From positions 1 to 54,880 of the IMG/VR virus record IMGVR_UViG_3300032323_001970: a stretch of 54,880 bases of DNA. The stretch is one strand, 5' to 3'. How positions within the stretch are numbered: the first letter of the stretch is position 1; every line of letters starts with the position of its first letter. Under the pieces are notes generated by a model. The model worked only from the letters and a program-made list of their open reading frames with translations. It was not told the origin of the DNA and made no database searches. Position numbers and translations under genes: made by a program. The stretch is from a virus (taxonomy: Duplodnaviria; Caudoviricetes). Below, piece after piece: positions 1-54,880 of this stretch.

Positions 1-135
1 GAGGAAGGCAATCCTGTCTACCAAGGCATCGACACCAGCTTCTTGGTGGCAACCCTCACCGCTGCAATCAAGGAGCAGCAAGCCCTCATCGAATCCCTGA
101 CCGCCCGTGTGGCACAACTTGAATCCAACCCCTGA
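1..135 (+). CDS. 3' end of tail fibre with intramolecular chaperone (peptidase S74-like) C-terminal coiled coil, partial
   Basis: Frame 1 reads EEGNPVYQGIDTSFLVATLTAAIKEQQALIESLTARVAQLESNP*, typical of S74 chaperone C-termini; probably the continuation of the gene starting at 52953. Confidence 0.75.
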   Translation, partial: EEGNPVYQGIDTSFLVATLTAAIKEQQALIESLTARVAQLESNP

Positions 136-146
136 AAGGAAAAACC

Positions 147-473
147 ATGTCTGCAACTATCACTTGGACCGTCACCGCAATGGACTGCTACCCGCAAGAG
201 GATGGCAATACGGACGTTGTGTTCACCGTGCATTGGACCTGCGCTGGCGTGCAAGACGCCTACTCTGCATCGGTGTACAGCACCTGTGCTGTCCCGGCTC
301 CGGCTACGGGCGCTCCGTTCACCCCCTACGAGGACCTCACGCAGAACCAAGTGCTGGGCTGGATTTGGGCCAACGGCGTGGACCAGACGGCTACTGAGGC
401 CGCTGTGCAGCAGCAGATCGACAACCAAATCAACCCTCCGGTTGTTACGCCTCCCCTGCCCTGGGCGGCATAA
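147..473 (+). CDS. tail-fibre-associated hypothetical protein
   Basis: 108 aa ORF with AAAGGA RBS; directly follows the fibre gene; ends PPLPWAA. Confidence 0.7.
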   Translation: MSATITWTVTAMDCYPQEDGNTDVVFTVHWTCAGVQDAYSASVYSTCAVPAPATGAPFTPYEDLTQNQVLGWIWANGVDQTATEAAVQQQIDNQINPPVVTPPLPWAA

Positions 474-485
474 TTTTAACGGGAA

Positions 486-512
486 GCCACCACCCGCTTT
501 TGGTGGCATTTT
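486..512 (+). terminator. hairpin, possible weak terminator
   Basis: GCCACCA-N8-TGGTGGC followed by ATTTT. Confidence 0.35.
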
Positions 513-526
513 GAAAAGGAAACATC

Positions 527-751
527 ATGGGAAACGAAAAAAAGACCCCTGTGAGTGTGAACGGCGTCGAGTACTTTTTTGAAGACCTGACTCAAGAGCA
601 GCAGACTCTCTTCAATCATGCAGTCGATTTGGATCGCAAACTGGCCTCTGCCCGTTTCAACGTTGACCAGCTGCAAGTTGGTCGCAATGCCTTTGGCAAC
701 ATGTTGGAAGCATCTTTGGCCGCAAAACCTGAAGAGCAAAAAGCGGAGTAA
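527..751 (+). CDS. hypothetical coiled-coil phage protein
   Basis: 74 aa ORF, AAAGGA RBS. Confidence 0.7.
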   Translation: MGNEKKTPVSVNGVEYFFEDLTQEQQTLFNHAVDLDRKLASARFNVDQLQVGRNAFGNMLEASLAAKPEEQKAE

Positions 752-753
752 AA

Positions 754-966
754 ATGAGCGCGGACATCGACCCAGTCAAGTACGGAGTGCTATGGCAAAA
801 AGTTCAAGACCTTGACAAAAAGGTTGACAAACTTGAAGCCGGCATGGACGAACTATTGGCCCTTGCTAACAAAGGTCGTGGAGGTTTTTGGGCCGGCATG
901 GCATTGGTGTCCGCGCTCTCGTCTGCTGTCGGCTACTTCTCGCACTGGTTTCACGGAGGCAAGTGA
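754..966 (+). CDS. small membrane protein of lysis region (holin-like)
   Basis: N-terminal coiled coil then a single hydrophobic segment GFWAGMALVSALSSAVGYF. Confidence 0.6.
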   Translation: MSADIDPVKYGVLWQKVQDLDKKVDKLEAGMDELLALANKGRGGFWAGMALVSALSSAVGYFSHWFHGGK

Positions 967-1235
967 TGAACTGGTCAGACGTACTAAAAGCAGTCATCCC
1001 CGTCATCGTTGCTTCTCTTGCTTGGCTCTTGGGGCAGGTAGCTGACTTTTCTAATCGCCTGACCAAGATTGAAGGCTCTATGCCCGCCCTTATCACTAAA
1101 GAAGGCATCCCAACAGACAGCCCTATTTCTGCTGAACGAAGAGCCGTTATGAAAGAGCAACTAATGCATCACATCAACGAGTTGCAGGTTAAAGTCAGGC
1201 TGCTTGAAGAACGCGAAAGGATGGTCAAAAAATGA
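966..1235 (+). CDS. membrane-anchored protein (holin/spanin-like)
   Basis: Starts MNWSDVLKAVIPVIVASLAWLLG (TM) at a TGATG overlap; C-terminal coiled coil. Confidence 0.6.
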   Translation: MNWSDVLKAVIPVIVASLAWLLGQVADFSNRLTKIEGSMPALITKEGIPTDSPISAERRAVMKEQLMHHINELQVKVRLLEERERMVKK

Positions 1236-1750
1236 TACCAATTGTCGCGTCACTGTTGGGGACCCTTGCCGAAAACGGCTTGGGTCTTTTGTCGTCTGCA
1301 ATTCAAGCAAAAGGCAAGCAAGTTGTTGAGAACGCCCTGGGTGTCAAGATCAGCGACAATCCTGGCCCTGAAGAAGTGTCAAAGCTGCGCCAGCTGCAGT
1401 ATGACCATGAAGAACGCTTGCTTGAACTGGGCATTGAAAAAGCCAAGATTGAACAAGAAGAATTGAAAGCCTTGTTGGCTGCCCAAGCCAATCAGGAGGA
1501 CAATGTCAGCAAGCGCTGGCAGGCCGACATGGCTTCCGATTCTTGGTTGTCAAAGAATGTGCGTCCAGGCACCCTTGTTTATCTGTTGACCGCCTACTTG
1601 ATCTTTGCGCTGCTTGATGGCGCGGGGTACAAGATCAGCGAATCTTACGTTTCCTTGCTGGGCCAATGGGGCATGCTGGTCATGACCGCTTACTTTGGCG
1701 GGCGCACGGTCGAGAAGGTCATGGAGATGCGCAGGAAGGACAAAGAATGA
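1232..1750 (+). CDS. holin, 3TM (GTA-type) family
   Basis: SDSWLSKNVRP, two C-terminal TM segments and AYFGGRTVEK; adjacent to endolysin. Confidence 0.75.
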   Translation: MIPIVASLLGTLAENGLGLLSSAIQAKGKQVVENALGVKISDNPGPEEVSKLRQLQYDHEERLLELGIEKAKIEQEELKALLAAQANQEDNVSKRWQADMASDSWLSKNVRPGTLVYLLTAYLIFALLDGAGYKISESYVSLLGQWGMLVMTAYFGGRTVEKVMEMRRKDKE

Positions 1751-2085
1751 GCCTCGCACAAGAACAAGCTGCATTCTTGCTGGACCTTTGCAAGCTGGTT
1801 CAGCATGCTACTGAGCAGGGCTGGATGGTCACAGGAGGTGAACTGGCCAGGACTCCTGAGCAACAAGCCATCTACTTTAAGACCGGCCGCAGCAAGACTA
1901 TGAACTCGATTCATTTGAAGCGCTGCGCCGCTGATTTGAACTTTTTCAAAGATGGCAAGATCATTTGGGACAAGGAAATGCTTGCCCCCTTGGGCGCCTA
2001 CTGGGAAGGCTTGCACCCTAAAAATCGTTGGGGCGGGAACTTTAAGAGCCTGGTGGACTGCCCCCACTTCGAGAGGAATGTGTAA
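1747..2085 (+). CDS. endolysin, M15 family (L-Ala-D-Glu-type) peptidase
   Basis: RTPEQQ, SIHLKRCAADL (His/Asp Zn ligands), RWGGNF, DCPHFE. Confidence 0.85.
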   Translation: MSLAQEQAAFLLDLCKLVQHATEQGWMVTGGELARTPEQQAIYFKTGRSKTMNSIHLKRCAADLNFFKDGKIIWDKEMLAPLGAYWEGLHPKNRWGGNFKSLVDCPHFERNV

Positions 2086-2738
2086 TGCCACAGGCAATGA
2101 CCTTTGCGTCGCTTCAAAACGACGTCCGCAGTTACCTGGAACGTGGAGCGTCTGCTGTCACTGACCCTTTGGTCTACGCGCAAATTCCGAGCCTGATCAA
2201 CTTTGCAGAGCGTCGCATCAGCCGTGACCTTAAGATTCAGGGCTTTCAGACCGTTGTGGTGACGAATCTGCAAACCGGTGTTGCCGTGCTTGCTAAGCCA
2301 GACCGCTGGCGCGAGACTATCTCGATGAACATCGGAACAGGTACAGGCAACAATACCCGCGTCCAACTATTCTCAAGGGCCTACGAGTATGTGAGAAGCT
2401 ACTGGCCCAATGATACCTTGGTGGATGAGCCTGTGTTTTACGCAGACTACAACTACACAAATTGGATCATTGCTCCTACGCCAGATGCAGCTTACCCGAT
2501 AGAGATCCTGTACTACGAGCTGCCAGTCCTGCTGGATGAAAACACCCAGACCAACTGGCTCACCCAGTACGCTCCCAACTTGCTGCTTTACGCGACCCTG
2601 CTGGAAGCCACTCCATTCTTGAAAAACGACGAACGCATCCCTGTCTGGCAAGGCATGTACGCATCAGCCGCCCAAGCGCTGCAAGGTGAAGACATGAGCA
2701 AGATCTTGGACCGCGGTGCCGTAAGAAACGAGGCCTAA
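2085..2738 (+). CDS. head-tail adaptor-like virion protein
   Basis: 217 aa; PSLINFAERRI..., PTPD..Y, NWL..YAPNLLLYATLLEA..FLKNDER pattern of podophage adaptors. Confidence 0.65.
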   Translation: MPQAMTFASLQNDVRSYLERGASAVTDPLVYAQIPSLINFAERRISRDLKIQGFQTVVVTNLQTGVAVLAKPDRWRETISMNIGTGTGNNTRVQLFSRAYEYVRSYWPNDTLVDEPVFYADYNYTNWIIAPTPDAAYPIEILYYELPVLLDENTQTNWLTQYAPNLLLYATLLEATPFLKNDERIPVWQGMYASAAQALQGEDMSKILDRGAVRNEA

Positions 2739-2739
2739 T

Positions 2740-3930
2740 ATGACCACTTACACCAACATCTTTGGGGGCAGCAACATCTCTCCTGCAGAGATCAGCTACG
2801 CCGCAGTAAGCCTTACGGCCAACACGACTTTTGACTGGGCGCTTGAGACCGCTCCTTCGACGAACCTGATTGCCGGCATCATGGATGTTACGGCAACAGC
2901 AGGTCCTTGGAGCCTGACTTTGCCAAGCGCTCTTGAGGCATCAACTGGCCAAGCTATCCTGTTTAACAACGTTGGCTCCAATTCCTTTATCATTAGGAAC
3001 GCTGCCGGAGTACAAGTAGCTGCCCCTGCTGCAGGCCAAGTTTGGCAGATCTACCTGACCAACAACACAACTGCAGGCGGCACCTGGCTTGCATTCCAGT
3101 TTGGCGCAGCCCTGTCCACAGCAAATGCCGCGTCTCTAGCAGGGACGGGCTTAATTGCCATTGGCTCCCTTTTGTCGCTGGCCATGCCTGTTACGTTCTT
3201 CGGAAGTAGCTTCACGGCTGGTGTTGACACTCGCGCAAGGACCTTGATTTGGAACGGGGGCGCGGGCACCTTGACCATGGCTACAGCAGGCACCCTTGGC
3301 GACAACTGGTTTTTCCAGCTTCGCAACGAGGGCACGGGCGCCTTGCTGGTTGATCCTCCTGGTTCTCAGACCATCAACGGTTTGTCAACCTTGACTTTTC
3401 AACCGGGCGATTCTGCCATCATTTTTACGGATGGTTTGAACTTCTACACGATTGGCTACGGTCAATCACCCGTTTTTGCGTTTGACTACACGTCAATCAA
3501 CGTAGCGGGATCGGGCAACTATGTGTTGTCGGGCAGCGAACTGAACCGCATTGCTTACAACTTTACCGGGGTCTTGACCGGCAACCGTACGATCATCGTG
3601 CCGCAGACGGTCCAGCAATACTGGGTTGCTAACAATACGACTGGTCCATACACCCTGACTATCAAGACGTCGATTGCCTCGGGTTACACGATCAACCAAG
3701 GCTCGCGGGCCATCTTGTACTCTGACGGCACCAACGTAGTTGCTGCGGATACTGGTGGCGTGGCTGTTCCAATTAGCGTGTCTGACGGCGGCACTGGCGC
3801 CACGACTGCAGGTAACGCGCTCATCAACCTGGGTGGTACGGCAACGGGTATTGCGATCTTTACGGCCGCTTCCCAAGCAGCCGCCCAAGTGGCGATCGGT
3901 TTGGATCCAATTCAAGGCGGAACCTACTAA
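2740..3930 (+). CDS. tail/virion structural protein
   Basis: 396 aa G/T/A-rich beta-strand protein with GGTGATTA motif; ends IQGGTY. Confidence 0.7.
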   Translation: MTTYTNIFGGSNISPAEISYAAVSLTANTTFDWALETAPSTNLIAGIMDVTATAGPWSLTLPSALEASTGQAILFNNVGSNSFIIRNAAGVQVAAPAAGQVWQIYLTNNTTAGGTWLAFQFGAALSTANAASLAGTGLIAIGSLLSLAMPVTFFGSSFTAGVDTRARTLIWNGGAGTLTMATAGTLGDNWFFQLRNEGTGALLVDPPGSQTINGLSTLTFQPGDSAIIFTDGLNFYTIGYGQSPVFAFDYTSINVAGSGNYVLSGSELNRIAYNFTGVLTGNRTIIVPQTVQQYWVANNTTGPYTLTIKTSIASGYTINQGSRAILYSDGTNVVAADTGGVAVPISVSDGGTGATTAGNALINLGGTATGIAIFTAASQAAAQVAIGLDPIQGGTY

Positions 3931-5576
3931 TGGCAACCACCCCGGTCATCATCAAGTCGTTGCCGGGTATCAAGCGAGATGGTACCAGGTTCGAGGGAGA
4001 CTACCACGTTGACGGACAATGGGTCCGTTGGCAGCGTGGCCTTCCTCGCAAGGTAGGCGGATATTCCGTTGTCAACCGCTACCTGACCGAGATCAGCCGT
4101 GGCGTAAAGACTTTCACCGAAAATAGCCAGACCTACTTTCACTCTGGAAGTGCCAACTTCCTAGAGAGATTTACCCTGGACCCCAGTGGCAATTCGAGCC
4201 TGATCACGGATCGCACCCCGATCACCTACAACGCCAACGACGACAATCTTTGGCAGTTTGACGTGATCTATGACACGCAGTCAATCCCGGCTGCAAACAT
4301 GCTCGTGGCTCAGGTCGCTCCAAACGCCAATTGCCTCTGCAATACGGGCGGTGGCCAATTGTTCATTGGCTCCATGACCGGAGCTGATCGCCTGACTGAA
4401 GTCACAACGTTTCCGGCTGGCGTGAGCGTGACGGGCGGCGTGGTGTCCCTGCATCCTTATCTGATGTATTTCGGCAATGACGGCACGATTGGATGGTCGG
4501 TGGCCGGAGCCCCAACAAACCTGACGGGCGTAGGATCAGGGAATGCGCGCGTAGCAGGTCAAAAGATCGTTCGTGGTCTTCCCCTTAGGGGCGGTCCAGG
4601 AAACGCGCCAGCGGGCCTCTTTTGGAGCGCAGACGCTGTTATCCGGGCCTCCTTTGTAGGTGGCCAGGAAGTCTTTCAGTTTGACACAATTAGCCCGTAT
4701 TCCAGCATCCTGTCTGCCAATTCCGTTATCGAGTACGACGGCCAGTACTTCTGGCTGGGAACAGACCGGATGCTGATGTTCAACGGCGTGGTCCGCGAGA
4801 TCCCCAACAACCTGAACATCAACTACTTCTATGACGGCTTGAACCGTGAAGCCGCCCAGCGAGTTTGGGCATTCAAGGTTCCCCGGTACGGCGAGATCTG
4901 GTGGTGCTACCCGAGGGGCAACGCTACCGAGTGCACTCACGCCATCATCTACAACATTCGCGAAAACACCTGGTACGACACCGAGCTGCCTAATGGCGGC
5001 AGGACTGCGGGCGAATGGTCTCCCCTGTATGCTGCTCCGCTTTTGTGCGGCATCCAACAATCTACCTTTATCGCCAACAACCGCGTGACCGAGAACGGCG
5101 ACTTGCGGATCACCCAGGACGGCGACCAGCGGATTGTGGTTCCTGAGGAAGGCTATAAGGTCTGGCAGCACGAGCGCGGAGTAAACGAGATCGACGGTCA
5201 GTTCATCACGGCGGTTCCGTCGTTCTTCGAGACGGCCGACATGAGCTACGTGGCAGCTCCCGGAAACGCCCGCGACAAATATATCCGGGTCGAGTTCCTT
5301 GAGCCTGACTTTGTCCAGTCTGGCAACATGACCGTCCAACTGACCGGAAGGGCCAATGCCAAGTCCCTGGAAGTCAACGGACCAGAGCGCGTGATTTTTG
5401 CAAACCCGTCCACTCCTTACGAGCAAGTGGTCTTTTTCAAGGAAGAACGGCGCGAACTGCGGTTTAAGTTTGGCTCAAACACCATCAACGGCGACTACCA
5501 GATGGGCCAGGTCATTGCCCACCTTGGCGAAGCCGATGGAACCGTGCTCGGCGGCCTCAAAGAAAGTTCCACGTGA
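3930..5576 (+). CDS. tail nozzle / stabilisation protein (T7 gp12 / P22 gp10-like)
   Basis: 548 aa; PGIKRDGT start, WVRWQRGLPRKVGG, EIWWCYP, IYNIRENTWY, propeller-like pattern; synteny. Confidence 0.7.
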   Translation: MATTPVIIKSLPGIKRDGTRFEGDYHVDGQWVRWQRGLPRKVGGYSVVNRYLTEISRGVKTFTENSQTYFHSGSANFLERFTLDPSGNSSLITDRTPITYNANDDNLWQFDVIYDTQSIPAANMLVAQVAPNANCLCNTGGGQLFIGSMTGADRLTEVTTFPAGVSVTGGVVSLHPYLMYFGNDGTIGWSVAGAPTNLTGVGSGNARVAGQKIVRGLPLRGGPGNAPAGLFWSADAVIRASFVGGQEVFQFDTISPYSSILSANSVIEYDGQYFWLGTDRMLMFNGVVREIPNNLNINYFYDGLNREAAQRVWAFKVPRYGEIWWCYPRGNATECTHAIIYNIRENTWYDTELPNGGRTAGEWSPLYAAPLLCGIQQSTFIANNRVTENGDLRITQDGDQRIVVPEEGYKVWQHERGVNEIDGQFITAVPSFFETADMSYVAAPGNARDKYIRVEFLEPDFVQSGNMTVQLTGRANAKSLEVNGPERVIFANPSTPYEQVVFFKEERRELRFKFGSNTINGDYQMGQVIAHLGEADGTVLGGLKESST

Positions 5577-5800
5577 TCACGCAGCCCGTTATAATTGGTT
5601 TGCGCGATTGGGCCGACCAGATCGTTATGGACCTGTCCACCTATGGCGCACTCGCAAGGCTAGACGATGAAGACAAGTGGCAAGAATGGGCACTGCAATT
5701 CTGCGTTATCTCGGGATTGAGCCAGAAAAACATTCCAGATCCATTTGACTTTGCTGACTGGCGCAGTTGGGCGCAACGCTTCGTACAAATGGTGGACTAA
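5573..5800 (+). CDS. hypothetical Trp-rich protein
   Basis: 75 aa; GTGA and TAATG overlaps couple it to both neighbours. Confidence 0.65.
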   Translation: MITQPVIIGLRDWADQIVMDLSTYGALARLDDEDKWQEWALQFCVISGLSQKNIPDPFDFADWRSWAQRFVQMVD

Positions 5801-6090
5801 TGACCGATCAAGAATTTATTCAGCTACTGAATGACGTAGCTAAAAAAGCCAAGCCGTTTAACCGCGAGCTTAAACAAATTGACTCCATGGACATGGTCCT
5901 TAAGGAGACTGGCCTAGACAGCCTAGACATGCTGATGTGCACCGTCTATCTGTGCGAAATCTACAACGTAGAAGATGAAAAAAGCAAGGAAATGCAGGGC
6001 GAGACCCCGCAAGACCTGTTTAATTTCTTGAAGGAATGGGGGCGCAGACAGCCCACTGACCTGGCCCAGGCCAAGGAGTGGTTTGTATGA
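5800..6090 (+). CDS. acyl carrier protein
   Basis: 96 aa acidic protein with GLDSLD phosphopantetheine attachment motif; next to a ketosynthase. Confidence 0.8.
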   Translation: MTDQEFIQLLNDVAKKAKPFNRELKQIDSMDMVLKETGLDSLDMLMCTVYLCEIYNVEDEKSKEMQGETPQDLFNFLKEWGRRQPTDLAQAKEWFV

Positions 6091-7208
6091 GAATCTTCCT
6101 CACCGAAAGCCGCACTGCGTGCACTGAGGACACGATTCTCTTCGAGAACCATACTTTTCCCCAAAAAGTCCACCTGTTTCCAGAGACCTATAACCGGGTC
6201 AAGACAGGCCTGGTCAATCCGGCTCACCAAGTAGCCGAAAAAGTCTTAGATCCTGACCTTCTGAAGCGCCTTCGGGAGACCCAGACCGGCAAGACTGCCT
6301 TCCTCCTGGCCGCTGGAAACAGCAATTTTGCCAACGAAGGCTCCAAGCTCAACCGCGAGAATGAATGGACCTACAACTACAAGGTCCTTCCGCTGTCCCT
6401 GACCCAGATCTATGCCGGTCGGGTTGCCGCGCAGTGCGGAGAAATTGACCACACGGCTACGGATGCTACCGCCTGTACTTCTAGCCTCAAGGTCTTGATG
6501 GACGTCCAAACCCTCATCAAGTTCTACGGCTTCGACCGGGTCATCGTACTGGCCGTCGAGGACCAGGTGAACAACATGACCCTCCAGTTCTTTGGAGAAG
6601 CCAAGGCGACTTTGACAGAAAGCATGGCCGAGGCTCACCAGGTGAGCCCCAGTGCATTCGATTCCAAGAACTTTGGGTTTTATATAGGTCAAGGCGCCGT
6701 GTTGGCCGTATTTGAGTCAGAAGAAGCCGTAAGGCGCGGCACTTTTCCTGCTAGGGCAGAACTTGTGTCGGCCTGGACGGCAACCGAAGTGGCTACAAAT
6801 GCTATCGGTCAACGAGAAGACGGGCAAGGGTTTAGACGAGCCATCGAGGGCGCGCTGAAACTTTGTCAAGTTTCTTCAGAACAAATTAAAATCGTGAAAA
6901 CTCATGGCACCGGTACCCGGTCTAACAATGATGCCGAAAAGGCGGCTTTGGAAAGGTGCTTGAGTGGGTTTGTAGCGACATCGTATAAGCAACGAATCGG
7001 CCATACGATGGGAGCGAGCGGACTGTTAGAGACCCTCTTGCTGTTCAATGATTTAGAAAAGGGAACTGTCCCTGGGATCTTGAATCGGACTGAAGAGGAT
7101 CATGTGTTCCTCTCTGAAGCGGTTGAAGCACCTAAAGGGATGGTGTTAAGCTTGAGTGCTGGCATGGGCAACGTGTTCAGTGCTGCGCTTTTCAACATGA
7201 GGATCTAA
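6087..7208 (+). CDS. beta-ketoacyl-ACP synthase (FabB/FabF-like)
   Basis: Catalytic Cys-His-His motifs ATACTSS, KTHGTGT, KQRIGHTMGASG; C-terminal SLSAGMG. Confidence 0.9.
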   Translation: MRIFLTESRTACTEDTILFENHTFPQKVHLFPETYNRVKTGLVNPAHQVAEKVLDPDLLKRLRETQTGKTAFLLAAGNSNFANEGSKLNRENEWTYNYKVLPLSLTQIYAGRVAAQCGEIDHTATDATACTSSLKVLMDVQTLIKFYGFDRVIVLAVEDQVNNMTLQFFGEAKATLTESMAEAHQVSPSAFDSKNFGFYIGQGAVLAVFESEEAVRRGTFPARAELVSAWTATEVATNAIGQREDGQGFRRAIEGALKLCQVSSEQIKIVKTHGTGTRSNNDAEKAALERCLSGFVATSYKQRIGHTMGASGLLETLLLFNDLEKGTVPGILNRTEEDHVFLSEAVEAPKGMVLSLSAGMGNVFSAALFNMRI

Positions 7209-7210
7209 CT

Positions 7211-7669
7211 ATGCCGCTCGTAGACAGCAGACAACAAATGCTTGACCTTGGCGAGCTACTGAAGGTAGCAGCTGAGAACACAAAATCCGAGTACCCGATG
7301 GAATTCGTGTACGCCACCTTTGTCAAGGAGGTGCAGATGCCGGACAGCAAGTTCTACCGCTACGGCAACACTGTCTACGTCGTGCATGGTTCGGAAAAAA
7401 CTCCTCGCAAGGGCATGTTTAGAGCACTGAACGCAGACACCGCCCCAAATTTTCTAGCTTCAGGTTTTGCTTTTGTCGTCGACGCCTACAAGGCCGGTTT
7501 CGACACGCTGGTCACCCAGTTCAGTGACCAAAGCCTGTTGAACATCTTCCGCAACGTTGCAAAGAACCCGCCAAACCCTGGCATGGGCTACAACGTCACC
7601 ATGCTGGCCGATGGCCAATACCAGGTGGCTTTGCAACTCGGACAAAAACGTGAAGGAGCACGGCAATGA
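7211..7669 (+). CDS. hypothetical protein, possibly GNAT-like (T7 gp13-like position)
   Basis: 152 aa alpha/beta pattern; lies between nozzle region and internal proteins; fold is inference only. Confidence 0.55.
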   Translation: MPLVDSRQQMLDLGELLKVAAENTKSEYPMEFVYATFVKEVQMPDSKFYRYGNTVYVVHGSEKTPRKGMFRALNADTAPNFLASGFAFVVDAYKAGFDTLVTQFSDQSLLNIFRNVAKNPPNPGMGYNVTMLADGQYQVALQLGQKREGARQ

Positions 7670-9735
7670 GTGCTGTAGTAGATTTTGTTGAAGACGTTGT
7701 TGGCGGCGTAGTTGAAGCCGTCGGCGATGTTGTTGATAGCGTCGTTGACGTTGTCAAAGACGTTGGCAGGGCCATCGACGATTACGTCATTCAGCCTATC
7801 CTAGATGATCCGCTATCGGCAATCGCAACCGTAGCCGGCGCATATTTCCTTGGGCCTGCAGCAGCCAGTATGTTTGGCACGTCGGCAACTGTTGGGGCCG
7901 GCATTGCTGCTGGCGCGGCAAACACGGCCGCCGGCCTTGTGCAAGGCGAAGATTTTGATGAGGCGCTCAAGGGCGGTATTGCTGCTGGCGTCGGCACTTG
8001 GGCCGGAGGAGAACTGACCAACGCGCTTACTGGGGGTTCTTCGGCTGCAGCCACTCCAACGGATCCGCTTGATGATTTCCTGGCAGCCAACAATAACTTT
8101 GTTGACGTGCCGATGGACGTTGCTGTAACTCCTCCTGCATCGGCAGTGGCAAGCCCTGTGGACTTGACCACTCCAATGGGAACTGATCTTCCTCCTCTTG
8201 GAGGTGAGGTGCCTGCAGCTTCTCCTGCCGCGATGACGCCTGCGTCGGCAACCCCTGTGTCTACTTCGCCGCTTGAGTCACTTGCGCCTCCGGCTGACGC
8301 GGCCGCTGCAGCAGCAACTCAAAGTCCTTTGCAGTCGCTGGGTACTGCAGTTCCTACTGTAGACGTGCCCACGTTTACTTCGGGCCTAGACACTTCGTTT
8401 GCTCCTAACTACGACCTGTCAGCTGGCATCAAACCTTCTACTGGTCTGCAGGTTCCGCAGTTTACGGGCGGCGACGCCTTTGACATCTACGGCAATCCCA
8501 GCTACAGCGTAACCCCTCCAGGTGTGTCAGGCGGTCCTGGCCTGCAATTTCCAGATGCTCCTAACCTCGCTCGCATGGGAGGCGGTCAGGGCATCACTGC
8601 AGACGTTAGCGGCATGCCTGAGTTCCGCTACAGCGAGGCCTCACTTGATCCTTCACTCCGTGGTCAGACTGATACCTGGCAAAGCGGCGGCAAGACTTAC
8701 GGGGCTGCAACACCTGACGTCACGATCAGCTCAAGCGGCATTACGCCAACGCCAGATACGATCACCTACGACCCCACGACCAACATGGGTACTCCCAGCG
8801 CTTGGGATCAGTTGACAAGCGGAAACGTTGTGGACGCGGCAAAGACGGTCGGCAGCAACGCTGTTGATTGGGTCAAAGCAAACCCATGGACGGCAGCAAG
8901 CACGGCTCTTACGGCTACCAGCTTGCTTGGCGGTCCTGGCGCTCCTTCTAATCAGGCACCGGCCACAAGAGGTTCTACTCAAGACAAGAACTTCAACAAG
9001 TCGCTTGACCTGTATGAGTACATGCGCGACAAGACCAACTATGCCGGAGATTTGGCCAAGTACGGCCAAATAGGCCAAGGAACTCCTGGCGAGCACCAGT
9101 TCTTCCAGAACACTCGCTTTGTGCCAATACCGATTCCCGGTCAAACGCCCACTCCTGCAAAGATGGGTGGCCTGATCCAGATGAAGCATTACGCTCAAGG
9201 CGGTCAAGTTCAAGGCATGCAAGATCCTCGTCGCGCTCAGCTGATGGCAGCCATGGCGCAGCAACGTCCTGCCGGTCAAGGTGGTCCTTTGGGCATGGCT
9301 CAAGGGCGTCCTCCCATGACTCAGGGCGGGATGATGCCTGGTCGCCCGATGCAGCCGCAAAACGCACAAGGCATGCAGCAACAAGCTCGTCCTCAAGCGC
9401 CTCAGCGTTCTCGCGATCCTAAGATGGCCTACTACCAGTATGGCAATCCTCCTGCTCAAGCGAAAGCCATGGGCGGACTTAGCCAAGTGCAAAGTATGCG
9501 GATTGGCGGAGGTGCCGATGGTCGCTCTGATGACGTGAACGCAGTCTTGTCTGACGGCGAATACGTGATGGACGCGGAGACAGTGGCGATGCTTGGCAAC
9601 GGCTCCTCTAAGGCCGGGGCCAAAAAACTTGACGACATGCGCTCTAAGTTGCGTCAACACAAAGGCAAGAATCTTGCAAGCGGCAAGATCAGCCCTGACG
9701 CCAAGAGTCCGCTGGCTTATTTGAAGGGAGCTTGA
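7666..9735 (+). CDS. putative internal virion / DNA ejection protein
   Basis: 689 aa; amphipathic V/D-rich N-terminus, hydrophobic segments, low-complexity middle, C-terminal GGADGRSDD..LSDGEYVMDAETV domain. Confidence 0.65.
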   Translation: MSAVVDFVEDVVGGVVEAVGDVVDSVVDVVKDVGRAIDDYVIQPILDDPLSAIATVAGAYFLGPAAASMFGTSATVGAGIAAGAANTAAGLVQGEDFDEALKGGIAAGVGTWAGGELTNALTGGSSAAATPTDPLDDFLAANNNFVDVPMDVAVTPPASAVASPVDLTTPMGTDLPPLGGEVPAASPAAMTPASATPVSTSPLESLAPPADAAAAAATQSPLQSLGTAVPTVDVPTFTSGLDTSFAPNYDLSAGIKPSTGLQVPQFTGGDAFDIYGNPSYSVTPPGVSGGPGLQFPDAPNLARMGGGQGITADVSGMPEFRYSEASLDPSLRGQTDTWQSGGKTYGAATPDVTISSSGITPTPDTITYDPTTNMGTPSAWDQLTSGNVVDAAKTVGSNAVDWVKANPWTAASTALTATSLLGGPGAPSNQAPATRGSTQDKNFNKSLDLYEYMRDKTNYAGDLAKYGQIGQGTPGEHQFFQNTRFVPIPIPGQTPTPAKMGGLIQMKHYAQGGQVQGMQDPRRAQLMAAMAQQRPAGQGGPLGMAQGRPPMTQGGMMPGRPMQPQNAQGMQQQARPQAPQRSRDPKMAYYQYGNPPAQAKAMGGLSQVQSMRIGGGADGRSDDVNAVLSDGEYVMDAETVAMLGNGSSKAGAKKLDDMRSKLRQHKGKNLASGKISPDAKSPLAYLKGA

Positions 9736-9736
9736 T

Positions 9737-11305
9737 ATGGGTGTTCTGGACTTTTTGTTCCAGGGGGCACCACCTCCGTCGGTCACGACGTATGGTGAGA
9801 CGACTTCCAACGTTCCCGCCTGGTATTCTGACTACACGCAGGGCTTGATCAGCAGGGCGAACGCCATTGCGGCAGAGCCTTATCAGCCGTACACCCAGGC
9901 CAGGATTGCCGGTTACGACCCGCTTCAGACAAGGGCGTATGAGAACACGTCCAATCTTGCGGGAACGTACCAGCCGCTGATGGACATGTCAAGAAATGCC
10001 ATCTACAACGCAGGAGCTGGCAGCTCTGTTGGTGCTGCTCAACCTTACATCACTCAGGCTCTTCAGTACAACCCGTACAACGCAGCTTCTGGTGCCATTG
10101 GCCAAGCAAGCAATTTGATTGGTCAGAGCTATGGCGACACGAGCTCCCTGGCTCAGCCCTACTTCAATCAGGCCAATCAGTTGACTGGTCAGGCGATGCA
10201 GTCGGCAGCTGGCTTGGCTACGCCTTATTTGAATCAGGCGGCTATGGGTGCAGCACAAGCAGGTTCTGCCAATACGGCAGGCCTTGCTCAGCCCTACATG
10301 CAGCAAGCATCTCAGCTCTCGAGCCAAGGTGCTCAGACTGGTTTGGGCGGCATCCAGGACTACATGAATCCCTACCAGGAGCAAGTGGTCAACCGCATTG
10401 GCGATTTGGCAAGCCGCAACCTGCGTGAGAACTTGCTGCCCAACATCCAAGACCGCGCCATTCAAGCGGGTACGTTTGGCGGCAGCCGTAGTGGTGAGGC
10501 CATCGGACGCGCTTTGCGAGACACCCAAGAATCTACACTTGCTCAACAGACTGCGGCCCTCCAACAGGGCTACACGCAAGCTGGTCAGCAACTGCAAGCC
10601 GATCGAGCCCGTCAGTTGCAAGCTGCCCAACAGCAGGCTGGTTTTGGTCAACAGGCGGCCGGCATGTCGGCTGCAGATCAAGCGCGCCTGCTTCAGGCAA
10701 GCGGCCAACTGGCCGGTATCGGTCAAACCACCGCAGGCCTTACGGCAGCAGACTACCAACGCATGTTGGCAGGAGCCCAGCAACAGGCGGCCATGGGTCA
10801 ATCGGCAGCAGGCTTGAAAGGTGCAGACCTTGCAAGATACGGTCAGGCCGGCGCTCAAATGGGTGCCCTTGGTCAGATGCAAGGCAACTTGGCAGGCGCA
10901 GCAGGAACCCAAAATCTGCAAGCCGCCCAACAAATGGGTGCCCTGTCTAATCAAGACTTTGCTCGCATGCTGCAGTCTGGTCAAGCTATGGGTGCCCTTG
11001 GTCAACAAACCCAGCAGATGGGCCTGCAAAACATTGCAGCTCTTGAGGCTGCGGGCGCGGGTCAGCAACAGCAAACCCAGCGTTCGTTGGATCAGGCTTA
11101 CCAAGACTTCTTGAATCAACGCGAATACGACCGCAACAACATCGCTTTCCTGAATGCGGCTGTTCGCGGTCTGACTGTTCCGACCTCTACAACTACGGCT
11201 TCAACGGGTCCTGCAAGCGTGTATCAGCCATCTCCATTGTCGCAATTCGGCTCTGCTCTGGCTACAGGCTACGGTTTCAACAAGATGTTTGGCGGCGGAA
11301 GATAA
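9737..11305 (+). CDS. putative internal virion / pilot (ejection) protein
   Basis: 522 aa Q/A/G-rich helical protein; YMNPY, GTFGGSR and QPY..QA repeats. Confidence 0.7.
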   Translation: MGVLDFLFQGAPPPSVTTYGETTSNVPAWYSDYTQGLISRANAIAAEPYQPYTQARIAGYDPLQTRAYENTSNLAGTYQPLMDMSRNAIYNAGAGSSVGAAQPYITQALQYNPYNAASGAIGQASNLIGQSYGDTSSLAQPYFNQANQLTGQAMQSAAGLATPYLNQAAMGAAQAGSANTAGLAQPYMQQASQLSSQGAQTGLGGIQDYMNPYQEQVVNRIGDLASRNLRENLLPNIQDRAIQAGTFGGSRSGEAIGRALRDTQESTLAQQTAALQQGYTQAGQQLQADRARQLQAAQQQAGFGQQAAGMSAADQARLLQASGQLAGIGQTTAGLTAADYQRMLAGAQQQAAMGQSAAGLKGADLARYGQAGAQMGALGQMQGNLAGAAGTQNLQAAQQMGALSNQDFARMLQSGQAMGALGQQTQQMGLQNIAALEAAGAGQQQQTQRSLDQAYQDFLNQREYDRNNIAFLNAAVRGLTVPTSTTTASTGPASVYQPSPLSQFGSALATGYGFNKMFGGGR

Positions 11306-11314
11306 GGACACAAC

Positions 11315-14300
11315 ATGGCACTAGAAGACGACGAGTCTGGCCTGGAAGTCAGTTCTACTGACCAAACCAGCGGAGCTCAGACGCTTGGTTACACCTCCTC
11401 GCGAGGTGCGGCCAATCCGTATACTGGGCAGCTTCAAACCCTACTCAAGAAATACCTTGAAAACACTGACAAAGCAGCGACTGATAAACAAGCCTTGTTG
11501 GATAAGGCGCGTGAGCGGGTCATGGCTAGGTCCGCTGGTCCGGATCAGGCAGAGATGGCGTTCCGTCTTGCGGCTGCTCTCGGTAAGCCTACTCGCACTG
11601 GTAGCTTTGGCGAGACAATTGGTAACGTTGCCGAAGCGACTGGCGAGGCTCTTGCTCAGCGCCGTAAAGCGTCGCAAGAACTAGAAGAGCTTAACCTCAA
11701 GTACCAGCTGGCGGCGGCCGATACCAAAGGCGAAGGTCAAAGAGCGCAGATCAGTGCCCTGTCTGCTCTGGCTAAGTCGACTCCTAAAGATCGCCTGACT
11801 GAGATTGAGAAGCTTCAAGAGATCATTGAGGATCCCAAAGCTTCTGAGAGCGCCAAAAAGAATGCGCAAGCCCGTATCACCTTTTTGACCGTTCGTCCTT
11901 CTGCTGTCAAGACCACTGAGATCGAGCAGCTGCTCGAAAAAATCAACGACCCAAATGTGTCGCCGGCAAACAAGAGGGTCTACCAGCAGCGACTCAACAA
12001 GCTGAACTACATTGCACCTGAAGCTAAGGCAGATCGAGATGCTGGTAAGCCGCAATCGCCTGCTGGCAAGATTGCTGTTGACGAAGGATTTGTTCCCGGG
12101 ACCCCTGATTATCAGAAGCGCGTCAAGGCTTTGACCGGTGATGGTAAGGGGGTGACCCTGAGCGCCACCGAGCAAAAAGAACTGTTTGAGGCTCAAGACG
12201 TTGTCAACGCCAGTAAGTCCGTGCTCCTCAACTTGAGCAAGGCCCTGGAGCTGAACGACAAGGCCTATTCTGGTTTTGCAGCAGGGGCCCGCAGAACTAT
12301 CGCCCGTAACATTCCTGGCGTCAGCGAATCGGAAGGCGTTACTGCAACGACCGAAATTGAATCCTTGGTCATCACCAATTCGCTTGACCAGTTGAAAGCC
12401 ATCTTTGGTGGAGCCCCAACCGAAGGCGAACGCAAGATCTTGCTCGACATCCAAGGCTCGATCAACATGAGCCCTGCCGAACGCAAAAAAGTTTGGGAGA
12501 GCGCCATGCAGGCCGCGGCTCGCCGCATGAGGTCCAGCGAAGCCAAGATGGCCAACATTCGCAAGGGGGCGTACAGCCGGGTTGTGCCTGAAGGCAACGC
12601 CGATGGCGGCCTGGTCGGTTATGCCGACGGCGGACCTGTGCACATGTCCAACGGCGGCGAGTTCTCGATGGCAAACCTGGGCCGCGCAGTTGGTCAGGGC
12701 TTGGGCCTTGGTTTTGGCGACGAGGCCATCGCCCGTGTTCGCGCCAAGATGGAAGGACGTCCCTACGAAGACGTGGTCCGTGAGGAACGTGAAGCCTACC
12801 AACGCTTCCAGGAAAAAAATCCGTTTATCGCCCTTGGCACCGAGCTAGTGTCTGGCATTGTTCCAACCGTCGGCATGGCGCTGATTCCAGGAGCAGGTAC
12901 TCCAGGAGCCGTGGCCGGGTCTGCTCGCATGGGAATGGCGGCCCAGAAGCTTGCTCAATATATGCCCGGGTTCATGAAGGGTTCGATGGGCAAAGCTGCT
13001 GGCACCGCGGCTGCAACAGGTGCCGTGGCAGGAGCCGGTTCTGCAACTGAAGGCCAACGCACTTCTGGGGCTGTCACTGGCGGCGCAACTGGTGCGGTCC
13101 TTGGCCCCACGGTTGCAAAGACCGTTCAGCTGGGCGGACAAGGCGTCAAGGCCGTCAAGAACGCGATTCAGCCATCTCCAAATGCCGTGGAGCAACGCGC
13201 GACCAATAAGGTATTGGAAGCCATGGGCCGGGACGAGATGGGCGTCCAGGAACTTCGTGACCGCATGCTGGCAGACCAGAAGCTTGGCGTGCAGTCCACT
13301 ATTATGGATGCAACGCCGTCCCTGTCTACGCTTGGTGAAGCCGTAGTGACTCGCCCGGGACCAGGTCGCAAGATCTTGGGAGAAGGCCTGAATGAACGCC
13401 TGGAAACGGGCCGCGAATCAGCTGCTGCCAGGGCCCTGAAGGACGTTGGAAAAGGCGTGGATTACACGGCACAAGAAGACAAGCTGATTGGAACCTTGCG
13501 CGCCAATGCCAACAACCTCTACGACAAGGCCTACGCTCATGGTTCTGTGGATGATACCCGCATCCTGAAGGTCTTGGAAGACGACACCTTCAAAAGGGCG
13601 TTCAGGGAAGCTCAGGCCATTGCCAGCAAAGAAGCACGGGCAGCAGAACTTCGTGGCGAAGACGCTAGCCGCTTCAAGTTGAACGACATCTATGATGTCG
13701 ATGACAAGGGCAACCTGATCACCGTTGGCAAGATCCCTGACGTCCGCACCCTTGACTACATCAAGCGGGGCATCGATGCCATCATCGACAAGGGCTACAA
13801 AGGCGAAGGCATGTCCAAGGCCGAAGCCAATGCGCTTAAGGACCTTAAGAAAGCCTTCGTTAGTGTCATCGACGAGAACGTGCCGGAATACGCAGGGGCA
13901 CGAGCTAGGTATGCCGGCGACATAGAAGTTTTGGACGCTCTTCGTTTAGGTCGTACAGACTACCTTACTCCGAAGATGCTGCCGGCAGAAGCCAAAAAGC
14001 TGGTTGACGGCATGTCTGATGCCGAGCGCGACGCCTTGCGTGCGGGTGTGGCTCAGTCGCTTTTGACCAAGGTTCTTGACGCGCCCCAGCAAGTCAATGC
14101 GGCCCAGCGAATCATTGGAGCCCCGGCGACTCGCAAACGTTTGGAGGCCTTGTTCCAAGACCCCAACGAGTACAAACTGTTTGAGGCGGCCCTGCAGCGC
14201 GAGTCCGAGTTGTTCCGCAACGCCCAGGACATTGCTCGTGGAAGCCGCACGGCCAATAAGACGGCTGCCCTGGCCGACCTCAAGGCTGGCAATGGCATCT

Positions 14301-14665
14301 TCGACATCGCTGGCGAAGCAGTTGACATTGCAACGGGTTCACCCGGCTCTGTGGTCGGACGCGTCTTGAAGTACCTGCAGGCTCGCACATCTCTTGACGA
14401 GAAGACTGCCGGCGAAGTGGCTAAGATGCTGAAGTCAGGTACGATGCAGGAGGTCGATGATACCCTGAAGCGGCTTGAATCTAGCAGTGCCAGGTTCTTG
14501 GAAGAAAAGAAGGCCTCAGCAGGTCGCTTAAGAACAACCGCCGGCGCAGTTGGTGCCGCGGCTCCGACTACTGACCGGGCCGCTTCAGAATCAGAGGCCC
14601 CGGTTGATGAGGACGAGGACGCTAGGCTCCAAAGGCTCTTGGAAAAGTACAACATAGAGGAATAA
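11315..14665 (+). CDS. large internal virion protein
   Basis: 1116 aa helical; GQGLGLGFGDE and Gly/Ala-rich hydrophobic segment typical of ejection proteins. Confidence 0.65.
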   Translation: MALEDDESGLEVSSTDQTSGAQTLGYTSSRGAANPYTGQLQTLLKKYLENTDKAATDKQALLDKARERVMARSAGPDQAEMAFRLAAALGKPTRTGSFGETIGNVAEATGEALAQRRKASQELEELNLKYQLAAADTKGEGQRAQISALSALAKSTPKDRLTEIEKLQEIIEDPKASESAKKNAQARITFLTVRPSAVKTTEIEQLLEKINDPNVSPANKRVYQQRLNKLNYIAPEAKADRDAGKPQSPAGKIAVDEGFVPGTPDYQKRVKALTGDGKGVTLSATEQKELFEAQDVVNASKSVLLNLSKALELNDKAYSGFAAGARRTIARNIPGVSESEGVTATTEIESLVITNSLDQLKAIFGGAPTEGERKILLDIQGSINMSPAERKKVWESAMQAAARRMRSSEAKMANIRKGAYSRVVPEGNADGGLVGYADGGPVHMSNGGEFSMANLGRAVGQGLGLGFGDEAIARVRAKMEGRPYEDVVREEREAYQRFQEKNPFIALGTELVSGIVPTVGMALIPGAGTPGAVAGSARMGMAAQKLAQYMPGFMKGSMGKAAGTAAATGAVAGAGSATEGQRTSGAVTGGATGAVLGPTVAKTVQLGGQGVKAVKNAIQPSPNAVEQRATNKVLEAMGRDEMGVQELRDRMLADQKLGVQSTIMDATPSLSTLGEAVVTRPGPGRKILGEGLNERLETGRESAAARALKDVGKGVDYTAQEDKLIGTLRANANNLYDKAYAHGSVDDTRILKVLEDDTFKRAFREAQAIASKEARAAELRGEDASRFKLNDIYDVDDKGNLITVGKIPDVRTLDYIKRGIDAIIDKGYKGEGMSKAEANALKDLKKAFVSVIDENVPEYAGARARYAGDIEVLDALRLGRTDYLTPKMLPAEAKKLVDGMSDAERDALRAGVAQSLLTKVLDAPQQVNAAQRIIGAPATRKRLEALFQDPNEYKLFEAALQRESELFRNAQDIARGSRTANKTAALADLKAGNGIFDIAGEAVDIATGSPGSVVGRVLKYLQARTSLDEKTAGEVAKMLKSGTMQEVDDTLKRLESSSARFLEEKKASAGRLRTTAGAVGAAAPTTDRAASESEAPVDEDEDARLQRLLEKYNIEE

Positions 14666-14668
14666 GCC

Positions 14669-17600
14669 ATGCCCTACGATCCACAAGGCGTCTTTTACGG
14701 ATCTGCTGAAGACCTGGAGGCCTTAGAGGCAAAGTACAACAAACCTGACTTGGCCTCGCGGATTCCGGGTCAGGCTTCTACCTCTAAGCCTGAAGAATCA
14801 AGGTCTTTGCGCGACAGGGCCGCTTCAGTCCTTGTTCAGGCCAATCCTCTGATGATGGCAAAGTCATTGCAGGATATGACCAGGACCCTGGTTGGCGGCG
14901 CGGCACTTCCTGTTGTTGCGCCCATCAGCGCGGGTGTTCAGGCCCTGAATGCCTTGCCTGGCAACATCTATCGTCGTTCACGCGGCGAAGAAGAGGTCAA
15001 GACTCCCTCAGCAGAAGAGCTGATGCGAAAATACGGAGAGGCCATCTCTCCTCAAACACCAGCAGGTCAAAACTTCCAAGAGGGCGTGGCAAAGCTCATG
15101 GATACCCTCAAGGTACCTGCTGCTTGGCCAGTGACTCCGAATGTCCCTAGGCGCCCTCTGGTGACTCCTACTGATGTTCGAGTAGGGGCAGGTCAAGTTA
15201 AACAGCTGGCCAAGGAATTGCGGGAAACTCCTGCAGATTTCCGCGCTGCCCAATCAGGCCTGAAACGCCAAAACCTGTATGGTGAAGACACCATCGGCGT
15301 GAAAGCCCAGGCGGCTGCTGATGCTCTTGGCGATACTCTCGAGCGCCGCAGGTCTGCCGGCCTTTCAGCTGTTCCGGGCGTTCCTCAGGTCCTGACTCCT
15401 GACACCAAGATGTATGCCGTGCGACCCAAGGGAACACGGATGGTTCAGCCAAAGGTGCCTGAATCTGCTGGGGGATACGCTCCTGAATTTAATGTTCTCA
15501 ATGACCTGATCGACAACGTCTATGGCGACACGCCAGCCAGCAAGATGCAGCCGGAGACGATCATGCTGGAGTACTCCGATCGCTATCTGCCACCTGACTC
15601 TGAATTCCGCCAAGCCTTTACCAACTACGAGCGGCTCAAGGCCCAAGAAATGTTCCCAGATGCCCCAACACCCCAAGACGCCCAACGCGCTTATGAGGTG
15701 TTGTACAGCGACAGAACTGAGAAAAGCAAGAAGCGGTTGGCGGACCTTGAGGAATTCCTTACTGTCGTGATCCCTGAATATGGCCAGACAATTCCAACTC
15801 CTTCTGAATTTATGCGCCGCATGGCCGAAGCCGAGCGCGTCATCAAGGGTCCGTTCACAACCTACATCAGCAAGAATGTTGGAGCTGAGGGTGATCCAAC
15901 CGTCAAGCTTGCTCGCCAGGGCATCACCTTTGAGGACCCAGCGGTTCTTGCAGAAGCGGCGCAATTTGCGAATGCAGATTCGCTTGCGCAAAAACGTATT
16001 GAGGCAGGCTTTCCTGCCAGGGGCAGCTTTTATAAAGAACGCCTAGCCAAGACCGGCGAGCTTGACCGGCTCAATGACGAGATTCAGGCCCTTGAAGATG
16101 CCCGCAGACCCTTGTTTGATCGGGCACACGCGGAAGGTATCGATCCCGCTTCAATTCCAGAATATGCGGCGACCACAAACCCTTTGCGTCAGAAGCTTCG
16201 TCAACGCGAGCAACTTCAAGGCGAGCTTGAAAACATCAGGTTGGCCTCTGACGTTGAAAACATCAGCGACTACGCCGTTGCGCCAAGGACAAAGAAAAAT
16301 CTCCTCGAGGCGATACCTTTTACGGAAAAGCAGTTTTTCCCCAGCGTGTCTCGCGCGGGCGAAGATGAGACGCTGTACATAGGAGGAATGGGGCGCCTGG
16401 AGGAACTTGGTTTCAAAAAGTTAGGTAAGCAGCTTGTAGAAGACATTCTGACTGGGAAGGCAGGAGACACGTCTAAGCTGACCATTGAGAACTACATGCG
16501 CGAAAAAGGCTTGTCGCGTATAGAGGCCGAAAAAGCCGCTAAGCTTCAAGAGCAGCAGTATCGCACGGCCCTGCAAAACAGTCTGCTAGAGCGCATTCGG
16601 AATGACCAGAATGTCAAGACTTTTGGCAACGCTGCCATCATCACGCTTGATTCAAATACGCCTAGAGACGTGGCTATGCGAGACATGAGCGCTGACACGG
16701 TGGTCTTGGACCACTGCGTTGGCCAATGCGGAACGGCACCTCAAGGCCGCAAGAACATCTTGACTGGCAAGCAGCAGTACTACGAGCCCGTCATCGATCC
16801 GATTACAGGCGAACGTTCTAGCAGAGCAAAGGACGACACCAGCTACGTCAAGCAGCTAGAGTATGGCCATCAACTTGTCAGCGTCCGCGATGTCAAGACA
16901 GGCTTGCCTGCTGCGACCCTTGAATTGATTCCTGCAACTGACGGCAGCAGTAGTGGCAAGTTCCGTATTGGATACGCTTCGGGCGCCAAAAACGGAGCAA
17001 TCGACCCCGCCTACGTTCCAGCCCTCCGCGACTACCTAAACAGTCGGGCTGCGGATATTTATAGTCCTGGCAGCAACCTGGCCGACAACGCAGGCATTTT
17101 TGACAGTACCAGCCCGGCTGAATTTAAAAGAGCGGCAGCAGAAGCCGGTCTTACGCGCGACCAGATCAAGGCCACCGACTGGGGCGATCTTCCCAGGTTT
17201 GTCACGGTTGACGACATTAAGGCCGCGGCCGCTCAAATTGTTGAGCCCAGGGCCCTTGCTGTTCAGCAGCCGGCGCAAGAAGTTGCTCCGGTCACGCTCA
17301 GCACTCGCGACTACGAGTTGATGAGGTCGGATTTTGACACTGCTTGGGACAACGCAAGGGAATCAGCCCTTGAGAACTCAGCCTATCGCCGTCCTGAAGC
17401 CGTTGCAAGTGGCTTCGATAGGATTGTCGCCGACACATTCAGGCTGCATCTGAATGATCAGGTTGCGTTTAGTGAAGAAGGTGTTACCAGACTTCGGCGC
17501 GTGGAACGGGACCTTACAGATAGGGCTGCGTCCGCTTACGCCCAGCAGACCGACCTTGAGAATGAGATCGGCAGCGCTCTTGATGACTTCGTGATCGATG

Positions 17601-18865
17601 TCCGCGGTATTCGTAGCAACATCGAACGTCGATTGTTGGCAAACGAAGCCAGGGAGCGTGAACAAGTCCAGGCGGTTGCCCCTGTCAACCAAGGCGCCCC
17701 CATGCCGGAAATGAGTGCGGACGAACTTTTGGCGGCTCATGGGGACCGCATGACACAAGAACAGCGCGATTGGCTGAGCGACTTCTCTCGTCGTTGGGAG
17801 GACGACATTGCCAACTTCCAAGAAAATGGCGTTACTCGTCAACCTAGGCTTGAGGCTGAATACAACCAGTGGCTTGCTCAAAACCGCCTGCAGCCTGATC
17901 CGTTAGCCAACTTGTTCGATGACATTGAGCCCGATGATACAGCGGCGGCTAACAACCCGATGCTGCAGTATAACCCTCAAACCAGGGAGTTGGCCCTGCA
18001 ATACAACATCCCGCCAGTGACTGTGCGGGAAATACAGGCAAGATTTAGGGACCCTGAGGTAACTGTCGCCAACCTGAGCATGCTCCGCGACAACGCGCGT
18101 GCCGGGGTTCAGGGCACTATTTTTGAGAATTTGCCGCAAGAAGTCCGTGACGGAGCTGCTCGGATGATCACGGAAGAGATCACCAGGAGGGTGCCAGCTC
18201 GCCAGCAGCCAGTTGAGCCGGCTGCGCAGGTGGCCGAAAGGAATCCGGTACCGCGCAACATTCAGACAATGGCAATTGGGAACCTGGTCAATGACATGAG
18301 CCCGGCCTGGCGGTTCCAAGCGCAAGAACTGGCCGACATGTATTTCAACGACAACTTGATCGACGGCAACAACGTCACCATCGGAGCCCTGACCAGCATG
18401 CTCAGGGACTACCGCGTAGGGCCCCACGCGGATGCTCCAGCAGAAGTGCGTGAACTTGCAGCCCGCAAGTTGGAAGGCCTGCACACAGAAGCTATGCAAA
18501 GCGCCGAGCAACTGGCTGACTCGTTGAACGAAGCGTTTTACGTGGACATGGACCCAGAAGAAGCCGTGGATCAAATAACGCGTGACATCCGCATGATTAG
18601 AGAAAACGGCGAGAACGCGTGGGAAGACTTAGTTGGACCAATGGCCGTAGACTTCCCTTGGAACAGGAATGTTCAGCAGCACCTGATCAGGTATCTTCAA
18701 GAAATTGCCAACAACTACGGAAACCAACGGGAACAGGGATACGCCAAAGGCGGCATGGTCAAGAAGAAACGCAAGGCCAAGAAGGCTAGAGCACCCATGG
18801 TTGTCACTAGGAAGTCCCCAGAGCTCGCCGAGATGCAGTATCGATATGGTGGCATAGTCTGTTGA
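14669..18865 (+). CDS. very large putative internal virion protein
   Basis: 1398 aa ORF, last gene of the structural operon; ends YAKGGMVKKK...YRYGGIVC. Confidence 0.6.
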   Translation: MPYDPQGVFYGSAEDLEALEAKYNKPDLASRIPGQASTSKPEESRSLRDRAASVLVQANPLMMAKSLQDMTRTLVGGAALPVVAPISAGVQALNALPGNIYRRSRGEEEVKTPSAEELMRKYGEAISPQTPAGQNFQEGVAKLMDTLKVPAAWPVTPNVPRRPLVTPTDVRVGAGQVKQLAKELRETPADFRAAQSGLKRQNLYGEDTIGVKAQAAADALGDTLERRRSAGLSAVPGVPQVLTPDTKMYAVRPKGTRMVQPKVPESAGGYAPEFNVLNDLIDNVYGDTPASKMQPETIMLEYSDRYLPPDSEFRQAFTNYERLKAQEMFPDAPTPQDAQRAYEVLYSDRTEKSKKRLADLEEFLTVVIPEYGQTIPTPSEFMRRMAEAERVIKGPFTTYISKNVGAEGDPTVKLARQGITFEDPAVLAEAAQFANADSLAQKRIEAGFPARGSFYKERLAKTGELDRLNDEIQALEDARRPLFDRAHAEGIDPASIPEYAATTNPLRQKLRQREQLQGELENIRLASDVENISDYAVAPRTKKNLLEAIPFTEKQFFPSVSRAGEDETLYIGGMGRLEELGFKKLGKQLVEDILTGKAGDTSKLTIENYMREKGLSRIEAEKAAKLQEQQYRTALQNSLLERIRNDQNVKTFGNAAIITLDSNTPRDVAMRDMSADTVVLDHCVGQCGTAPQGRKNILTGKQQYYEPVIDPITGERSSRAKDDTSYVKQLEYGHQLVSVRDVKTGLPAATLELIPATDGSSSGKFRIGYASGAKNGAIDPAYVPALRDYLNSRAADIYSPGSNLADNAGIFDSTSPAEFKRAAAEAGLTRDQIKATDWGDLPRFVTVDDIKAAAAQIVEPRALAVQQPAQEVAPVTLSTRDYELMRSDFDTAWDNARESALENSAYRRPEAVASGFDRIVADTFRLHLNDQVAFSEEGVTRLRRVERDLTDRAASAYAQQTDLENEIGSALDDFVIDVRGIRSNIERRLLANEAREREQVQAVAPVNQGAPMPEMSADELLAAHGDRMTQEQRDWLSDFSRRWEDDIANFQENGVTRQPRLEAEYNQWLAQNRLQPDPLANLFDDIEPDDTAAANNPMLQYNPQTRELALQYNIPPVTVREIQARFRDPEVTVANLSMLRDNARAGVQGTIFENLPQEVRDGAARMITEEITRRVPARQQPVEPAAQVAERNPVPRNIQTMAIGNLVNDMSPAWRFQAQELADMYFNDNLIDGNNVTIGALTSMLRDYRVGPHADAPAEVRELAARKLEGLHTEAMQSAEQLADSLNEAFYVDMDPEEAVDQITRDIRMIRENGENAWEDLVGPMAVDFPWNRNVQQHLIRYLQEIANNYGNQREQGYAKGGMVKKKRKAKKARAPMVVTRKSPELAEMQYRYGGIVC

Positions 18866-18880
18866 TCCGTGGTCCCCTAT

Positions 18881-19044
18881 CAAATTCCCTATAGATGAGT
18901 TTTTAGGCCAAAACAGAGTGTATCAGTACTCTCTGTTTTGTCTTCGCGGATCCTTATGCTATCGAGCGAACGATAGCTTCTAGAGTTCTTTTTTGTACCA
19001 GTACACTCTGTTTTGGCTCTAAAAACACTCTATAGGATTTTTGG
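18881..19044. repeat. inverted-repeat element A (~50-bp arms, central core)
   Basis: Arms 18881-18929 and 18995-19044 are imperfect reverse complements (CTATAG...GCCAAAACAGAGTGTA); core CGAGCGAACGATAG at 18963-18976; related to 37144-37303. Confidence 0.9.
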
Positions 19045-19087
19045 CTCTTTGGGCTGGTAAAAGTCCTAGCAACTATTTGCAAAAAAC

Positions 19088-19120
19088 TGCGCGCTGCGTG
19101 GTTTTCTGCGCTAGAATGCA
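19088..19120 (+). promoter_or_regulatory. putative early promoter
   Basis: TGCGCG-N18-TAGAAT-GCA; same motif and spacing at 33394-33426. Confidence 0.65.
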
Positions 19121-19173
19121 ACCATGCACAGCAATCCTGCTGGCATAAACAGAAAGAAGAAAGAGAGAAAATC

Positions 19174-20160
19174 ATGGCTCACGAAGTTGAAACGATGGCT
19201 TACGCCAATGAGACCCCTTGGCATGGCCTTGGCACCCCCGTCGCTGACAACCTGACCCCCGCCCAGATGCTTGATGCAGCTGGCCTCAACTGGAAAGTTC
19301 AAAAGAAGGCTCTGGTCGTTGACGACCTTGACCACGTCCTGACCAGCCACTACGCCCTGGTTCGCGACACGGACAGCAAGATCCTGGGCGTCTGCGGCAG
19401 CGAATACACGCCTACGCAAAACAGCGACGTCTTCGAGTTCTTCGAAAAGTTCTGCAAGGCCGGCGACATGAAGATGGAAACCGCCGGTTCCCTTTGCGAA
19501 GGCAAGCGCGTTTGGGGCCTTGCCAAGATCAACGGCGGCTTCATGCTGGGCGGCAAAGACGAAGTCGAGGGCTACATCCTCCTTGACAACCCCCACATCT
19601 GGGGCCGCAGCCTGCAGATCCTGTTCACCCCGATCCGCGTGGTTTGCAACAACACGCTGACGGCCGCTCTTCGGAACAATACGAACAAGGAAAACACTTT
19701 CCGCATGTCGCACGATCGCGCGTTTGACGACGAGATCAAGCAAACGGCAGCAGAAAAAGTCGGCCTTGCCATGAAGTCGCTAGACGTCTTCAAGCAGCAG
19801 GCCGAGTTCCTGTCCAAGAAGAAGGCCACGGACCAAAAGGTCATGGAGTTCTTCAGCAACTTGGTCAATCCCACCCAGTACCAAGCCGCTCTGGTCGATT
19901 CAGAAGCCGGCGAAGTCAACCGCGCAGATCTTGGCCGCACGGTCAACCGCCTGCTCGACATCGTGCACACCCAACCAGGAGCTGATCTGAAGACTTCAGC
20001 CGGAACCTGGTGGGGAGCATTCAACGCCGTGACGTACTACTACGACCACGTCGCCGGAACTGATCAGGACAAGCGTCTGACAAGCGCATGGTTTGGTTCA
20101 GCCGCCACCCGTAAGCGCCAAGCACTTGACCTCGCCGTCGAGTTCGCCGAAGCAGCCTAA
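19174..20160 (+). CDS. DUF932 / TIGR03299-like phage protein
   Basis: MAHEVETMAY..ETPWHGLG, METAGSL..GKRVW, FTPIRVVCNNTL, GTWWGAFNAVT. Confidence 0.85.
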   Translation: MAHEVETMAYANETPWHGLGTPVADNLTPAQMLDAAGLNWKVQKKALVVDDLDHVLTSHYALVRDTDSKILGVCGSEYTPTQNSDVFEFFEKFCKAGDMKMETAGSLCEGKRVWGLAKINGGFMLGGKDEVEGYILLDNPHIWGRSLQILFTPIRVVCNNTLTAALRNNTNKENTFRMSHDRAFDDEIKQTAAEKVGLAMKSLDVFKQQAEFLSKKKATDQKVMEFFSNLVNPTQYQAALVDSEAGEVNRADLGRTVNRLLDIVHTQPGADLKTSAGTWWGAFNAVTYYYDHVAGTDQDKRLTSAWFGSAATRKRQALDLAVEFAEAA

Positions 20161-20164
20161 AACC

Positions 20165-20182
20165 TAGGGGCTTCGGCCCCTA
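20165..20182 (+). terminator. C(UUCG)G hairpin
   Basis: TAGGGGC-TTCG-GCCCCTA; no strong U tract. Confidence 0.5.
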
Positions 20183-20202
20183 CCTTCCCACTCTAGGAGA
20201 AC

Positions 20203-21060
20203 ATGATGGCAAACGCCAGAGGAAAGACCATTGACAACACGCACCTGAGCATTGATCAGGCTGAAGAACGCGGCTTCATTCACCGCGACTACATCGCCCA
20301 CTGCCTTCGCTGGACGCACGTGGCTAAGTGGATGGGCAACCCCAAGAACCGCAAGGACTGCAACCTGCTCGACATCGGCTGCGGCAAAGATGTGCCGCTG
20401 GCCAAGATGCTGATGACCAGCCGCATGGCTTCCGATGGCCTGAACTACATCGGCATTGACTACAACAAGCTCGAAATGCCGAAGGCCTTCGAGAATACCA
20501 AGTTCAAGCCGACCCTGATTGGCAACGTGGCTTTTCCAGATTGCACGCTGCCCGTTGAGAAGTTCAATGTCATCACCTGTTTTGAGGTGCTTGAGCATGT
20601 CGAGCCATTGCATGCCTACAAGATGCTTGAAGGCATCAAGGCGCGCCTTGCAGACGATGGTGTGGCTTTCATCAGTACTCCTGTCTATGACGAAAAGGTT
20701 GGCGCAGCAGACAACCACGTCAACGAGATGAGCTACGGCGCCATGCAGCTGATGCTGCACAAGGTCGGCTTGGAAGTTGACGCCCACTACGGCACTTTTG
20801 CCTCAATCAAAGACTACAAGCAGATGGTCGAAAAGGAAGACATCGATGGAGTGTTCAATCGCCTGCGTGATTACTACGACAGCAACTACTTGGCAACTAT
20901 CTTTGCCCCGCTTTACCCGAGCCGCTCACGCAACGTGCTCTGGCGAGTCAAATTGCCGACTAGTCAAGAGATGTTTGCGCCCGCAAAGTTTGTCGACATC
21001 CCCCACCCGCTCTCAAGCAGCGACGCCTGGCAGCCACTCTTTGACTACCTTGGAGAGTGA
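20203..21060 (+). CDS. class I SAM-dependent methyltransferase
   Basis: LLDIGCG motif I, YIGID, ITCFEVLEHV, FISTP. Confidence 0.85.
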   Translation: MMANARGKTIDNTHLSIDQAEERGFIHRDYIAHCLRWTHVAKWMGNPKNRKDCNLLDIGCGKDVPLAKMLMTSRMASDGLNYIGIDYNKLEMPKAFENTKFKPTLIGNVAFPDCTLPVEKFNVITCFEVLEHVEPLHAYKMLEGIKARLADDGVAFISTPVYDEKVGAADNHVNEMSYGAMQLMLHKVGLEVDAHYGTFASIKDYKQMVEKEDIDGVFNRLRDYYDSNYLATIFAPLYPSRSRNVLWRVKLPTSQEMFAPAKFVDIPHPLSSSDAWQPLFDYLGE

Positions 21061-21452
21061 GCATGGACTTGTTCAACATGGTGGCGGCCTTCCACGAGAA
21101 GTTTGGCCTGGAGCCTACCAACCAGCCTGACTTTCCGATCAAGGAGATCGCCGAGCTCAAGAACGTCCACATGCAAGAAGAGCTCGATGAGATTAAGAAG
21201 GCGCTTGCCGAGGGAAACCTTGAGGAGTATTTCGACGGCCTGATTGATCTGATCTATGTTGCTCTTGGTGCTGCCTATTTAGGCGGCCTTCCATTCAACG
21301 AAGGCTTCAAGCGGGTCCACGAAGCCAACATGAAAAAAGTGCGCGCCTTGAGGCAAGAAGATAGCAAACGAGGTTCGACCTATGATATAGTGAAGCCTCC
21401 AGGATTCGTGGCTCCAACGCTTACGGACCTGATCAGAAAGGAGAAAGAATGA
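21057..21452 (+). CDS. MazG-like / PRA-PH-family NTP pyrophosphohydrolase
   Basis: FHEKFG, QEELDE, DGLIDLIYVALG, VHEANMKK, KPPGF; start may be ATG 21063. Confidence 0.85.
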   Translation: MSMDLFNMVAAFHEKFGLEPTNQPDFPIKEIAELKNVHMQEELDEIKKALAEGNLEEYFDGLIDLIYVALGAAYLGGLPFNEGFKRVHEANMKKVRALRQEDSKRGSTYDIVKPPGFVAPTLTDLIRKEKE

Positions 21453-22441
21453 AAGGACTCATAGTCATTGATGGCTGCGATGGCACAGGCAAGACGACGC
21501 TTGCTCAAGCTATTTGCGACCGCCTTGGTGGTGTCTACATTCACAACACATACCGCTGGCCCAGCAAGATGCCGCTGTACCATACAGCCGCCTTGCATCG
21601 CGCGTTGAAGCTTGCACGCACGCAGCTTGTGGTCATCGATCGTTTGTGGATGAGTGAAGCCATCTACGCTGACGTGTATCGTGGTGGCAGCCCCTGGCCT
21701 CACATGGGTCGCATGATGGATCGCATGATCCGCAAGGTCGGTGGCGTCTACATCTTGGCTCAATCACCAGCCAATCATGCTGAGAAGTTTGAGCAGCTCA
21801 AGAGCGAGCGCGAAGAGATGTATGACAACGTCGATGAAGTGCGCAAGCGCTTTGACGTGTTGTTTGAAGGCGGTTACGCTGGCCACGATCGTGACTACGT
21901 TCAGCAGCTGTCTGTCTTTGGAATGCGCCGTCGAGATGATGTGCTGCCGTATCGCTTTGACGTAGAGGGTCGTGATCTGGATGTCTACATCGGCATGGTG
22001 TACTCTGTCCTTGAATCACGTTGGCAGAAGCAGTACGAGCCGGCCCTGCATCTGCACACGCAAAACTTTGCAGGCCACCTGCATGAAGCCAACATCATCT
22101 TCGTAGGTGACAAGGCCAATAGCAAGATGCGTGCAATCAGCTGGCCTTTCTATGACTTTGGCCATTGCAGCGAATTCTTTGCTGATGTGCTGCATGAGCT
22201 GTTGTTTGATGAGACTAAGGCTGTCTACATCAACGCGCACGATGGCAATGGTCCGTTGTACGTCAACGACTGTTTGCGTGCTAAGCCTTACATGAAGGTT
22301 GTTTGCCTTGGCAATGACGCTTACAACACCATGACTCAGTTTACGCGTCGTATTTACAAAGTCATGCACCCATCATTTGCAAAGCGCTTCAACAAGCGCA
22401 ATGAGTTCAAGCAAGAACTTCAGGAGATTCTCAATGGTTAA
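21449..22441 (+). CDS. dNMP (thymidylate-like) kinase fused to UDG-like domain
   Basis: N-terminal IVIDGCDGTGKTT P-loop and IDRLWMSE..Y; C-terminal IIFVGDKAN, VVCLGNDA, HPSF. Confidence 0.75.
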   Translation: MKGLIVIDGCDGTGKTTLAQAICDRLGGVYIHNTYRWPSKMPLYHTAALHRALKLARTQLVVIDRLWMSEAIYADVYRGGSPWPHMGRMMDRMIRKVGGVYILAQSPANHAEKFEQLKSEREEMYDNVDEVRKRFDVLFEGGYAGHDRDYVQQLSVFGMRRRDDVLPYRFDVEGRDLDVYIGMVYSVLESRWQKQYEPALHLHTQNFAGHLHEANIIFVGDKANSKMRAISWPFYDFGHCSEFFADVLHELLFDETKAVYINAHDGNGPLYVNDCLRAKPYMKVVCLGNDAYNTMTQFTRRIYKVMHPSFAKRFNKRNEFKQELQEILNG

Positions 22442-23228
22442 CACTACCAACATGAACTGGCAAGGCCTGCTTGACGTCATTAGCCAGCATGGTCAGTTGA
22501 CGAGCCCAAGAGGCAAGAAGACAAAAGAGCTGCTTGGTTTTAAGTCGATGATCGACATGAACCAGCCTGTCATCACTATCAAGGAGCGCAATCTTGGCTA
22601 CAAGTTCATGGCAGCTGAAGCAGCTTGGATCATGTCAGGTGATAACCGCGTCAGCACCATCGCCCCTTTTAGTAAGGCGATCAGCAACTTCTCTGACGAC
22701 GGCATTCTTTTCTTTGGAGCCTATGGTCCACGCATTCGCGACCAGCTGGGCCACGTGGTGCAGTCCTTACTTGCAGATCAAGATTCACGTCAGGCGGTCA
22801 TCACCATCTGGCGTCCAAACCCTCGAGCTTCTAAAGACATCCCTTGCACCATCAGTTGCCAGTTTGTCATTCGCAATGACCTGATCCATTGCTTCATGAA
22901 CATGCGTTCGTCTGATGCTTGGCTTGGTGTGCCGTATGACTGGTTCAACTTCAGCATGCTGTCGGCGGGTGTTGCCTTGTTGCTGCGTCAGAAGGGCCTG
23001 AACGTCAAACTTGGAGCCTTGCATTTTTATGCTGCAAGCCAGCACCTCTATGAGGACAACTGGCACAAGGTCGATGCGTGTTTGACAGGCGAGATTCTTG
23101 GCGACTATGCCCCCATCAATCTTGACTACTTCAACGACTACGACCACCTTGTCAATCATCTTTGGACGTTGGCTCATGGTCATGTGCACAACGGATTTTT
23201 GAAAGAAGCTTCATCATGGAAAGGCTAA
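22434..23228 (+). CDS. thymidylate synthase superfamily enzyme, probable dCMP (hydroxy)methylase
   Basis: SRQAVITIW, DIPC catalytic Cys, MRSSDAWLGVPYD (Asp at the E. coli Asn177-equivalent site), SQHLY. Confidence 0.8.
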   Translation: MVNTTNMNWQGLLDVISQHGQLTSPRGKKTKELLGFKSMIDMNQPVITIKERNLGYKFMAAEAAWIMSGDNRVSTIAPFSKAISNFSDDGILFFGAYGPRIRDQLGHVVQSLLADQDSRQAVITIWRPNPRASKDIPCTISCQFVIRNDLIHCFMNMRSSDAWLGVPYDWFNFSMLSAGVALLLRQKGLNVKLGALHFYAASQHLYEDNWHKVDACLTGEILGDYAPINLDYFNDYDHLVNHLWTLAHGHVHNGFLKEASSWKG

Positions 23229-23722
23229 GCAAAGATGAATACTTTTCGGAATTGGCTCTACTCGTTGCTCGGCGAAGTACTTGCGCTCGGAGGAGTGTGG
23301 GCTGCGTTCTCGTATCTCATCGTGGGCATATTCTCGGTACTGGTTATAACGGGGTGCCTCGTGGTCATACTCACTGCACTGACGTTCGCTGTCCCGGTGC
23401 TGCTTTGCCTTCGGGGACTGGCCTGGATGTATGTGAAGCTATTCATGCGGAACAAAACGCGCTCCTCCAGTGTAAGGACGTTGAGCAAATAGAAACGGCC
23501 TACGTGACTGCTATGCCCTGCATGACTTGCACAAAGCTTTTGCTGAACACAAGCTGCAGGCGCATCGTGTACGTTGAGCCGTACCCTCATGACGCCGCAA
23601 AACAACTATGGACAAAACATGGACGCATCATCGTATCAACCGCCGAAGCACTTTCCAAACCTGCTGCTCGCGAAACGTATAGCTATCGATTGCGAGACTC
23701 GCGACCCGAACTTAATGACTAA
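23216..23722 (+). CDS. dCMP deaminase (ComEB-like)
   Basis: RSTC.RR.VG, TGYNG, HAEQNA, PCMTC. Confidence 0.9.
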   Translation: MERLSKDEYFSELALLVARRSTCARRSVGCVLVSHRGHILGTGYNGVPRGHTHCTDVRCPGAALPSGTGLDVCEAIHAEQNALLQCKDVEQIETAYVTAMPCMTCTKLLLNTSCRRIVYVEPYPHDAAKQLWTKHGRIIVSTAEALSKPAARETYSYRLRDSRPELND

Positions 23723-25481
23723 GGGACCGGGTGGCGTACGCAAGGATGGCTACATCGTTGGCTTTTCCGTTGCGACAGATGATGGCTTTGCCGAATACTA
23801 TCCGGTGCGTCATGCAGCTGGCGGGAATCTGAATCCTGACAACGCGTTTGCTTGGCTTCGCGACATGCTGAAGACAGACATTCCAAAGATCGGTGCCAAC
23901 CTGCCGTACGACCTCGAGTGGCTGCTGACAGAGGGCGTGAAGGTCGGAGGCCCTAAGTACGACGTACAAATCGCCGAACCTTTGCTGGATGAAGACCGCA
24001 TCACCTACAGGCTTGATGCCTTGGCAGAAGCTTATCTTGGCGAGCATAAGGACGAGACCGAGCTGATTGCTGCAGCAGTTCGCCGCGGTATCCATCCAAG
24101 CAAGGTCAAAGAAAGCCTCTGGCAGTTTCACGCAGGTGAAGTGGCGCCCTACGGACGCAAGGACGCAGACCTACCAATCCGCATCTTTGCCCAACAAGAG
24201 GTGTTGCTGCACGACGAGAAGTTGTGGGAAGTCTTCGACATCGAGACGCAGCTGGTTGACGTGCTGGTCGCCATGCGCCAAAAGGGGGTTCCTGTGGACC
24301 TTGATCGCGCCCACAAGGTCAAGACTCAACTACTTGATGAGCAAAGCCAGCTGATGGAGCGCCTGAAGAAGGTTGCTGAGCGGGATGTAGACATCTGGTC
24401 TGGTGATGATATACAGGCAGCCAGTGATGCACTGAAGCTGGATTACCCAAAGACTGAAAAGGGGAATGCTAGTTTTCCCAGTGAGTTTCTTGAAGCTAGT
24501 GAGCATGAGTTTTTCTCCTTGATTTCTAAGGTCCGGAAGCTCGACCGGGCCGGTGGAGTATTTATCGACAGCAAGATCATTCAGATGGAAAAAGATGGCA
24601 AGATTTATCCGACGTTCAGGCAGGTCAGAGACGACCGAGGAGGCACAAAGTCGGGGCGTTTTGCGTCGGCTAACCCGAACATGCAACAGGTACCAGCTCG
24701 AGATCCGGTGCTGGCGCCTCTTATCAGAAGCATCTTTGTACCCGAAGAAGGTTGCCAATGGGGTGTCTTCGACTACTCCCAACAGGAGCCTCGCGTCACG
24801 GTTCACTACAGCTATCTACGGGGCTTCCCTGGAGCTGAGACTGCGCGCAATCGGTATCTGGACGACCCTGATACTGACTACCATCAGCTGGTTGCAGACA
24901 TGGCTGGAATCAGTCGAAAAAATGCGAAGGTCTTGAATCTGGGTTTGGCCTACGGTATGGGGGCTGCTAAGGCAGCGACTCAACTGGGCTTGCCACCAGC
25001 AGAAGCCAAGCGTGTCTACGAGCAGTATCACGCCAACGTGCCATTCATCAAGGCACTCGGTGAGGAATGCACACGGATCGCAACCAACAGGGGCTATGTC
25101 AAGACGTTCTTGGGTCGCCGCCGCAGGTTCCAGTTGTTTGGGCCACCCAAGTACAGCCCTGGCCTGATTCCGTTGAAGAAAGATCTGGCTGAAGAAAAGT
25201 ATGGGCTCCCATTAAAGCGTTACTTCGTCCACAAGGCGATGAATGCGGTGATCCAGGGGTCATCGGCAGACATGATCAAGCTTGCGATGATCAATCTGTT
25301 CAAAAAAGGCGAAGTTCCTCATCTGACTATTCATGATGAATTGGACTTCAGTGTTCGTGACTTGGATCATGCGCGCATGATTCGACAGGAGATGTTGACA
25401 TGCGTGGACTTGGTAGTGCCATTAAAAGTCGATTGCGAGCTTGGGCCCAATTGGGGAGAAGCGGTGGAGGTGAAGCTATGA
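23619..25481 (+). CDS. polA: DNA polymerase family A with 3'-5' exonuclease
   Basis: IDCET exonuclease motif, SGRFAS.NPNMQQVP, DYSQQEPR, KVLNLGLAYGMG, IQGSSAD, TIHDEL. Confidence 0.95.
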   Translation: MDASSYQPPKHFPNLLLAKRIAIDCETRDPNLMTKGPGGVRKDGYIVGFSVATDDGFAEYYPVRHAAGGNLNPDNAFAWLRDMLKTDIPKIGANLPYDLEWLLTEGVKVGGPKYDVQIAEPLLDEDRITYRLDALAEAYLGEHKDETELIAAAVRRGIHPSKVKESLWQFHAGEVAPYGRKDADLPIRIFAQQEVLLHDEKLWEVFDIETQLVDVLVAMRQKGVPVDLDRAHKVKTQLLDEQSQLMERLKKVAERDVDIWSGDDIQAASDALKLDYPKTEKGNASFPSEFLEASEHEFFSLISKVRKLDRAGGVFIDSKIIQMEKDGKIYPTFRQVRDDRGGTKSGRFASANPNMQQVPARDPVLAPLIRSIFVPEEGCQWGVFDYSQQEPRVTVHYSYLRGFPGAETARNRYLDDPDTDYHQLVADMAGISRKNAKVLNLGLAYGMGAAKAATQLGLPPAEAKRVYEQYHANVPFIKALGEECTRIATNRGYVKTFLGRRRRFQLFGPPKYSPGLIPLKKDLAEEKYGLPLKRYFVHKAMNAVIQGSSADMIKLAMINLFKKGEVPHLTIHDELDFSVRDLDHARMIRQEMLTCVDLVVPLKVDCELGPNWGEAVEVKL

Positions 25482-25885
25482 AGGAGAGCCAGTTCTGGGC
25501 TCTGGTCAAAGGCAAGCTGCATGGCCACGTGGAGCGTGTAGAGAACGCCTTGACAAGGGGAACTCCTGACGTGAACATGTGTCATGAGGGCACCGAGTTC
25601 TGGCTTGAGCTGAAAGTGCTAGATGCCAAGGGCAAATGCGAGTTGCGGCCAGAACAATACCTGTGGCACCGTAGGCGCCAAGAAAGCGGCGGACGTGTGT
25701 TCGTACTAGCTCGCAACGAAAATGTCCTAAAAGTCCTCCAGGTTCAACGAGACATGGATCTTTATGAGATCTGGACTTGCAGCAAGCCTTTTGATTGGGA
25801 GAACATGAACAACTTGCTTTTTAACGTTCCGCCTTTTTGCACTGAATACGTTGTGCGTCATGCACAAGTTGGAGGAAAACAATGA
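25478..25885 (+). CDS. PD-(D/E)XK nuclease (VRR-NUC / resolvase-like)
   Basis: ERVEN...GTPDV...WLELK...LRPEQ..W. Confidence 0.75.
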   Translation: MKESQFWALVKGKLHGHVERVENALTRGTPDVNMCHEGTEFWLELKVLDAKGKCELRPEQYLWHRRRQESGGRVFVLARNENVLKVLQVQRDMDLYEIWTCSKPFDWENMNNLLFNVPPFCTEYVVRHAQVGGKQ

Positions 25886-26199
25886 CCGTTTATGTCGTAC
25901 AAGAATCGCCGAAGTTCAATCTGCTGCCTGCAGCCGATTACGGCGACCTGCAAACGCTGCTGCCACCAGGCCAAGTGATGATGGCAACAGCGCCAACAAT
26001 CCGTATCTTGCGTGACAAGCTGCGGAATTTTTCGGACAGCGATTACCTGTTGGCTATTGGTGACCCCATTGCCATCGGCATGTCCGTCGCAATTGCTGCT
26101 GGCTTCAATAGCGGCAAGATCAGGATGCTCAAGTGGGATCGCCAAGAGCATCGTTACTACGCCCTTGAGGCAGACCTTACAGGAGCAAGAAATGCTTGA
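25882..26199 (+). CDS. hypothetical protein
   Basis: 105 aa, ATGA overlap, GGAGG RBS. Confidence 0.7.
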   Translation: MTVYVVQESPKFNLLPAADYGDLQTLLPPGQVMMATAPTIRILRDKLRNFSDSDYLLAIGDPIAIGMSVAIAAGFNSGKIRMLKWDRQEHRYYALEADLTGARNA

Positions 26200-26740
26200 A
26201 CAGGAAATGTTGGCCGACAGTCAGATGCCATCTGACCAAGGCCTCGGCAAGATCAGTACGCTTGCAGAGCGCTACACAGATCTTGATGAAGAGATCACAG
26301 AAGTTGAAAAACGACTGAAGTCTCTGAAGGAACAGGCCCGGGAGATTGCTGAAAAGCAGTTGCCTGAAGCCATGGCAGAAATTGGTGTTGCAAAGTTTAC
26401 GCTTACAGACGGCAGCGAAGTGACCGTCAAACCGTACTACAGCGCCAAGATCAGTGACGAGAAACGTGACGAGTGCTTTACCTGGTTGCAAGACCATGGT
26501 CACGAAGCGCTGATTAAAGACGAAGTCGTCCTGACATTCAATCGCGGTGAACACGACAAGGCAGAAGAATTCAAAGCCCGGCTGGAAGAGCAGGGACTGG
26601 AATATTCTGGCAAGATGGGTGTTCATCCTCAGACTTTGACAGCATTCGTCAAAGAGCAAGTGGAAAGCGGAGCCGAATTTCCCCTTGAACTTTTCAACGT
26701 GTACATCGGCCAAATCGCCAAAGTCAAAAGGAGTAAGTGA
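26192..26740 (+). CDS. hypothetical replication-module protein
   Basis: 182 aa coiled coil plus WLQDHGH..LIK and VHPQTL.AFVKE; AGGAG RBS. Confidence 0.7.
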   Translation: MLEQEMLADSQMPSDQGLGKISTLAERYTDLDEEITEVEKRLKSLKEQAREIAEKQLPEAMAEIGVAKFTLTDGSEVTVKPYYSAKISDEKRDECFTWLQDHGHEALIKDEVVLTFNRGEHDKAEEFKARLEEQGLEYSGKMGVHPQTLTAFVKEQVESGAEFPLELFNVYIGQIAKVKRSK

Positions 26741-27510
26741 TGGTTAAGAAAACTGAAGTGGCTGTCGCACAGTCAACCGCCGTTGTGGCATTCGCAGACG
26801 ACATGATGGCAGACGCAGGTCTCGGTTTCGAGAACGTGTCCGCAAACGATGTCGCTATTCCGTACCTCAAGGTGTTGCAGGCCTTGTCGCCTGAACTTCG
26901 TGGAGTCACCAAGGTTGCTGGTGCTGAAGAGGGCCTGATCATCAACACCGTCACGGGTCAGTTGATGAAAGAGGCTCGCATCATCCCTTGCGCCTTTAAG
27001 AAGAGCTACGTTGAGTGGACTCCTCGTGAGGCCGGCGGCGGTTTGGTCAAGGAACACACGGATGAGCGCATCCTTGAAAAGACCAAGAAAAACGAACGCA
27101 ATCAAGACGTGCTGCCCAACGGCAACTTGATCGTCACGACTGCCTACCACTACGTGTTGGTGTTGGCCGAAGGCGGTTTTGAGCGCGCCCTGATTGCAAT
27201 GTCTTCGACGCAGCTGAAGAAGTCGCGCCGCTGGTTGGGCCAGATGATGAGCCTTCAAGTCAAGGTCGGCGACAAGTCGTTCACTCCGCCTCCCTTTAGC
27301 CATAGCTACCATGTGGGAACCGGCATGGAGACGAAAGACGCCAACAGCTGGTATGGCTGGCTGATCAACGATCCTAAGATGGTGCAAGACCGTGGCATCT
27401 ACGAGGCAGCTAAGAAGTTTGGCCAAGACGTAACTGCCGGCCTCGTTAAGGTCGCTGAGCCGCCTGCAGATGCTCCGACGGCGGCAGGAGAAGACGATGT
27501 CCCATATTAA
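26737..27510 (+). CDS. putative single-stranded DNA-binding protein
   Basis: Replication-module position; acidic/aromatic C-terminal tail EDDVPY. Confidence 0.6.
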   Translation: MMVKKTEVAVAQSTAVVAFADDMMADAGLGFENVSANDVAIPYLKVLQALSPELRGVTKVAGAEEGLIINTVTGQLMKEARIIPCAFKKSYVEWTPREAGGGLVKEHTDERILEKTKKNERNQDVLPNGNLIVTTAYHYVLVLAEGGFERALIAMSSTQLKKSRRWLGQMMSLQVKVGDKSFTPPPFSHSYHVGTGMETKDANSWYGWLINDPKMVQDRGIYEAAKKFGQDVTAGLVKVAEPPADAPTAAGEDDVPY

Positions 27511-27733
27511 AGACATCTTTCCGAGCCTTGGCATGGACCTTGGTAAGTCCGACGAACGGAATCCAAGCTCCACTAAAAAGGGCCCTGGACGCAAACACGC
27601 GCAAGGTGCGACAAAAGGTAAGTCCAAGGGATCTACCTACTTCAAGCGCTCTGCCGTGAATAGGGTCAAGGTCGCCCAGCAGACTGACAACGTGACGAAT
27701 ACTCCGTTGAAAGCTGCAACGCGCGGCGGTTAA
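27497..27733 (+). CDS. small basic hypothetical protein
   Basis: 78 aa K/R-rich ORF with AGGAG RBS; overlaps SSB end; followed by a hairpin. Confidence 0.5.
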   Translation: MSHIKDIFPSLGMDLGKSDERNPSSTKKGPGRKHAQGATKGKSKGSTYFKRSAVNRVKVAQQTDNVTNTPLKAATRGG

Positions 27734-27736
27734 GTT

Positions 27737-27757
27737 GGGGGCGGCTTCGGCCGCTCC
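27737..27757 (+). terminator. C(UUCG)G hairpin
   Basis: GGGGGCGGC-TTCG-GCCGCTCC. Confidence 0.45.
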
Positions 27758-27784
27758 TCCTATCAACAACAACGAGAAAGAATT

Positions 27785-29308
27785 ATGCTTGCACAAAGAT
27801 TCATGGCGCTATTTTCCGGGCACACAGGTGCTTACGGGACCTATGACATCGATGGCAAGAATACTGGCCTGAAGGTTCAGGGGACAGCAGTCACAAAACG
27901 AGCAGCAGTAACAGAGCAGCTCTGGGACGGACACCTAGCTGGAACAAAGGGAATCGGTATTGTGCCAATCAGAGAGGACAACACATGCCTCTTTGGTGCG
28001 ATTGACATTGATGAATACAAGAATTTTGACCTGAAAGATGCCGTTGACGCTTGCGCCAAGGCCAAGGCACCGGTTGCAGTCTGCCGCAGCAAGTCTGGCG
28101 GCGCCCACATCTACATGTTTTTCAGCGAGCCGATACCGGCTGCTGATGTCAAACGAAAGCTTGGTGAATTGGCCAGCGTGATCGGCCACCCGAGTTGCGA
28201 GATTTTCCCTAAGCAAGATCAAGTGTTGTCTGAACGCGGTGACGTCGGCAACTGGATCAACATGCCTTACTTCGAAGGCGACCAGACCAGTCGCTATGGG
28301 GTTGCTGAAAACGGCAGCCCGATGCAGATCGAAGATTTTCTTACCTTTGCCGAAGGGCTCAAGCTTACCAGAGCCAACTTCGTGCGCCTTAAGTTTGCAG
28401 AAGCCAAGAGCAAGAAGCGGGCATTCAAGGATGCACCTCCATGTATCGAGAAACTGGCTCAGACAGGCTTCCCAGAAGGCACCCGCAACAACGGCCTGTT
28501 TAATCTGTGTGTGCTGGCACGCAAGATGAAACCCGATGATTGGCAGCCGCTGGTCATGCAGATGAACATCGATGTCATGGACCCGCCGCTTCCTGAATCT
28601 GAAGCCATGGGCGTCATCCAGTCCATGCAGAACAGCGACTATCAATACACGTGCAGCAGGCCTCCGTTACGGCCTAACTGCAATGCCGGCATGTGCCGCA
28701 TGCGCAAGTATGGCGTGGGCCAGCAGCAAGGGGCTCCAAGGCTTTCATCACTGAGCAAATACAACACCGAACCGCCGATCTGGTTCCTTGACATGGACAA
28801 CGGCATGCGCTTGTCACTGTCTACTGAGGACTTGCAGAACCAGTCAGGTTTCCAGAAGCGCTGCATGGAGGCCATGAACTACATGCCTCCCAAGATGAAC
28901 CTGACGCAGTGGAATCAGATGATCCAGGCTCTTCTTGCAGACGTGGTCGTCATTGAGGCTCCTGAGGACGCAAGCCCCAAGGGCCAGTTTATCGACCTGC
29001 TGGAACGTTTCTGCACCGGCAAGGCGCAGGCCAAGCACCTTGATGAGATCTTGCTGGGTAAACCGTTCCACGACCGTGACGAAAACCGCCACTTGTTTAG
29101 GCTGGCAGACTTCATCAATTTCCTCGACAAGCAGAAGTTCAAGGAGTTCAAGCTGAATCAGATCAGCTCAGCCATTCGTGACTACGGCGGCGAGACTCAC
29201 ACCTACAAGCTGAATGGCAAGCGGGCAACGGTCTGGTCTGTTCCTGCATTCTCATTCCAAGACAAAGGCCATCAGACTCCGGACTTTAACAGTGGAAGCC
29301 TCATCTAA
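27785..29308 (+). CDS. archaeo-eukaryotic-type primase with PriCT-like domain
   Basis: AIDID, RSKSGGAHIY, NWINMPY, PPC...EGTRNNGLF. Confidence 0.8.
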   Translation: MLAQRFMALFSGHTGAYGTYDIDGKNTGLKVQGTAVTKRAAVTEQLWDGHLAGTKGIGIVPIREDNTCLFGAIDIDEYKNFDLKDAVDACAKAKAPVAVCRSKSGGAHIYMFFSEPIPAADVKRKLGELASVIGHPSCEIFPKQDQVLSERGDVGNWINMPYFEGDQTSRYGVAENGSPMQIEDFLTFAEGLKLTRANFVRLKFAEAKSKKRAFKDAPPCIEKLAQTGFPEGTRNNGLFNLCVLARKMKPDDWQPLVMQMNIDVMDPPLPESEAMGVIQSMQNSDYQYTCSRPPLRPNCNAGMCRMRKYGVGQQQGAPRLSSLSKYNTEPPIWFLDMDNGMRLSLSTEDLQNQSGFQKRCMEAMNYMPPKMNLTQWNQMIQALLADVVVIEAPEDASPKGQFIDLLERFCTGKAQAKHLDEILLGKPFHDRDENRHLFRLADFINFLDKQKFKEFKLNQISSAIRDYGGETHTYKLNGKRATVWSVPAFSFQDKGHQTPDFNSGSLI

Positions 29309-30800
29309 ACCCAAGATCATCCTGGGACCGCCCGGAACCGGCAAGACGACTACGTTGATGAACATCATCGAGTCGCTGCTGGAGAAGGGCGTTCGGCCTG
29401 AAGACATTGGCTTCATTAGCTTCACCAAGAAAGCTACAAATGAGGCTAGGGATAAGGCTCGTTCCCGGTTTGGTTTTGATGCAGATAGGCTTCCATTCTT
29501 CAGGACGATCCACAGCCTTGCGTTCAGGCAGCTGGGACTGAGTAGGCAGCAGGTCATGCAGCACAACCACTACCAAGAACTTTGCGATGAGCTGGGGGTT
29601 GAGATCACAGGGCGCCAAACTGGCGAAGACGGCACGTTGGTTGGTATGGCACAGGGTGACAAGCTGCGTTTTGTCGAAGGCATGGCAAGGATCCGGTGTG
29701 TGCCACTCAAGCAGCAGTGGGAAGAGTTAAATGACGACGATCTTGGCTGGTTTGAGCTGGAGCAGTTTGCAAAGGCTCTCAAGGAATACAAGGACAACTC
29801 TGGCCTGATCGACTACACTGACATGCTTGAGTTGATGCGGTCAGAAGGCTTCGTACCTAAATTAAAGGCTCTGCTGGTTGATGAGGCACAAGACCTATCA
29901 AAGCTGCAATGGTCCGTTGTTGAACGAATGATGGAGAAGGCAGATGAGACCTATATTGCTGGAGACGACGATCAGGCAATCTTTAGATGGGCTGGAGCAG
30001 ACGTTGATCACTTCATTGGCCTCGACGGGGACGTGCGTGTACTCGATCAGTCTTACCGGATCCCCTCCGTTGTTCACGATTTGTCCTTTGACATTATCAA
30101 AGCTGTATCTCGACGACGAGAAAAGCAATTCAAGCCAGCAGCCCATGAAGGATCTATCACCTACCACAACGACATCGAACACGTAGACATGGGCCAAGGA
30201 ACATGGCTCCTGCTTGCTAGGAATGTCTATATGCTCAGGGAAATGGTTGAGTTATGCCATCGTGAGGGCTACGCATACGAGTGTCAAGGAATGAGCCCTC
30301 GTAAGTCTGAGGCACTGCTGGCCATCAGGAGCTGGGAGAAGCTTCGCAAGGGCGACTTCATCCAAGCAGATCAACTGAAGCTGGTCTATGCTCACATGTC
30401 AAAGCGGATGGTCGATCACGGTCATCTGTCCTTGAAGACGTTGACAGAAGACATGGTCAACATGGACCTGCTGCAGCAGAAGTACGGGCTGCAGACCAAG
30501 GCCATCTGGCACACGGCTCTTGACCGCATCAGCGACGAGGAAAAGGAATACTTCCTTGCAGCCTTAAGACAAGGCGAATCGTTGTCAGGAGATCCACGGA
30601 TTACCATCAGCACGATCCACGGATCTAAAGGTGGTGAGGCTGACAACGTATTGCTGGTCACTGACATCAGTCCCAAGACCTACAACAGCTACCAAGAGAA
30701 TCAAGACGATGAGGTTCGCGTGTTTTACGTGGCAGCAACGCGGACCAAGAAGAACTTGCACATCATCACGCCGCGCACACAAAGGTACTTTGACTTATGA
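29292..30800 (+). CDS. UvrD/Rep-family SF1 helicase
   Basis: GPPGTGKTT, SFTKKA, RTIHS, VDEAQD, GDDDQAI, STIHGSKGGEAD, YVAATR; GTG start is approximate. Confidence 0.9.
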   Translation: MEASSKPKIILGPPGTGKTTTLMNIIESLLEKGVRPEDIGFISFTKKATNEARDKARSRFGFDADRLPFFRTIHSLAFRQLGLSRQQVMQHNHYQELCDELGVEITGRQTGEDGTLVGMAQGDKLRFVEGMARIRCVPLKQQWEELNDDDLGWFELEQFAKALKEYKDNSGLIDYTDMLELMRSEGFVPKLKALLVDEAQDLSKLQWSVVERMMEKADETYIAGDDDQAIFRWAGADVDHFIGLDGDVRVLDQSYRIPSVVHDLSFDIIKAVSRRREKQFKPAAHEGSITYHNDIEHVDMGQGTWLLLARNVYMLREMVELCHREGYAYECQGMSPRKSEALLAIRSWEKLRKGDFIQADQLKLVYAHMSKRMVDHGHLSLKTLTEDMVNMDLLQQKYGLQTKAIWHTALDRISDEEKEYFLAALRQGESLSGDPRITISTIHGSKGGEADNVLLVTDISPKTYNSYQENQDDEVRVFYVAATRTKKNLHIITPRTQRYFDL

Positions 30801-31432
30801 GCTTCCTAGTCGCAAACATCCCTCCCATAAAGTGCTTTGTTCGCAAAGAGTTTCTTTACAACCACGAATCCGGACATGGTGAGCTTGAGCCATGCGTGTG
30901 GATGACGGCCAAGGCCATCAAGGGCCAGGCATTCAGGATTGAATCCATGCTGACGAACTACGGAGCCTTGTATGACAAGCTCCCTATCAGCGCATACGTG
31001 TGGAAGCCGGTCGAAGAGCCGCTACCGCTTGACTTCCTGCAGATCTGGGATTGCTTGTCGTATGACATGGCAGTCATCGAGAAGTCAAACCTGCGGGGAC
31101 TCAAGGTCAAGTTCTTTGGCAAGGACAAGCAGTTCCATTTCGGCAACTACCTGTTCACCATTGACTTTGCAGCACCTGACACCAACCGCATCGACACCAG
31201 CTTCAGCGAAGGGGTTCAAGAGCATAAGAGCTACAACTTCATCCAGCTCGACAACGGCCAGTTCGCTTGCCAGCCCAACAACCGCTGCCTGTGGTACGAC
31301 GTGTCATTGGTCCCTGCAACCCTGAAGACCCCTGACTTCAAGATCCCGACCCAGGTCTACAGCGTCGAGAACCACGCCAAGTGGTCTGCCAAGGATGAGT
31401 GGTTCTACAGCTTCGAGGAGCTCAACAAGTGA
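30797..31432 (+). CDS. hypothetical phage protein
   Basis: 211 aa ORF coupled by ATGA and GTGA overlaps. Confidence 0.7.
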   Translation: MSFLVANIPPIKCFVRKEFLYNHESGHGELEPCVWMTAKAIKGQAFRIESMLTNYGALYDKLPISAYVWKPVEEPLPLDFLQIWDCLSYDMAVIEKSNLRGLKVKFFGKDKQFHFGNYLFTIDFAAPDTNRIDTSFSEGVQEHKSYNFIQLDNGQFACQPNNRCLWYDVSLVPATLKTPDFKIPTQVYSVENHAKWSAKDEWFYSFEELNK

Positions 31433-32865
31433 TCGAATACAAGTACAAGACCAAGCCATTTGGTCATCAAGACATCGACTTCAAGCTCAGCCGGGACATG
31501 GACGAGTTCGCCTTGTTCTGGGAGATGGGCCTTGGCAAGTCAAAGACCACGGTCGACACTGCAGCATGGTTGTACGCGACGGGCAAGATCGACGCCGTGT
31601 TCATCCTGGGCAACAAGGGTTCATACCGCAACTGGGTGACCAAGGAGCTGCCAGAGCACATGCCTGACTACATCCAGTGGGTCGGCACGTACTGGGACAG
31701 CGCAGCAAACACCGAGCTCAAAAAGAGCTACGACCTGCTGCTAACGCCGATGGAACCCCTTAAGATCTTCGTCATGAACATCGAGGCCTTGGCTTTTGAC
31801 CGCAGCTACAAGATTGCCGAATCTTTTGTCAACTGCCACCGGACCCTGATGGTCATTGACGAATCGACCACGATCAAGAACAGGGACGCGAAGCGCACGA
31901 AGGCTGCAGTCAAGATCGGCCGCAAGGCCAACTATCGTCGGATCCTGACAGGGTCTCCAGTGACCAACAATCCCCTAGACCTGTTCAGCCAGGCCTGGTT
32001 CCTCAACCCTCACCTGCTGGGCTTCACCAGCTACTACACGTTTAGGGCAAAGTATGCAGAGATGGTCAAGATCACGGCGGGCAATCGCGCCTTCACTAAG
32101 GTCAAAGGTTTCAAGAACCTCGATGAGCTTACCCGGTCGATTCAGCGCTGGTCTTCGCGCCGCACCAAGCTTGAGTGTCTCGACCTTCCGGAAAAGATCT
32201 ACCAATACTACGAGGTTGAGCTTACAGACGAGCAGAAGAAGCACTACAAGACTCTTCGCGAGAAGGCTATGGCTGAACTGGAAGGCCAGTTGGTTTCAGC
32301 ACCGATCGTTCTTACGAAGCTGCTTCGATTGCACCAGTTGGTCTGCGGGCACCTCACAACGGACGATGGAACGATTGTTCCCGTCGAGAATAATCGGATG
32401 AAGGCACTCATGGAGGTGCTTGAAGAGGCCAGCGGCAAGGTCATCATCTGGGCCAACTACCGTCCAGACATTCAAGCCATTGAGGCAAAGCTGCAGGAAG
32501 AGTACGGCAAGAAGGCCGTCGTGTCTTACTACGGCAGCACGTCTAGCGAAGATAGGGCTGAAGCCGTTCGCAGATTTCAGCAGGACCCCGAATGCATCTA
32601 CTTTGTCAGCAACGCCCAGACCGGCGGCTTTGGCAATACGCTGACAGAAGGCACCAACGTGGTCTACTACTCCAACAGCTACAACCTAGAACACAGGCTG
32701 CAGTCAGAGGACCGTGCTCACCGTATCGGCCAAAAGCACGCGGTAACCTACGTGGACTTGATCAGCCGCAAGACCGTCGACGAGAAGATCGTCAAGGCCC
32801 TTCGCGACAAGAAGATGCTGTCATCCCAGGTGCTGGGTGACGAATGGAAGGAGTGGCTGAGTTAG
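31429..32865 (+). CDS. SNF2-family helicase
   Basis: EMGLGKS, IDES, LTGSP, GFGNTLT, QSEDRAHRIGQ. Confidence 0.9.
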   Translation: MIEYKYKTKPFGHQDIDFKLSRDMDEFALFWEMGLGKSKTTVDTAAWLYATGKIDAVFILGNKGSYRNWVTKELPEHMPDYIQWVGTYWDSAANTELKKSYDLLLTPMEPLKIFVMNIEALAFDRSYKIAESFVNCHRTLMVIDESTTIKNRDAKRTKAAVKIGRKANYRRILTGSPVTNNPLDLFSQAWFLNPHLLGFTSYYTFRAKYAEMVKITAGNRAFTKVKGFKNLDELTRSIQRWSSRRTKLECLDLPEKIYQYYEVELTDEQKKHYKTLREKAMAELEGQLVSAPIVLTKLLRLHQLVCGHLTTDDGTIVPVENNRMKALMEVLEEASGKVIIWANYRPDIQAIEAKLQEEYGKKAVVSYYGSTSSEDRAEAVRRFQQDPECIYFVSNAQTGGFGNTLTEGTNVVYYSNSYNLEHRLQSEDRAHRIGQKHAVTYVDLISRKTVDEKIVKALRDKKMLSSQVLGDEWKEWLS

Positions 32866-32867
32866 GT

Positions 32868-32949
32868 GTTGGTGGCTCCCATGAAGCAGGGTGGGGGCCG
32901 CAATTGAACAACTTAAAGACCCCACGGGGCTAATCCGTTTTCCACCAAC
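32868..32949. other. nested inverted repeats, candidate structured RNA
   Basis: GTTGGTGG/CCACCAAC outer stem; inner GTGGGG/CCCCAC and ACGG/CCGT stems; lies between convergent genes. Confidence 0.45.
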
Positions 32950-32957
32950 GTTTGGCA

Positions 32958-33146
32958 TTATTCCTTGATCCGCAGGAAAAAGGACATGAAAATGTCATTG
33001 TCCATAGTGCGCAGTGCGCTGCCAGGGAAGAACTGGTCAGGCCAGCCTTGCTCCTTGTCACTGAGGATGTACAGACGCATGTCGTTGTTGTACTCCAGGG
33101 ACATACCGTTCTCTTGGGCGATCTTTTTTGCTACAGCTACACGCAT
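32958..33146 (-). CDS. hypothetical protein
   Basis: 62 aa, AAAGGAG RBS, own promoter motif upstream. Confidence 0.6.
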   Translation of the reverse strand: MRVAVAKKIAQENGMSLEYNNDMRLYILSDKEQGWPDQFFPGSALRTMDNDIFMSFFLRIKE

Positions 33147-33166
33147 GGTGGGCTCCTTTCAAGCCC

Positions 33167-33198
33167 GCATTTTACTACGTACTGCAGCAGTGCGCGCA
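33167..33198 (-). promoter_or_regulatory. putative promoter, divergent
   Basis: Minus strand TGCGCG-N18-TAAAAT-GC. Confidence 0.55.
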
Positions 33199-33393
33199 AA
33201 TCTATATGTTTTTTACCTCATGTTATGCTGCCCAAGGGCACCGGATGGCACCCAGGCTCATCAGGTGAGCCCCAGTCATGATGGAATGGCTTGCGAATAG
33301 CAATCAATGGGCCATGAACAGAAAGCATCTCTGGGATCATCTAGGAGGACGGACCATTGCTAGTATTTGTCCCTGCAAATATTTTGCGACGAA

Positions 33394-33426
33394 TGCGCGC
33401 AGTGCGTAGTTTTGCACTAGAATGCA
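33394..33426 (+). promoter_or_regulatory. putative early promoter
   Basis: TGCGCG-N18-TAGAAT-GCA; ~70-bp similarity to 19064-19132. Confidence 0.65.
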
Positions 33427-33474
33427 GCTCATGCACGGCACCCCGCCTTGCTAAGAAAGAAGAAAGGTTTCATC

Positions 33475-33636
33475 ATGACTATCAATCAACAAGTCGTCGC
33501 CGAACTCAAAGAGCTGAAGAAGCTTGGTGTTCGCGTCAAGGCCAGCGTCATTAAGTCTGCAGAGACTGCCGACTTGAGCGAGTACGACAACATGCGCGTC
33601 AGCGAGATCGCAGATCTCTTGATCATGTTGGGCTAA
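33475..33636 (+). CDS. small hypothetical early protein
   Basis: 53 aa MTINQQVV..., leader GAAAGAAGAAAGG. Confidence 0.6.
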   Translation: MTINQQVVAELKELKKLGVRVKASVIKSAETADLSEYDNMRVSEIADLLIMLG

Positions 33637-33646
33637 GGAGTACGAC

Positions 33647-33820
33647 ATGGAAATCACCGTCCGCATCACGTCTGTCTACGGCCAAAAGACCGTTTATCCA
33701 GTCTGCGAGACTGCAAAGATCTTCGCCGACATCGCTGGCACCAAGACTCTGAAGCCAACTACCATCAACTCGATCAAGGCTCTTGGCTACAAGATCGTCG
33801 TCGCACAAGAGGAGCTGTGA
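33647..33820 (+). CDS. small hypothetical protein (not in ORF track)
   Basis: TAAGGAG RBS; MEITVRITSVYGQKTVYPVCETAKIFADIAGTKTL...EEL*, 57 aa. Confidence 0.7.
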   Translation: MEITVRITSVYGQKTVYPVCETAKIFADIAGTKTLKPTTINSIKALGYKIVVAQEEL

Positions 33821-33822
33821 TC

Positions 33823-34203
33823 ATGGAAGAACTGAAAAACTGGGAAGACATGACTCCCTTAGAGCAGGCGCAATGCACCTATTGGGACATGTACAAAGAC
33901 GCTCACGGCGTTCGACCCCGTGGTGTTGACACCAGCAGCTGGTCCCTGAAGGACTTCGAGATTGAATTTGACCGCCTTGGCAAGATCATCGAGGAAGACG
34001 AGCAGCAGCGCAAACAAGATGAGGCTGCCGCGATCGTAAGGTTTGAAGAGCGAGTGAAATCATTCATCGCAGCGGGCGCAAAAGATCGCGAGACCGTTCT
34101 CCGCTGGTTTCATGAAGCCGAACGGACCGACGGAGATGAAGAATTTCTTTGCTATTGCCTCGGCCTGCCTTATGGCTATTTCAAAAGATTGGAGACAGTA
34201 TGA
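33823..34203 (+). CDS. hypothetical phage protein
   Basis: YWDMYKDAHGVRPR ... CYCLGLPYGYF; GAGGAG RBS. Confidence 0.7.
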   Translation: MEELKNWEDMTPLEQAQCTYWDMYKDAHGVRPRGVDTSSWSLKDFEIEFDRLGKIIEEDEQQRKQDEAAAIVRFEERVKSFIAAGAKDRETVLRWFHEAERTDGDEEFLCYCLGLPYGYFKRLETV

Positions 34204-34970
34204 GAATCGTTTGGACAAGAGATGAAAAGCGCGCGATGCGCGAGTGCATGATTGACTTGTGCTACGTGACGCCAAGTCTTAGCAACATAGGCCTGCTGCA
34301 GCATGCTCAAGAAGAGGTCATACCGTACGAGCGCCGCGTCAAAGTCAATCACCAGCGCGTCTTCAACTACAAGAAGTTGATCAACGAGGCGCGTGCAGCA
34401 GCTGACCAGCTTCGCCAAGCCGAGGCCAAGAAGCCAGTAGAAGCGCTAAAGAAGCCTGAGCCGCCGGCAGAGCCGCCGGCCCGCAAGCTAGATACGCTGG
34501 GCGAGGTCTTTGAGCTGTTCGTCGATGCCCTCGCTGACCGAATCATCCGGCGCCTTGAGGCCCGCCCGTTAGCAGCAAGGCCCGATGAGCCTCGCGAGCA
34601 CAAGCTTGAGGACTTTTTCGGCGGCGACCCAATGGAGCAGCTAGACAGGGTCTTCGACAGTCTGTATCCGCCCCTCAAGAAGGCGCCGATTCAGCCCCGC
34701 AAGCCCACCGTCCTGGTTATCGGCCTCAACGGCCACCAAATGGAGTGCATCAAGCAGTCGCGACCTGAGATAGACTTCACGTTCGTGACTGGCGAACAAG
34801 GCCTAAGCCACCAGACGCTGAACAAGGACCATACGATCCTGATGACCAAGTTCATCAATCACTCGGTTCAAGCTAAGTATCGCAAGCATCCCAACCTGCA
34901 CTACTGCAATGGCGGCGTCAGCGAACTGAAGCACATGCTGCAGATCATCTTCCACAAGGAGTACGCATGA
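34200..34970 (+). CDS. hypothetical protein
   Basis: ATGA-coupled ORF; C-terminal alpha/beta domain (VLVIG...TKFINHS...GGVSEL). Confidence 0.65.
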   Translation: MRIVWTRDEKRAMRECMIDLCYVTPSLSNIGLLQHAQEEVIPYERRVKVNHQRVFNYKKLINEARAAADQLRQAEAKKPVEALKKPEPPAEPPARKLDTLGEVFELFVDALADRIIRRLEARPLAARPDEPREHKLEDFFGGDPMEQLDRVFDSLYPPLKKAPIQPRKPTVLVIGLNGHQMECIKQSRPEIDFTFVTGEQGLSHQTLNKDHTILMTKFINHSVQAKYRKHPNLHYCNGGVSELKHMLQIIFHKEYA

Positions 34971-35137
34971 AGTACCTTAAAGCCTTTGCCCTCTGGGTCC
35001 TGCAAGGGACTATTGGCCTGATCTTGATGGGCTTCTTTGTCGTGATGGTCATGGAGTGGGCTGCCGGCTGCGGCGAGACGTATGTGGACTCCAAAGGCGT
35101 CACGCATCAGAACGAATGCATCTTCCTTAAGCGATGA
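34967..35137 (+). CDS. small membrane protein (not in ORF track)
   Basis: AAGGAG RBS; MKYLKAFALWVLQGTIGLILMGFFVVMVMEWAAGCGETY...; 56 aa. Confidence 0.65.
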   Translation: MKYLKAFALWVLQGTIGLILMGFFVVMVMEWAAGCGETYVDSKGVTHQNECIFLKR

Positions 35138-35583
35138 ATGCGTTTCAGTACGGCGTCTTGAACGGACTTGGATGGATCGCTGTCTTAGTTGACGGCTGGA
35201 TCCTCCATACGCACTGGCTGGCAGCAGCCGGGTTTTTATTGCTCATTTGGAGCGCTTGGAAACTAATGAAGGAAGCAGACATGGCAGCAATCAATTCAGG
35301 ACTTAACGGAACAACGGCAGAAGACTTGGCTCAGGCAGCAAGCCCGTCGTACACATTTACAAGGACCAAGATGCCAGTCGGCGACATCAAGGTCTACGAG
35401 GGCGAGAAGTACTACAAGTTTGTGCCGAAAGAAGATATGACCGGTCAGGAAGCCGGCTGGATCTGCATGCTGTTCACGACTGCAGCCATCAGCAGCAGAG
35501 GAGTTGGCATCACGGACTACGACTACATGGGCTTTGTGCGGGCTCATGGACTCGAGCGCCATTTTGAGGAAGAGCTGTCGTGA
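35134..35583 (+). CDS. hypothetical protein with N-terminal TM segments
   Basis: 149 aa, ATGA overlap. Confidence 0.55.
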   Translation: MNAFQYGVLNGLGWIAVLVDGWILHTHWLAAAGFLLLIWSAWKLMKEADMAAINSGLNGTTAEDLAQAASPSYTFTRTKMPVGDIKVYEGEKYYKFVPKEDMTGQEAGWICMLFTTAAISSRGVGITDYDYMGFVRAHGLERHFEEELS

Positions 35584-35813
35584 GGGGCCGCCGCTTTGAC
35601 GAAGACTATGACCCGGACCCGTATCCCGATGAGGGAGGCAAGTCTGGCTACTGCGCCCACTGCGGAGATGCTTGCACGGCCACCTTCATCGACGAAGGGA
35701 TCGGTCACTACGAGTATTGGGGAGCCAAAGGGGTTGACATCCAGCTCGTGGAGGTCAGTCCATGCTGCGAGGCCGAAGTGCTTGATGAACCACCTGAGGA
35801 GGACGAGGAATGA
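35580..35813 (+). CDS. small acidic Cys-motif protein
   Basis: CAHC ... SPCC, acidic ends. Confidence 0.6.
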   Translation: MRGRRFDEDYDPDPYPDEGGKSGYCAHCGDACTATFIDEGIGHYEYWGAKGVDIQLVEVSPCCEAEVLDEPPEEDEE

Positions 35814-36022
35814 CCCGAGAAGACATCCTGCGCATGGCACAAGAGGCTGACTACAACCCAAGAGACGGGGGAGTGTACAAGTTCGACAACTTTGACCTTG
35901 AACGCTTCGCCGCCCTTGTCGCCGCAGCAGAGCGCGAGGCGTGTGCGAAGGTGGTTGAAGATTCCGACACGCGATGGCTTGGCGTTATTGCCGCCGCCAT
36001 CCGAGCAAGGGGGCAAGCATGA
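35810..36022 (+). CDS. hypothetical protein
   Basis: LERFAALVAAAEREACAKV...AAAIRARG. Confidence 0.65.
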   Translation: MTREDILRMAQEADYNPRDGGVYKFDNFDLERFAALVAAAEREACAKVVEDSDTRWLGVIAAAIRARGQA

Positions 36023-36192
36023 CAGATCGTTGCAACCACGATTGGGCACGCTACAACCGTTTTTGGTTTGATGGGCGAATTTGTTACAGATGCTTCAAGT
36101 GCGGCGAAGAGGTGACAGAAATTGAAGGGAAAGAGATACCGCAAATTGAAGCCAAGATCGTCGAGGCCCGTCGAGCAAGGGGGCAAGCATGA
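36002..36192 (+). repeat. 21-bp direct repeat flanking a small gene
   Basis: CGAGCAAGGGGGCAAGCATGA at 36002-36022 and 36172-36192. Confidence 0.9.
36019..36192 (+). CDS. small zinc-ribbon-like protein
   Basis: CNHDW...CYRCFKCG, 57 aa. Confidence 0.6.
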   Translation: MTDRCNHDWARYNRFWFDGRICYRCFKCGEEVTEIEGKEIPQIEAKIVEARRARGQA

Positions 36193-36299
36193 ACACTTGG
36201 CCCTTCCCACCCCCAACGGGTCCTGTCCCATGGACACCTAAACAGAAGCAAGAATACGAGCGCAAGCAGCGTCAACAACTACCAGAGGCCCCACTATGA
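36189..36299 (+). CDS. tiny Pro-rich protein (not in ORF track)
   Basis: MNTWPFPPPTGPVPWTPKQKQEYERKQRQQLPEAPL*, ATGA overlaps at both ends. Confidence 0.55.
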   Translation: MNTWPFPPPTGPVPWTPKQKQEYERKQRQQLPEAPL

Positions 36300-36559
36300 A
36301 AGACTGGATCAAACGAATCTTTGGCGGTGAGGAAATCCCTGACCCGGCACCAAACACGGACCTGTCGGCAACCGACGACTACGTTGTGGTCAAGAAAAAG
36401 GATCTGGACGACCTGATCGCCGAGCTGCAAAACCTGCGAAACCAAAAGGTCGACACCGACGCCAGGGAACTAGACATGATGGTGGCCGAACTTGAGCATG
36501 AAAATAAGCTGCTGCGAGCCAGAAACGAACGCCTGGAGGCTGAAGCCAAGCTACAATGA
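36296..36559 (+). CDS. coiled-coil hypothetical protein
   Basis: 87 aa, ends ELEHENKLLRARNERLE. Confidence 0.6.
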   Translation: MKDWIKRIFGGEEIPDPAPNTDLSATDDYVVVKKKDLDDLIAELQNLRNQKVDTDARELDMMVAELEHENKLLRARNERLEAEAKLQ

Positions 36560-36595
36560 ACCACCGGGAATAGCAGTTGCCGGTAGCCAAACTTT

Positions 36596-36621
36596 AAGGG
36601 GGCCTCACAGCCCCCTTTTTT
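36596..36621 (+). terminator. rho-independent terminator
   Basis: AAGGGGGC-CTCACA-GCCCCCTT followed by T run; between convergent genes. Confidence 0.7.
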
Positions 36622-37060
36622 ATTCCTCGCGGTCGCGTACCTTGCAGCCAAGATCTACCGGATCCATCTTGAGGTAACTGAAGACGGCCTTACGACGTTG
36701 GTCTGACTTAGCCGTGCCGCAGTTGGGGCAGCCATGACCGCACACCGAGCAAAAAGCCGGTGGACTTTCAAAAGCGCGGATCACCCGACGCTTATGCTCC
36801 TCACGGCAATGCTCAAGCCACTTGGCCCTCCAGCCACGAATCGCGATCAGCTCATCGATCTTATCAATCACGTGCTGCGTGACCTTCCGGCCCTTGATGG
36901 CGTTAAAGAAGGTGCCGCGACTGAGGTCTAAGCCGTCCTCAGCTTCCTTGTCGTACAAGCGGCTGATGTTCGGCTGCCCGGTTCCATGCTCACTGGCCCA
37001 GACGATGATCTTGACGGTGTCGAGGTCAAGGGGAGATGTTGCTTCGATTGGTCGGCTCAT
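36620..37060 (-). CDS. putative DNA-binding regulator with C-terminal Cys4 motif
   Basis: Possible HTH-like LSRGTFFNAIKGR; CSVCGHGCPNC; TATAAT at 37099-37094 and GAAAGAAGAA leader. Confidence 0.55.
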   Translation of the reverse strand: MSRPIEATSPLDLDTVKIIVWASEHGTGQPNISRLYDKEAEDGLDLSRGTFFNAIKGRKVTQHVIDKIDELIAIRGWRAKWLEHCREEHKRRVIRAFESPPAFCSVCGHGCPNCGTAKSDQRRKAVFSYLKMDPVDLGCKVRDREE

Positions 37061-37143
37061 GATGCATTCTTCTTTCTGAGTGGTTGGGATTAGATTATAC
37101 AGCAATCTGTGCAAGTTATGCTATGTTCGGGGAGCCAGGAGGA

Positions 37144-37303
37144 CCAAAAAAGCTATAGATGATTTTTAGAGCCAAAACAGAGTGTATTGATACAACCTTT
37201 TTGCAGACGCGAGATTTAGAGACGAGCGAACGATAGTAGAAATAGTTTTTAATTGTATTGATACACTCTGTTATGGTCTAGAAATCATACTATAGGGAAT
37301 TTG
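37144..37303. repeat. inverted-repeat element B
   Basis: Arms 37144-37193 and 37255-37303; core CGAGCGAACGATAG at 37223-37236, identical to element A. Confidence 0.9.
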
Positions 37304-37371
37304 GGCCGCTATGTACGCGGTTGCGCAGCTCGATCTAGAATAGAAAGAACATAGAAACCTGGGGTATTTGC

Positions 37372-37698
37372 ATGCCATTCCAAAAAGGTGTGAAGCCGGA
37401 AGGCTCTGGGCGCAAAAAAGGTAGCCAGAACAAGCGCAACATTCAACGGCAAGAGATCTTTGACCGGATCGTCGAGAAGCATGGTGACCCACTCGAGGCA
37501 CTGGCTGAGATGGCCTTTGACCCGAACCACGACCTGCTGGTCCGCAAAGACTGCCTCAAGGAGCTGGTGCAGTATGGCCACGCCAAGAAGAAGTCGGTCG
37601 AGATTACCGGACCTGATGGCGGTCCCATCGAGGCGCGGCTCGAGCTGGTCGGCCAGATCACCGACCTCATCGGCAAGCTGAACGCTGGCGGCAAATGA
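37372..37698 (+). CDS. terS: terminase small subunit
   Basis: GSGRKKGSQNK N-terminus, EITGPDGGPI; overlaps terL start. Confidence 0.75.
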   Translation: MPFQKGVKPEGSGRKKGSQNKRNIQRQEIFDRIVEKHGDPLEALAEMAFDPNHDLLVRKDCLKELVQYGHAKKKSVEITGPDGGPIEARLELVGQITDLIGKLNAGGK

Positions 37699-39170
37699 TC
37701 CTTTCTAAGGCCGAGCTAACCACCATCCAGTCCAACCTTTCGGTGCTGGAGCTGGAGGACCTTGCCCATATCGCCTGGAAGCTGAAGTGGAAAGCAACGG
37801 CTCGTGAGCAGCAGATCACGCCGCCTGGTGATTGGGGCATCTGGTTGATCTTGGCGGGTCGTGGCTTTGGCAAGACCAGGACAGGAGCCGAGGACATCGG
37901 GAACTATGCTGCGGACAATCCTGGGGTTCGCTGTGGAGTTATTGCACCAACGTCTGCTGACATTAGGGGCGTTTGCTTTGAGGGTGACTCGGGACTCATG
38001 GGGGTCATCCCTCATTACCTGATTGACAACTACAACAGGTCCATCGGCGAGATCACCCTGAAGAACGGGTCATCGATCCGCGGCTTCTCAGCCGAAGAGC
38101 CCAGTCGTTTGCGCGGTCCCCAGTTCCACCGCGTTTGGTGCGATGAGCTGGCTGCTTGGCAGTACTGCGAAGAGACCTGGGACATGATGCGGTTCGGTCT
38201 TCGCTTGGGCGACGATCCACGGGTCATCATCACCACGACTCCAAAGCCCATCGAGCTAGTCCGTAAGCTGTTGAAGGATGCTGAGAAAAAGAACAGCCGC
38301 GTCATCGTTACCAGGGGATCTACCTATGACAATGCAGCGAACCTCGCAAAGTCCTTCCTTGCTGAAATCACACAGTACGAAGGCACGCAGCTCGGACGAC
38401 AAGAGATCCATGCCGAGGTTATTGATCCCGAAGAGACCGGCATCATCAAGCGAAGTTGGTTCAAGCTCTGGCCAGCCGATAAGCCTTTGCCCGCCCTTGA
38501 CTACATCGTCATGAGCCTTGACACGGCGTTCACGGAGAAGTCCGTCGACCGCAAGAGCCACGATCCAGATCCAACCGCGTGCTCGGTCTGGGGCGTCTTC
38601 CGCCACGAAAAGAAGCCAGCCTTCCTGCTGCTTGACTGCTGGCAAGACCACCTTGGACTGCCGGCCCTGATCGAACGGGTCAAAAAGGAATGGCAGGTCA
38701 GGTACGGCGACGAGGACTTCAGGCCGATAATCAAGCCCCTGGTCGGGCCAAAACAGTCCATGTTCGGCGGTAAAGCCCCAGACCTAATGATCATCGAGGA
38801 CAAGGGATCTGGTATTAGCCTGCGCCAGATGCTGGCCCGTGAGGACATCCTGGCATACCCATACAATCCGGGCCGCGCGGATAAGCTGCAACGGCTCCAC
38901 GCGGTATCGCATTTATTTGCACACGGATTTGTTTGGGTTGTAGAATCTGATAAACGGCCTGGGAATCCACGTTCCTGGGCTGACCCATTAATCTCGCAGC
39001 TGTGCAGTTTCCACGGTGAAGGCTCAATTAAGCATGACGACTTTGTTGATTCGACGACTCAAGCACTCAGGTTGCTTGCCGATCGCAATAGTCTCTCAGT
39101 CACCAGGAAAGTGCCAGACAAAATTGAACGGGACAGCAGGCCGAAGCTTGTGAACCCTTACGCGATCTAA
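37695..39170 (+). CDS. terL: terminase large subunit
   Basis: AGRGFGKTR, LRGPQF..WCDE, ITTTP, SLDTA, IEDKGSG, HDDFVDS. Confidence 0.95.
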   Translation: MILSKAELTTIQSNLSVLELEDLAHIAWKLKWKATAREQQITPPGDWGIWLILAGRGFGKTRTGAEDIGNYAADNPGVRCGVIAPTSADIRGVCFEGDSGLMGVIPHYLIDNYNRSIGEITLKNGSSIRGFSAEEPSRLRGPQFHRVWCDELAAWQYCEETWDMMRFGLRLGDDPRVIITTTPKPIELVRKLLKDAEKKNSRVIVTRGSTYDNAANLAKSFLAEITQYEGTQLGRQEIHAEVIDPEETGIIKRSWFKLWPADKPLPALDYIVMSLDTAFTEKSVDRKSHDPDPTACSVWGVFRHEKKPAFLLLDCWQDHLGLPALIERVKKEWQVRYGDEDFRPIIKPLVGPKQSMFGGKAPDLMIIEDKGSGISLRQMLAREDILAYPYNPGRADKLQRLHAVSHLFAHGFVWVVESDKRPGNPRSWADPLISQLCSFHGEGSIKHDDFVDSTTQALRLLADRNSLSVTRKVPDKIERDSRPKLVNPYAI

Positions 39171-39182
39171 CCGGAGCACTGA

Positions 39183-41711
39183 ATGGCTGAAAACGAACAA
39201 GAATACGGGGAGATGTACGAGGTCGAAGATGACTCCAAGGTCCGTGACACCGAAGACGGTGGCGCGATGGTCACGCTCGATGACTCGCCCACTCCAGCCG
39301 AATCCGAGTTCTACGCCAACCTGGCCGAGACAATGCCGAGTTGGGAGCTGTCAAACCTAGGCTCCGAACTGTGTGACATCCTAGAAAAAGACAAAGAAGC
39401 ACGCAAGAAGCGTGACGAGCAATACGAAGAAGGCCTGCGTCGAACAGGCCTTGGTGATGATGCCCCAGGCGGCGCGTCGTTCACCGGAGCCAGCAAGGTC
39501 GTGCACCCGATGCTGACTCAAGGATGCGTGGACTTCTCTGCCCGCGTCATGAAAGAACTCTTCCCACCTGACGGACCAGCCCGCGACAAAATCATCGGTG
39601 AAGTCACCCTTGAGAAACAGGAAAAAGCCGATCGCCTTGTCAAGTTCATGAACTGGCAGATGACTCAGCAGATGCCCGAGTTCAGGTCTGAGCTCGAGCA
39701 GTTGTCCACCCAGCTGCCTTTGGGCGGCGGCCAATATCTCAAGATCACTTGGGATCAAAACAAGAAGCGTCCTCTGCCCCAGTTCGTGGCCATTGACGAC
39801 GTCTACCTGCCCTTTGCGGCAACGAACTTTTACTCAGCCGAGCGCAAGACTCATGTGCAATACATCACGCGCATTGAGTATCAGAAGCGTGTTGAGTCAG
39901 GCATGTACATGGACGTGGACCTCATGGCCAGTCCGCTGCCTCCTGACGAATCGAAGGCCGAGACCGCCAACAACAAGATCGAAGGCCGTCAGACCGACAG
40001 CTACAACATCGATGGCCTTCGCACCATCTTTGAGTGCTACATCATCCATGACTTCGGCGACGAGTATGGCCTGGCTCCGTACATCATCAGCCTGGATAAG
40101 GCAACTCAGTCGGTGCTGTCCATTTATCGCAACTGGGAAGAGGACGACGACACCAAGCAAGAGATGCAATGGATGGTTGAATTCCCATTCGTGCCTTGGC
40201 GTGGTGCTTACCCGATCGGCCTGACGCACATGATTGGCGGCCTAAGTGCCGCTGCAACAGGCGCTTTGCGGGCCTTGCTAGACTCTGCCCACATCAACAA
40301 CTTCCCTGGCTTGCTGAAGCTTAAGTCAGGAACCGGCGGTCAGACAGACCGTGTTGATCCAACCGAGGTCAAGGAGATCGAAGGTTCGTTTGGTCAGGAT
40401 GACATCCGCAAGATGCTCATGCCGATGCCTTACAACCCGCCAAGCCAAGTGCTGTTTGCGCTGCTCGGCTTCCTGGTTGACGCCAGCCAAAACGTTGTTC
40501 GCACCACGTTCGAAGAACTGGCAGACAGCAACGCCAATACGCCTGTTGGAACCACCTTGGCTCGCATTGAGCAAGGCATGGTGGTGTTCTCAGCGATCCA
40601 CGCGCGCCTGCACGACTCCATGGGCCGTGTGCTGAAGCTGCTGTTCCGCCTGAACAAGACCTACCTGACCGAAGAAGAAGTCTACGACGAGACCGGCGAG
40701 CTGCTTGTCAAGCGCAGCGACTTTGAAGGCCCGATGAACGTCGTGCCTGTCAGCGATCCCAACATCTTCAGCGAAGCCCAACGGTTTGCCCAAGTGCAGG
40801 CCGTGATGCAGCGTGCCAAGGAGATGCCGCAGCTGTATGACCTCCGCAAGGTTGAGGTCATGTTCCTTGAGCGCTTGAAAGTGCCCCAAGGCAAGGACCT
40901 GCTGCTGCCTGCACCGAAGCCATTGGAGCTGAATGCAGTCAACGAGAATATCGCGATGACGATGCGCCGTCCTGTTGTGGCATTCCCTGAGCAGGATCAC
41001 TTGGCTCACCTGCAGGTGCACCTGGACTTCTTGACCAATCCGATGTTCGGTGGCAACAAGGCCATTGGCCCCGCATTCGTGCCCATGATGCTTGACCACA
41101 TCAAGGAGCACATGGTCCTTTGGTACGCGACTCAGATTTACCAGGAAGCTTCTGATGCTGCGCAAGTCGACATTGGCGAGATCCAAAAGGACGCGACCGT
41201 CGAAGAGAAGCAATCGCTTGACAAGCTGCTGGCAACGACTAGCCAGGTGGTGACCAAGCAAAGCCAAGAGGCCTTTGGTCAGATCCCCCAGATCATCGAG
41301 CAGGCTATCCAGACCTTGCAGCAGATGCAACCGCCGCCTCCGCAAGATCCGTCTGTCCAGATTGCCCAGCAGCAACTGCAGAATCAACAGGCCCGGGATC
41401 AAGCCAACGCCCAAAACGCGCAGGCCAAATTGGCCCAAGATGCCCAGCTCAAGCAGGCTGCAATGCAGCAACGCGGCCAAGAGAAGCAGATGGAGATCCA
41501 AGGTCGGATTCAAGAATTGCAGGCCGAACTCGAACGCGAGATCATGCGTCAGAGGGCCGAAGACGAACGCACTCGCGCCCAGATCCAAGCCCGCCTGGAG
41601 ATGAACGAGTCCGACAACCAAACAGCCAAGCAGCTTGCGGCCCTCGAGGTTGCAACAGGCGAAAGAATCGGTGTCTCAACCGGCACTGGTATCAACCCCA
41701 ATCCACGTTAA
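39183..41711 (+). CDS. portal protein
   Basis: 842 aa directly after terL; Q-rich coiled-coil C-terminal barrel as in P22-type portals. Confidence 0.85.
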   Translation: MAENEQEYGEMYEVEDDSKVRDTEDGGAMVTLDDSPTPAESEFYANLAETMPSWELSNLGSELCDILEKDKEARKKRDEQYEEGLRRTGLGDDAPGGASFTGASKVVHPMLTQGCVDFSARVMKELFPPDGPARDKIIGEVTLEKQEKADRLVKFMNWQMTQQMPEFRSELEQLSTQLPLGGGQYLKITWDQNKKRPLPQFVAIDDVYLPFAATNFYSAERKTHVQYITRIEYQKRVESGMYMDVDLMASPLPPDESKAETANNKIEGRQTDSYNIDGLRTIFECYIIHDFGDEYGLAPYIISLDKATQSVLSIYRNWEEDDDTKQEMQWMVEFPFVPWRGAYPIGLTHMIGGLSAAATGALRALLDSAHINNFPGLLKLKSGTGGQTDRVDPTEVKEIEGSFGQDDIRKMLMPMPYNPPSQVLFALLGFLVDASQNVVRTTFEELADSNANTPVGTTLARIEQGMVVFSAIHARLHDSMGRVLKLLFRLNKTYLTEEEVYDETGELLVKRSDFEGPMNVVPVSDPNIFSEAQRFAQVQAVMQRAKEMPQLYDLRKVEVMFLERLKVPQGKDLLLPAPKPLELNAVNENIAMTMRRPVVAFPEQDHLAHLQVHLDFLTNPMFGGNKAIGPAFVPMMLDHIKEHMVLWYATQIYQEASDAAQVDIGEIQKDATVEEKQSLDKLLATTSQVVTKQSQEAFGQIPQIIEQAIQTLQQMQPPPPQDPSVQIAQQQLQNQQARDQANAQNAQAKLAQDAQLKQAAMQQRGQEKQMEIQGRIQELQAELEREIMRQRAEDERTRAQIQARLEMNESDNQTAKQLAALEVATGERIGVSTGTGINPNPR

Positions 41712-41720
41712 GGAGCAATC

Positions 41721-41948
41721 ATGGTAGCAATCAGTCTACACAAACAGATGGCCATGGGTAAAGGTTACCCTAAGGCCAAGAAGATCGCCAGCGATCCTTC
41801 GCCCACCCCTGGTTTGCCCGACGCAAACTACAAAACCGTGCCCAAGATGAAGATCGAAAAGGTCCAAGGCGAAGGCAACGGTGGCACCAATAGCCAGCGT
41901 GGCCGTGGCCCCAACCTGATTTCCACAGTCATGGGTGGTCGCAGGTAA
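41721..41948 (+). CDS. small basic hypothetical protein
   Basis: 75 aa, TAAGGAG RBS. Confidence 0.65.
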   Translation: MVAISLHKQMAMGKGYPKAKKIASDPSPTPGLPDANYKTVPKMKIEKVQGEGNGGTNSQRGRGPNLISTVMGGRR

Positions 41949-42149
41949 ATGCTTGCAAAAATCATCTCGTCGATCCGAGCCGAGCAGCAGGCACTGGCAA
42001 TTGAGGCCATCAAGGTGCAGCCAGCTGAAGGCAAAGACATCAGCTTCGAATACGGAAAACGTCAGGGCGTCTACGCTGGCCTTGACCGCGCCGTCCAGTT
42101 GATTGAGCGGATCTATCGAGACCTTGAGAATGACCAACGAGATCTTTAA
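41949..42149 (+). CDS. hypothetical protein
   Basis: 66 aa helical ORF between portal and GroES. Confidence 0.65.
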   Translation: MLAKIISSIRAEQQALAIEAIKVQPAEGKDISFEYGKRQGVYAGLDRAVQLIERIYRDLENDQRDL

Positions 42150-42170
42150 CCCCAGCATACGGAGAAGCGA

Positions 42171-42590
42171 ATGCTACTTGAAACCCCCATGTCCTTCAGC
42201 TATGCCTCATTGGACGAGGCCTTCCCAGCAGTCGATTGCGGCCATGAACCCCTGGGTTCCCGCGTGATTGTTCAAGTCCGCAAAGCCAAGAATCAAACGG
42301 CAGGCGGCATCTTTATCCCGGAAGAAGCGCGAAAGACGGAAGCCAGCAATACCCAGATCGCCAAAGTCGTGGCCATCGGTTCATTGGCTTACAAGAATCG
42401 GAACACCATGGAACCCTGGCCAGAAGGCTCCTGGTGCGAAGTTGGTGCCTACGTCCGTGCACCTAAATACGGCGGTGATCGTTGGACCGTGAGGTCTGGC
42501 GATGAGGAGGTCGAATTTGTGATGTTCAATGACTTAGACATTCTTGCCAAGGTCACTGGAGATCCCACTGCGATCCGTGCGTTTATCTAA
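42171..42590 (+). CDS. groES: co-chaperonin GroES-like protein
   Basis: PLGSRVIV, TAGGIFIP, AKVVAIG, PKYGG, FNDLDILAKV. Confidence 0.85.
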   Translation: MLLETPMSFSYASLDEAFPAVDCGHEPLGSRVIVQVRKAKNQTAGGIFIPEEARKTEASNTQIAKVVAIGSLAYKNRNTMEPWPEGSWCEVGAYVRAPKYGGDRWTVRSGDEEVEFVMFNDLDILAKVTGDPTAIRAFI

Positions 42591-42609
42591 CTGCTGAAAG
42601 GAGCAGGCA

Positions 42610-43608
42610 ATGGCCGGAGAAAACATGCTCATCGAAGATGATGAGGAACAAAAGGGCGGTAAGCCTCAGGAAGTCGAGTTTGTCCCCGTCGAGACTAAGG
42701 ACCCCAAAGGTTCTGACAACGACGGCGACGAAGACGACGACCACCCCGAGGACGCGCGTCTTTCGGAAGACAACGAAGACCGCGAAGAACTACGCCGTAA
42801 ACGCCGCGAAGAGAAGGCAGATCGCGCAGCGCGTAGAAAACAGGCAATTGAGCGAGACAAGACCGAGCTCAACTTCCTGAGGCAACGGAACGAAGACCTT
42901 GAGAAAAGGATGTTCCAGGTAGAGAAGTCTGTGGTCGGCAACACGATTTCTGGTATTGACGCCAAGATCGCCGATACTCTGGCAGAAGTTAAGGCCGCCG
43001 AGCGAATCATGGCCCAGGCCATTGAAGCCGGAAACGGTGAAGATGCTGCCAAGGCTATGCGGATCCGAGATGCGGCCATGCAAAAGGTCCAGCAGCTCCA
43101 GGTTCACAAGCACCAGCAAAACCAGGTCGCCCAGAACCTGCACCAGCAGTCGCAGGCGCCGGTTTCCCAGCCAGGTCCTGACCCCGAAGTCGCGAGCTTT
43201 GCCCAGGATTGGGTGGCCCGGAACAGCTGGTACGATCCGAATGCCAAAGACGAGGCATCGAAGATCGTGCTGGCGATAGATCAATCTCTTGTAGAAGCTG
43301 GCTATAATCCAAAAACAGAGGCATATTGGCGCGAGCTGGACAAGCGAGTGGCCAAGCGACTGCCAGACGTTAAAGGAGGCGGTAACTATGACGACAGTCA
43401 AGACGACGATCGCCGCGGACAGCGTAGAGGTCCGCCCGTTGGTTCCAGCAGGGACCAGGCTCCGCAGTCTTCCCGCCGTGAAGTATATATCTCCCCAGAA
43501 CGAAAGCAAGCCATGATCGATGCTGGTGTCTGGGAAGATGCTGTCCTACGTCAACGCTACTTGAAACAGTACGCGAAGTGGGACCGTGAAAACAATTCAT
43601 CTCGCTGA
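42610..43608 (+). CDS. capsid scaffolding protein (putative)
   Basis: Acidic N-terminus, long coiled coil; upstream of the capsid genes. Confidence 0.65.
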   Translation: MAGENMLIEDDEEQKGGKPQEVEFVPVETKDPKGSDNDGDEDDDHPEDARLSEDNEDREELRRKRREEKADRAARRKQAIERDKTELNFLRQRNEDLEKRMFQVEKSVVGNTISGIDAKIADTLAEVKAAERIMAQAIEAGNGEDAAKAMRIRDAAMQKVQQLQVHKHQQNQVAQNLHQQSQAPVSQPGPDPEVASFAQDWVARNSWYDPNAKDEASKIVLAIDQSLVEAGYNPKTEAYWRELDKRVAKRLPDVKGGGNYDDSQDDDRRGQRRGPPVGSSRDQAPQSSRREVYISPERKQAMIDAGVWEDAVLRQRYLKQYAKWDRENNSSR

Positions 43609-43622
43609 AAGGAGTGAGGAAC

Positions 43623-44156
43623 ATGAACGACGAACGTTTGAAAAAATCCCCTGATCTTGTCCGCCAATCACGTGGAGCCACAGACCGCAATGTGACTGAA
43701 GACCGTGCTATTAGCGACGAAGATCGTGTTGAGATGTTTAGATCTCAATTTTTCCAAGACGCATTGCCAGATCTACCAAAGATCCCTGGCTTCCACACAT
43801 GTTGGTTGACCACCACTAACCCCCGAGATTCCATTCAACAACGGATCCGGTTGGGTTATCAACCTATTAAAGCCGAAGACGTGCCTGGCTGGGAATACGT
43901 AACCATTAAGACAGGCGAATGGCAAGGGTTTATTGGTGTCAACGAGATGCTCGCATTCAAGCTGCCAATGTCTCTGTATTCACGATTCATGCAAGAAGCT
44001 CACCATGACGCTCCTGCACGTGAAGATGAGAAACTTCTGTCAGTGCTTGACAGCATCAAAGAGTCAGCGGCTTCAGCTGGCGGGCGTGTGGTTGAAGGTG
44101 ATGGTATCGCTGCTTTGCGCGAAAGTCCTGGTCGGGCCAAATTTGAAGAGCTTTGA
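43623..44156 (+). CDS. hypothetical head-region protein
   Basis: 177 aa, GAGG RBS. Confidence 0.65.
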   Translation: MNDERLKKSPDLVRQSRGATDRNVTEDRAISDEDRVEMFRSQFFQDALPDLPKIPGFHTCWLTTTNPRDSIQQRIRLGYQPIKAEDVPGWEYVTIKTGEWQGFIGVNEMLAFKLPMSLYSRFMQEAHHDAPAREDEKLLSVLDSIKESAASAGGRVVEGDGIAALRESPGRAKFEEL

Positions 44157-44191
44157 CCATCCACCAATTTCTCTTATGAGGAAAAGCAAAC

Positions 44192-44758
44192 ATGTCTACC
44201 ACTAGCACACCGTTTGGCTTCCAGCCCGTATACCACGCAAGTGGTTTCGTGCGTCCGGCAGCCTTTACGCTGGCGAATAACGCGGCAGTGACCTTGTTGC
44301 AATACCAACCCGTCGCAATCAATACGACGACTGGTGTTGTGACTCCGGCTACCGTTGGCGACGCTTTCGTCGGCACTTTCATGGGTGTTGAATTCACTGA
44401 TGGCGATGGTCGCCGTCGTGTGTCCAACAAGTTCCTCGCGAACACCCCTGCAACTGATGTGACCGCGTACATCACGCGCGATCCCGCTATTGTTTATCAG
44501 ATCCAAGCCAATGGCTCTGTGAACATTAGCAACATCGGCAACCAATACAACTTTGGTTCGATCACCGCCGGTTCTACCGTCGTGGGTCTTAGCCAAGCTG
44601 TGCTGGACACGGCCTCAGTTGTGGCTTCAGGCGGCACCGCCCAGTTGCGCGTGATCGGCATTACGCCCGGTCCCGACAACGATTGGGGTGATGCTTTTAC
44701 GATTGTCCAAGTTCAGATCTCTGAGCATCAGGACGTTGCAACCATCAACGCTTATTAA
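44192..44758 (+). CDS. capsid decoration / minor capsid protein (putative)
   Basis: 188 aa beta-rich; PFGFQP, GTFMGVEF; immediately before MCP. Confidence 0.6.
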   Translation: MSTTSTPFGFQPVYHASGFVRPAAFTLANNAAVTLLQYQPVAINTTTGVVTPATVGDAFVGTFMGVEFTDGDGRRRVSNKFLANTPATDVTAYITRDPAIVYQIQANGSVNISNIGNQYNFGSITAGSTVVGLSQAVLDTASVVASGGTAQLRVIGITPGPDNDWGDAFTIVQVQISEHQDVATINAY

Positions 44759-44769
44759 GGAGCTAAAAA

Positions 44770-45684
44770 ATGGCTGTCCCAATGCGCAGTACGGACTTTC
44801 GGTCCATCGTTGAGCCCATCCTGAACGAAGAGTTTGATGGCTTGTATAACCAACGCGCTGACGAGTGGAAACAAGTTTTCACCGAGCGTCAAGGTATCCC
44901 CCGTAACTACCACGAAGAACCCGTCCTGTACGGTTTCGGAGCGGCTCCTGAGTTGCCCGACGGCATGCCGGTGACCTACCAATCTGGTGGCGTCCTGTTC
45001 AATGCTCGTTACGTCTACAAGGTCTATGGTCTGGCTTTCGCCCTGACCAAGGTCCTGGTGGAAGACGGCGACCACATCTCAATCGGTCAGACTTATGCCA
45101 AACACCTGGCTCAGTCGCTGATTGAGACCAAGGAGACCCTGTGCGCCAACATCCTGAACCGCGCCTTCAACGGCTCGTATGCAGGTGGTGACGGCGTGTC
45201 GCTGGTTAACTCCGCGCACCCCATTGCTTCTGGCACATTCAGCAACGTGTTGACTACTGCAGCCAACCTGTCGCAGACCTCGCTTGAGCAGATGCTCATC
45301 CAAATCCGCAACGCCATTGACAACAACGGCAAGCGTATCCGTTTGACGCCTACCAAGCTGGTGCTGAGCCCTAGCAACGTGTTCCAAGGTGAAGTGCTGT
45401 TGAAGTCCGTCCTGCGCGCAGGCACTGGCAACAACGACATCAACCCGATCAACTCGATGGGCATGATTGACGGCGGCCAAGCCAACCTGTCTCGTCTGAC
45501 TTCTACCACTGCTTGGTGGGTGCAGACGGATGCTAAGGTCGGCCTGCAGCTGATGATGCGCCGTAAGCTTGAGAAGAGCATGGAAGGTGATTTCGAAACC
45601 GACTCTATGCGCTATAAAGCAACCGAGCGTTACATCCCTGGTTGGACTGATCCACGTACCGTCTACGGTACGCCTGGTCTGTAA
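44770..45684 (+). CDS. major capsid protein
   Basis: 304 aa, strong TAAGGAG RBS; GGDGVSL...HP, DFETDSMRYKATERY..GWTDPR; followed by terminator. Confidence 0.85.
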   Translation: MAVPMRSTDFRSIVEPILNEEFDGLYNQRADEWKQVFTERQGIPRNYHEEPVLYGFGAAPELPDGMPVTYQSGGVLFNARYVYKVYGLAFALTKVLVEDGDHISIGQTYAKHLAQSLIETKETLCANILNRAFNGSYAGGDGVSLVNSAHPIASGTFSNVLTTAANLSQTSLEQMLIQIRNAIDNNGKRIRLTPTKLVLSPSNVFQGEVLLKSVLRAGTGNNDINPINSMGMIDGGQANLSRLTSTTAWWVQTDAKVGLQLMMRRKLEKSMEGDFETDSMRYKATERYIPGWTDPRTVYGTPGL

Positions 45685-45694
45685 GAACCAAAAA

Positions 45695-45720
45695 CGAAAG
45701 GGGACTTCGGTCCCCTTTCG
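45695..45720 (+). terminator. terminator-like hairpin after MCP
   Basis: CGAAAGGGGAC-TTCG-GTCCCCTTTCG. Confidence 0.7.
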
Positions 45721-45760
45721 CCCATTTTTAATTTGTCAAGCTTTTCAAGGAGAAGACAAC

Positions 45761-46504
45761 ATGCCTCAATATTCTGATGACCTCTTCCTGGGTTCCGCCG
45801 TTACCAACATGGGTATGAACCTGGGCGATCCCTCGCCTATGTCCCAAGGCGTGGGCCCTCTTGGCCGCATCTACGTCTGGGACGTGGTGCCTCTGACCAA
45901 GCAAACCAACAACATCTCTGCCGCTGCTACCTACACGGGCGGTGGCACTGCAACTCTTGCTGCTGGTACCGGTACGACCGTCGCGACCACCGCATCCGGC
46001 ACCCGAGTGATTCAGCTCGACTGCCCCCGTGCTGTGAGCATCACCATTGGCGCAGGTACCATCACTGACCGCGCTGTGACCGTGACCGGTTTTGACGTGT
46101 ACGGCCAAGCCATGTCTGAAGTGATCCAGACCGGCACCACTCAGTCGACCACCGTGAACGGCAAGAAAGCCTTTTTCCAAGTGGCCAGCGTGACCGTGGC
46201 AAACACCGTCGGCGGTACCCTGGCTGTTGGCACCACCGACATCCTTGGCTCTCCCGTGCGCATCACTACTGCAGACTACGTTGCTCGTGTGGGCTGGGCT
46301 GGTGCACTGGCTGAAGACGCCGGCACCTTTGTGGCCGCTGTGACAACCACTGCCACTACGACTTCTGGCGACGTTCGCGGAACCTACGTGCCTTCGTCTG
46401 CGCCCAACGGAACACGTCGTTTGGTGATGGGTATTCTGCTGCCTGCATTGGCTGTTGGTCCTAACGCGACTCGCACCGGCGCGCTCGGCGTGACTCAGGC
46501 CTAA
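45761..46504 (+). CDS. virion structural protein
   Basis: 247 aa T/A/G/V-rich, AAGGAG RBS. Confidence 0.7.
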   Translation: MPQYSDDLFLGSAVTNMGMNLGDPSPMSQGVGPLGRIYVWDVVPLTKQTNNISAAATYTGGGTATLAAGTGTTVATTASGTRVIQLDCPRAVSITIGAGTITDRAVTVTGFDVYGQAMSEVIQTGTTQSTTVNGKKAFFQVASVTVANTVGGTLAVGTTDILGSPVRITTADYVARVGWAGALAEDAGTFVAAVTTTATTTSGDVRGTYVPSSAPNGTRRLVMGILLPALAVGPNATRTGALGVTQA

Positions 46505-46511
46505 TTAACCA

Positions 46512-46527
46512 GGGGGCTTCGGCCCCC
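46512..46527 (+). terminator. C(UUCG)G hairpin
   Basis: GGGGGC-TTCG-GCCCCC. Confidence 0.55.
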
Positions 46528-46546
46528 GTCTTTAGGAGACTGAATT

Positions 46547-47323
46547 ATGGGAGTTTATTCCTCAGTAACACGCCAAGGACAGTTTGAACCTTTTGGGCTT
46601 CAAGTGTCTCGTAGACAAATTGATGGCCATAGCACGGTCATCGTATTTGGTTATAACCCAGATGTGGATACATCTGAAGAAACCGTGTGGCCCGATGGCG
46701 GCACGATACCCCACCCAACATCTGCATCGGTTTTAAAGATTAGTTCATCTAGCACCAACGACGCGTCAGCTGGCACAGGCGCACGAACCGTTTTTATTGA
46801 AGGCGTAGACGGCAACTTTAATGTGGTGAGCGAGACCGTGATATTGAACGGTCAAACAGCGGTAAACACCACAAACTCTTACCTGTATGTGAATAGTTTC
46901 TACGTTGTTACAGTGGGCTCTGGCGGGGCAAATGCAGGCAACATCAATGCAGGCACGGGCACCGTGACGTCAGGTGTTCCAGCTGTCTTGTATGACATCA
47001 TTGCGACTGGCTACAACAACCGCACCACCGGTCATTACTGCGTTCCAGCAGGCTACACGGGCTATATGACTGAGGGCTTGTTCTCTTCTGGTCAAGCATC
47101 TGGTACCACGTCTGTTACAGGCTTCCTGAAACAACACGGACCTGACAACATCTTGCGTGTTGGTGCAGTGACCACGGTGAACAACAGTGCCGCTGTATTT
47201 ATGTTTGAAGCACCTTACGTGATTCCCGAAAAGAACTGTGTTGGCGCAACTGCGATTGGTGCAGCGGCAAACAACGCTGTGAGTTCGTATTTCAACATCA
47301 TCTTGATCAAGAATCCGGATTAA
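46547..47323 (+). CDS. virion structural protein (putative)
   Basis: 258 aa beta-rich; FGYNPDV, GTGART. Confidence 0.65.
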   Translation: MGVYSSVTRQGQFEPFGLQVSRRQIDGHSTVIVFGYNPDVDTSEETVWPDGGTIPHPTSASVLKISSSSTNDASAGTGARTVFIEGVDGNFNVVSETVILNGQTAVNTTNSYLYVNSFYVVTVGSGGANAGNINAGTGTVTSGVPAVLYDIIATGYNNRTTGHYCVPAGYTGYMTEGLFSSGQASGTTSVTGFLKQHGPDNILRVGAVTTVNNSAAVFMFEAPYVIPEKNCVGATAIGAAANNAVSSYFNIILIKNPD

Positions 47324-47326
47324 GCC

Positions 47327-47887
47327 ATGGCGAACTTAAAGATCACGGACTTACCTGCAGGCACTACGCTTGTTGGCACCGAGCTTTTTGAGTCGGTCCA
47401 ATCGGCTTCGTCAGTGAAGCTGTCTTCGGATCAAATCAGGAACTTTGTCAACGCAGCCCCAACGCTGCTTGCGGAGACTTCTAACACCAACACTCCGGCT
47501 ACTGCTGCGACCCTCTCGCACCAGACTTCCGGGATCCCTTCAGCTGGCATTGGTACAGGTCTTGATTTTGTTTGCAAAACGGCTGCTAGCAACACTGAAA
47601 TAGGGGCCAAGATCCAGGCCATCTCAACCAACGTTGGTTCTGGCACCGAGGCGTTTGACCTCCTCGTGCTGCTTATGACCGGCGGAGCTTCTCCAACGGA
47701 AGCTGCAAGGTTCAGAAGTTCTGGCAATTTTGGCATCAAGGGAAACACTCTCAACATCCCGATCACAAGGACTCCTGCATCGGCCGGAGCCCTTGGTACG
47801 ACGGGGGACATTTGTTGGGATTCGAACTTCATCTATGTCTGCGTAGCAACGGACACCTGGAAACGGGTGGCGATAGCAACATGGTAA
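47327..47887 (+). CDS. fibre-like structural protein
   Basis: KITDLP N-terminus; C-terminal GTTGDICWDSNFIYVCVATDTWKR. Confidence 0.65.
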   Translation: MANLKITDLPAGTTLVGTELFESVQSASSVKLSSDQIRNFVNAAPTLLAETSNTNTPATAATLSHQTSGIPSAGIGTGLDFVCKTAASNTEIGAKIQAISTNVGSGTEAFDLLVLLMTGGASPTEAARFRSSGNFGIKGNTLNIPITRTPASAGALGTTGDICWDSNFIYVCVATDTWKRVAIATW

Positions 47888-48192
47888 ACGACCACAAATT
47901 TGGAAAAGGCGGCGGCACCCTGTTTGTAGCAAAGGGTGGCGCTGTCTGGGCGCGCAAAGAGGGACAAAATCCTAAAGGCGGCTTGAACCAAAAAGGTCGG
48001 GACGCTTACAACAGACAAACCGGCGGCAACTTGAAGCCGCCTGTCTCTGCAAAGCAAGCAGCAAAGAGCCCCAAAGCCGCCGGACGCCGCAACAGTTTTT
48101 GCGCGCGGATGTCCGGTATGCCGGGTCCAATGAAAGACGACAAAGGCCAACCAACTAGGAAAGCCCTTGCCCTTAAAAAGTGGGATTGCTGA
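47881..48192 (+). CDS. small basic protein
   Basis: WARKEGQNPKGGLN...RRNSFCARM...KKWDC. Confidence 0.7.
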   Translation: MVNDHKFGKGGGTLFVAKGGAVWARKEGQNPKGGLNQKGRDAYNRQTGGNLKPPVSAKQAAKSPKAAGRRNSFCARMSGMPGPMKDDKGQPTRKALALKKWDC

Positions 48193-48193
48193 T

Positions 48194-48391
48194 ATGATGG
48201 GAAACAAGATGGCCTTCAAAGCTGGGGGCAAAGTAAAAGCACCTTGGGATAAACCAAGGCCAAAGGACCTACCAAAGCCTAAAAAACTGTCGTCGGCTGC
48301 AAAAGCTGGCGCGAAAGCTGCGGCAAAAGCGGCCGGACGCCCCTATCCCAATCTGGTAGACAACATGCGGGCAGCCGCAAAAAGGAACTGA
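48194..48391 (+). CDS. small basic protein
   Basis: FKAGGKV ... AGRPYPNLVDNM. Confidence 0.65.
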   Translation: MMGNKMAFKAGGKVKAPWDKPRPKDLPKPKKLSSAAKAGAKAAAKAAGRPYPNLVDNMRAAAKRN

Positions 48392-48392
48392 T

Positions 48393-49292
48393 ATGGGAAA
48401 AAATCTGAAATACGGCGAATTTTCATTTGCCCCGTCACCTGCTCGCCCCGCCGGGCGTGCGGTCTCAACTGCAAAGTCAACCAAAGGCATCCCGAAGGCC
48501 ATGTACGATGCACCGCACGCCATGAAAAAAGGCGGAATGTGCAAGTCCACTGATGCTTATGCTAAGGGCGGCCCAAAAATGCCAGCAAAACGCGAACCGG
48601 AAGCCATGGTTCGTAAGGAAGTGGCCCTTTTGCGCAAGGCAGGCGCCCCAAAGGCCCTGGTTCGCCACGAAGTGCGTGAAATGTCGGGCGAAATGGACAC
48701 TCCGGCCACCAAAAAAGCTGAAGTCGCCATGATGCGCAAGGCAAAAGCTCCCCTGACCATGCTGAAACATGAGATGTCGGAGCCAACCGGCATGAAAAAG
48801 GGCGGAGCCGCCAAGATGGACATGAAGATGGGCAAGGTCATGCGCGAGTACGGCCGCGGCGAGCTGCATTCTGGCTCAAAAACCGGCCCTGTCGTGGACA
48901 ATCCTAAGCAAGCCCTGGCAATTGCCTATTCTGAAGGCCGAAAAGCCAAGAAAATGAGTGAAGGCGGTCAAGCGATGACCGAAGGCGAACGGGCCAAGAT
49001 GGTTCAAGGAGCCGGTCTTACGGAAGGCGAACGGGCCCGCATGGCCCGCGGTCAATATGCAGCTGGAACTCGTTCCAAAATGGATGCCGAAGGCAAAGAA
49101 GTCAATAAGCAGGCCAAGAAGTTCGGCACCGAGACCCAAAAATACGCCAAAGGCGGCTCTGTCGAGGCAAAATTGAAAAAGCATGCTAGCATGCCTGCCA
49201 GCAAAGCCCACGGTTCCGGCGCAGTAGCCAAACTTGCAAAAGGTGGCGTGCCGTCGTTCTCCAGGGTGCCCAAATTTGGACAGATGAAGTAA
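48393..49292 (+). CDS. K/M/A-rich basic protein with repeated xxGG motifs
   Basis: 299 aa; six xxGG units; KVMREY..GELHSG...KQALAIA segment. Confidence 0.7.
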   Translation: MGKNLKYGEFSFAPSPARPAGRAVSTAKSTKGIPKAMYDAPHAMKKGGMCKSTDAYAKGGPKMPAKREPEAMVRKEVALLRKAGAPKALVRHEVREMSGEMDTPATKKAEVAMMRKAKAPLTMLKHEMSEPTGMKKGGAAKMDMKMGKVMREYGRGELHSGSKTGPVVDNPKQALAIAYSEGRKAKKMSEGGQAMTEGERAKMVQGAGLTEGERARMARGQYAAGTRSKMDAEGKEVNKQAKKFGTETQKYAKGGSVEAKLKKHASMPASKAHGSGAVAKLAKGGVPSFSRVPKFGQMK

Positions 49293-49358
49293 AATAAAAG
49301 CAATCCCCGGGTCTGCCACCTACGGCAAGCCGCAACTCAACAAATAGGAGCAGATTCG

Positions 49359-50351
49359 GTGGCAGTTTCAGGCACAGTCAGCATGACGGTTTTCGATACG
49401 CGTAAGGTCATTGACCACGCGTACCGTCGCTGCCGTATTCCTCCTGAAGGCATCTCGTCAGAGCAAATCAGTTTTGCTCTTGACACACTGTATCTGATTC
49501 TCAGCATGCTGGCCAATCGCGGCCTTCAGCTGTGGTGCATTCAGCGTTACTTGATGCCTCTCTATCAAGCGCAAGGCTTGATGACGTTGCCTAACGGCAT
49601 CGTTGACGTGCTCAACACCAACTTGCGCACGGTTGAAGTTGTCAACACAACTTCTATCAACACAACAACCTCAACCACCTACCAAACAATCTTCTCAACG
49701 GCGACGCAAGTTACGACTGTCGGGATTGAATGGTCAGGGGCTTCGACAGGTTATGCGCTAGAGACATCCTCAGATGGTGTCGTTTGGACCACGGTTGCAA
49801 CCGTAAGCAATCCAAATGCAGTTGCGAATGACGTAACATGGGTTGACATCCAGGGGTCCCTAGCGACCCTCTATTTCAGGGTGAGGGCCACTACCGGTAC
49901 GCTCAACCAAGCTCAAGTGCTGCTGGCCAACACGCCAAACGAGATCCCTATGGCTCGCTTGAATCGTGATGACTATGTCAACCTGCCCAACAAAGCGTTT
50001 GAAGGCCGTCCGCTGCAATTCTGGTGCGACCGTACGTTGAACAATCCGGTCTTGTATCTCTGGCCCGTACCGTCTGCTCAATTTGTTACTGCCCAAGTTG
50101 TTGTGTGGGTCAAGCGCTACATCATGGATGTTGGCATGATGACTCAAGAGATTGAAGTGCCCCAGCGCTGGTATGACGCCATCGTCTATTTGCTGGCTTC
50201 ACGCTTGGCCGAAGAGACTCCAACCGTAGATCCTCAGATGATCGCTATCTTGGACCAGAAGGCGCAACGTTCGCTGCTGGAAGCCGAGAACGAAGAACGC
50301 GACGATTCGCCGATTTATCTGACTCCCAACATTGCGGTGTACACGCGATGA
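49359..50351 (+). CDS. head-tail connector / tail tubular protein A-like
   Basis: GTG start, AGGAG RBS; NRGLQLW, LNRDDY.NLPNK...GRP, LYLWPVP. Confidence 0.65.
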   Translation: MAVSGTVSMTVFDTRKVIDHAYRRCRIPPEGISSEQISFALDTLYLILSMLANRGLQLWCIQRYLMPLYQAQGLMTLPNGIVDVLNTNLRTVEVVNTTSINTTTSTTYQTIFSTATQVTTVGIEWSGASTGYALETSSDGVVWTTVATVSNPNAVANDVTWVDIQGSLATLYFRVRATTGTLNQAQVLLANTPNEIPMARLNRDDYVNLPNKAFEGRPLQFWCDRTLNNPVLYLWPVPSAQFVTAQVVVWVKRYIMDVGMMTQEIEVPQRWYDAIVYLLASRLAEETPTVDPQMIAILDQKAQRSLLEAENEERDDSPIYLTPNIAVYTR

Positions 50352-50659
50352 GCATCTGGCTGGATACCCGAGGACGCAGCACGCTTGGCATTGCTGTTTG
50401 TGCTCGTTGCAGCCGCAAGATGAGCATTGACGAATTGTTCTCCGATCCAAACTCGCCCGGGCTGAGGGTGTGCCGCGAAGACCTCGATCAACTCGATCCG
50501 TACCGCCTGCCTGCTCGTCAGCCCGACAACATCACTTTGCCTTTTGTACGGCCGGACACCCCATTGAATAGCGATCCAGACGGCCTTGTCACAGAAGATG
50601 ACAACAGCTTCCTGATTAGCTCGAATAACGGCTATCTCTTCACGGATCCGCCGCAATGA
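50348..50659 (+). CDS. hypothetical tail-region protein with Cys motif
   Basis: AVCARCSRK...LRVC...DP..LP. Confidence 0.65.
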
Positions 50660-52956
50660 CAACAGTTCCATCAAACCTTGTTCCAACGAAGATCAGCGAT
50701 CTTCCAGTGGCGCCTAATCCAACGTCGTCGGCTACGATGGTTTGCGTGATCGGCGGCATCACTTATCAGGTCCCATTCATTGATCTGCAATCGACCGTTT
50801 CGGTTCCAGCATCTCGCCTGATCAGTACGGGCGGAGGCCTGCAAGGCGGCGGGGATCTTTCGCAAGACCGTACCTTGAGCATTGCGACGGGCGGCGTGAC
50901 CAGCGACAAGCTTGCAAACAATGGCGTGGCAGCTGGTACGTATGGCTCTGGGACCACGATTCCCGTAGTCACAGTAGATGCCAAGGGACTGGTCACAAGT
51001 GTCTCTACGACCGCCCTAGTCATTTCTGGATATGTTCCCGACACCCGCCAAATCATTGCAGGCAGCGGTTTGACCGGCGGCGGTAACTTGCAGGCCGATC
51101 GGACGCTGTCCGTTGACTTTTCAGCAAATGCTCCGGCGGCCCTTGGAACAGCCTCGGCTGGATCTGCCGCGGCATCGTCTCGCGGTGACCACGTCCACCC
51201 GGCCCTTAACCTTGCAAACTTGACCGAATACACTGGCCTGCTTCCTTTGACGCGAGGCGGAACGGGGATGCAGGTCAACAACCTGACAGCTGGTTCGATT
51301 TGGTATAGCAACGGCAGCAACGGTTTCTTGCAGACAGCTCAAGGTATTGGCGGCCAAGTGCTAGTCTCCAACGGGGCTGCGGCTCCCTCTTGGGGATCTG
51401 CGCTTGTCGTGACTCCTCAGCCGGCCAATTACGTGTACGCAGGTCCTGCGTCTGGGGCTCCGGCTACAACAGCTTTCCGTTTGCTTGTGAATGACGACAT
51501 TCCAAGCACCTTGACCGGCAAGACAATAAGCGGAGCGCTCAACACGTTCAGCAACATTTCAAACGCTGCTTTGAGCAATAGTTCCATCAGCATTAACGGA
51601 AGCAGCGTCTCGCTTGGCGGCTCTATCGTGGTGACCGCCACGGCAACAAATGCCTTGACCATTGGCACAGGGTTGTCAGGAACCAGCTACAACGGCTCAA
51701 CCTCCGTGACCATCGAGATTGACAACACGGTTGCAACCCTGACGGGATCGCAAACCCTGACCAACAAGACAATCAACGGCAGCAGCAACACACTGAGCAA
51801 TATCGCAAACTCGTCGCTAACCAACAGCACGATTGTTTTGGGAACGACCACTATTGCCTTGGGTGGTACGTCACTTGCGCCCGCTGGCCTGACATCGGTC
51901 ACGGTGACCCAAGACCCTGTGTCCAATTTCCAGTTGGCCACCAAGCAGTACGTCGACACGCTTGTTTCTTCTGGCGTTCACTTCCATGAGCCAGTCCGTG
52001 TTGAATCGCCCATCAACCTAAATGCCACTTACAACAACGGGACTGCAGGTGTTGGCGCCACTTTGACTAACGCAGGGGCGCAGGCGGCTCTTGTCATTGA
52101 CGGCGTCACGGTAGCGGTAAATGACCGCGTCTTGGTGTACCAGCAAACAAACCAAACGCAAAACGGCGTGTACGTTGTGACGAACGTTGGTTCTGGCTCA
52201 ACTAACTGGGTCTTGACACGTTCTGCAGATACCAACACCTATGGGGTTGCTGGTCCAACCACCCTTAGTGAAGGTTCGACCTTTTTTGTTCAGCAGGGCA
52301 CGACAGGGGCAGGTGAAACTTATACTTGCAACACCGTTGGTACGATCGTGTTTGGCACGACCAACATCACGTTTGCCCAGATTGCAGCTGCCCAGATTTA
52401 TTCAGCCGGCACCGGCCTTACGCTGACAGGTACTCAGTTCAGCATCAACAATACGGCGGTAACCGCCGGATCTTACGGTTCGGCCACGCAAGTCGGCACG
52501 TTCTCTGTCAATGCTCAAGGCCAATTGACGGCTGCTGCAAATACTACGGTCACTCCAGCCGTTGGTTCCATCACCGGCTTGGGTACAGGCGTCGCCACGT
52601 TCCTTGCAACTCCGTCGTCTGCAAACCTTGCCGCGGCAGTTACAGACGAGACGGGTTCAGGCGCCCTTGTGTTTGCCACCTCGCCGACGCTGGTGACTCC
52701 TGCTCTTGGGACCCCGTCTTCTGGGGTATTGACAAATGCAACTGGCTTGCCTTTGACAACGGGGGTAACGGGAACCTTGCCAATTGCAAACGGTGGTACA
52801 AACGCTACGACCACTCCAACAGCTGGAGCTGTGGCCTATGGTACGGGCACGGCCTACGGCTTCAGCGCCGCCGGAACATCTGGCTATCTTTTAATCTCAG
52901 GGGGTACCGGTTCGCCCACCTGGACTGACACTATCCCTGGAGGAACTTACGCATGA
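50656..52956 (+). CDS. tail fibre protein
   Basis: 766 aa T/G/S-rich; [33 protein letters not shown], ends IPGGTYA. Confidence 0.85.
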
Positions 52957-54880
52957 CCACTATCCTGATTAAGAAAAAGGACACTGCAGGGGCTCCTGCT
53001 GCGGGCGACTTGACTAATGCAGCCGGCGGTACTGAAATCGCAGTCAACACGGCTACAAAGCGTATCTATACCAAGGACGCCGGCGGCAACGTTGTTGAGC
53101 TGGGCACCAACGCCTCTGCTTCAACGATTGACCAGCTGACCGTTACCACGTCGGCCACCTTGTCTTACGGAACCTCCACTCAGGTTCAGTTCCTCAACGG
53201 CTCCAAGGTCCTGACTGGTTCGGCCAACCTGACTTTTGACGGGACAAACCTGACCTTGGGCGGCGGCACCGCCAACGGCGTGGCCTACCTCAACGGCAGC
53301 AAGGTGCTGACCACGGGGTCTGCGCTGACGTTTGATGGGACGAATTTGGGGGTTGGTACCGCAAGTCCAATCTCTAATTCTTATCTTGATGTTGTTTCTG
53401 GCGCGGCAACTTATCCAAGAGTTAGAAGCACTGCCGCAACTGCGGCTGGCACTTATTACCAAAACAGTGCAAGCGGCACAACCAATACTGATGGCCTTTT
53501 TGTTGGGATTGATGGCTCTCTAAATGGTTATTTCTACAACTATGAAAATGCGCCTCTGATTTTCGGAGTAAACAACGCCGAACAAATGCGCCTGACCAGC
53601 ACAGGGCTGGGCATTGGGACGAGTTCGCCAATAAGCAAACTGCAAAGCGCATCCGCAGTTTCTGCCCTGACCAGCAACGCTGGTTTTAGCTCACTGCCGC
53701 TAACGGTAACTGACACCACAGCTTTGGCGGCGAATACGGGCGGCGGCATTAACTTCAATGCGGTAATCACGGCTGGCGGGGCTTACAACTCAATTGCTGC
53801 GATTAAAGCTGGGCGCAATGTTGCCACAGCGTCTGATTTCAATGGGTATCTGTCTTTCTATACTGGAAGCAACAGCACCGGATACCCTGTTGAGCGCATG
53901 CGCCTTGACTCCTCAGGCAACCTCGGCTTGGGGGTGACGCCGAGTGCGTGGGGTAATGAGTTTGCGGCGATCCAGCTTGGGTTCTCCGGGGCTATTGCCA
54001 GCTACAAGGCAGGCACTGCCTCAGAGTTCAACAACTACCTGAGCAACGCCTACAACGACAACACCAACTGGCGTTACATCCGAGACGGCGCGGCTACTCG
54101 TTATCAGCAAACAGAGTCAGCGCATCAATGGTTCACTTCTGCCTCCGGCACAGCAGGCAACGCCATCACCTTCACGCAGGCCATGACGTTGGATGCGAGT
54201 GGGAATTTGGGGTTGAGCATTACCAGCCCTACGGCAAAGCTGCACATCTACGAGCCGACAGCAGCAGCGACACGTATTCGTGTTCTGGCAAACGGTGGGC
54301 AGCAAGCTGCATTGCAGTTGGCAGGCAACGGCACCACGTTTGGCTCTACCAGCTTTGATGTGTTCCAAGACGGGGGCAGTGATGCCTACGTTGCAAACCG
54401 TGCCAATGCCTCGCTGCAATTCTGGACTAACAACACCGAACGCGCCCGCATCGACTCCTCAGGCAACCTTGGCCTAGGGGTTGCGCCGAGTGCTTGGAGA
54501 AGCACTGACAGGGTGTTGCAAGTAAACCGTGTTTCGTTGTACGACGAGAACGGCAACTCGATGTACTTGGGCCACAACTTCTTTGAGAACTCCAGCGGCC
54601 AGTACATATACCTGAACACTGACTTTGCCAGCTATTACCAGCAAATCGACAGTCAGCACCGCTGGTACACCGCACCTTCTGGCACAGCAGGCAACGTTAT
54701 CACTTTCACCCAAGCGATGACGCTGCTTCAGAACGGCAACCTTGGCATTGGGGTGACTTCGCCTGCTGCTCTATTGCACCTTTCATCGGGTTCTGGAACC
54801 AAAGCAATTTGGGGAACGACTCGTAACTTTACGGTCAATCGGAACTGGCAGGTGGCAGTTGATGAATATGCCGAGGGGCA
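52953..54880 (+). CDS. long tail fibre / receptor-binding protein, partial (runs off window)
   Basis: [10 protein letters not shown]...[15 protein letters not shown]-terminus; repeated [10 protein letters not shown] and [14 protein letters not shown] modules. Confidence 0.85.

What the first reader, a model, noticed from the sequence alone, without database searches (positions are those of the whole stretch)
5573..7669. Acyl carrier protein + ketosynthase embedded in the virion tail/ejection operon: candidate phage protein-lipidation system
Seen: an ACP (GLDSLD) and a KS with an intact Cys-His-His set (ATACTSS / THGTGT / GHTMGASG) are translationally coupled (GTGA, TAATG, ATGA overlaps). They sit between the nozzle gene and the first internal protein, not among the metabolic early genes. 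No PPTase, malonyl transferase, reductase or thioesterase is recognisable in the window. Established: FabB/F-fold enzymes condense or transfer ACP-bound acyl chains, and T7-like phages carry a small gene (gp13, GNAT-like in some phages) at this position. Inference: a late-expressed minimal unit that loads a dedicated ACP and, perhaps via the 152-aa protein, acylates an ejection or tail protein so it can engage the host membrane. This would be a morphogenetic rather than auxiliary-metabolic role.
Basis: partly seen in the sequence, partly recalled or inferred. Interest (0 to 1): 0.9.

Follow-up and report, generated by a model that had tools for sequence, protein, structure and literature searches.

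The report
Phage carrier-protein, ketosynthase and acyltransferase cassette
An uncultured short-tailed phage, like hundreds of its relatives, carries its own acyl carrier protein, a fatty-acid-type condensing enzyme and a small acyltransferase-fold protein just before its DNA-ejection genes, which suggests but does not prove that it attaches a lipid-like group to an ejection protein.

Summary
Between a tail/nozzle-type gene and the ejection-protein genes lie orf75, an ACP-like gene (5800-6090, invariant DSL serine), a 373-aa ketosynthase (6087-7208, Cys-His-His-Lys intact) and a 152-aa gene (7211-7669). They are joined by GTGA, TAATG and ATGA overlaps and one 2-nt gap.

New here:
- The 152-aa protein folds as a GNAT acyltransferase.
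- The KS belongs to a deep family found almost only on phage contigs. It is not a recent host fab copy.
- The order nozzle-orf75-ACP-KS-GNAT-ejection genes recurs in most related IMG/VR loci.
- The cassette is modular. In 19 of 80 loci ACP-KS sits in a replication module instead; one such record carries the GNAT 20 kb away.
- Six close relatives have lost the KS but keep ACP next to the GNAT, under purifying selection (dN/dS 0.06-0.15).
- The protein after the GNAT nearly always starts M-(S/G)-A-V-V.

Best reading (about 0.4): an acyl-ACP-dependent N-acyltransferase module, with the first ejection protein as likely target. The chemistry and target are untested. The main rival is a mobile host-lipid cassette beside an unrelated gp13-like morphogenetic protein. 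This scan has flagged the same cassette before on other DNA.

The parts
3930..5576 (+). Tail/nozzle-type virion structural protein (548 aa), the gene upstream of the cassette
   Evidence: phrog_3287 'virion structural protein' 6.7e-32. The syntenic gene in MW202545 is annotated 'phage stabilization protein'. It follows an SU10-type adaptor (PF24175, 1.3e-27) and a 396-aa tail protein.
5573..5800 (+). orf75, a small acidic Trp-rich protein of unknown function. It always lies between the nozzle gene and the cassette, and also in phages that lack ACP and KS.
   Evidence: No Pfam or PHROG hit. It is conserved in 52 of 58 loci. It is present in the GNAT-only L214 and in G004. dN/dS is 0.02-0.12. 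GTGA overlap with the nozzle gene.
5800..6090 (+). ACP-like carrier protein, 96 aa, pI 4.5
   Evidence: D40-S41-L42-D43 is invariant in 20 diverse homologues. The serine is kept in 158 of 158 distinct sequences. The family profile hits solved ACPs (83 sequences at E<=1, best 3.3e-4, DSLD on DSLD). hhalign to E. coli AcpP gives 87%, E 3.8e-6. No Pfam PP-binding hit. phrog_28189 3e-5.
5920..5922 (+). Codon of Ser41, the predicted phosphopantetheine attachment site
   Evidence: Read. Aligned with the DSL serine of solved ACPs and of E. coli AcpP.
6087..7208 (+). Ketosynthase, 373 aa, of a divergent phage-type FabF/PKS-like family
   Evidence: PF02801 and PF00109 are both over their cut-offs. phrog_35856 2e-39. 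Best solved relative is FabF 4ddo at 3.2e-22. AF2 model has pLDDT 85.6 and pTM 0.89; Foldseek TMq is about 0.8 to the actinorhodin KS and to FabF. The family is a separate long branch in the tree.
6474..6476 (+). Codon of Cys130, the KS active-site nucleophile. The other catalytic codons are His273 (6903-6905), Lys301 (6987-6989) and His306 (7002-7004).
   Evidence: They align to FabF Cys/His/Lys/His. They are invariant in 131 of 131 family KS.
7211..7669 (+). GNAT-fold protein (orf152), the candidate acyl-ACP-dependent N-acyltransferase, at the T7-gp13 / P22-gp14 position
   Evidence: AF2 pLDDT 86.9 with GNAT topology. Foldseek PDB gives 39 hits at E<=1e-3, and all shown are GNAT acyltransferases. 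In VIA-align all top 50 are GNAT, with Z up to 11.2. No Pfam hit for any of 20 members. The invariant FRALNAD, GNT and TQF.D motifs are seen.
7666..9735 (+). First ejection-type protein (689 aa), with a conserved N-terminus MSAVV... and Gly/Ala-rich hydrophobic segments. It is the candidate acyl acceptor.
   Evidence: ATGA overlap with orf152. Among 133 distinct N-termini of the gene after the GNAT, position 2 is S 78, G 41, A 7, T 3; position 3 is A in 109; position 4 is V in 116. No family hit. Its role as acceptor is inference.
9737..11305 (+). Second ejection-type protein (522 aa)
   Evidence: phrog_4287 'DNA ejection protein' 1.4e-6.

Best explanation
The three genes form a phage-borne acyl-transfer module that leans on host enzymes.

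Shown: the genes encode a carrier protein with the ACP serine, a FabF/PKS-type ketosynthase with a complete Cys-His-His-Lys set, and a GNAT-fold protein.

Inferred:
1. The host PPTase converts the phage ACP to its holo form, and host FabD loads it with malonate.
2. The phage KS takes an acyl chain (from host acyl-ACP or acyl-CoA) and condenses it with malonyl-phage-ACP. This charges the phage ACP with a (3-oxo)acyl group and diverts acyl chains from host lipid synthesis onto a private carrier.
3. The GNAT-fold protein uses that acyl-ACP to N-acylate an amine.
4. The most likely acceptor is the first ejection protein encoded immediately downstream. Its N-terminus, M-(S/G)-A-V-V, would expose a small residue after methionine removal. 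An acylated ejection protein would engage the host membrane at infection.

ACP plus GNAT looks like the core pair. The KS is an accessory that sets or boosts the acyl supply, since phages that lost the KS keep the ACP under selection.
For: Component identities.

Coupling: overlapping start and stop codons run from the nozzle gene through to the first ejection gene.

Conservation of order:
- Of 58 loci, 57 have ACP and 51 have the GNAT. The 7 without the GNAT end at the KS.
- Of 80 loci found with a KS profile, 79 have ACP directly upstream and 58 have the GNAT directly downstream.
- Of 78 loci found with the GNAT profile, 70 have the KS directly upstream.
- Of 71 further loci, 67 do.

KS constraint: the KS is the best-conserved gene of the module, for example 61% identity where the nozzle is 39% and the adaptor 45%.

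ACP-GNAT link: 7 of the 8 KS-less loci keep ACP next to the GNAT. In the six KS-deleted relatives the ACP has dN/dS 0.06-0.15, with dS up to 0.95.

Unlinked co-occurrence: a replication-module ACP-KS phage (G004) still has the GNAT in its nozzle-orf75-GNAT-ejection module.

Reliance on the host: no PPTase, FabD or other fatty-acid gene is in the phage.

Acceptor: the conserved N-terminus is shown. Protein N-terminal and lysine acetyltransferases (RimI, Naa80, NatA/NatC, Rv0998, HP0935) are among the best fold matches, although the matches are generic GNAT.
Against: - There is no biochemical, proteomic or expression evidence.
- ACP-KS occurs without an adjacent GNAT in a replication module in 19 of 80 loci, as two KS clades nested among tail-module clades. 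The pair can therefore work, or at least be kept, away from the GNAT and probably earlier in infection.
- GNAT-only phages exist (L214/L304, L306). The same conserved ejection-protein N-terminus is seen there, so neither feature depends on a phage ACP.
- The GNAT lacks the canonical Q/RxxGxG/A cofactor loop (it reads RALNAD) and matches no GNAT Pfam model. It could be non-catalytic.
- It shows no special likeness to known acyl-ACP-using GNAT relatives. TofI ranks 39th at Z 9.4. HlyC, LuxI and Acetyltransf_5 models do not match.
- A small residue at position 2 is common in proteins generally.
- In P22 the first ejection protein's N-terminus is cleaved by a host protease (record note). This gives another reason for a conserved N-terminus.
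- The loci are related phages, so the counts are not independent events.
Confidence: 0.4

Rival explanations
1. ACP-KS is a mobile two-gene auxiliary cassette. It acts on host fatty-acid or lipid metabolism, or makes a small lipid, independently of orf152. orf152 is simply this phage group's gp13/gp14-type morphogenetic or internal virion protein. The adjacency arose because the cassette landed at a permissive site between orf75 and that gene.
For: - The same ACP-KS pair sits between an SNF2 helicase and a ~100-aa HTH-like gene in a primase-exonuclease-SSB-RNR module in 19 of 80 loci.
- These form two clades nested among tail-module KS, so at least two relocations occurred.
- nozzle-orf75-GNAT-ejection genes exists without ACP-KS (L214, L306, G004).
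- T7 and P22 have a gene of the same size at the same position without any ACP or KS.
- In the papers found, phage ACP and fabF genes are read as lipid-metabolism auxiliaries (passages).
Against: - After KS loss the ACP stays intact, adjacent to the GNAT and under purifying selection. This is hard to explain if the ACP served only the KS.
- L193 has ACP directly coupled to the GNAT with no KS trace.
- The KS is directly upstream of the GNAT in 70 of 78 and 67 of 71 sampled loci.
- A single KS and ACP without other enzymes cannot raise bulk lipid synthesis on their own (inference).
Confidence: 0.3
2. The trio makes a diffusible small molecule: an N-acyl amine such as an N-acyl amino acid or a homoserine-lactone-like signal. 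The GNAT-fold enzyme transfers a 3-oxoacyl group from the phage ACP to a small amine. The product acts in host manipulation, lysis timing or phage-phage signalling.
For: A KS product is by definition a 3-oxoacyl-ACP. This is the donor used by many LuxI-type synthases, which have a GNAT-related fold (recalled knowledge). TofI appears among the fold matches (ranks 8 and 12; Z 9.4). Lysis genes lie only about 3.5 kb upstream (M15 peptidase 1666-2085).
Against: - LuxI (PF00765) and N-acyl amino acid synthase-type (PF13444) models do not match.
- TofI is not among the closer fold matches.
- The protein has 152 aa, whereas TofI is listed at about 175-184 residues, so there is little room for a second substrate pocket.
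- The constant placement directly before the ejection protein, with an ATGA overlap, suggests a protein partner.
Confidence: 0.12
3. The proteins are not working enzymes. The KS-like and ACP-like proteins are structural or decoy virion or host-takeover proteins. For example, they could titrate host FAS partners, and orf152 could be a scaffold.
For: The GNAT lacks the canonical cofactor motif. The ACP is too divergent for Pfam. The KS has GMGN in place of the canonical GFGG gate and a shortened, divergent N-terminal half.
Against: Cys, His, Lys and His are invariant in 131 of 131 KS, and the serine in 158 of 158 ACP, across identities down to about 30%. Such conservation is not expected of non-catalytic relics. 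The KS is the most conserved protein of the module.
Confidence: 0.05

Closest known systems
Rhizobial NodF (ACP) / NodE (KS) / NodA (N-acyltransferase), and likewise AcpXL with its dedicated FabF-type KS and the LpxXL acyltransferase (recalled knowledge, not tested here)
   Same: Both have a dedicated ACP and a dedicated KS encoded side by side, with no other fatty-acid synthase genes, so the housekeeping enzymes must do the rest. An N- or O-acyltransferase then moves the special acyl chain from the private ACP to a specific acceptor. Here ACP-KS adjacency holds in 79 of 80 loci, and the phage has no FabD, PPTase or other FAS gene.
   Different: This system is encoded by a phage, inside or beside the tail/ejection operon. 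The acyltransferase is a minimal GNAT fold rather than a NodA or LpxXL type. The KS family is separate from cellular FabF-like KS. The acceptor is unknown. Homology to NodE and NodF in particular was not tested.
Acyl-ACP-dependent protein acylation of RTX toxins by HlyC-type acyltransferases (GNAT-related fold; recalled)
   Same: The proposed logic matches: acyl-ACP as donor, a small GNAT-related acyltransferase, and a membrane-inserting protein encoded next to it as acceptor.
   Different: The HlyC Pfam model does not match anything in the phage. HlyC uses the host's own ACP. No acceptor lysine has been identified here.
T7 gp13 (PF11090, 'internal virion protein A') and P22 gp14 (PF11039/DUF2824)
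   Same: They share position and size: a 138-151-aa gene between the nozzle or needle gene and the ejection proteins, as for orf152. Two BFVD proteins named 'Internal virion protein A' match the orf152 model weakly (ranks 13 and 49, TMq 0.47-0.48). The nearest Pfam-bearing Atlas cluster is DUF2824, at score 0.88, which is a lead only.
   Different: There is no sequence relationship. Neither Pfam model matches the phage. hhalign gives 0.6% to T7 gp13 and 0.2% to P22 gp14. Neither T7 nor P22 has an ACP or KS in the stretch shown.
Bacterial FabF/FabB and type II PKS ketosynthases
   Same: The thiolase fold is shared (TMq about 0.8), as is the Cys-His-His-Lys catalytic set. Both Pfam KS domains match.
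   Different: Identity to E. coli FabF is 26% over 242 residues. The protein is about 40 residues shorter, with a divergent N-terminal half (PF00109 matches only from profile position 114). It has KTHGTG and GMGN in place of the usual (N/S)AHGT(S/G) and GFGG. The family is one long branch apart (length 1.87, SH-aLRT 100). Only 5 of the best 80 hits among 185,579 species genomes are members, and all 5 are on MAG contigs.
N-myristoylated entry proteins of eukaryotic non-enveloped viruses (picornavirus VP4, reovirus mu1; host N-myristoyltransferase is GNAT-fold; recalled)
   Same: This is a functional analogy for the boldest reading. An internal capsid protein with a small N-terminal residue is released at entry and inserts into the host membrane, and it is acylated by a GNAT-fold enzyme.
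   Different: This is purely an analogy. No acylation has been shown here. The donor would be acyl-ACP rather than acyl-CoA, and the enzyme would be viral rather than host.

Membership tests
Acyl carrier protein (PP-binding, PF00550) | Conserved D-S-L motif whose serine carries phosphopantetheine, at the start of helix II | tested here: met
   DSLD is invariant in 20 homologues. The serine is kept in 158 of 158 distinct sequences. It aligns to the DSLD of solved ACPs and of E. coli AcpP.
Acyl carrier protein (PP-binding, PF00550) | Match to the curated Pfam model over its cut-off | tested here: not met
   No hit at E<=0.1, and none at E<=10 in the six-frame search. Only the family profile reaches ACPs: PDB best 3.3e-4, and hhalign to AcpP 87%, E 3.8e-6.
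Acyl carrier protein (PP-binding, PF00550) | Small acidic four-helix bundle, converted to the holo form by a PPTase | not tested
   Size (96 aa) and pI (4.5) fit. Holo formation needs an experiment. No PPTase is encoded in the phage.
FabF/FabB/PKS-type ketosynthase (PF00109 + PF02801) | Both Pfam KS domains over their cut-offs | tested here: met
   PF02801 scores 61.3 bits and PF00109 33.6 bits, against a cut-off of 20.8. PF00109 is matched only from profile position 114.
FabF/FabB/PKS-type ketosynthase (PF00109 + PF02801) | Cys-His-His catalytic triad plus the conserved Lys | tested here: met
   C130, H273, H306 and K301 align to the FabF residues. They are invariant in 131 of 131 family members.
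FabF/FabB/PKS-type ketosynthase (PF00109 + PF02801) | Complete thiolase fold | tested here: met
   AF2 pLDDT 85.6 and pTM 0.89. Low confidence only at residues 39-41 and 81-90. TMq is 0.75-0.82 to FabF and type II PKS KS.
FabF/FabB/PKS-type ketosynthase (PF00109 + PF02801) | C-terminal GFGG gating/oxyanion loop | tested here: not met
   It reads GMGN. Met360 and Asn362 are invariant in 131 of 131 members. The FabF-like comparison sequences have GFGG.
FabF/FabB/PKS-type ketosynthase (PF00109 + PF02801) | Decarboxylative condensation activity | not testable with these tools
   Needs an enzyme assay.
GNAT acyl-CoA N-acyltransferase superfamily | GNAT fold (alpha1-alpha2-beta2-beta3-beta4-alpha3-beta5-alpha4-beta6-beta7) | tested here: met
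   The topology is seen in the model. Foldseek gives 39 hits at E<=1e-3, and all listed are GNAT. In VIA-align the top 50 are all GNAT, Z 9.2-11.2, with 115-133 residues aligned.
GNAT acyl-CoA N-acyltransferase superfamily | Sequence match to a GNAT Pfam model | tested here: not met
   None for orf152 at E<=0.1. None for any of 20 members at E<=10.
GNAT acyl-CoA N-acyltransferase superfamily | Q/R-x-x-G-x-G/A pyrophosphate-binding loop after beta4 (the motif is recalled) | tested here: not met
   At that place the family has the invariant R71-A-L-N74-A-D76. Placement is judged from the model's secondary structure only.
GNAT acyl-CoA N-acyltransferase superfamily | Acyl-transfer activity and donor (CoA or ACP) | not testable with these tools
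   Needs an assay.
T7 gp13 (PF11090) / P22 gp14 (PF11039) | Sequence match to the family model or its founding member | tested here: not met
   No match in the phage at E<=10. hhalign gives 0.6% and 0.2%. The founding proteins themselves match their models at 1e-47 and 6e-53.
T7 gp13 (PF11090) / P22 gp14 (PF11039) | A gene of about 140-150 aa between the nozzle or needle gene and the ejection-protein genes | tested here: met
   T7 gene order is 12-13-14-15-16. P22 gene order is 26-14-7-20-16.
T7 gp13 (PF11090) / P22 gp14 (PF11039) | Shared fold | tested here: inconclusive
   BFVD proteins named 'Internal virion protein A' match at TMq 0.47-0.48.
HlyC-type toxin acyltransferase (PF02794), LuxI AHL synthase (PF00765), Acetyltransf_5 / N-acyl amino acid synthase type (PF13444) | Match to the family model | tested here: not met
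   No match in the phage at E<=10 for any of the three.

The most novel reading that the evidence does not exclude
The small gene that many short-tailed phages carry between the nozzle and the ejection proteins (the T7 gp13 / P22 gp14 position) is, at least in this large group, a GNAT-fold N-acyltransferase. It lipidates the N-terminus (Ser/Gly2) of the first ejection protein so that the protein can insert into the host envelope. This would be a bacterial-virus counterpart of N-myristoylated VP4 or mu1. This lineage has added a private ACP and a bespoke ketosynthase to supply a special (3-oxo)acyl donor. That would make it the first virus-encoded carrier-protein-dependent protein lipidation pathway.
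Probability: 0.2. Interest if true: 0.9.

Novelty: new variant of a known kind. Interest (0 to 1): 0.74.

Why it matters
How the ejection proteins of short-tailed phages leave the capsid and build a channel through two membranes is an open question. The 2022 review of ejection proteins that I searched contains no occurrence of words beginning 'acyl'.

A phage-encoded ACP, KS and N-acyltransferase wired to the first ejection gene would point to covalent lipidation as part of that process. It gives a directly testable prediction: a mass shift on a defined N-terminus, dependent on ACP Ser41, KS Cys130 and the GNAT motif.

If the target turns out to be something else, the family still matters. It is a large, deep and essentially phage-restricted ketosynthase clade with an altered gate motif, with at least 556 related contigs in IMG/VR. 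It is currently labelled as a plain fabF-type lipid auxiliary gene.

The natural KS-deletion and relocation variants found here offer ready-made genetic controls.

Tried and rejected
- **ACP-GNAT complex prediction.** No verdict: run scores were 0.34, 0.00 and 0.00, and the controls were not run. It is evidence neither way.
- **Expression.** No RNA holder was listed. 8 DNA runs hold part of the stretch, one of them possibly the source.
- **Promoter and terminator scan of 1-19500.** 4 promoter-like sites against 7.0 expected, and 22 terminator-like sites against 22.8 expected. This says nothing about operon limits.
- **DNA search of cultured phages.** No match.
- **Protein search of cultured phages.** 15 records matched, but only MW202545 (uncultured) is a family member. 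The other 14 are at most 28% identical FabF-like stretches in unannotated records.
- **Homology of orf152 to T7 gp13 and P22 gp14.** Rejected at the sequence level. T7 gp13 against the PDB gave only two spermidine acetyltransferases at E 0.39-0.40, which is not significant. P22 gp14 gave a glyoxalase at E 0.008.
- **ESM Atlas.** The nearest 30 clusters are unnamed viral ones. DUF2824 at score 0.88 is a lead only.
- **Wide protein search with the GNAT profile.** 495 proteins at E<=1e-3 among the 8000 candidates scored. None of the 120 listed has a Pfam domain or a name other than 'hypothetical protein'.
- **L220** (a Rhodocyclaceae MAG contig of 89.8 kb with ACP-KS and no GNAT within 8 kb). Pfam on 10 neighbouring ORFs gave an oxidoreductase, DUF6345 and GIY-YIG, so no clear context emerged. 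I did not follow it further.
- **Context of the most distant KS family members** (30-45% identity; P0142, P0148, P0150, P0151 and others).
- **'Recent host fab transfer'.** Considered and rejected. The nearest non-family proteins score 80-113 bits against 470 within the family.
- **Papers.** Five searches were read as listings. Passages were read in three papers. None describes a phage ACP-KS-GNAT cassette or acylated ejection proteins. The library omits most subscription journals. No supplementary files were asked for, and they are closed, so virion proteomics tables there could bear on this.

Full report
**What the window is.** The window is a whole IMG/VR phage record of 54,880 bp, estimated 98% complete. 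All long ORFs lie on the + strand.

Pfam and PHROG scans give the following map:
- a replication and nucleotide block at about 19-33 kb: DUF932, a methyltransferase, MazG, a thymidylate-synthase-like gene, dCMP deaminase, family A DNA polymerase, Pam3 gp32-34-like genes, AEP primase, and UvrD and SNF2 helicases;
- terminase at 37695;
- a large portal-sized ORF, a Cpn10-like gene and a capsid protein at 44770;
- large fibre-like ORFs at the 3' end;
- at the 5' end, small lysis-type genes and an M15 peptidase (1666-2085);
- then an SU10-type adaptor (2085-2738), a 396-aa tail protein and a 548-aa virion structural protein (3930-5576);
- then the region in question;
- then four large proteins of 689, 522, 1116 and 1398 aa. 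The 522-aa one matches a PHROG named 'DNA ejection protein'.

**The observation.** Homologues are 373 aa long. The KS therefore starts at the ATG at 6087 and the ACP-like gene at the ATG at 5800 (96 aa).

**The ketosynthase.**
- It passes both Pfam KS domains.
- Its best solved relative is a FabF, at 3.2e-22.
- It is 26% identical to E. coli FabF over 242 residues.
- In those alignments Cys130, His273, Lys301 and His306 lie on the FabF catalytic residues.
- An AlphaFold model (pLDDT 85.6) superposes on FabF and on type II PKS ketosynthases at TMq about 0.8. The fold is therefore complete, although the protein is about 40 residues shorter and its N-terminal half is divergent.

**The ACP-like gene.**
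- It is too divergent for Pfam.
- A profile of 20 homologues finds solved ACPs: 83 sequences at E<=1, best 3.3e-4.
- hhalign to E. coli AcpP gives 87%, E 3.8e-6, with DSLD on DSLD.
- Across everything fetched, 131 of 131 full-length KS keep the four catalytic residues. All 158 distinct ACP-like sequences keep the serine.

**The 152-aa protein.**
- It has no sequence-family match, either for the window's copy or for any of 20 members, and nothing in the PDB by sequence.
- With an alignment of 20 homologues it folds confidently (pLDDT 86.9) into the GNAT topology.
- Foldseek gives 39 PDB hits at E<=1e-3, and all shown are GNAT acyltransferases.
- An independent aligner puts only GNAT proteins in the top 50, with Z 9.2-11.2.
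- The matches are generic. Protein N-terminal and lysine acetyltransferases are prominent. The acyl-ACP-using TofI appears only in the middle of the list.
- HlyC, LuxI and Acetyltransf_5 models do not match.
- The usual cofactor loop is replaced by an invariant FRALNAD.
- So the fold is established. Catalysis and the donor are not.

**Is the KS a recent host copy?** No.
- A search of 1.84 billion cluster representatives finds 50 clusters at E<=1e-30, with lengths of about 330-390 aa and identities down to about 30%. After that, scores drop to 80-113 bits for modular PKS and FabF proteins.
- Family members share KTHGTG and GMGN, where FabF-like sequences have (N/S)AHGT(S/G) and GFGG.
- I built a maximum-likelihood tree of 83 rows. 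It used 45 representatives at under 88% identity out of 131 locus KS, 25 database family members and 13 FabF-like proteins.
- In that tree the family is one side of a branch of length 1.87 with SH-aLRT 100. Two rows that I had labelled 'family' (P0192, P0198), which carry GFGG-like motifs, fall outside it.
- Among one genome for each of 185,579 species, only 5 of the best 80 hits are family members. All 5 are on MAG contigs. Four of them have the GNAT-like gene next to the KS, and the fifth (L220) does not. The other 75 hits are at most 34% identical.

**Conservation of position.**
- The first scan gave 57 IMG/VR loci at 57-95% KS identity, plus GenBank MW202545. All keep adaptor-tail-nozzle-orf75-ACP-KS-GNAT wherever the contig reaches that far.
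- The KS is the best-conserved gene of the module. In L037 it is 61% identical, against 39% for the nozzle, 45% for the adaptor, 36% for ACP and 41% for the GNAT.
- A profile scan found at least 556 related contigs. Of the best 80 loci, 79 have ACP directly upstream; the exception starts inside the KS. 58 have the GNAT directly downstream and 3 end at the KS.

**A second context.**
- The remaining 19 of those 80 loci differ. ACP-KS is followed by a ~100-aa HTH-like protein and a DUF3310 protein.
- In L087 the pair lies after a primase and an SNF2 helicase, and before an exonuclease, an SSB and a ribonucleotide reductase. This is a replication module with no tail genes nearby.
- In the KS tree these loci form two well-supported clades nested among tail-module clades. 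The pair has therefore moved between modules at least twice.
- One such record, G004 (52% complete), still carries the GNAT. It lies 20 kb away in an adaptor-tail-nozzle-orf75-GNAT-ejection module. The other four records tested are only 19-43% complete and show none.

**Natural loss variants.**
- Scanning with the GNAT profile gave 313 related contigs. Of 78 new loci, 70 have the KS directly upstream and 8 do not.
- Six of the 8 are close relatives of the window phage (GNAT 83-87% identical). In them the KS gene has been deleted, leaving short relics that still read IKTHG...NNMGI. orf75, ACP (with DSLD) and the GNAT are intact.
- No KS lies elsewhere in three of their records, which are 40-77% complete.
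- In these six, the ACP has dN/dS 0.06-0.15 wherever dS is measurable. That includes 0.06 at dS 0.95 between the two members of one deletion type. The comparable values are 0.04-0.09 for the GNAT and 0.02-0.12 for orf75.
- A more distant phage, L193, has nozzle-orf75-ACP-GNAT with no trace of a KS.
- L214 has nozzle-orf75-GNAT only.
- A second scan centred on L214 gave 71 new loci: 67 with the KS upstream, 2 too close to the contig end to tell, and 2 without. One of those two is L214's own contig.
- The loci of the several scans overlap in contigs and are related phages, so these counts describe prevalence, not independent events.

**The candidate acceptor.**
- The gene immediately after the GNAT usually overlaps or abuts it. 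It has a strongly conserved start.
- In 133 distinct N-termini, position 2 is Ser 78, Gly 41, Ala 7, Thr 3 and other 4. Position 3 is Ala in 109 and position 4 is Val in 116. An acidic and hydrophobic repeat (..DVV..VGDVV..) follows.
- Small residues at position 2 allow removal of the initiator methionine. They are the kind of N-termini that GNAT-fold N-terminal acyl and acetyl transferases use (established knowledge, recalled).
- The same start is seen in the KS-less and ACP-less phages, so it does not depend on the phage ACP.
- A conserved N-terminus could also be a cleavage signal. The P22 record notes host-protease removal of the first 20 residues of gp7.

**How I think it works.** Shown: three genes encode a carrier protein, a catalytically intact KS and a GNAT-fold protein, and their linkage patterns are as above. 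The mechanism below is inferred.
1. The host PPTase and FabD prime and load the phage ACP. The phage has neither enzyme.
2. The KS condenses a host-derived acyl chain with malonyl-phage-ACP, giving a (3-oxo)acyl-phage-ACP.
3. The GNAT-fold protein transfers that acyl group to an amine, most likely on the first ejection protein.

ACP and GNAT look like the core pair, because the ACP is retained under selection beside the GNAT after KS loss. The KS looks like a supply or specificity device. I put this at about 0.4.

The chief rival, at about 0.3, is that ACP-KS is a mobile host-lipid cassette and the GNAT an unrelated gp13/gp14-type morphogenetic protein. The replication-module context and the GNAT-only phages favour it. 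The retained ACP argues against it.

A small-molecule N-acyl product (0.12) and non-catalytic roles (0.05) are less likely.

**Comparison with known systems.**
- The closest logic I know, from memory and not tested here, is NodF/NodE/NodA, and AcpXL with its dedicated KS and acyltransferase. In these a private ACP and KS borrow the housekeeping synthase, and an acyltransferase delivers the product.
- HlyC-type toxin acylation is the closest precedent for acyl-ACP-dependent acylation of a membrane-inserting protein.
- T7 gp13 and P22 gp14 share position and size but no detectable sequence similarity. The fold link is weak.
- I found no paper on such a phage cassette. Where phage ACP or fabF genes are mentioned, they are read as lipid-metabolism auxiliaries. 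The ejection-protein review I searched never uses a word beginning 'acyl'.
- This scan has noted the same cassette on other genomes, including one earlier follow-up with a similar verdict. I discovered the replication-module context and the GNAT fold before reading those notes. I tested the gp13/gp14 lead after reading them.

**Verdict.** The components are known kinds. Their combination and placement in a phage tail/ejection operon, with natural modular variants, is a new variant that deserves an experiment.

Noticed in passing
L155, L158, L159, L161, L166, L192 (IMG/VR loci), region matching window 6054-7193: Close relatives of the window phage have deleted the KS gene in two steps, leaving relics that still read IKTHG...NNMGI. 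Two breakpoint types exist (window 6053->6867 and 6091->6846), and both also lack 6912->7193. ACP and GNAT remain intact.
   Followed up: yes
L087 6708-8418 and 18 similar loci (L061, L062, L071, L075, L076, L080, L082, L083, L089, L092, L107, L113, L117, L119, L124, L128, L132, L139): ACP-KS lies in a replication module, after an SNF2 helicase and before a ~100-aa HTH-like protein and a DUF3310 protein. The ~100-aa protein has no family match and its role is unknown.
   Followed up: partly
window 7666-18865: By eye in the translations, the ejection-type proteins share short Gly-rich motifs near their C-terminal parts...AKMGGLIQM......AKAMGGLSQV......ADGGLVGYADGGPV......GYAKGGMVKK.... This may be a shared packaging or assembly signal.
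   Followed up: no
window 21057-23722: A cluster of MazG-like pyrophosphohydrolase, a P-loop kinase-like ORF, a thymidylate-synthase-like gene (PF00303, 2.7e-20) and dCMP deaminase. It may be a modified-pyrimidine or dTTP-supply pathway.
   Followed up: no
window 25882-27510: Three consecutive genes match families named after cyanophage Pam3 gp32, gp33 and gp34 (PF23992, PF23984, PF23977). They lie next to the DNA polymerase.
   Followed up: no
window 42171-42590: A Cpn10/GroES-like gene (PF00166, 1.9e-12) lies inside the head-gene block.
   Followed up: no
L220 (MAG contig labelled Rhodocyclaceae, 89.8 kb), 7711-9107: ACP-KS of this family lies on a long MAG contig with no GNAT within 8 kb. 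The neighbours include an FAD/NAD oxidoreductase, DUF6345 and a GIY-YIG protein. This may be a third context or a prophage. MAG labels (Rhodocyclaceae, Polaromonas) are the only host hint, and a weak one.
   Followed up: partly
L218 3308-3721 (T7 gene 13): T7 gp13 searched against PDB sequences returns only two spermine/spermidine acetyltransferases (GNAT) at E 0.39-0.40, covering residues 66-128.
   Followed up: partly
window 5573-5800 and its homologues (for example L214 4712-4951, L302 7777-8022): orf75 is kept directly after the nozzle gene in every architecture seen, with or without ACP and KS. It has a conserved C-terminal DW(R/E)xWAQRF motif. No family or function was found.
   Followed up: partly

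What the first reader, a model, noticed from the sequence alone, without database searches (positions are those of the whole stretch)
20203..23722. Five-gene nucleotide-modification cassette coupled to PolA
Seen: SAM methyltransferase, MazG-like NTP-PPase, dNMP kinase-UDG-like fusion, TS homologue and dCMP deaminase all overlap one another and run straight into polA. Established: a TS-family (hydroxy)methylase, a dNMP kinase and a pyrophosphatase that removes the canonical dNTP form the standard logic of base-substituted phage genomes (T4 hmC, SPO1 hmU). Inference: this phage replaces a pyrimidine. The small-molecule-type methyltransferase, which lacks DNA-MTase catalytic motifs such as PC or DPPY, may add a further step giving an undescribed base (e.g. 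an O-methylated hydroxymethyl-pyrimidine). No glycosyltransferase is recognisable.
Basis: partly seen in the sequence, partly recalled or inferred. Interest (0 to 1): 0.8.

Follow-up and report, generated by a model that had tools for sequence, protein, structure and literature searches.

The report
Phage hydroxymethylcytosine cassette with extra methyltransferase
This phage carries a tightly packed gene set that most likely replaces cytosine in its DNA with 5-hydroxymethylcytosine, plus a phage-only methyltransferase that always travels with that gene set and may turn the base into one not yet described.

Summary
The five overlapping genes are real and lead into polA.

- **TS homologue.** It is not a dTMP synthase. 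It has Cys146, Asp177, Asp143, Asp169, Ser167 and Arg126 (E. coli numbering), which is the signature of T4 dCMP hydroxymethylase. It lacks the 5-hydroxy-dCMP synthase mark D169N and the Xp12-like features.
- **Supporting genes.** A MazG pyrophosphatase, a thymidylate-kinase-like kinase and a dCMP deaminase complete T4-style logic for replacing C with 5hmC.
- **Kinase C-terminus.** It is a UDG-superfamily fold.
- **SAM methyltransferase.** It belongs to a virus-only family. In two locus scans I found 75 distinct neighbouring TS sequences. All have Asp177 and 71 have the full hydroxymethylase signature. Gene order varies while the neighbourhood is kept. Some family members are fused to a C5-cytosine DNA methylase domain.
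- **Cultured relative.** Stenotrophomonas phage AXL3 has the cassette, and its DNA resists 35 of 37 restriction enzymes. Only A/T-only sites cut, and the base is unidentified.

My best reading is 5hmC that is further methylated, most simply to 5-methoxymethylcytosine. This is unproven. First readers of this scan noted the same cassette in several other genomes.

The parts
20203..21060 (+). Class I SAM methyltransferase (285 aa) of a phage-specific family. It is the candidate enzyme for methylating the hmC moiety.
   Evidence: Methyltransf_23 at 6.8e-15, above the cut-off. Motif I is LDIGCG. The model has pLDDT 87, and the best folds are ChlM (Z 18.9) and CmoM 4htf (Z 18.2). There are 1373 homologues at E<=1e-5. 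The ESM Atlas clusters are 95-100% viral.
21057..21452 (+). MazG-like all-alpha NTP pyrophosphatase (131 aa). Its inferred role is a dCTPase that removes canonical dCTP.
   Evidence: PRA-PH at 5.7e-13. phrog_671, nucleotide pyrophosphohydrolase, at 1.8e-25. Present beside the MTase in 73 of 80 loci. Substrate not tested.
21449..22033 (+). Thymidylate-kinase-like dNMP kinase domain (about residues 1-195 of the 330-aa fusion).
   Evidence: The P-loop GCDGTGKTT and the DRxWxSExxY block are conserved. The fold matches TMP kinases at Z 12-13.3. The best PDB sequence hit is prophage YorR 2axp at 7.5e-9.
22034..22441 (+). UDG-superfamily domain (about residues 196-330) fused to the kinase.
   Evidence: Fold matches: UdgX 6ail at Z 11.9, T. 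maritima UDG 1l9g at Z 11.5, and the UDG domain of phiLo PolA 9qhs at Z 10.4. Conserved VG(D/E)xxN(P/S), WPF and HPSxxKRF blocks. The fusion is kept in 46 of 80 loci.
22434..23228 (+). TS-family enzyme (264 aa), predicted to be a dCMP hydroxymethylase.
   Evidence: PF00303 at 2.7e-20. The best solved relative is the CMP hydroxymethylase MilA at 1.9e-22. The residue signature R126/D143/C146/S167/D169/D177 equals that of T4 gp42.
22938..22940 (+). Asp codon at the ThyA Asn177 position, the determinant of cytosine specificity.
   Evidence: GVPYD aligns to LPFN of E. coli ThyA. The role of the residue is taken from PMC13326640 section 24 and PMC8670742 passages.
22836..22838 (+). Asp codon at the ThyA Leu143 position, a correlate of hydroxymethyl rather than methyl products.
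   Evidence: KDIPC aligns to ALAPC. The correlation is stated in PMC13326640 sections 24 and 28.
23216..23722 (+). dCMP deaminase (168 aa).
   Evidence: PF00383 at 5.2e-22 and phrog_174 at 3.6e-38. The HAE and PCxxC motifs are visible in the translation.
23589..25481 (+). Family A DNA polymerase with a 3'-5' exonuclease domain. It would incorporate the modified dNTP.
   Evidence: DNA_pol_A at 4.4e-57 and DNA_pol_A_exo1 at 4.2e-07. It follows the deaminase in 40 of 80 loci.

Best explanation
The cassette is a T4-style pre-replicative pathway that replaces dC with a 5-substituted dC in phage DNA.

Inferred steps:
1. The MazG-like pyrophosphatase hydrolyses dCTP to dCMP, which depletes the canonical precursor.
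2. The TS homologue uses methylene-tetrahydrofolate to convert dCMP to 5-hydroxymethyl-dCMP.
3. The thymidylate-kinase-like domain phosphorylates the modified dNMP, and host NDP kinase completes the triphosphate.
4. The phage family A polymerase incorporates it.
5. The dCMP deaminase drains the remaining dCMP towards dUMP and dTMP.
6. The UDG-like domain fused to the kinase probably removes uracil from phage DNA. Its role is the least certain.

On top of this, the phage-specific SAM methyltransferase methylates the hydroxymethylcytosine moiety. The simplest chemistry is O-methylation of the 5-CH2OH group, which would give 5-methoxymethylcytosine. It could act on the nucleotide or on newly made DNA, and the stage is undetermined. 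The product would block restriction enzymes and probably also hmC-dependent nucleases, as glucosylation does in T4.

What is shown here: gene identities, catalytic signatures, folds and co-occurrence. Every enzymatic step is inferred.

My odds:
- C is replaced by 5hmC or a derivative: about 0.85.
- The methyltransferase further modifies that base: about 0.5.
- The product is specifically the O-methyl ether: about 0.35.
For: **(1) TS signature.** The window enzyme reads R126, D143, C146, S167, D169, D177, identical to T4 gp42. E. coli ThyA has L143/N177. The SP8 dUMP hydroxymethylase has D143/N177. The Xp12 5mC enzyme has N143/D177 plus a ThyA-like C-terminal tail that the window enzyme lacks. 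The meaning of positions 177, 143 and 169 comes from PMC13326640 sections 24 and 28. The meaning of positions 167 and 126 comes from PMC5175136 passages.

**(2) No dTMP-related genes.** The 98%-complete record has no ThyX and no DHFR. A hydroxymethylase yields THF and needs no DHFR. Xp12 has DHFR beside its TS.

**(3) Co-occurrence.**
- Scan 1: 240 pattern hits, 188 confirmed, 80 kept. A TS homologue is present in 66 of 80. The other 14 lie at contig ends, except L042.
- Scan 2, seeded with a distant member: 283 hits, 202 confirmed, 80 kept, 71 new locus ids. A TS homologue is present in 62 of 71. For L092 and L093 it lies elsewhere in the same record.
- Among 75 distinct neighbouring TS cores, all have C146, D169 and D177, and 71 have D143. 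They span TS clades that are 25-90% identical to the window enzyme.
- Gene orders differ: MT-MazG-kinase-TS-deaminase, TS-MazG-MT, TS-MT-deaminase and MT-MazG-TS-deaminase.

**(4) Rosetta-stone fusion.** Family members are fused to a C5-cytosine DNA methylase domain (P0121; L091, 843 aa) or lie next to one (L090, L102, L123).

**(5) Precedent.** The module of TS(Asp177) + PRA-PH + dCMP deaminase co-occurs with a carbamoyltransferase that transfers a group to the hydroxyl of 5hmC. That enzyme works on ssDNA and on 5hmdCTP (PMC8670742 passages).

**(6) Cultured relative.** AXL3 carries the homologous five genes in the same order. Its DNA resisted 35 of 37 restriction enzymes. Only TasI and Tru1I cut, and both have A/T-only sites (PMC7504290 passages).

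**(7) No rival decorating enzyme.** None is recognisable in the window.
Against: - No assay or base composition exists for this phage. The AXL3 data do not identify the base and would also fit a G modification. The AXL3 proteins are only 33% (MTase) and 51% (TS) identical to the window's.
- The Asp143 rule is a correlation from a few characterised enzymes. 4 of 75 neighbouring TS sequences lack it: 2 have Asn, 1 has Tyr, and 1 has Asp143 but Ala167.
- Phages with the same TS type lack the methyltransferase, for example Pelagibacter phage HTVC200P. The methyltransferase is therefore an add-on and not needed for substitution.
- The methyltransferase fold is generic, and the profile search against solved structures finds only the Rossmann core. 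Nothing points to a particular acceptor atom.
- In L044 the methyltransferase lies beside UDP-glucose dehydrogenase, an epimerase and a cytidylyltransferase, so a sugar acceptor is possible there.
- Phage early genes cluster by timing, so neighbourhood alone can mislead.
- The association with C5-methylase-like domains is unexplained if C5 is already occupied.
Confidence: 0.5

Rival explanations
1. The phage DNA contains plain 5-hydroxymethylcytosine, like T4gt. The methyltransferase has another target, such as an RNA, a protein, a host metabolite or a signalling nucleotide, and sits in the cassette only because early genes are co-expressed.
For: Every part of the hmC pathway is explained without the methyltransferase. 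HTVC200P has the same TS type without it. The methyltransferase fold is generic. The best PHROG name is 'tRNA methyltransferase' at 4.4e-09.
Against: The family is virus-only. It was found beside a cytosine-specific TS homologue in every locus with enough flank. That covers three divergent TS clades and four gene orders, with 75 of 75 distinct TS sequences carrying Asp177. Some members are fused to a cytosine-C5 DNA methylase domain. A general host-takeover enzyme should not track one nucleotide chemistry so closely.
Confidence: 0.25
2. The methyltransferase does modify the hmC base or nucleotide, but at another atom (for example N4) or on a further intermediate. The final base would not be the O-methyl ether.
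For: The co-occurrence evidence is the same as for the best explanation. Nothing in the sequence or fold fixes the acceptor atom. Solved structures with similar folds include N-, O-, C- and S-methyltransferases.
Against: Exocyclic-amine methyltransferases of nucleic acids normally carry a (D/N/S)PP(Y/F/W) motif (recalled knowledge), and none is present in the translation. The one characterised enzyme that decorates the same module attacks the hydroxyl. The family tracks hydroxymethylase-type TS (71 of 75 with Asp143). That fits a need for the hydroxyl.
Confidence: 0.12
3. The TS homologue is a dCMP methylase and the DNA carries 5-methylcytosine, as in Xanthomonas phage Xp12.
For: Asp177 is shared with the Xp12 enzyme. 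AXL3 infects a relative of Xanthomonas, and 5mC DNA resists about 90% of type II enzymes (PMC7653180 abstract and passages).
Against: The window enzyme has Asp143, whereas Xp12 has Asn143. It lacks the ThyA-like C-terminal tail that Xp12 keeps. No DHFR is present in the window or in any of the fetched loci, whereas Xp12 has DHFR next to its TS. KpnI cuts Xp12 DNA completely but did not cut AXL3 DNA.
Confidence: 0.07
4. The DNA is canonical, and the cassette only boosts dTTP supply (dCTP to dCMP to dUMP to dTMP to dTDP). AXL3 and PW916 are annotated this way in print.
For: The published annotations of AXL3 and PW916 describe a thymidylate pathway. Every gene has a relative with a housekeeping function.
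Against: Asp at position 177 makes the enzyme cytosine-specific. AXL3 also carries a separate ThyX, so it does not need this enzyme for dTMP. AXL3 DNA resists every tested enzyme whose site contains G/C.
Confidence: 0.03
5. The genes make a free pyrimidine antimetabolite, as in bacimethrin or mildiomycin biosynthesis (hydroxymethylase, N-glycosidase, methyltransferase, kinase), and not a DNA base.
For: The best solved relative of the TS homologue is MilA. The cassette holds a hydroxymethylase, a glycosylase-fold domain, a methyltransferase and a kinase. The parallel with the bacimethrin genes is recalled from memory. BcmA is mentioned in PMC5175136.
Against: The window enzyme has Ser167 and Arg126, the deoxyribose determinants, and not the Ala and Lys of MilA and BcmA. 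The kinase is thymidylate-kinase-like and not ThiD-like. The genes sit between replication genes and run into polA. AXL3 virion DNA is itself modified.
Confidence: 0.02

Closest known systems
Phage T4 hydroxymethylcytosine pathway (gp56 dCTPase, gp42 dCMP hydroxymethylase, gp1 dNMP kinase, cd dCMP deaminase, then glucosyltransferases)
   Same: The logic is the same and so are four of the activities. The TS homologue shares the gp42 signature D143/C146/D169/D177.
   Different: The dCTPase is MazG-like and not dUTPase-like. The kinase is thymidylate-kinase-like and fused to a UDG-fold domain. There are no glucosyltransferases; a SAM methyltransferase takes the place of a decorating enzyme. The TS is only distantly related to gp42 by sequence, and the window clade is nearer to MilA.
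5hmC carbamoyltransferase system found by MetaGPA (5-carbamoyloxymethylcytosine; PMC8670742)
   Same: It has the same core module of TS(Asp177) + PRA-PH/MazG + dCMP deaminase on C-modified viral contigs. One extra group-transfer enzyme acts on the 5-CH2OH hydroxyl.
   Different: The extra enzyme here is a class I SAM methyltransferase and not a carbamoyltransferase. Its product is unknown. No carbamoyltransferase family was found in the window ORFs I scanned.
Stenotrophomonas phage AXL3 (MT536174) gp27-gp31 and Pseudoxanthomonas phage PW916
   Same: They carry the same five genes in the same order. AXL3 DNA is experimentally resistant at all tested G/C-containing sites.
   Different: They are siphoviruses with 33% (MTase) and 51% (TS) identity to the window proteins. 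The cassette is not adjacent to PolA. AXL3 also has ThyX. The genes are described in print as a thymidylate pathway, and the base is not identified.
Xanthomonas phage Xp12 5-methylcytosine pathway
   Same: A cytosine-specific TS homologue (Asp177) with a dCMP deaminase.
   Different: Xp12 has Asn143, a ThyA-like C-terminal tail and an adjacent DHFR. Xp12 was not among the 5 phage records that matched the window methyltransferase. Its annotation lists no methyltransferase near its TS, and I did not scan it for a MazG. The window differs on each point that I tested.
5-hydroxy-dCMP synthases of RB69 and DLP3 (PMC13326640)
   Same: TS homologues with Asp177 and an acidic residue at position 143 that feed a dNMP kinase.
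   Different: Their diagnostic residue is Asn at position 169. The window enzyme and all 75 neighbouring TS sequences keep Asp169.
UDG domains fused to phage family A polymerases (SP-15, YerA41, phiLo; PMC13697223)
   Same: A UDG-fold domain is attached to a replication or nucleotide enzyme in phages with modified pyrimidines. The phiLo domain is a fold match at Z 10.4.
   Different: Here the domain is fused to the dNMP kinase and not to the polymerase, and the modified base is C and not T. Activity is untested. I saw only the abstract and outline of that paper.

Membership tests
Thymidylate synthase superfamily, dCMP hydroxymethylase type (T4 gp42-like) | Member of PF00303 with the catalytic Cys146 | tested here: met
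   PF00303 at 73.1 bits against a cut-off of 24.3. Cys aligned to C146.
Thymidylate synthase superfamily, dCMP hydroxymethylase type (T4 gp42-like) | Asp in place of Asn177 (cytosine specificity) | tested here: met
   GVPYD against LPFN. Rule taken.
Thymidylate synthase superfamily, dCMP hydroxymethylase type (T4 gp42-like) | Acidic residue in place of Leu143 (hydroxymethyl rather than methyl product) | tested here: met
   Asp in KDIPC, as in T4 gp42, the SP8 enzyme and MilA. The rule is a correlation stated in PMC13326640.
Thymidylate synthase superfamily, dCMP hydroxymethylase type (T4 gp42-like) | Ser167 and Arg126 (deoxyribose rather than ribose substrate) | tested here: met
   Both are present. 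Rule taken from PMC5175136 passages.
Thymidylate synthase superfamily, dCMP hydroxymethylase type (T4 gp42-like) | Converts dCMP and methylene-THF to 5hm-dCMP | not testable with these tools
   Needs an enzyme assay.
5-hydroxy-dCMP synthase (RB69 gp48 type) | Asn in place of Asp169 | tested here: not met
   Asp is retained in RSSDAW. Rule taken.
dCMP methylase (Xp12 type) | Correlates seen in the single sequenced example: non-acidic residue 143, a ThyA-like C-terminal tail, DHFR encoded | tested here: not met
   Asp143, no such tail and no DHFR in the record. These are correlates from one phage and not formal definitions.
Class I SAM-dependent methyltransferase | Rossmann-type SAM-binding fold with motif I | tested here: met
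   Methyltransf_23 at 55.6 bits against 27. LDIGCG is invariant in 42 sequences. Fold Z 15-19 to many class I enzymes.
DNA methyltransferases (C5, N6/N4) | PC and ENV motifs (C5), or the (D/N/S)PP(Y/F/W) motif with a target-recognition domain (N6/N4) | tested here: inconclusive
   No such motif is in the translation. No DNA_methylase or N6_N4 Pfam hit at E<=0.01. None among the 50 listed fold matches, which does not exclude the family. The motif definitions are recalled.
MazG / all-alpha NTP pyrophosphatase | Member of PF01503 (PRA-PH) | tested here: met
   49.5 bits against 21.3. phrog_671 at 1.8e-25.
MazG / all-alpha NTP pyrophosphatase | dCTP as the preferred substrate | not testable with these tools
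   Inferred from context only.
Thymidylate kinase-like dNMP kinase | P-loop NMP-kinase fold with the DR(Y/H)-type motif | tested here: met
   The Pfam score of 26.7 is just under the cut-off of 27. The fold matches TMP kinases at Z 12-13.3 over about 160 residues. The P-loop and DRxWxSE are invariant or nearly so in 22 sequences.
Uracil-DNA glycosylase superfamily | UDG alpha/beta fold with motif A and the motif B His | tested here: met
   Fold Z 11.9 (6ail), 11.5 (1l9g) and 11.1 (2d3y) for residues 195-330. VG(D/E) and HP(S) are conserved. The Pfam UDG score of 20.3 is below the cut-off of 24.3.
Uracil-DNA glycosylase superfamily | Glycosylase activity and its base specificity; the Fe-S cluster of family 4 | not tested
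   Activity needs an assay. I did not map the four family 4 cysteines onto the model.
dCMP deaminase | Member of PF00383 with the zinc motifs HAE and PCxxC | tested here: met
   78.1 bits against 25. Both motifs are in the translation.
5hmC carbamoyltransferase system | Carbamoyltransferase (PF02543/PF16861) beside the TS module | tested here: not met
   No such family among the 61 window ORFs scanned. The system works alike but this is not a member.

The most novel reading that the evidence does not exclude
A large, environmentally widespread group of phages, including the cultured Stenotrophomonas phage AXL3, replaces all cytosine with 5-methoxymethylcytosine. This base has not been described in any natural DNA. 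It would be made by a new virus-only family of hmC-specific O-methyltransferases, which work with a T4-like hmC pathway and with UDG-fold and, in some phages, C5-methylase-like helper domains.
Probability: 0.35. Interest if true: 0.85.

Novelty: new variant of a known kind. Interest (0 to 1): 0.72.

Why it matters
- **A new natural DNA base.** If the methyltransferase acts on hmC, it would add a new natural DNA base and a new enzyme class, an hmC-directed methyltransferase, to the phage anti-restriction repertoire.
- **A cheap alternative to glycosylation.** The modification would cost SAM rather than a nucleotide sugar. It may hide hmC from nucleases that depend on the modification.
- **The family is not rare.** There are 1373 protein clusters at E<=1e-5 and about 200 confirmed viral contigs per scan. 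Their architectures include T7-like and T4-like types.
- **Published annotations would need correcting.** The same genes are called a thymidylate pathway in AXL3 and PW916.
- **A practical use.** An enzyme that selectively methylates 5hmC would interest people who map 5hmC.
- **Directly testable.** AXL3 is in culture, and its DNA is already known to carry an unidentified G/C modification.

Tried and rejected
**DNA similarity.** A megablast of the cassette against 50,697 phage records found nothing. Only protein-level searches were informative.

**Methyltransferase acceptor.** None of these searches told me what the enzyme methylates:
- NCBIfam gave only a weak UbiG match (40.6 bits against a cut-off of 102.95).
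- The profile search against PDB sequences found only the Rossmann core of PKMT, UbiG and Hen1.
- Foldseek and VIA-align found generic class I enzymes.
- The ESM Atlas gave only viral clusters with automatic names.

**5-hydroxycytosine plus O-methylation (5-methoxycytosine).** I considered this after reading PMC13326640. I rejected it because Asp169 is kept in the window and in all 75 neighbouring TS sequences.

**Cytosine-excising role for the UDG-like domain.** I considered it but have no evidence for it, and I did not map the base-recognition residues onto the model.

**Kinase fusion against PDB sequences.** The single-sequence search found nothing at E<=1. The profile search found only YorR and P-loop matches, and nothing for the UDG part.

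**P0121 in viral contigs.** The scan found no relative. A profile led by its methyltransferase domain did.

**Literature.**
- No paper in the library holds 'methoxymethyl', 'phage' and 'hydroxymethylcytosine' together (0 papers).
- The spellings of methoxymethylcytosine tried gave 39 papers. The 25 listed are all unrelated chemistry; 14 were not listed.
- One search listed 15 of 54 papers, none containing 'methoxymethyl'.
- 'AXL3' with 'cytosine' gave one paper, on AXL1, which I did not read.
- Subscription journals and the newest papers are outside this library.
The MetaGPA domain tables and the AXL3 gel figure (S2) could bear on the claim, and I could not see them.

Full report
**What is there.** The window is a 54,880-bp IMG/VR virus record estimated 98% complete. 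Between a DUF932 gene (19174-20160) and polA lie five + strand genes whose ends overlap:
- a class I SAM methyltransferase, 20203-21060
- a MazG/PRA-PH pyrophosphatase, 21057-21452
- a 330-aa kinase fusion, 21449-22441
- a thymidylate-synthase (TS) homologue, ATG 22434-23228
- a dCMP deaminase, ATG 23216-23722

PolA follows (ATG 23589 or 23619, to 25481), then a VRR-NUC nuclease (25400-25885). The methyltransferase, MazG, TS, deaminase and PolA all score above the curated Pfam cut-offs. The kinase and UDG parts fall just below theirs.

**The TS homologue is a dCMP hydroxymethylase by every sequence criterion I could apply.** Its best solved relative is the CMP hydroxymethylase MilA at 1.9e-22, ahead of all true thymidylate synthases. 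I fetched reference enzymes of known product from annotated records and aligned them:
- E. coli ThyA
- T4 gp42
- the Xp12 TS homologue, which gives 5mC
- the SP8 TS homologue, which gives hmU

In E. coli numbering the window enzyme reads R126, D143, C146, S167, D169, D177, exactly like T4 gp42. ThyA has L143 and N177. SP8 has D143 and N177. Xp12 has N143 and D177 and keeps a ThyA-like C-terminal tail, which the window enzyme and gp42 lack.

The meaning of these positions comes from papers I read in part:
- Asn177 to Asp switches dUMP to dCMP. An acidic residue at 143 goes with hydroxymethyl products. Asn at 169 marks the newly described flavin-dependent 5-hydroxy-dCMP synthases (PMC13326640, sections 24 and 28).
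- Ser167 and Arg126 select deoxyribose, whereas MilA has Ala and Lys (PMC5175136, passages).

The record encodes neither ThyX nor DHFR. That fits an enzyme that releases THF and does not make dTMP.

**The remaining nucleotide genes complete T4 logic.** T4 uses a dCTPase (gp56), the hydroxymethylase (gp42), a dNMP kinase (gp1) and a dCMP deaminase (cd). T4 gp56 and gp42 appear; the rest of the T4 pathway I recall. Here the pyrophosphatase is MazG-like.

For the kinase fusion I built a model from 22 sequences, with pLDDT 91. The N-terminal domain matches thymidylate kinases (5x7j Z 13.3; 2v54 Z 12.8). It keeps the P-loop and a DRxWxSExxY block. It is therefore a mononucleotide kinase and not a DNA 5hmU kinase.

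Residues 195-330 match UdgX (6ail, Z 11.9, rmsd 2.6, 133 residues), T. maritima UDG (Z 11.5), T. thermophilus UDG 2d3y (Z 11.1) and the UDG domain of the phiLo polymerase (9qhs, Z 10.4). The fusion is conserved: KinC was found in 46 of 80 loci, and in the same ORF as the kinase wherever both were found. In other architectures a stand-alone UDG gene sits in the cassette (L091, L123, L090). Its role is open. Removing uracil from phage DNA, as shown for polymerase-fused UDGs in T-modified phages (PMC13697223, abstract only), is the simplest idea.

**The methyltransferase.** It is a small-molecule-type class I enzyme. Its model has pLDDT 87, and its best structural neighbours are ChlM, CmoM, MfnG, CmoA and UbiG. 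It is acidic, with pI 5.9. It carries strongly conserved family-specific blocks outside the Rossmann core.

It has 1373 homologues at E<=1e-5, many more than 50% identical. The ESM Atlas clusters are 95-100% viral. Only five GenBank phage records hold it: MW202510, MW202621, AXL3 (two records) and PW916. None of these searches names an acceptor.

- *Scan 1 of IMG/VR.* 240 pattern hits, 188 confirmed, best 80 kept. By tblastn, MazG is present in 73 of 80, TS in 63, deaminase in 59, kinase in 49 and PolA in 41. The full window order occurs in 40. By HMM, TS is present in 66 of 80. Of the 14 without, 13 are cut by a contig end within 1.5 kb on the relevant side. One, L042, ends 1.2 kb after its kinase.
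- *Scan 2, seeded with a distant family member.* 283 hits, 202 confirmed, 80 kept, 71 new locus ids, some from contigs already seen. TS is present by HMM in 62 of 71. For the two most divergent loci without it (L092, L093), TS lies elsewhere in the same terminally repeated record.
- *Pooled.* There are 75 distinct TS core sequences. All have C146, D169 and D177. 71 have the full R-D-C-S-D-D signature, two have Asn143, one has Tyr143 and one has Ala167.
- *Diversity.* These TS sequences fall in clades 25-90% identical to the window enzyme. They sit in different gene orders and virus types. These include the window type, TS-x-MazG-MT in T7-like contigs with DUF1599 (L061), and MT-MazG-TS-deaminase (L084). 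In a T4-like contig the order is cytidylyltransferase-TS-MT-deaminase-UDP-glucose dehydrogenase-epimerase-UvsX (L044).

The neighbourhood is kept while the order is shuffled. That is the strongest evidence that the methyltransferase belongs to the cytosine pathway.

**A domain fusion points the same way.** A search for longer relatives found P0121 (656 aa). It has an N-terminal C5-cytosine DNA methylase domain (PF00145, 4.5e-34) followed by a true member of this family, 35% identical over 233 residues with the family blocks kept. L091 encodes a similar 843-aa fusion. L090, L102 and L123 have a PF00145 gene directly beside the methyltransferase, each with a D177 TS in the locus. This links the family to cytosine C5 chemistry and hints at action on DNA. 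I cannot explain what a C5 methylase would do when C5 is already substituted.

**Experimental anchor.** AXL3 gp31-gp27 are the same five genes in the same order. Its purified DNA was cut by only 2 of 37 enzymes, TasI and Tru1I, whose sites hold only A and T. The authors concluded that G or C is modified and left the base unknown (PMC7504290, passages). KpnI, which cuts 5mC-containing Xp12 DNA completely (PMC7653180, passages), did not cut AXL3 DNA. AXL3 also has ThyX, so its TS homologue is not needed for dTMP. PW916 has no modification data.

**Closest precedent for the extra step.** The MetaGPA study found TS(Asp177), PRA-PH and dCMP deaminase co-occurring with a carbamoyltransferase on C-modified contigs. 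It showed that this enzyme transfers a carbamoyl group to the hydroxyl of 5hmC, on ssDNA and on 5hmdCTP (PMC8670742, passages). The window has the same core, with a SAM methyltransferase in the corresponding role and no other decorating enzyme. Pfam recognised no glycosyltransferase, carbamoyltransferase or dioxygenase in 61 ORFs. Methyl transfer to the same hydroxyl, giving 5-methoxymethylcytosine, is therefore the simplest proposal. I found no paper in the searchable library that links such a base to phages.

**What speaks against it.**
- Nothing here is biochemical.
- The Asp143 rule rests on few enzymes, and 4 of 75 neighbours depart from the full signature.
- Phages such as HTVC200P have the same TS type without the methyltransferase.
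- In L044 a sugar could be the acceptor.
- The methyltransferase fold says nothing about the acceptor atom.
- AXL3 is a distant relative.
- Early phage genes cluster for regulatory reasons.

**Verdict.** It is supported but unproven on the methyltransferase. My odds are 0.85 that C is replaced by 5hmC or a derivative, 0.5 that the methyltransferase modifies that base further, and 0.35 that the product is the O-methyl ether.

This is a new variant of a known kind of system. It is widespread and has a cultured representative, so one LC-MS run could decide it. First readers of this scan flagged the same cassette in at least six other genomes. None had been followed up.

Noticed in passing
window 5573-7208: An acyl-carrier-protein-sized ORF and a beta-ketoacyl synthase lie inside the virion or ejection-protein block. 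One member of the ORF batch that included 6078-7208 matched Ketoacyl-synt_C at 1.2e-16 and ketoacyl-synt at 4e-08.
   Followed up: partly
window 37372-54675 (one ORF of the batch): One ORF of the late region matches Cpn10/GroES at 1.9e-12. The same batch holds a large terminase and an F5/8 type C domain. The batch scan does not say which ORF carries each hit.
   Followed up: no
window 26198-29308: Pam3 gp33-like and gp34-like proteins (5.5e-35, 4.2e-62) and a 507-aa protein with an AEP-TOTE primase domain (6.5e-20) follow the cassette. UvrD-like and SNF2-like helicases lie at 29214-32865.
   Followed up: no
window 23589-23722: The PolA reading frame overlaps the end of the dCMP deaminase gene by about 100-130 nt. 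This is much more than the 4-16 nt overlaps within the cassette.
   Followed up: partly
L091:5153-7684; P0121; L090:6956-8793; L102:7795-8829; L123:52-1714: C5-cytosine DNA methylase-like domains are fused to, or lie directly beside, members of the methyltransferase family in loci that also hold a D177 TS homologue. L090 also carries ThyX and two paralogues of the methyltransferase.
   Followed up: partly
L044:1383-5609: In a T4-like contig the TS-MT-deaminase trio is flanked by a cytidylyltransferase-like gene, a UDP-glucose dehydrogenase and an NAD-dependent epimerase/dehydratase. This suggests a sugar-bearing hypermodification there.
   Followed up: no
L123:4213-4668: A dCTP deaminase-like (DCD/dUTPase-fold) gene stands where other loci have a dCMP deaminase, and no MazG was detected in this 5.7-kb locus. 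It lies next to a TS homologue with Tyr at position 143.
   Followed up: no
L161:539-2062 (-): In this record the TS domain occupies residues 226-444 of a 508-aa open frame. The roughly 225-residue N-terminal extension has no Pfam match.
   Followed up: no
window 19174-20160: A DUF932 gene (2.6e-45) directly precedes the methyltransferase. A homologue lies upstream of the methyltransferase in 39 of 80 related loci.
   Followed up: partly
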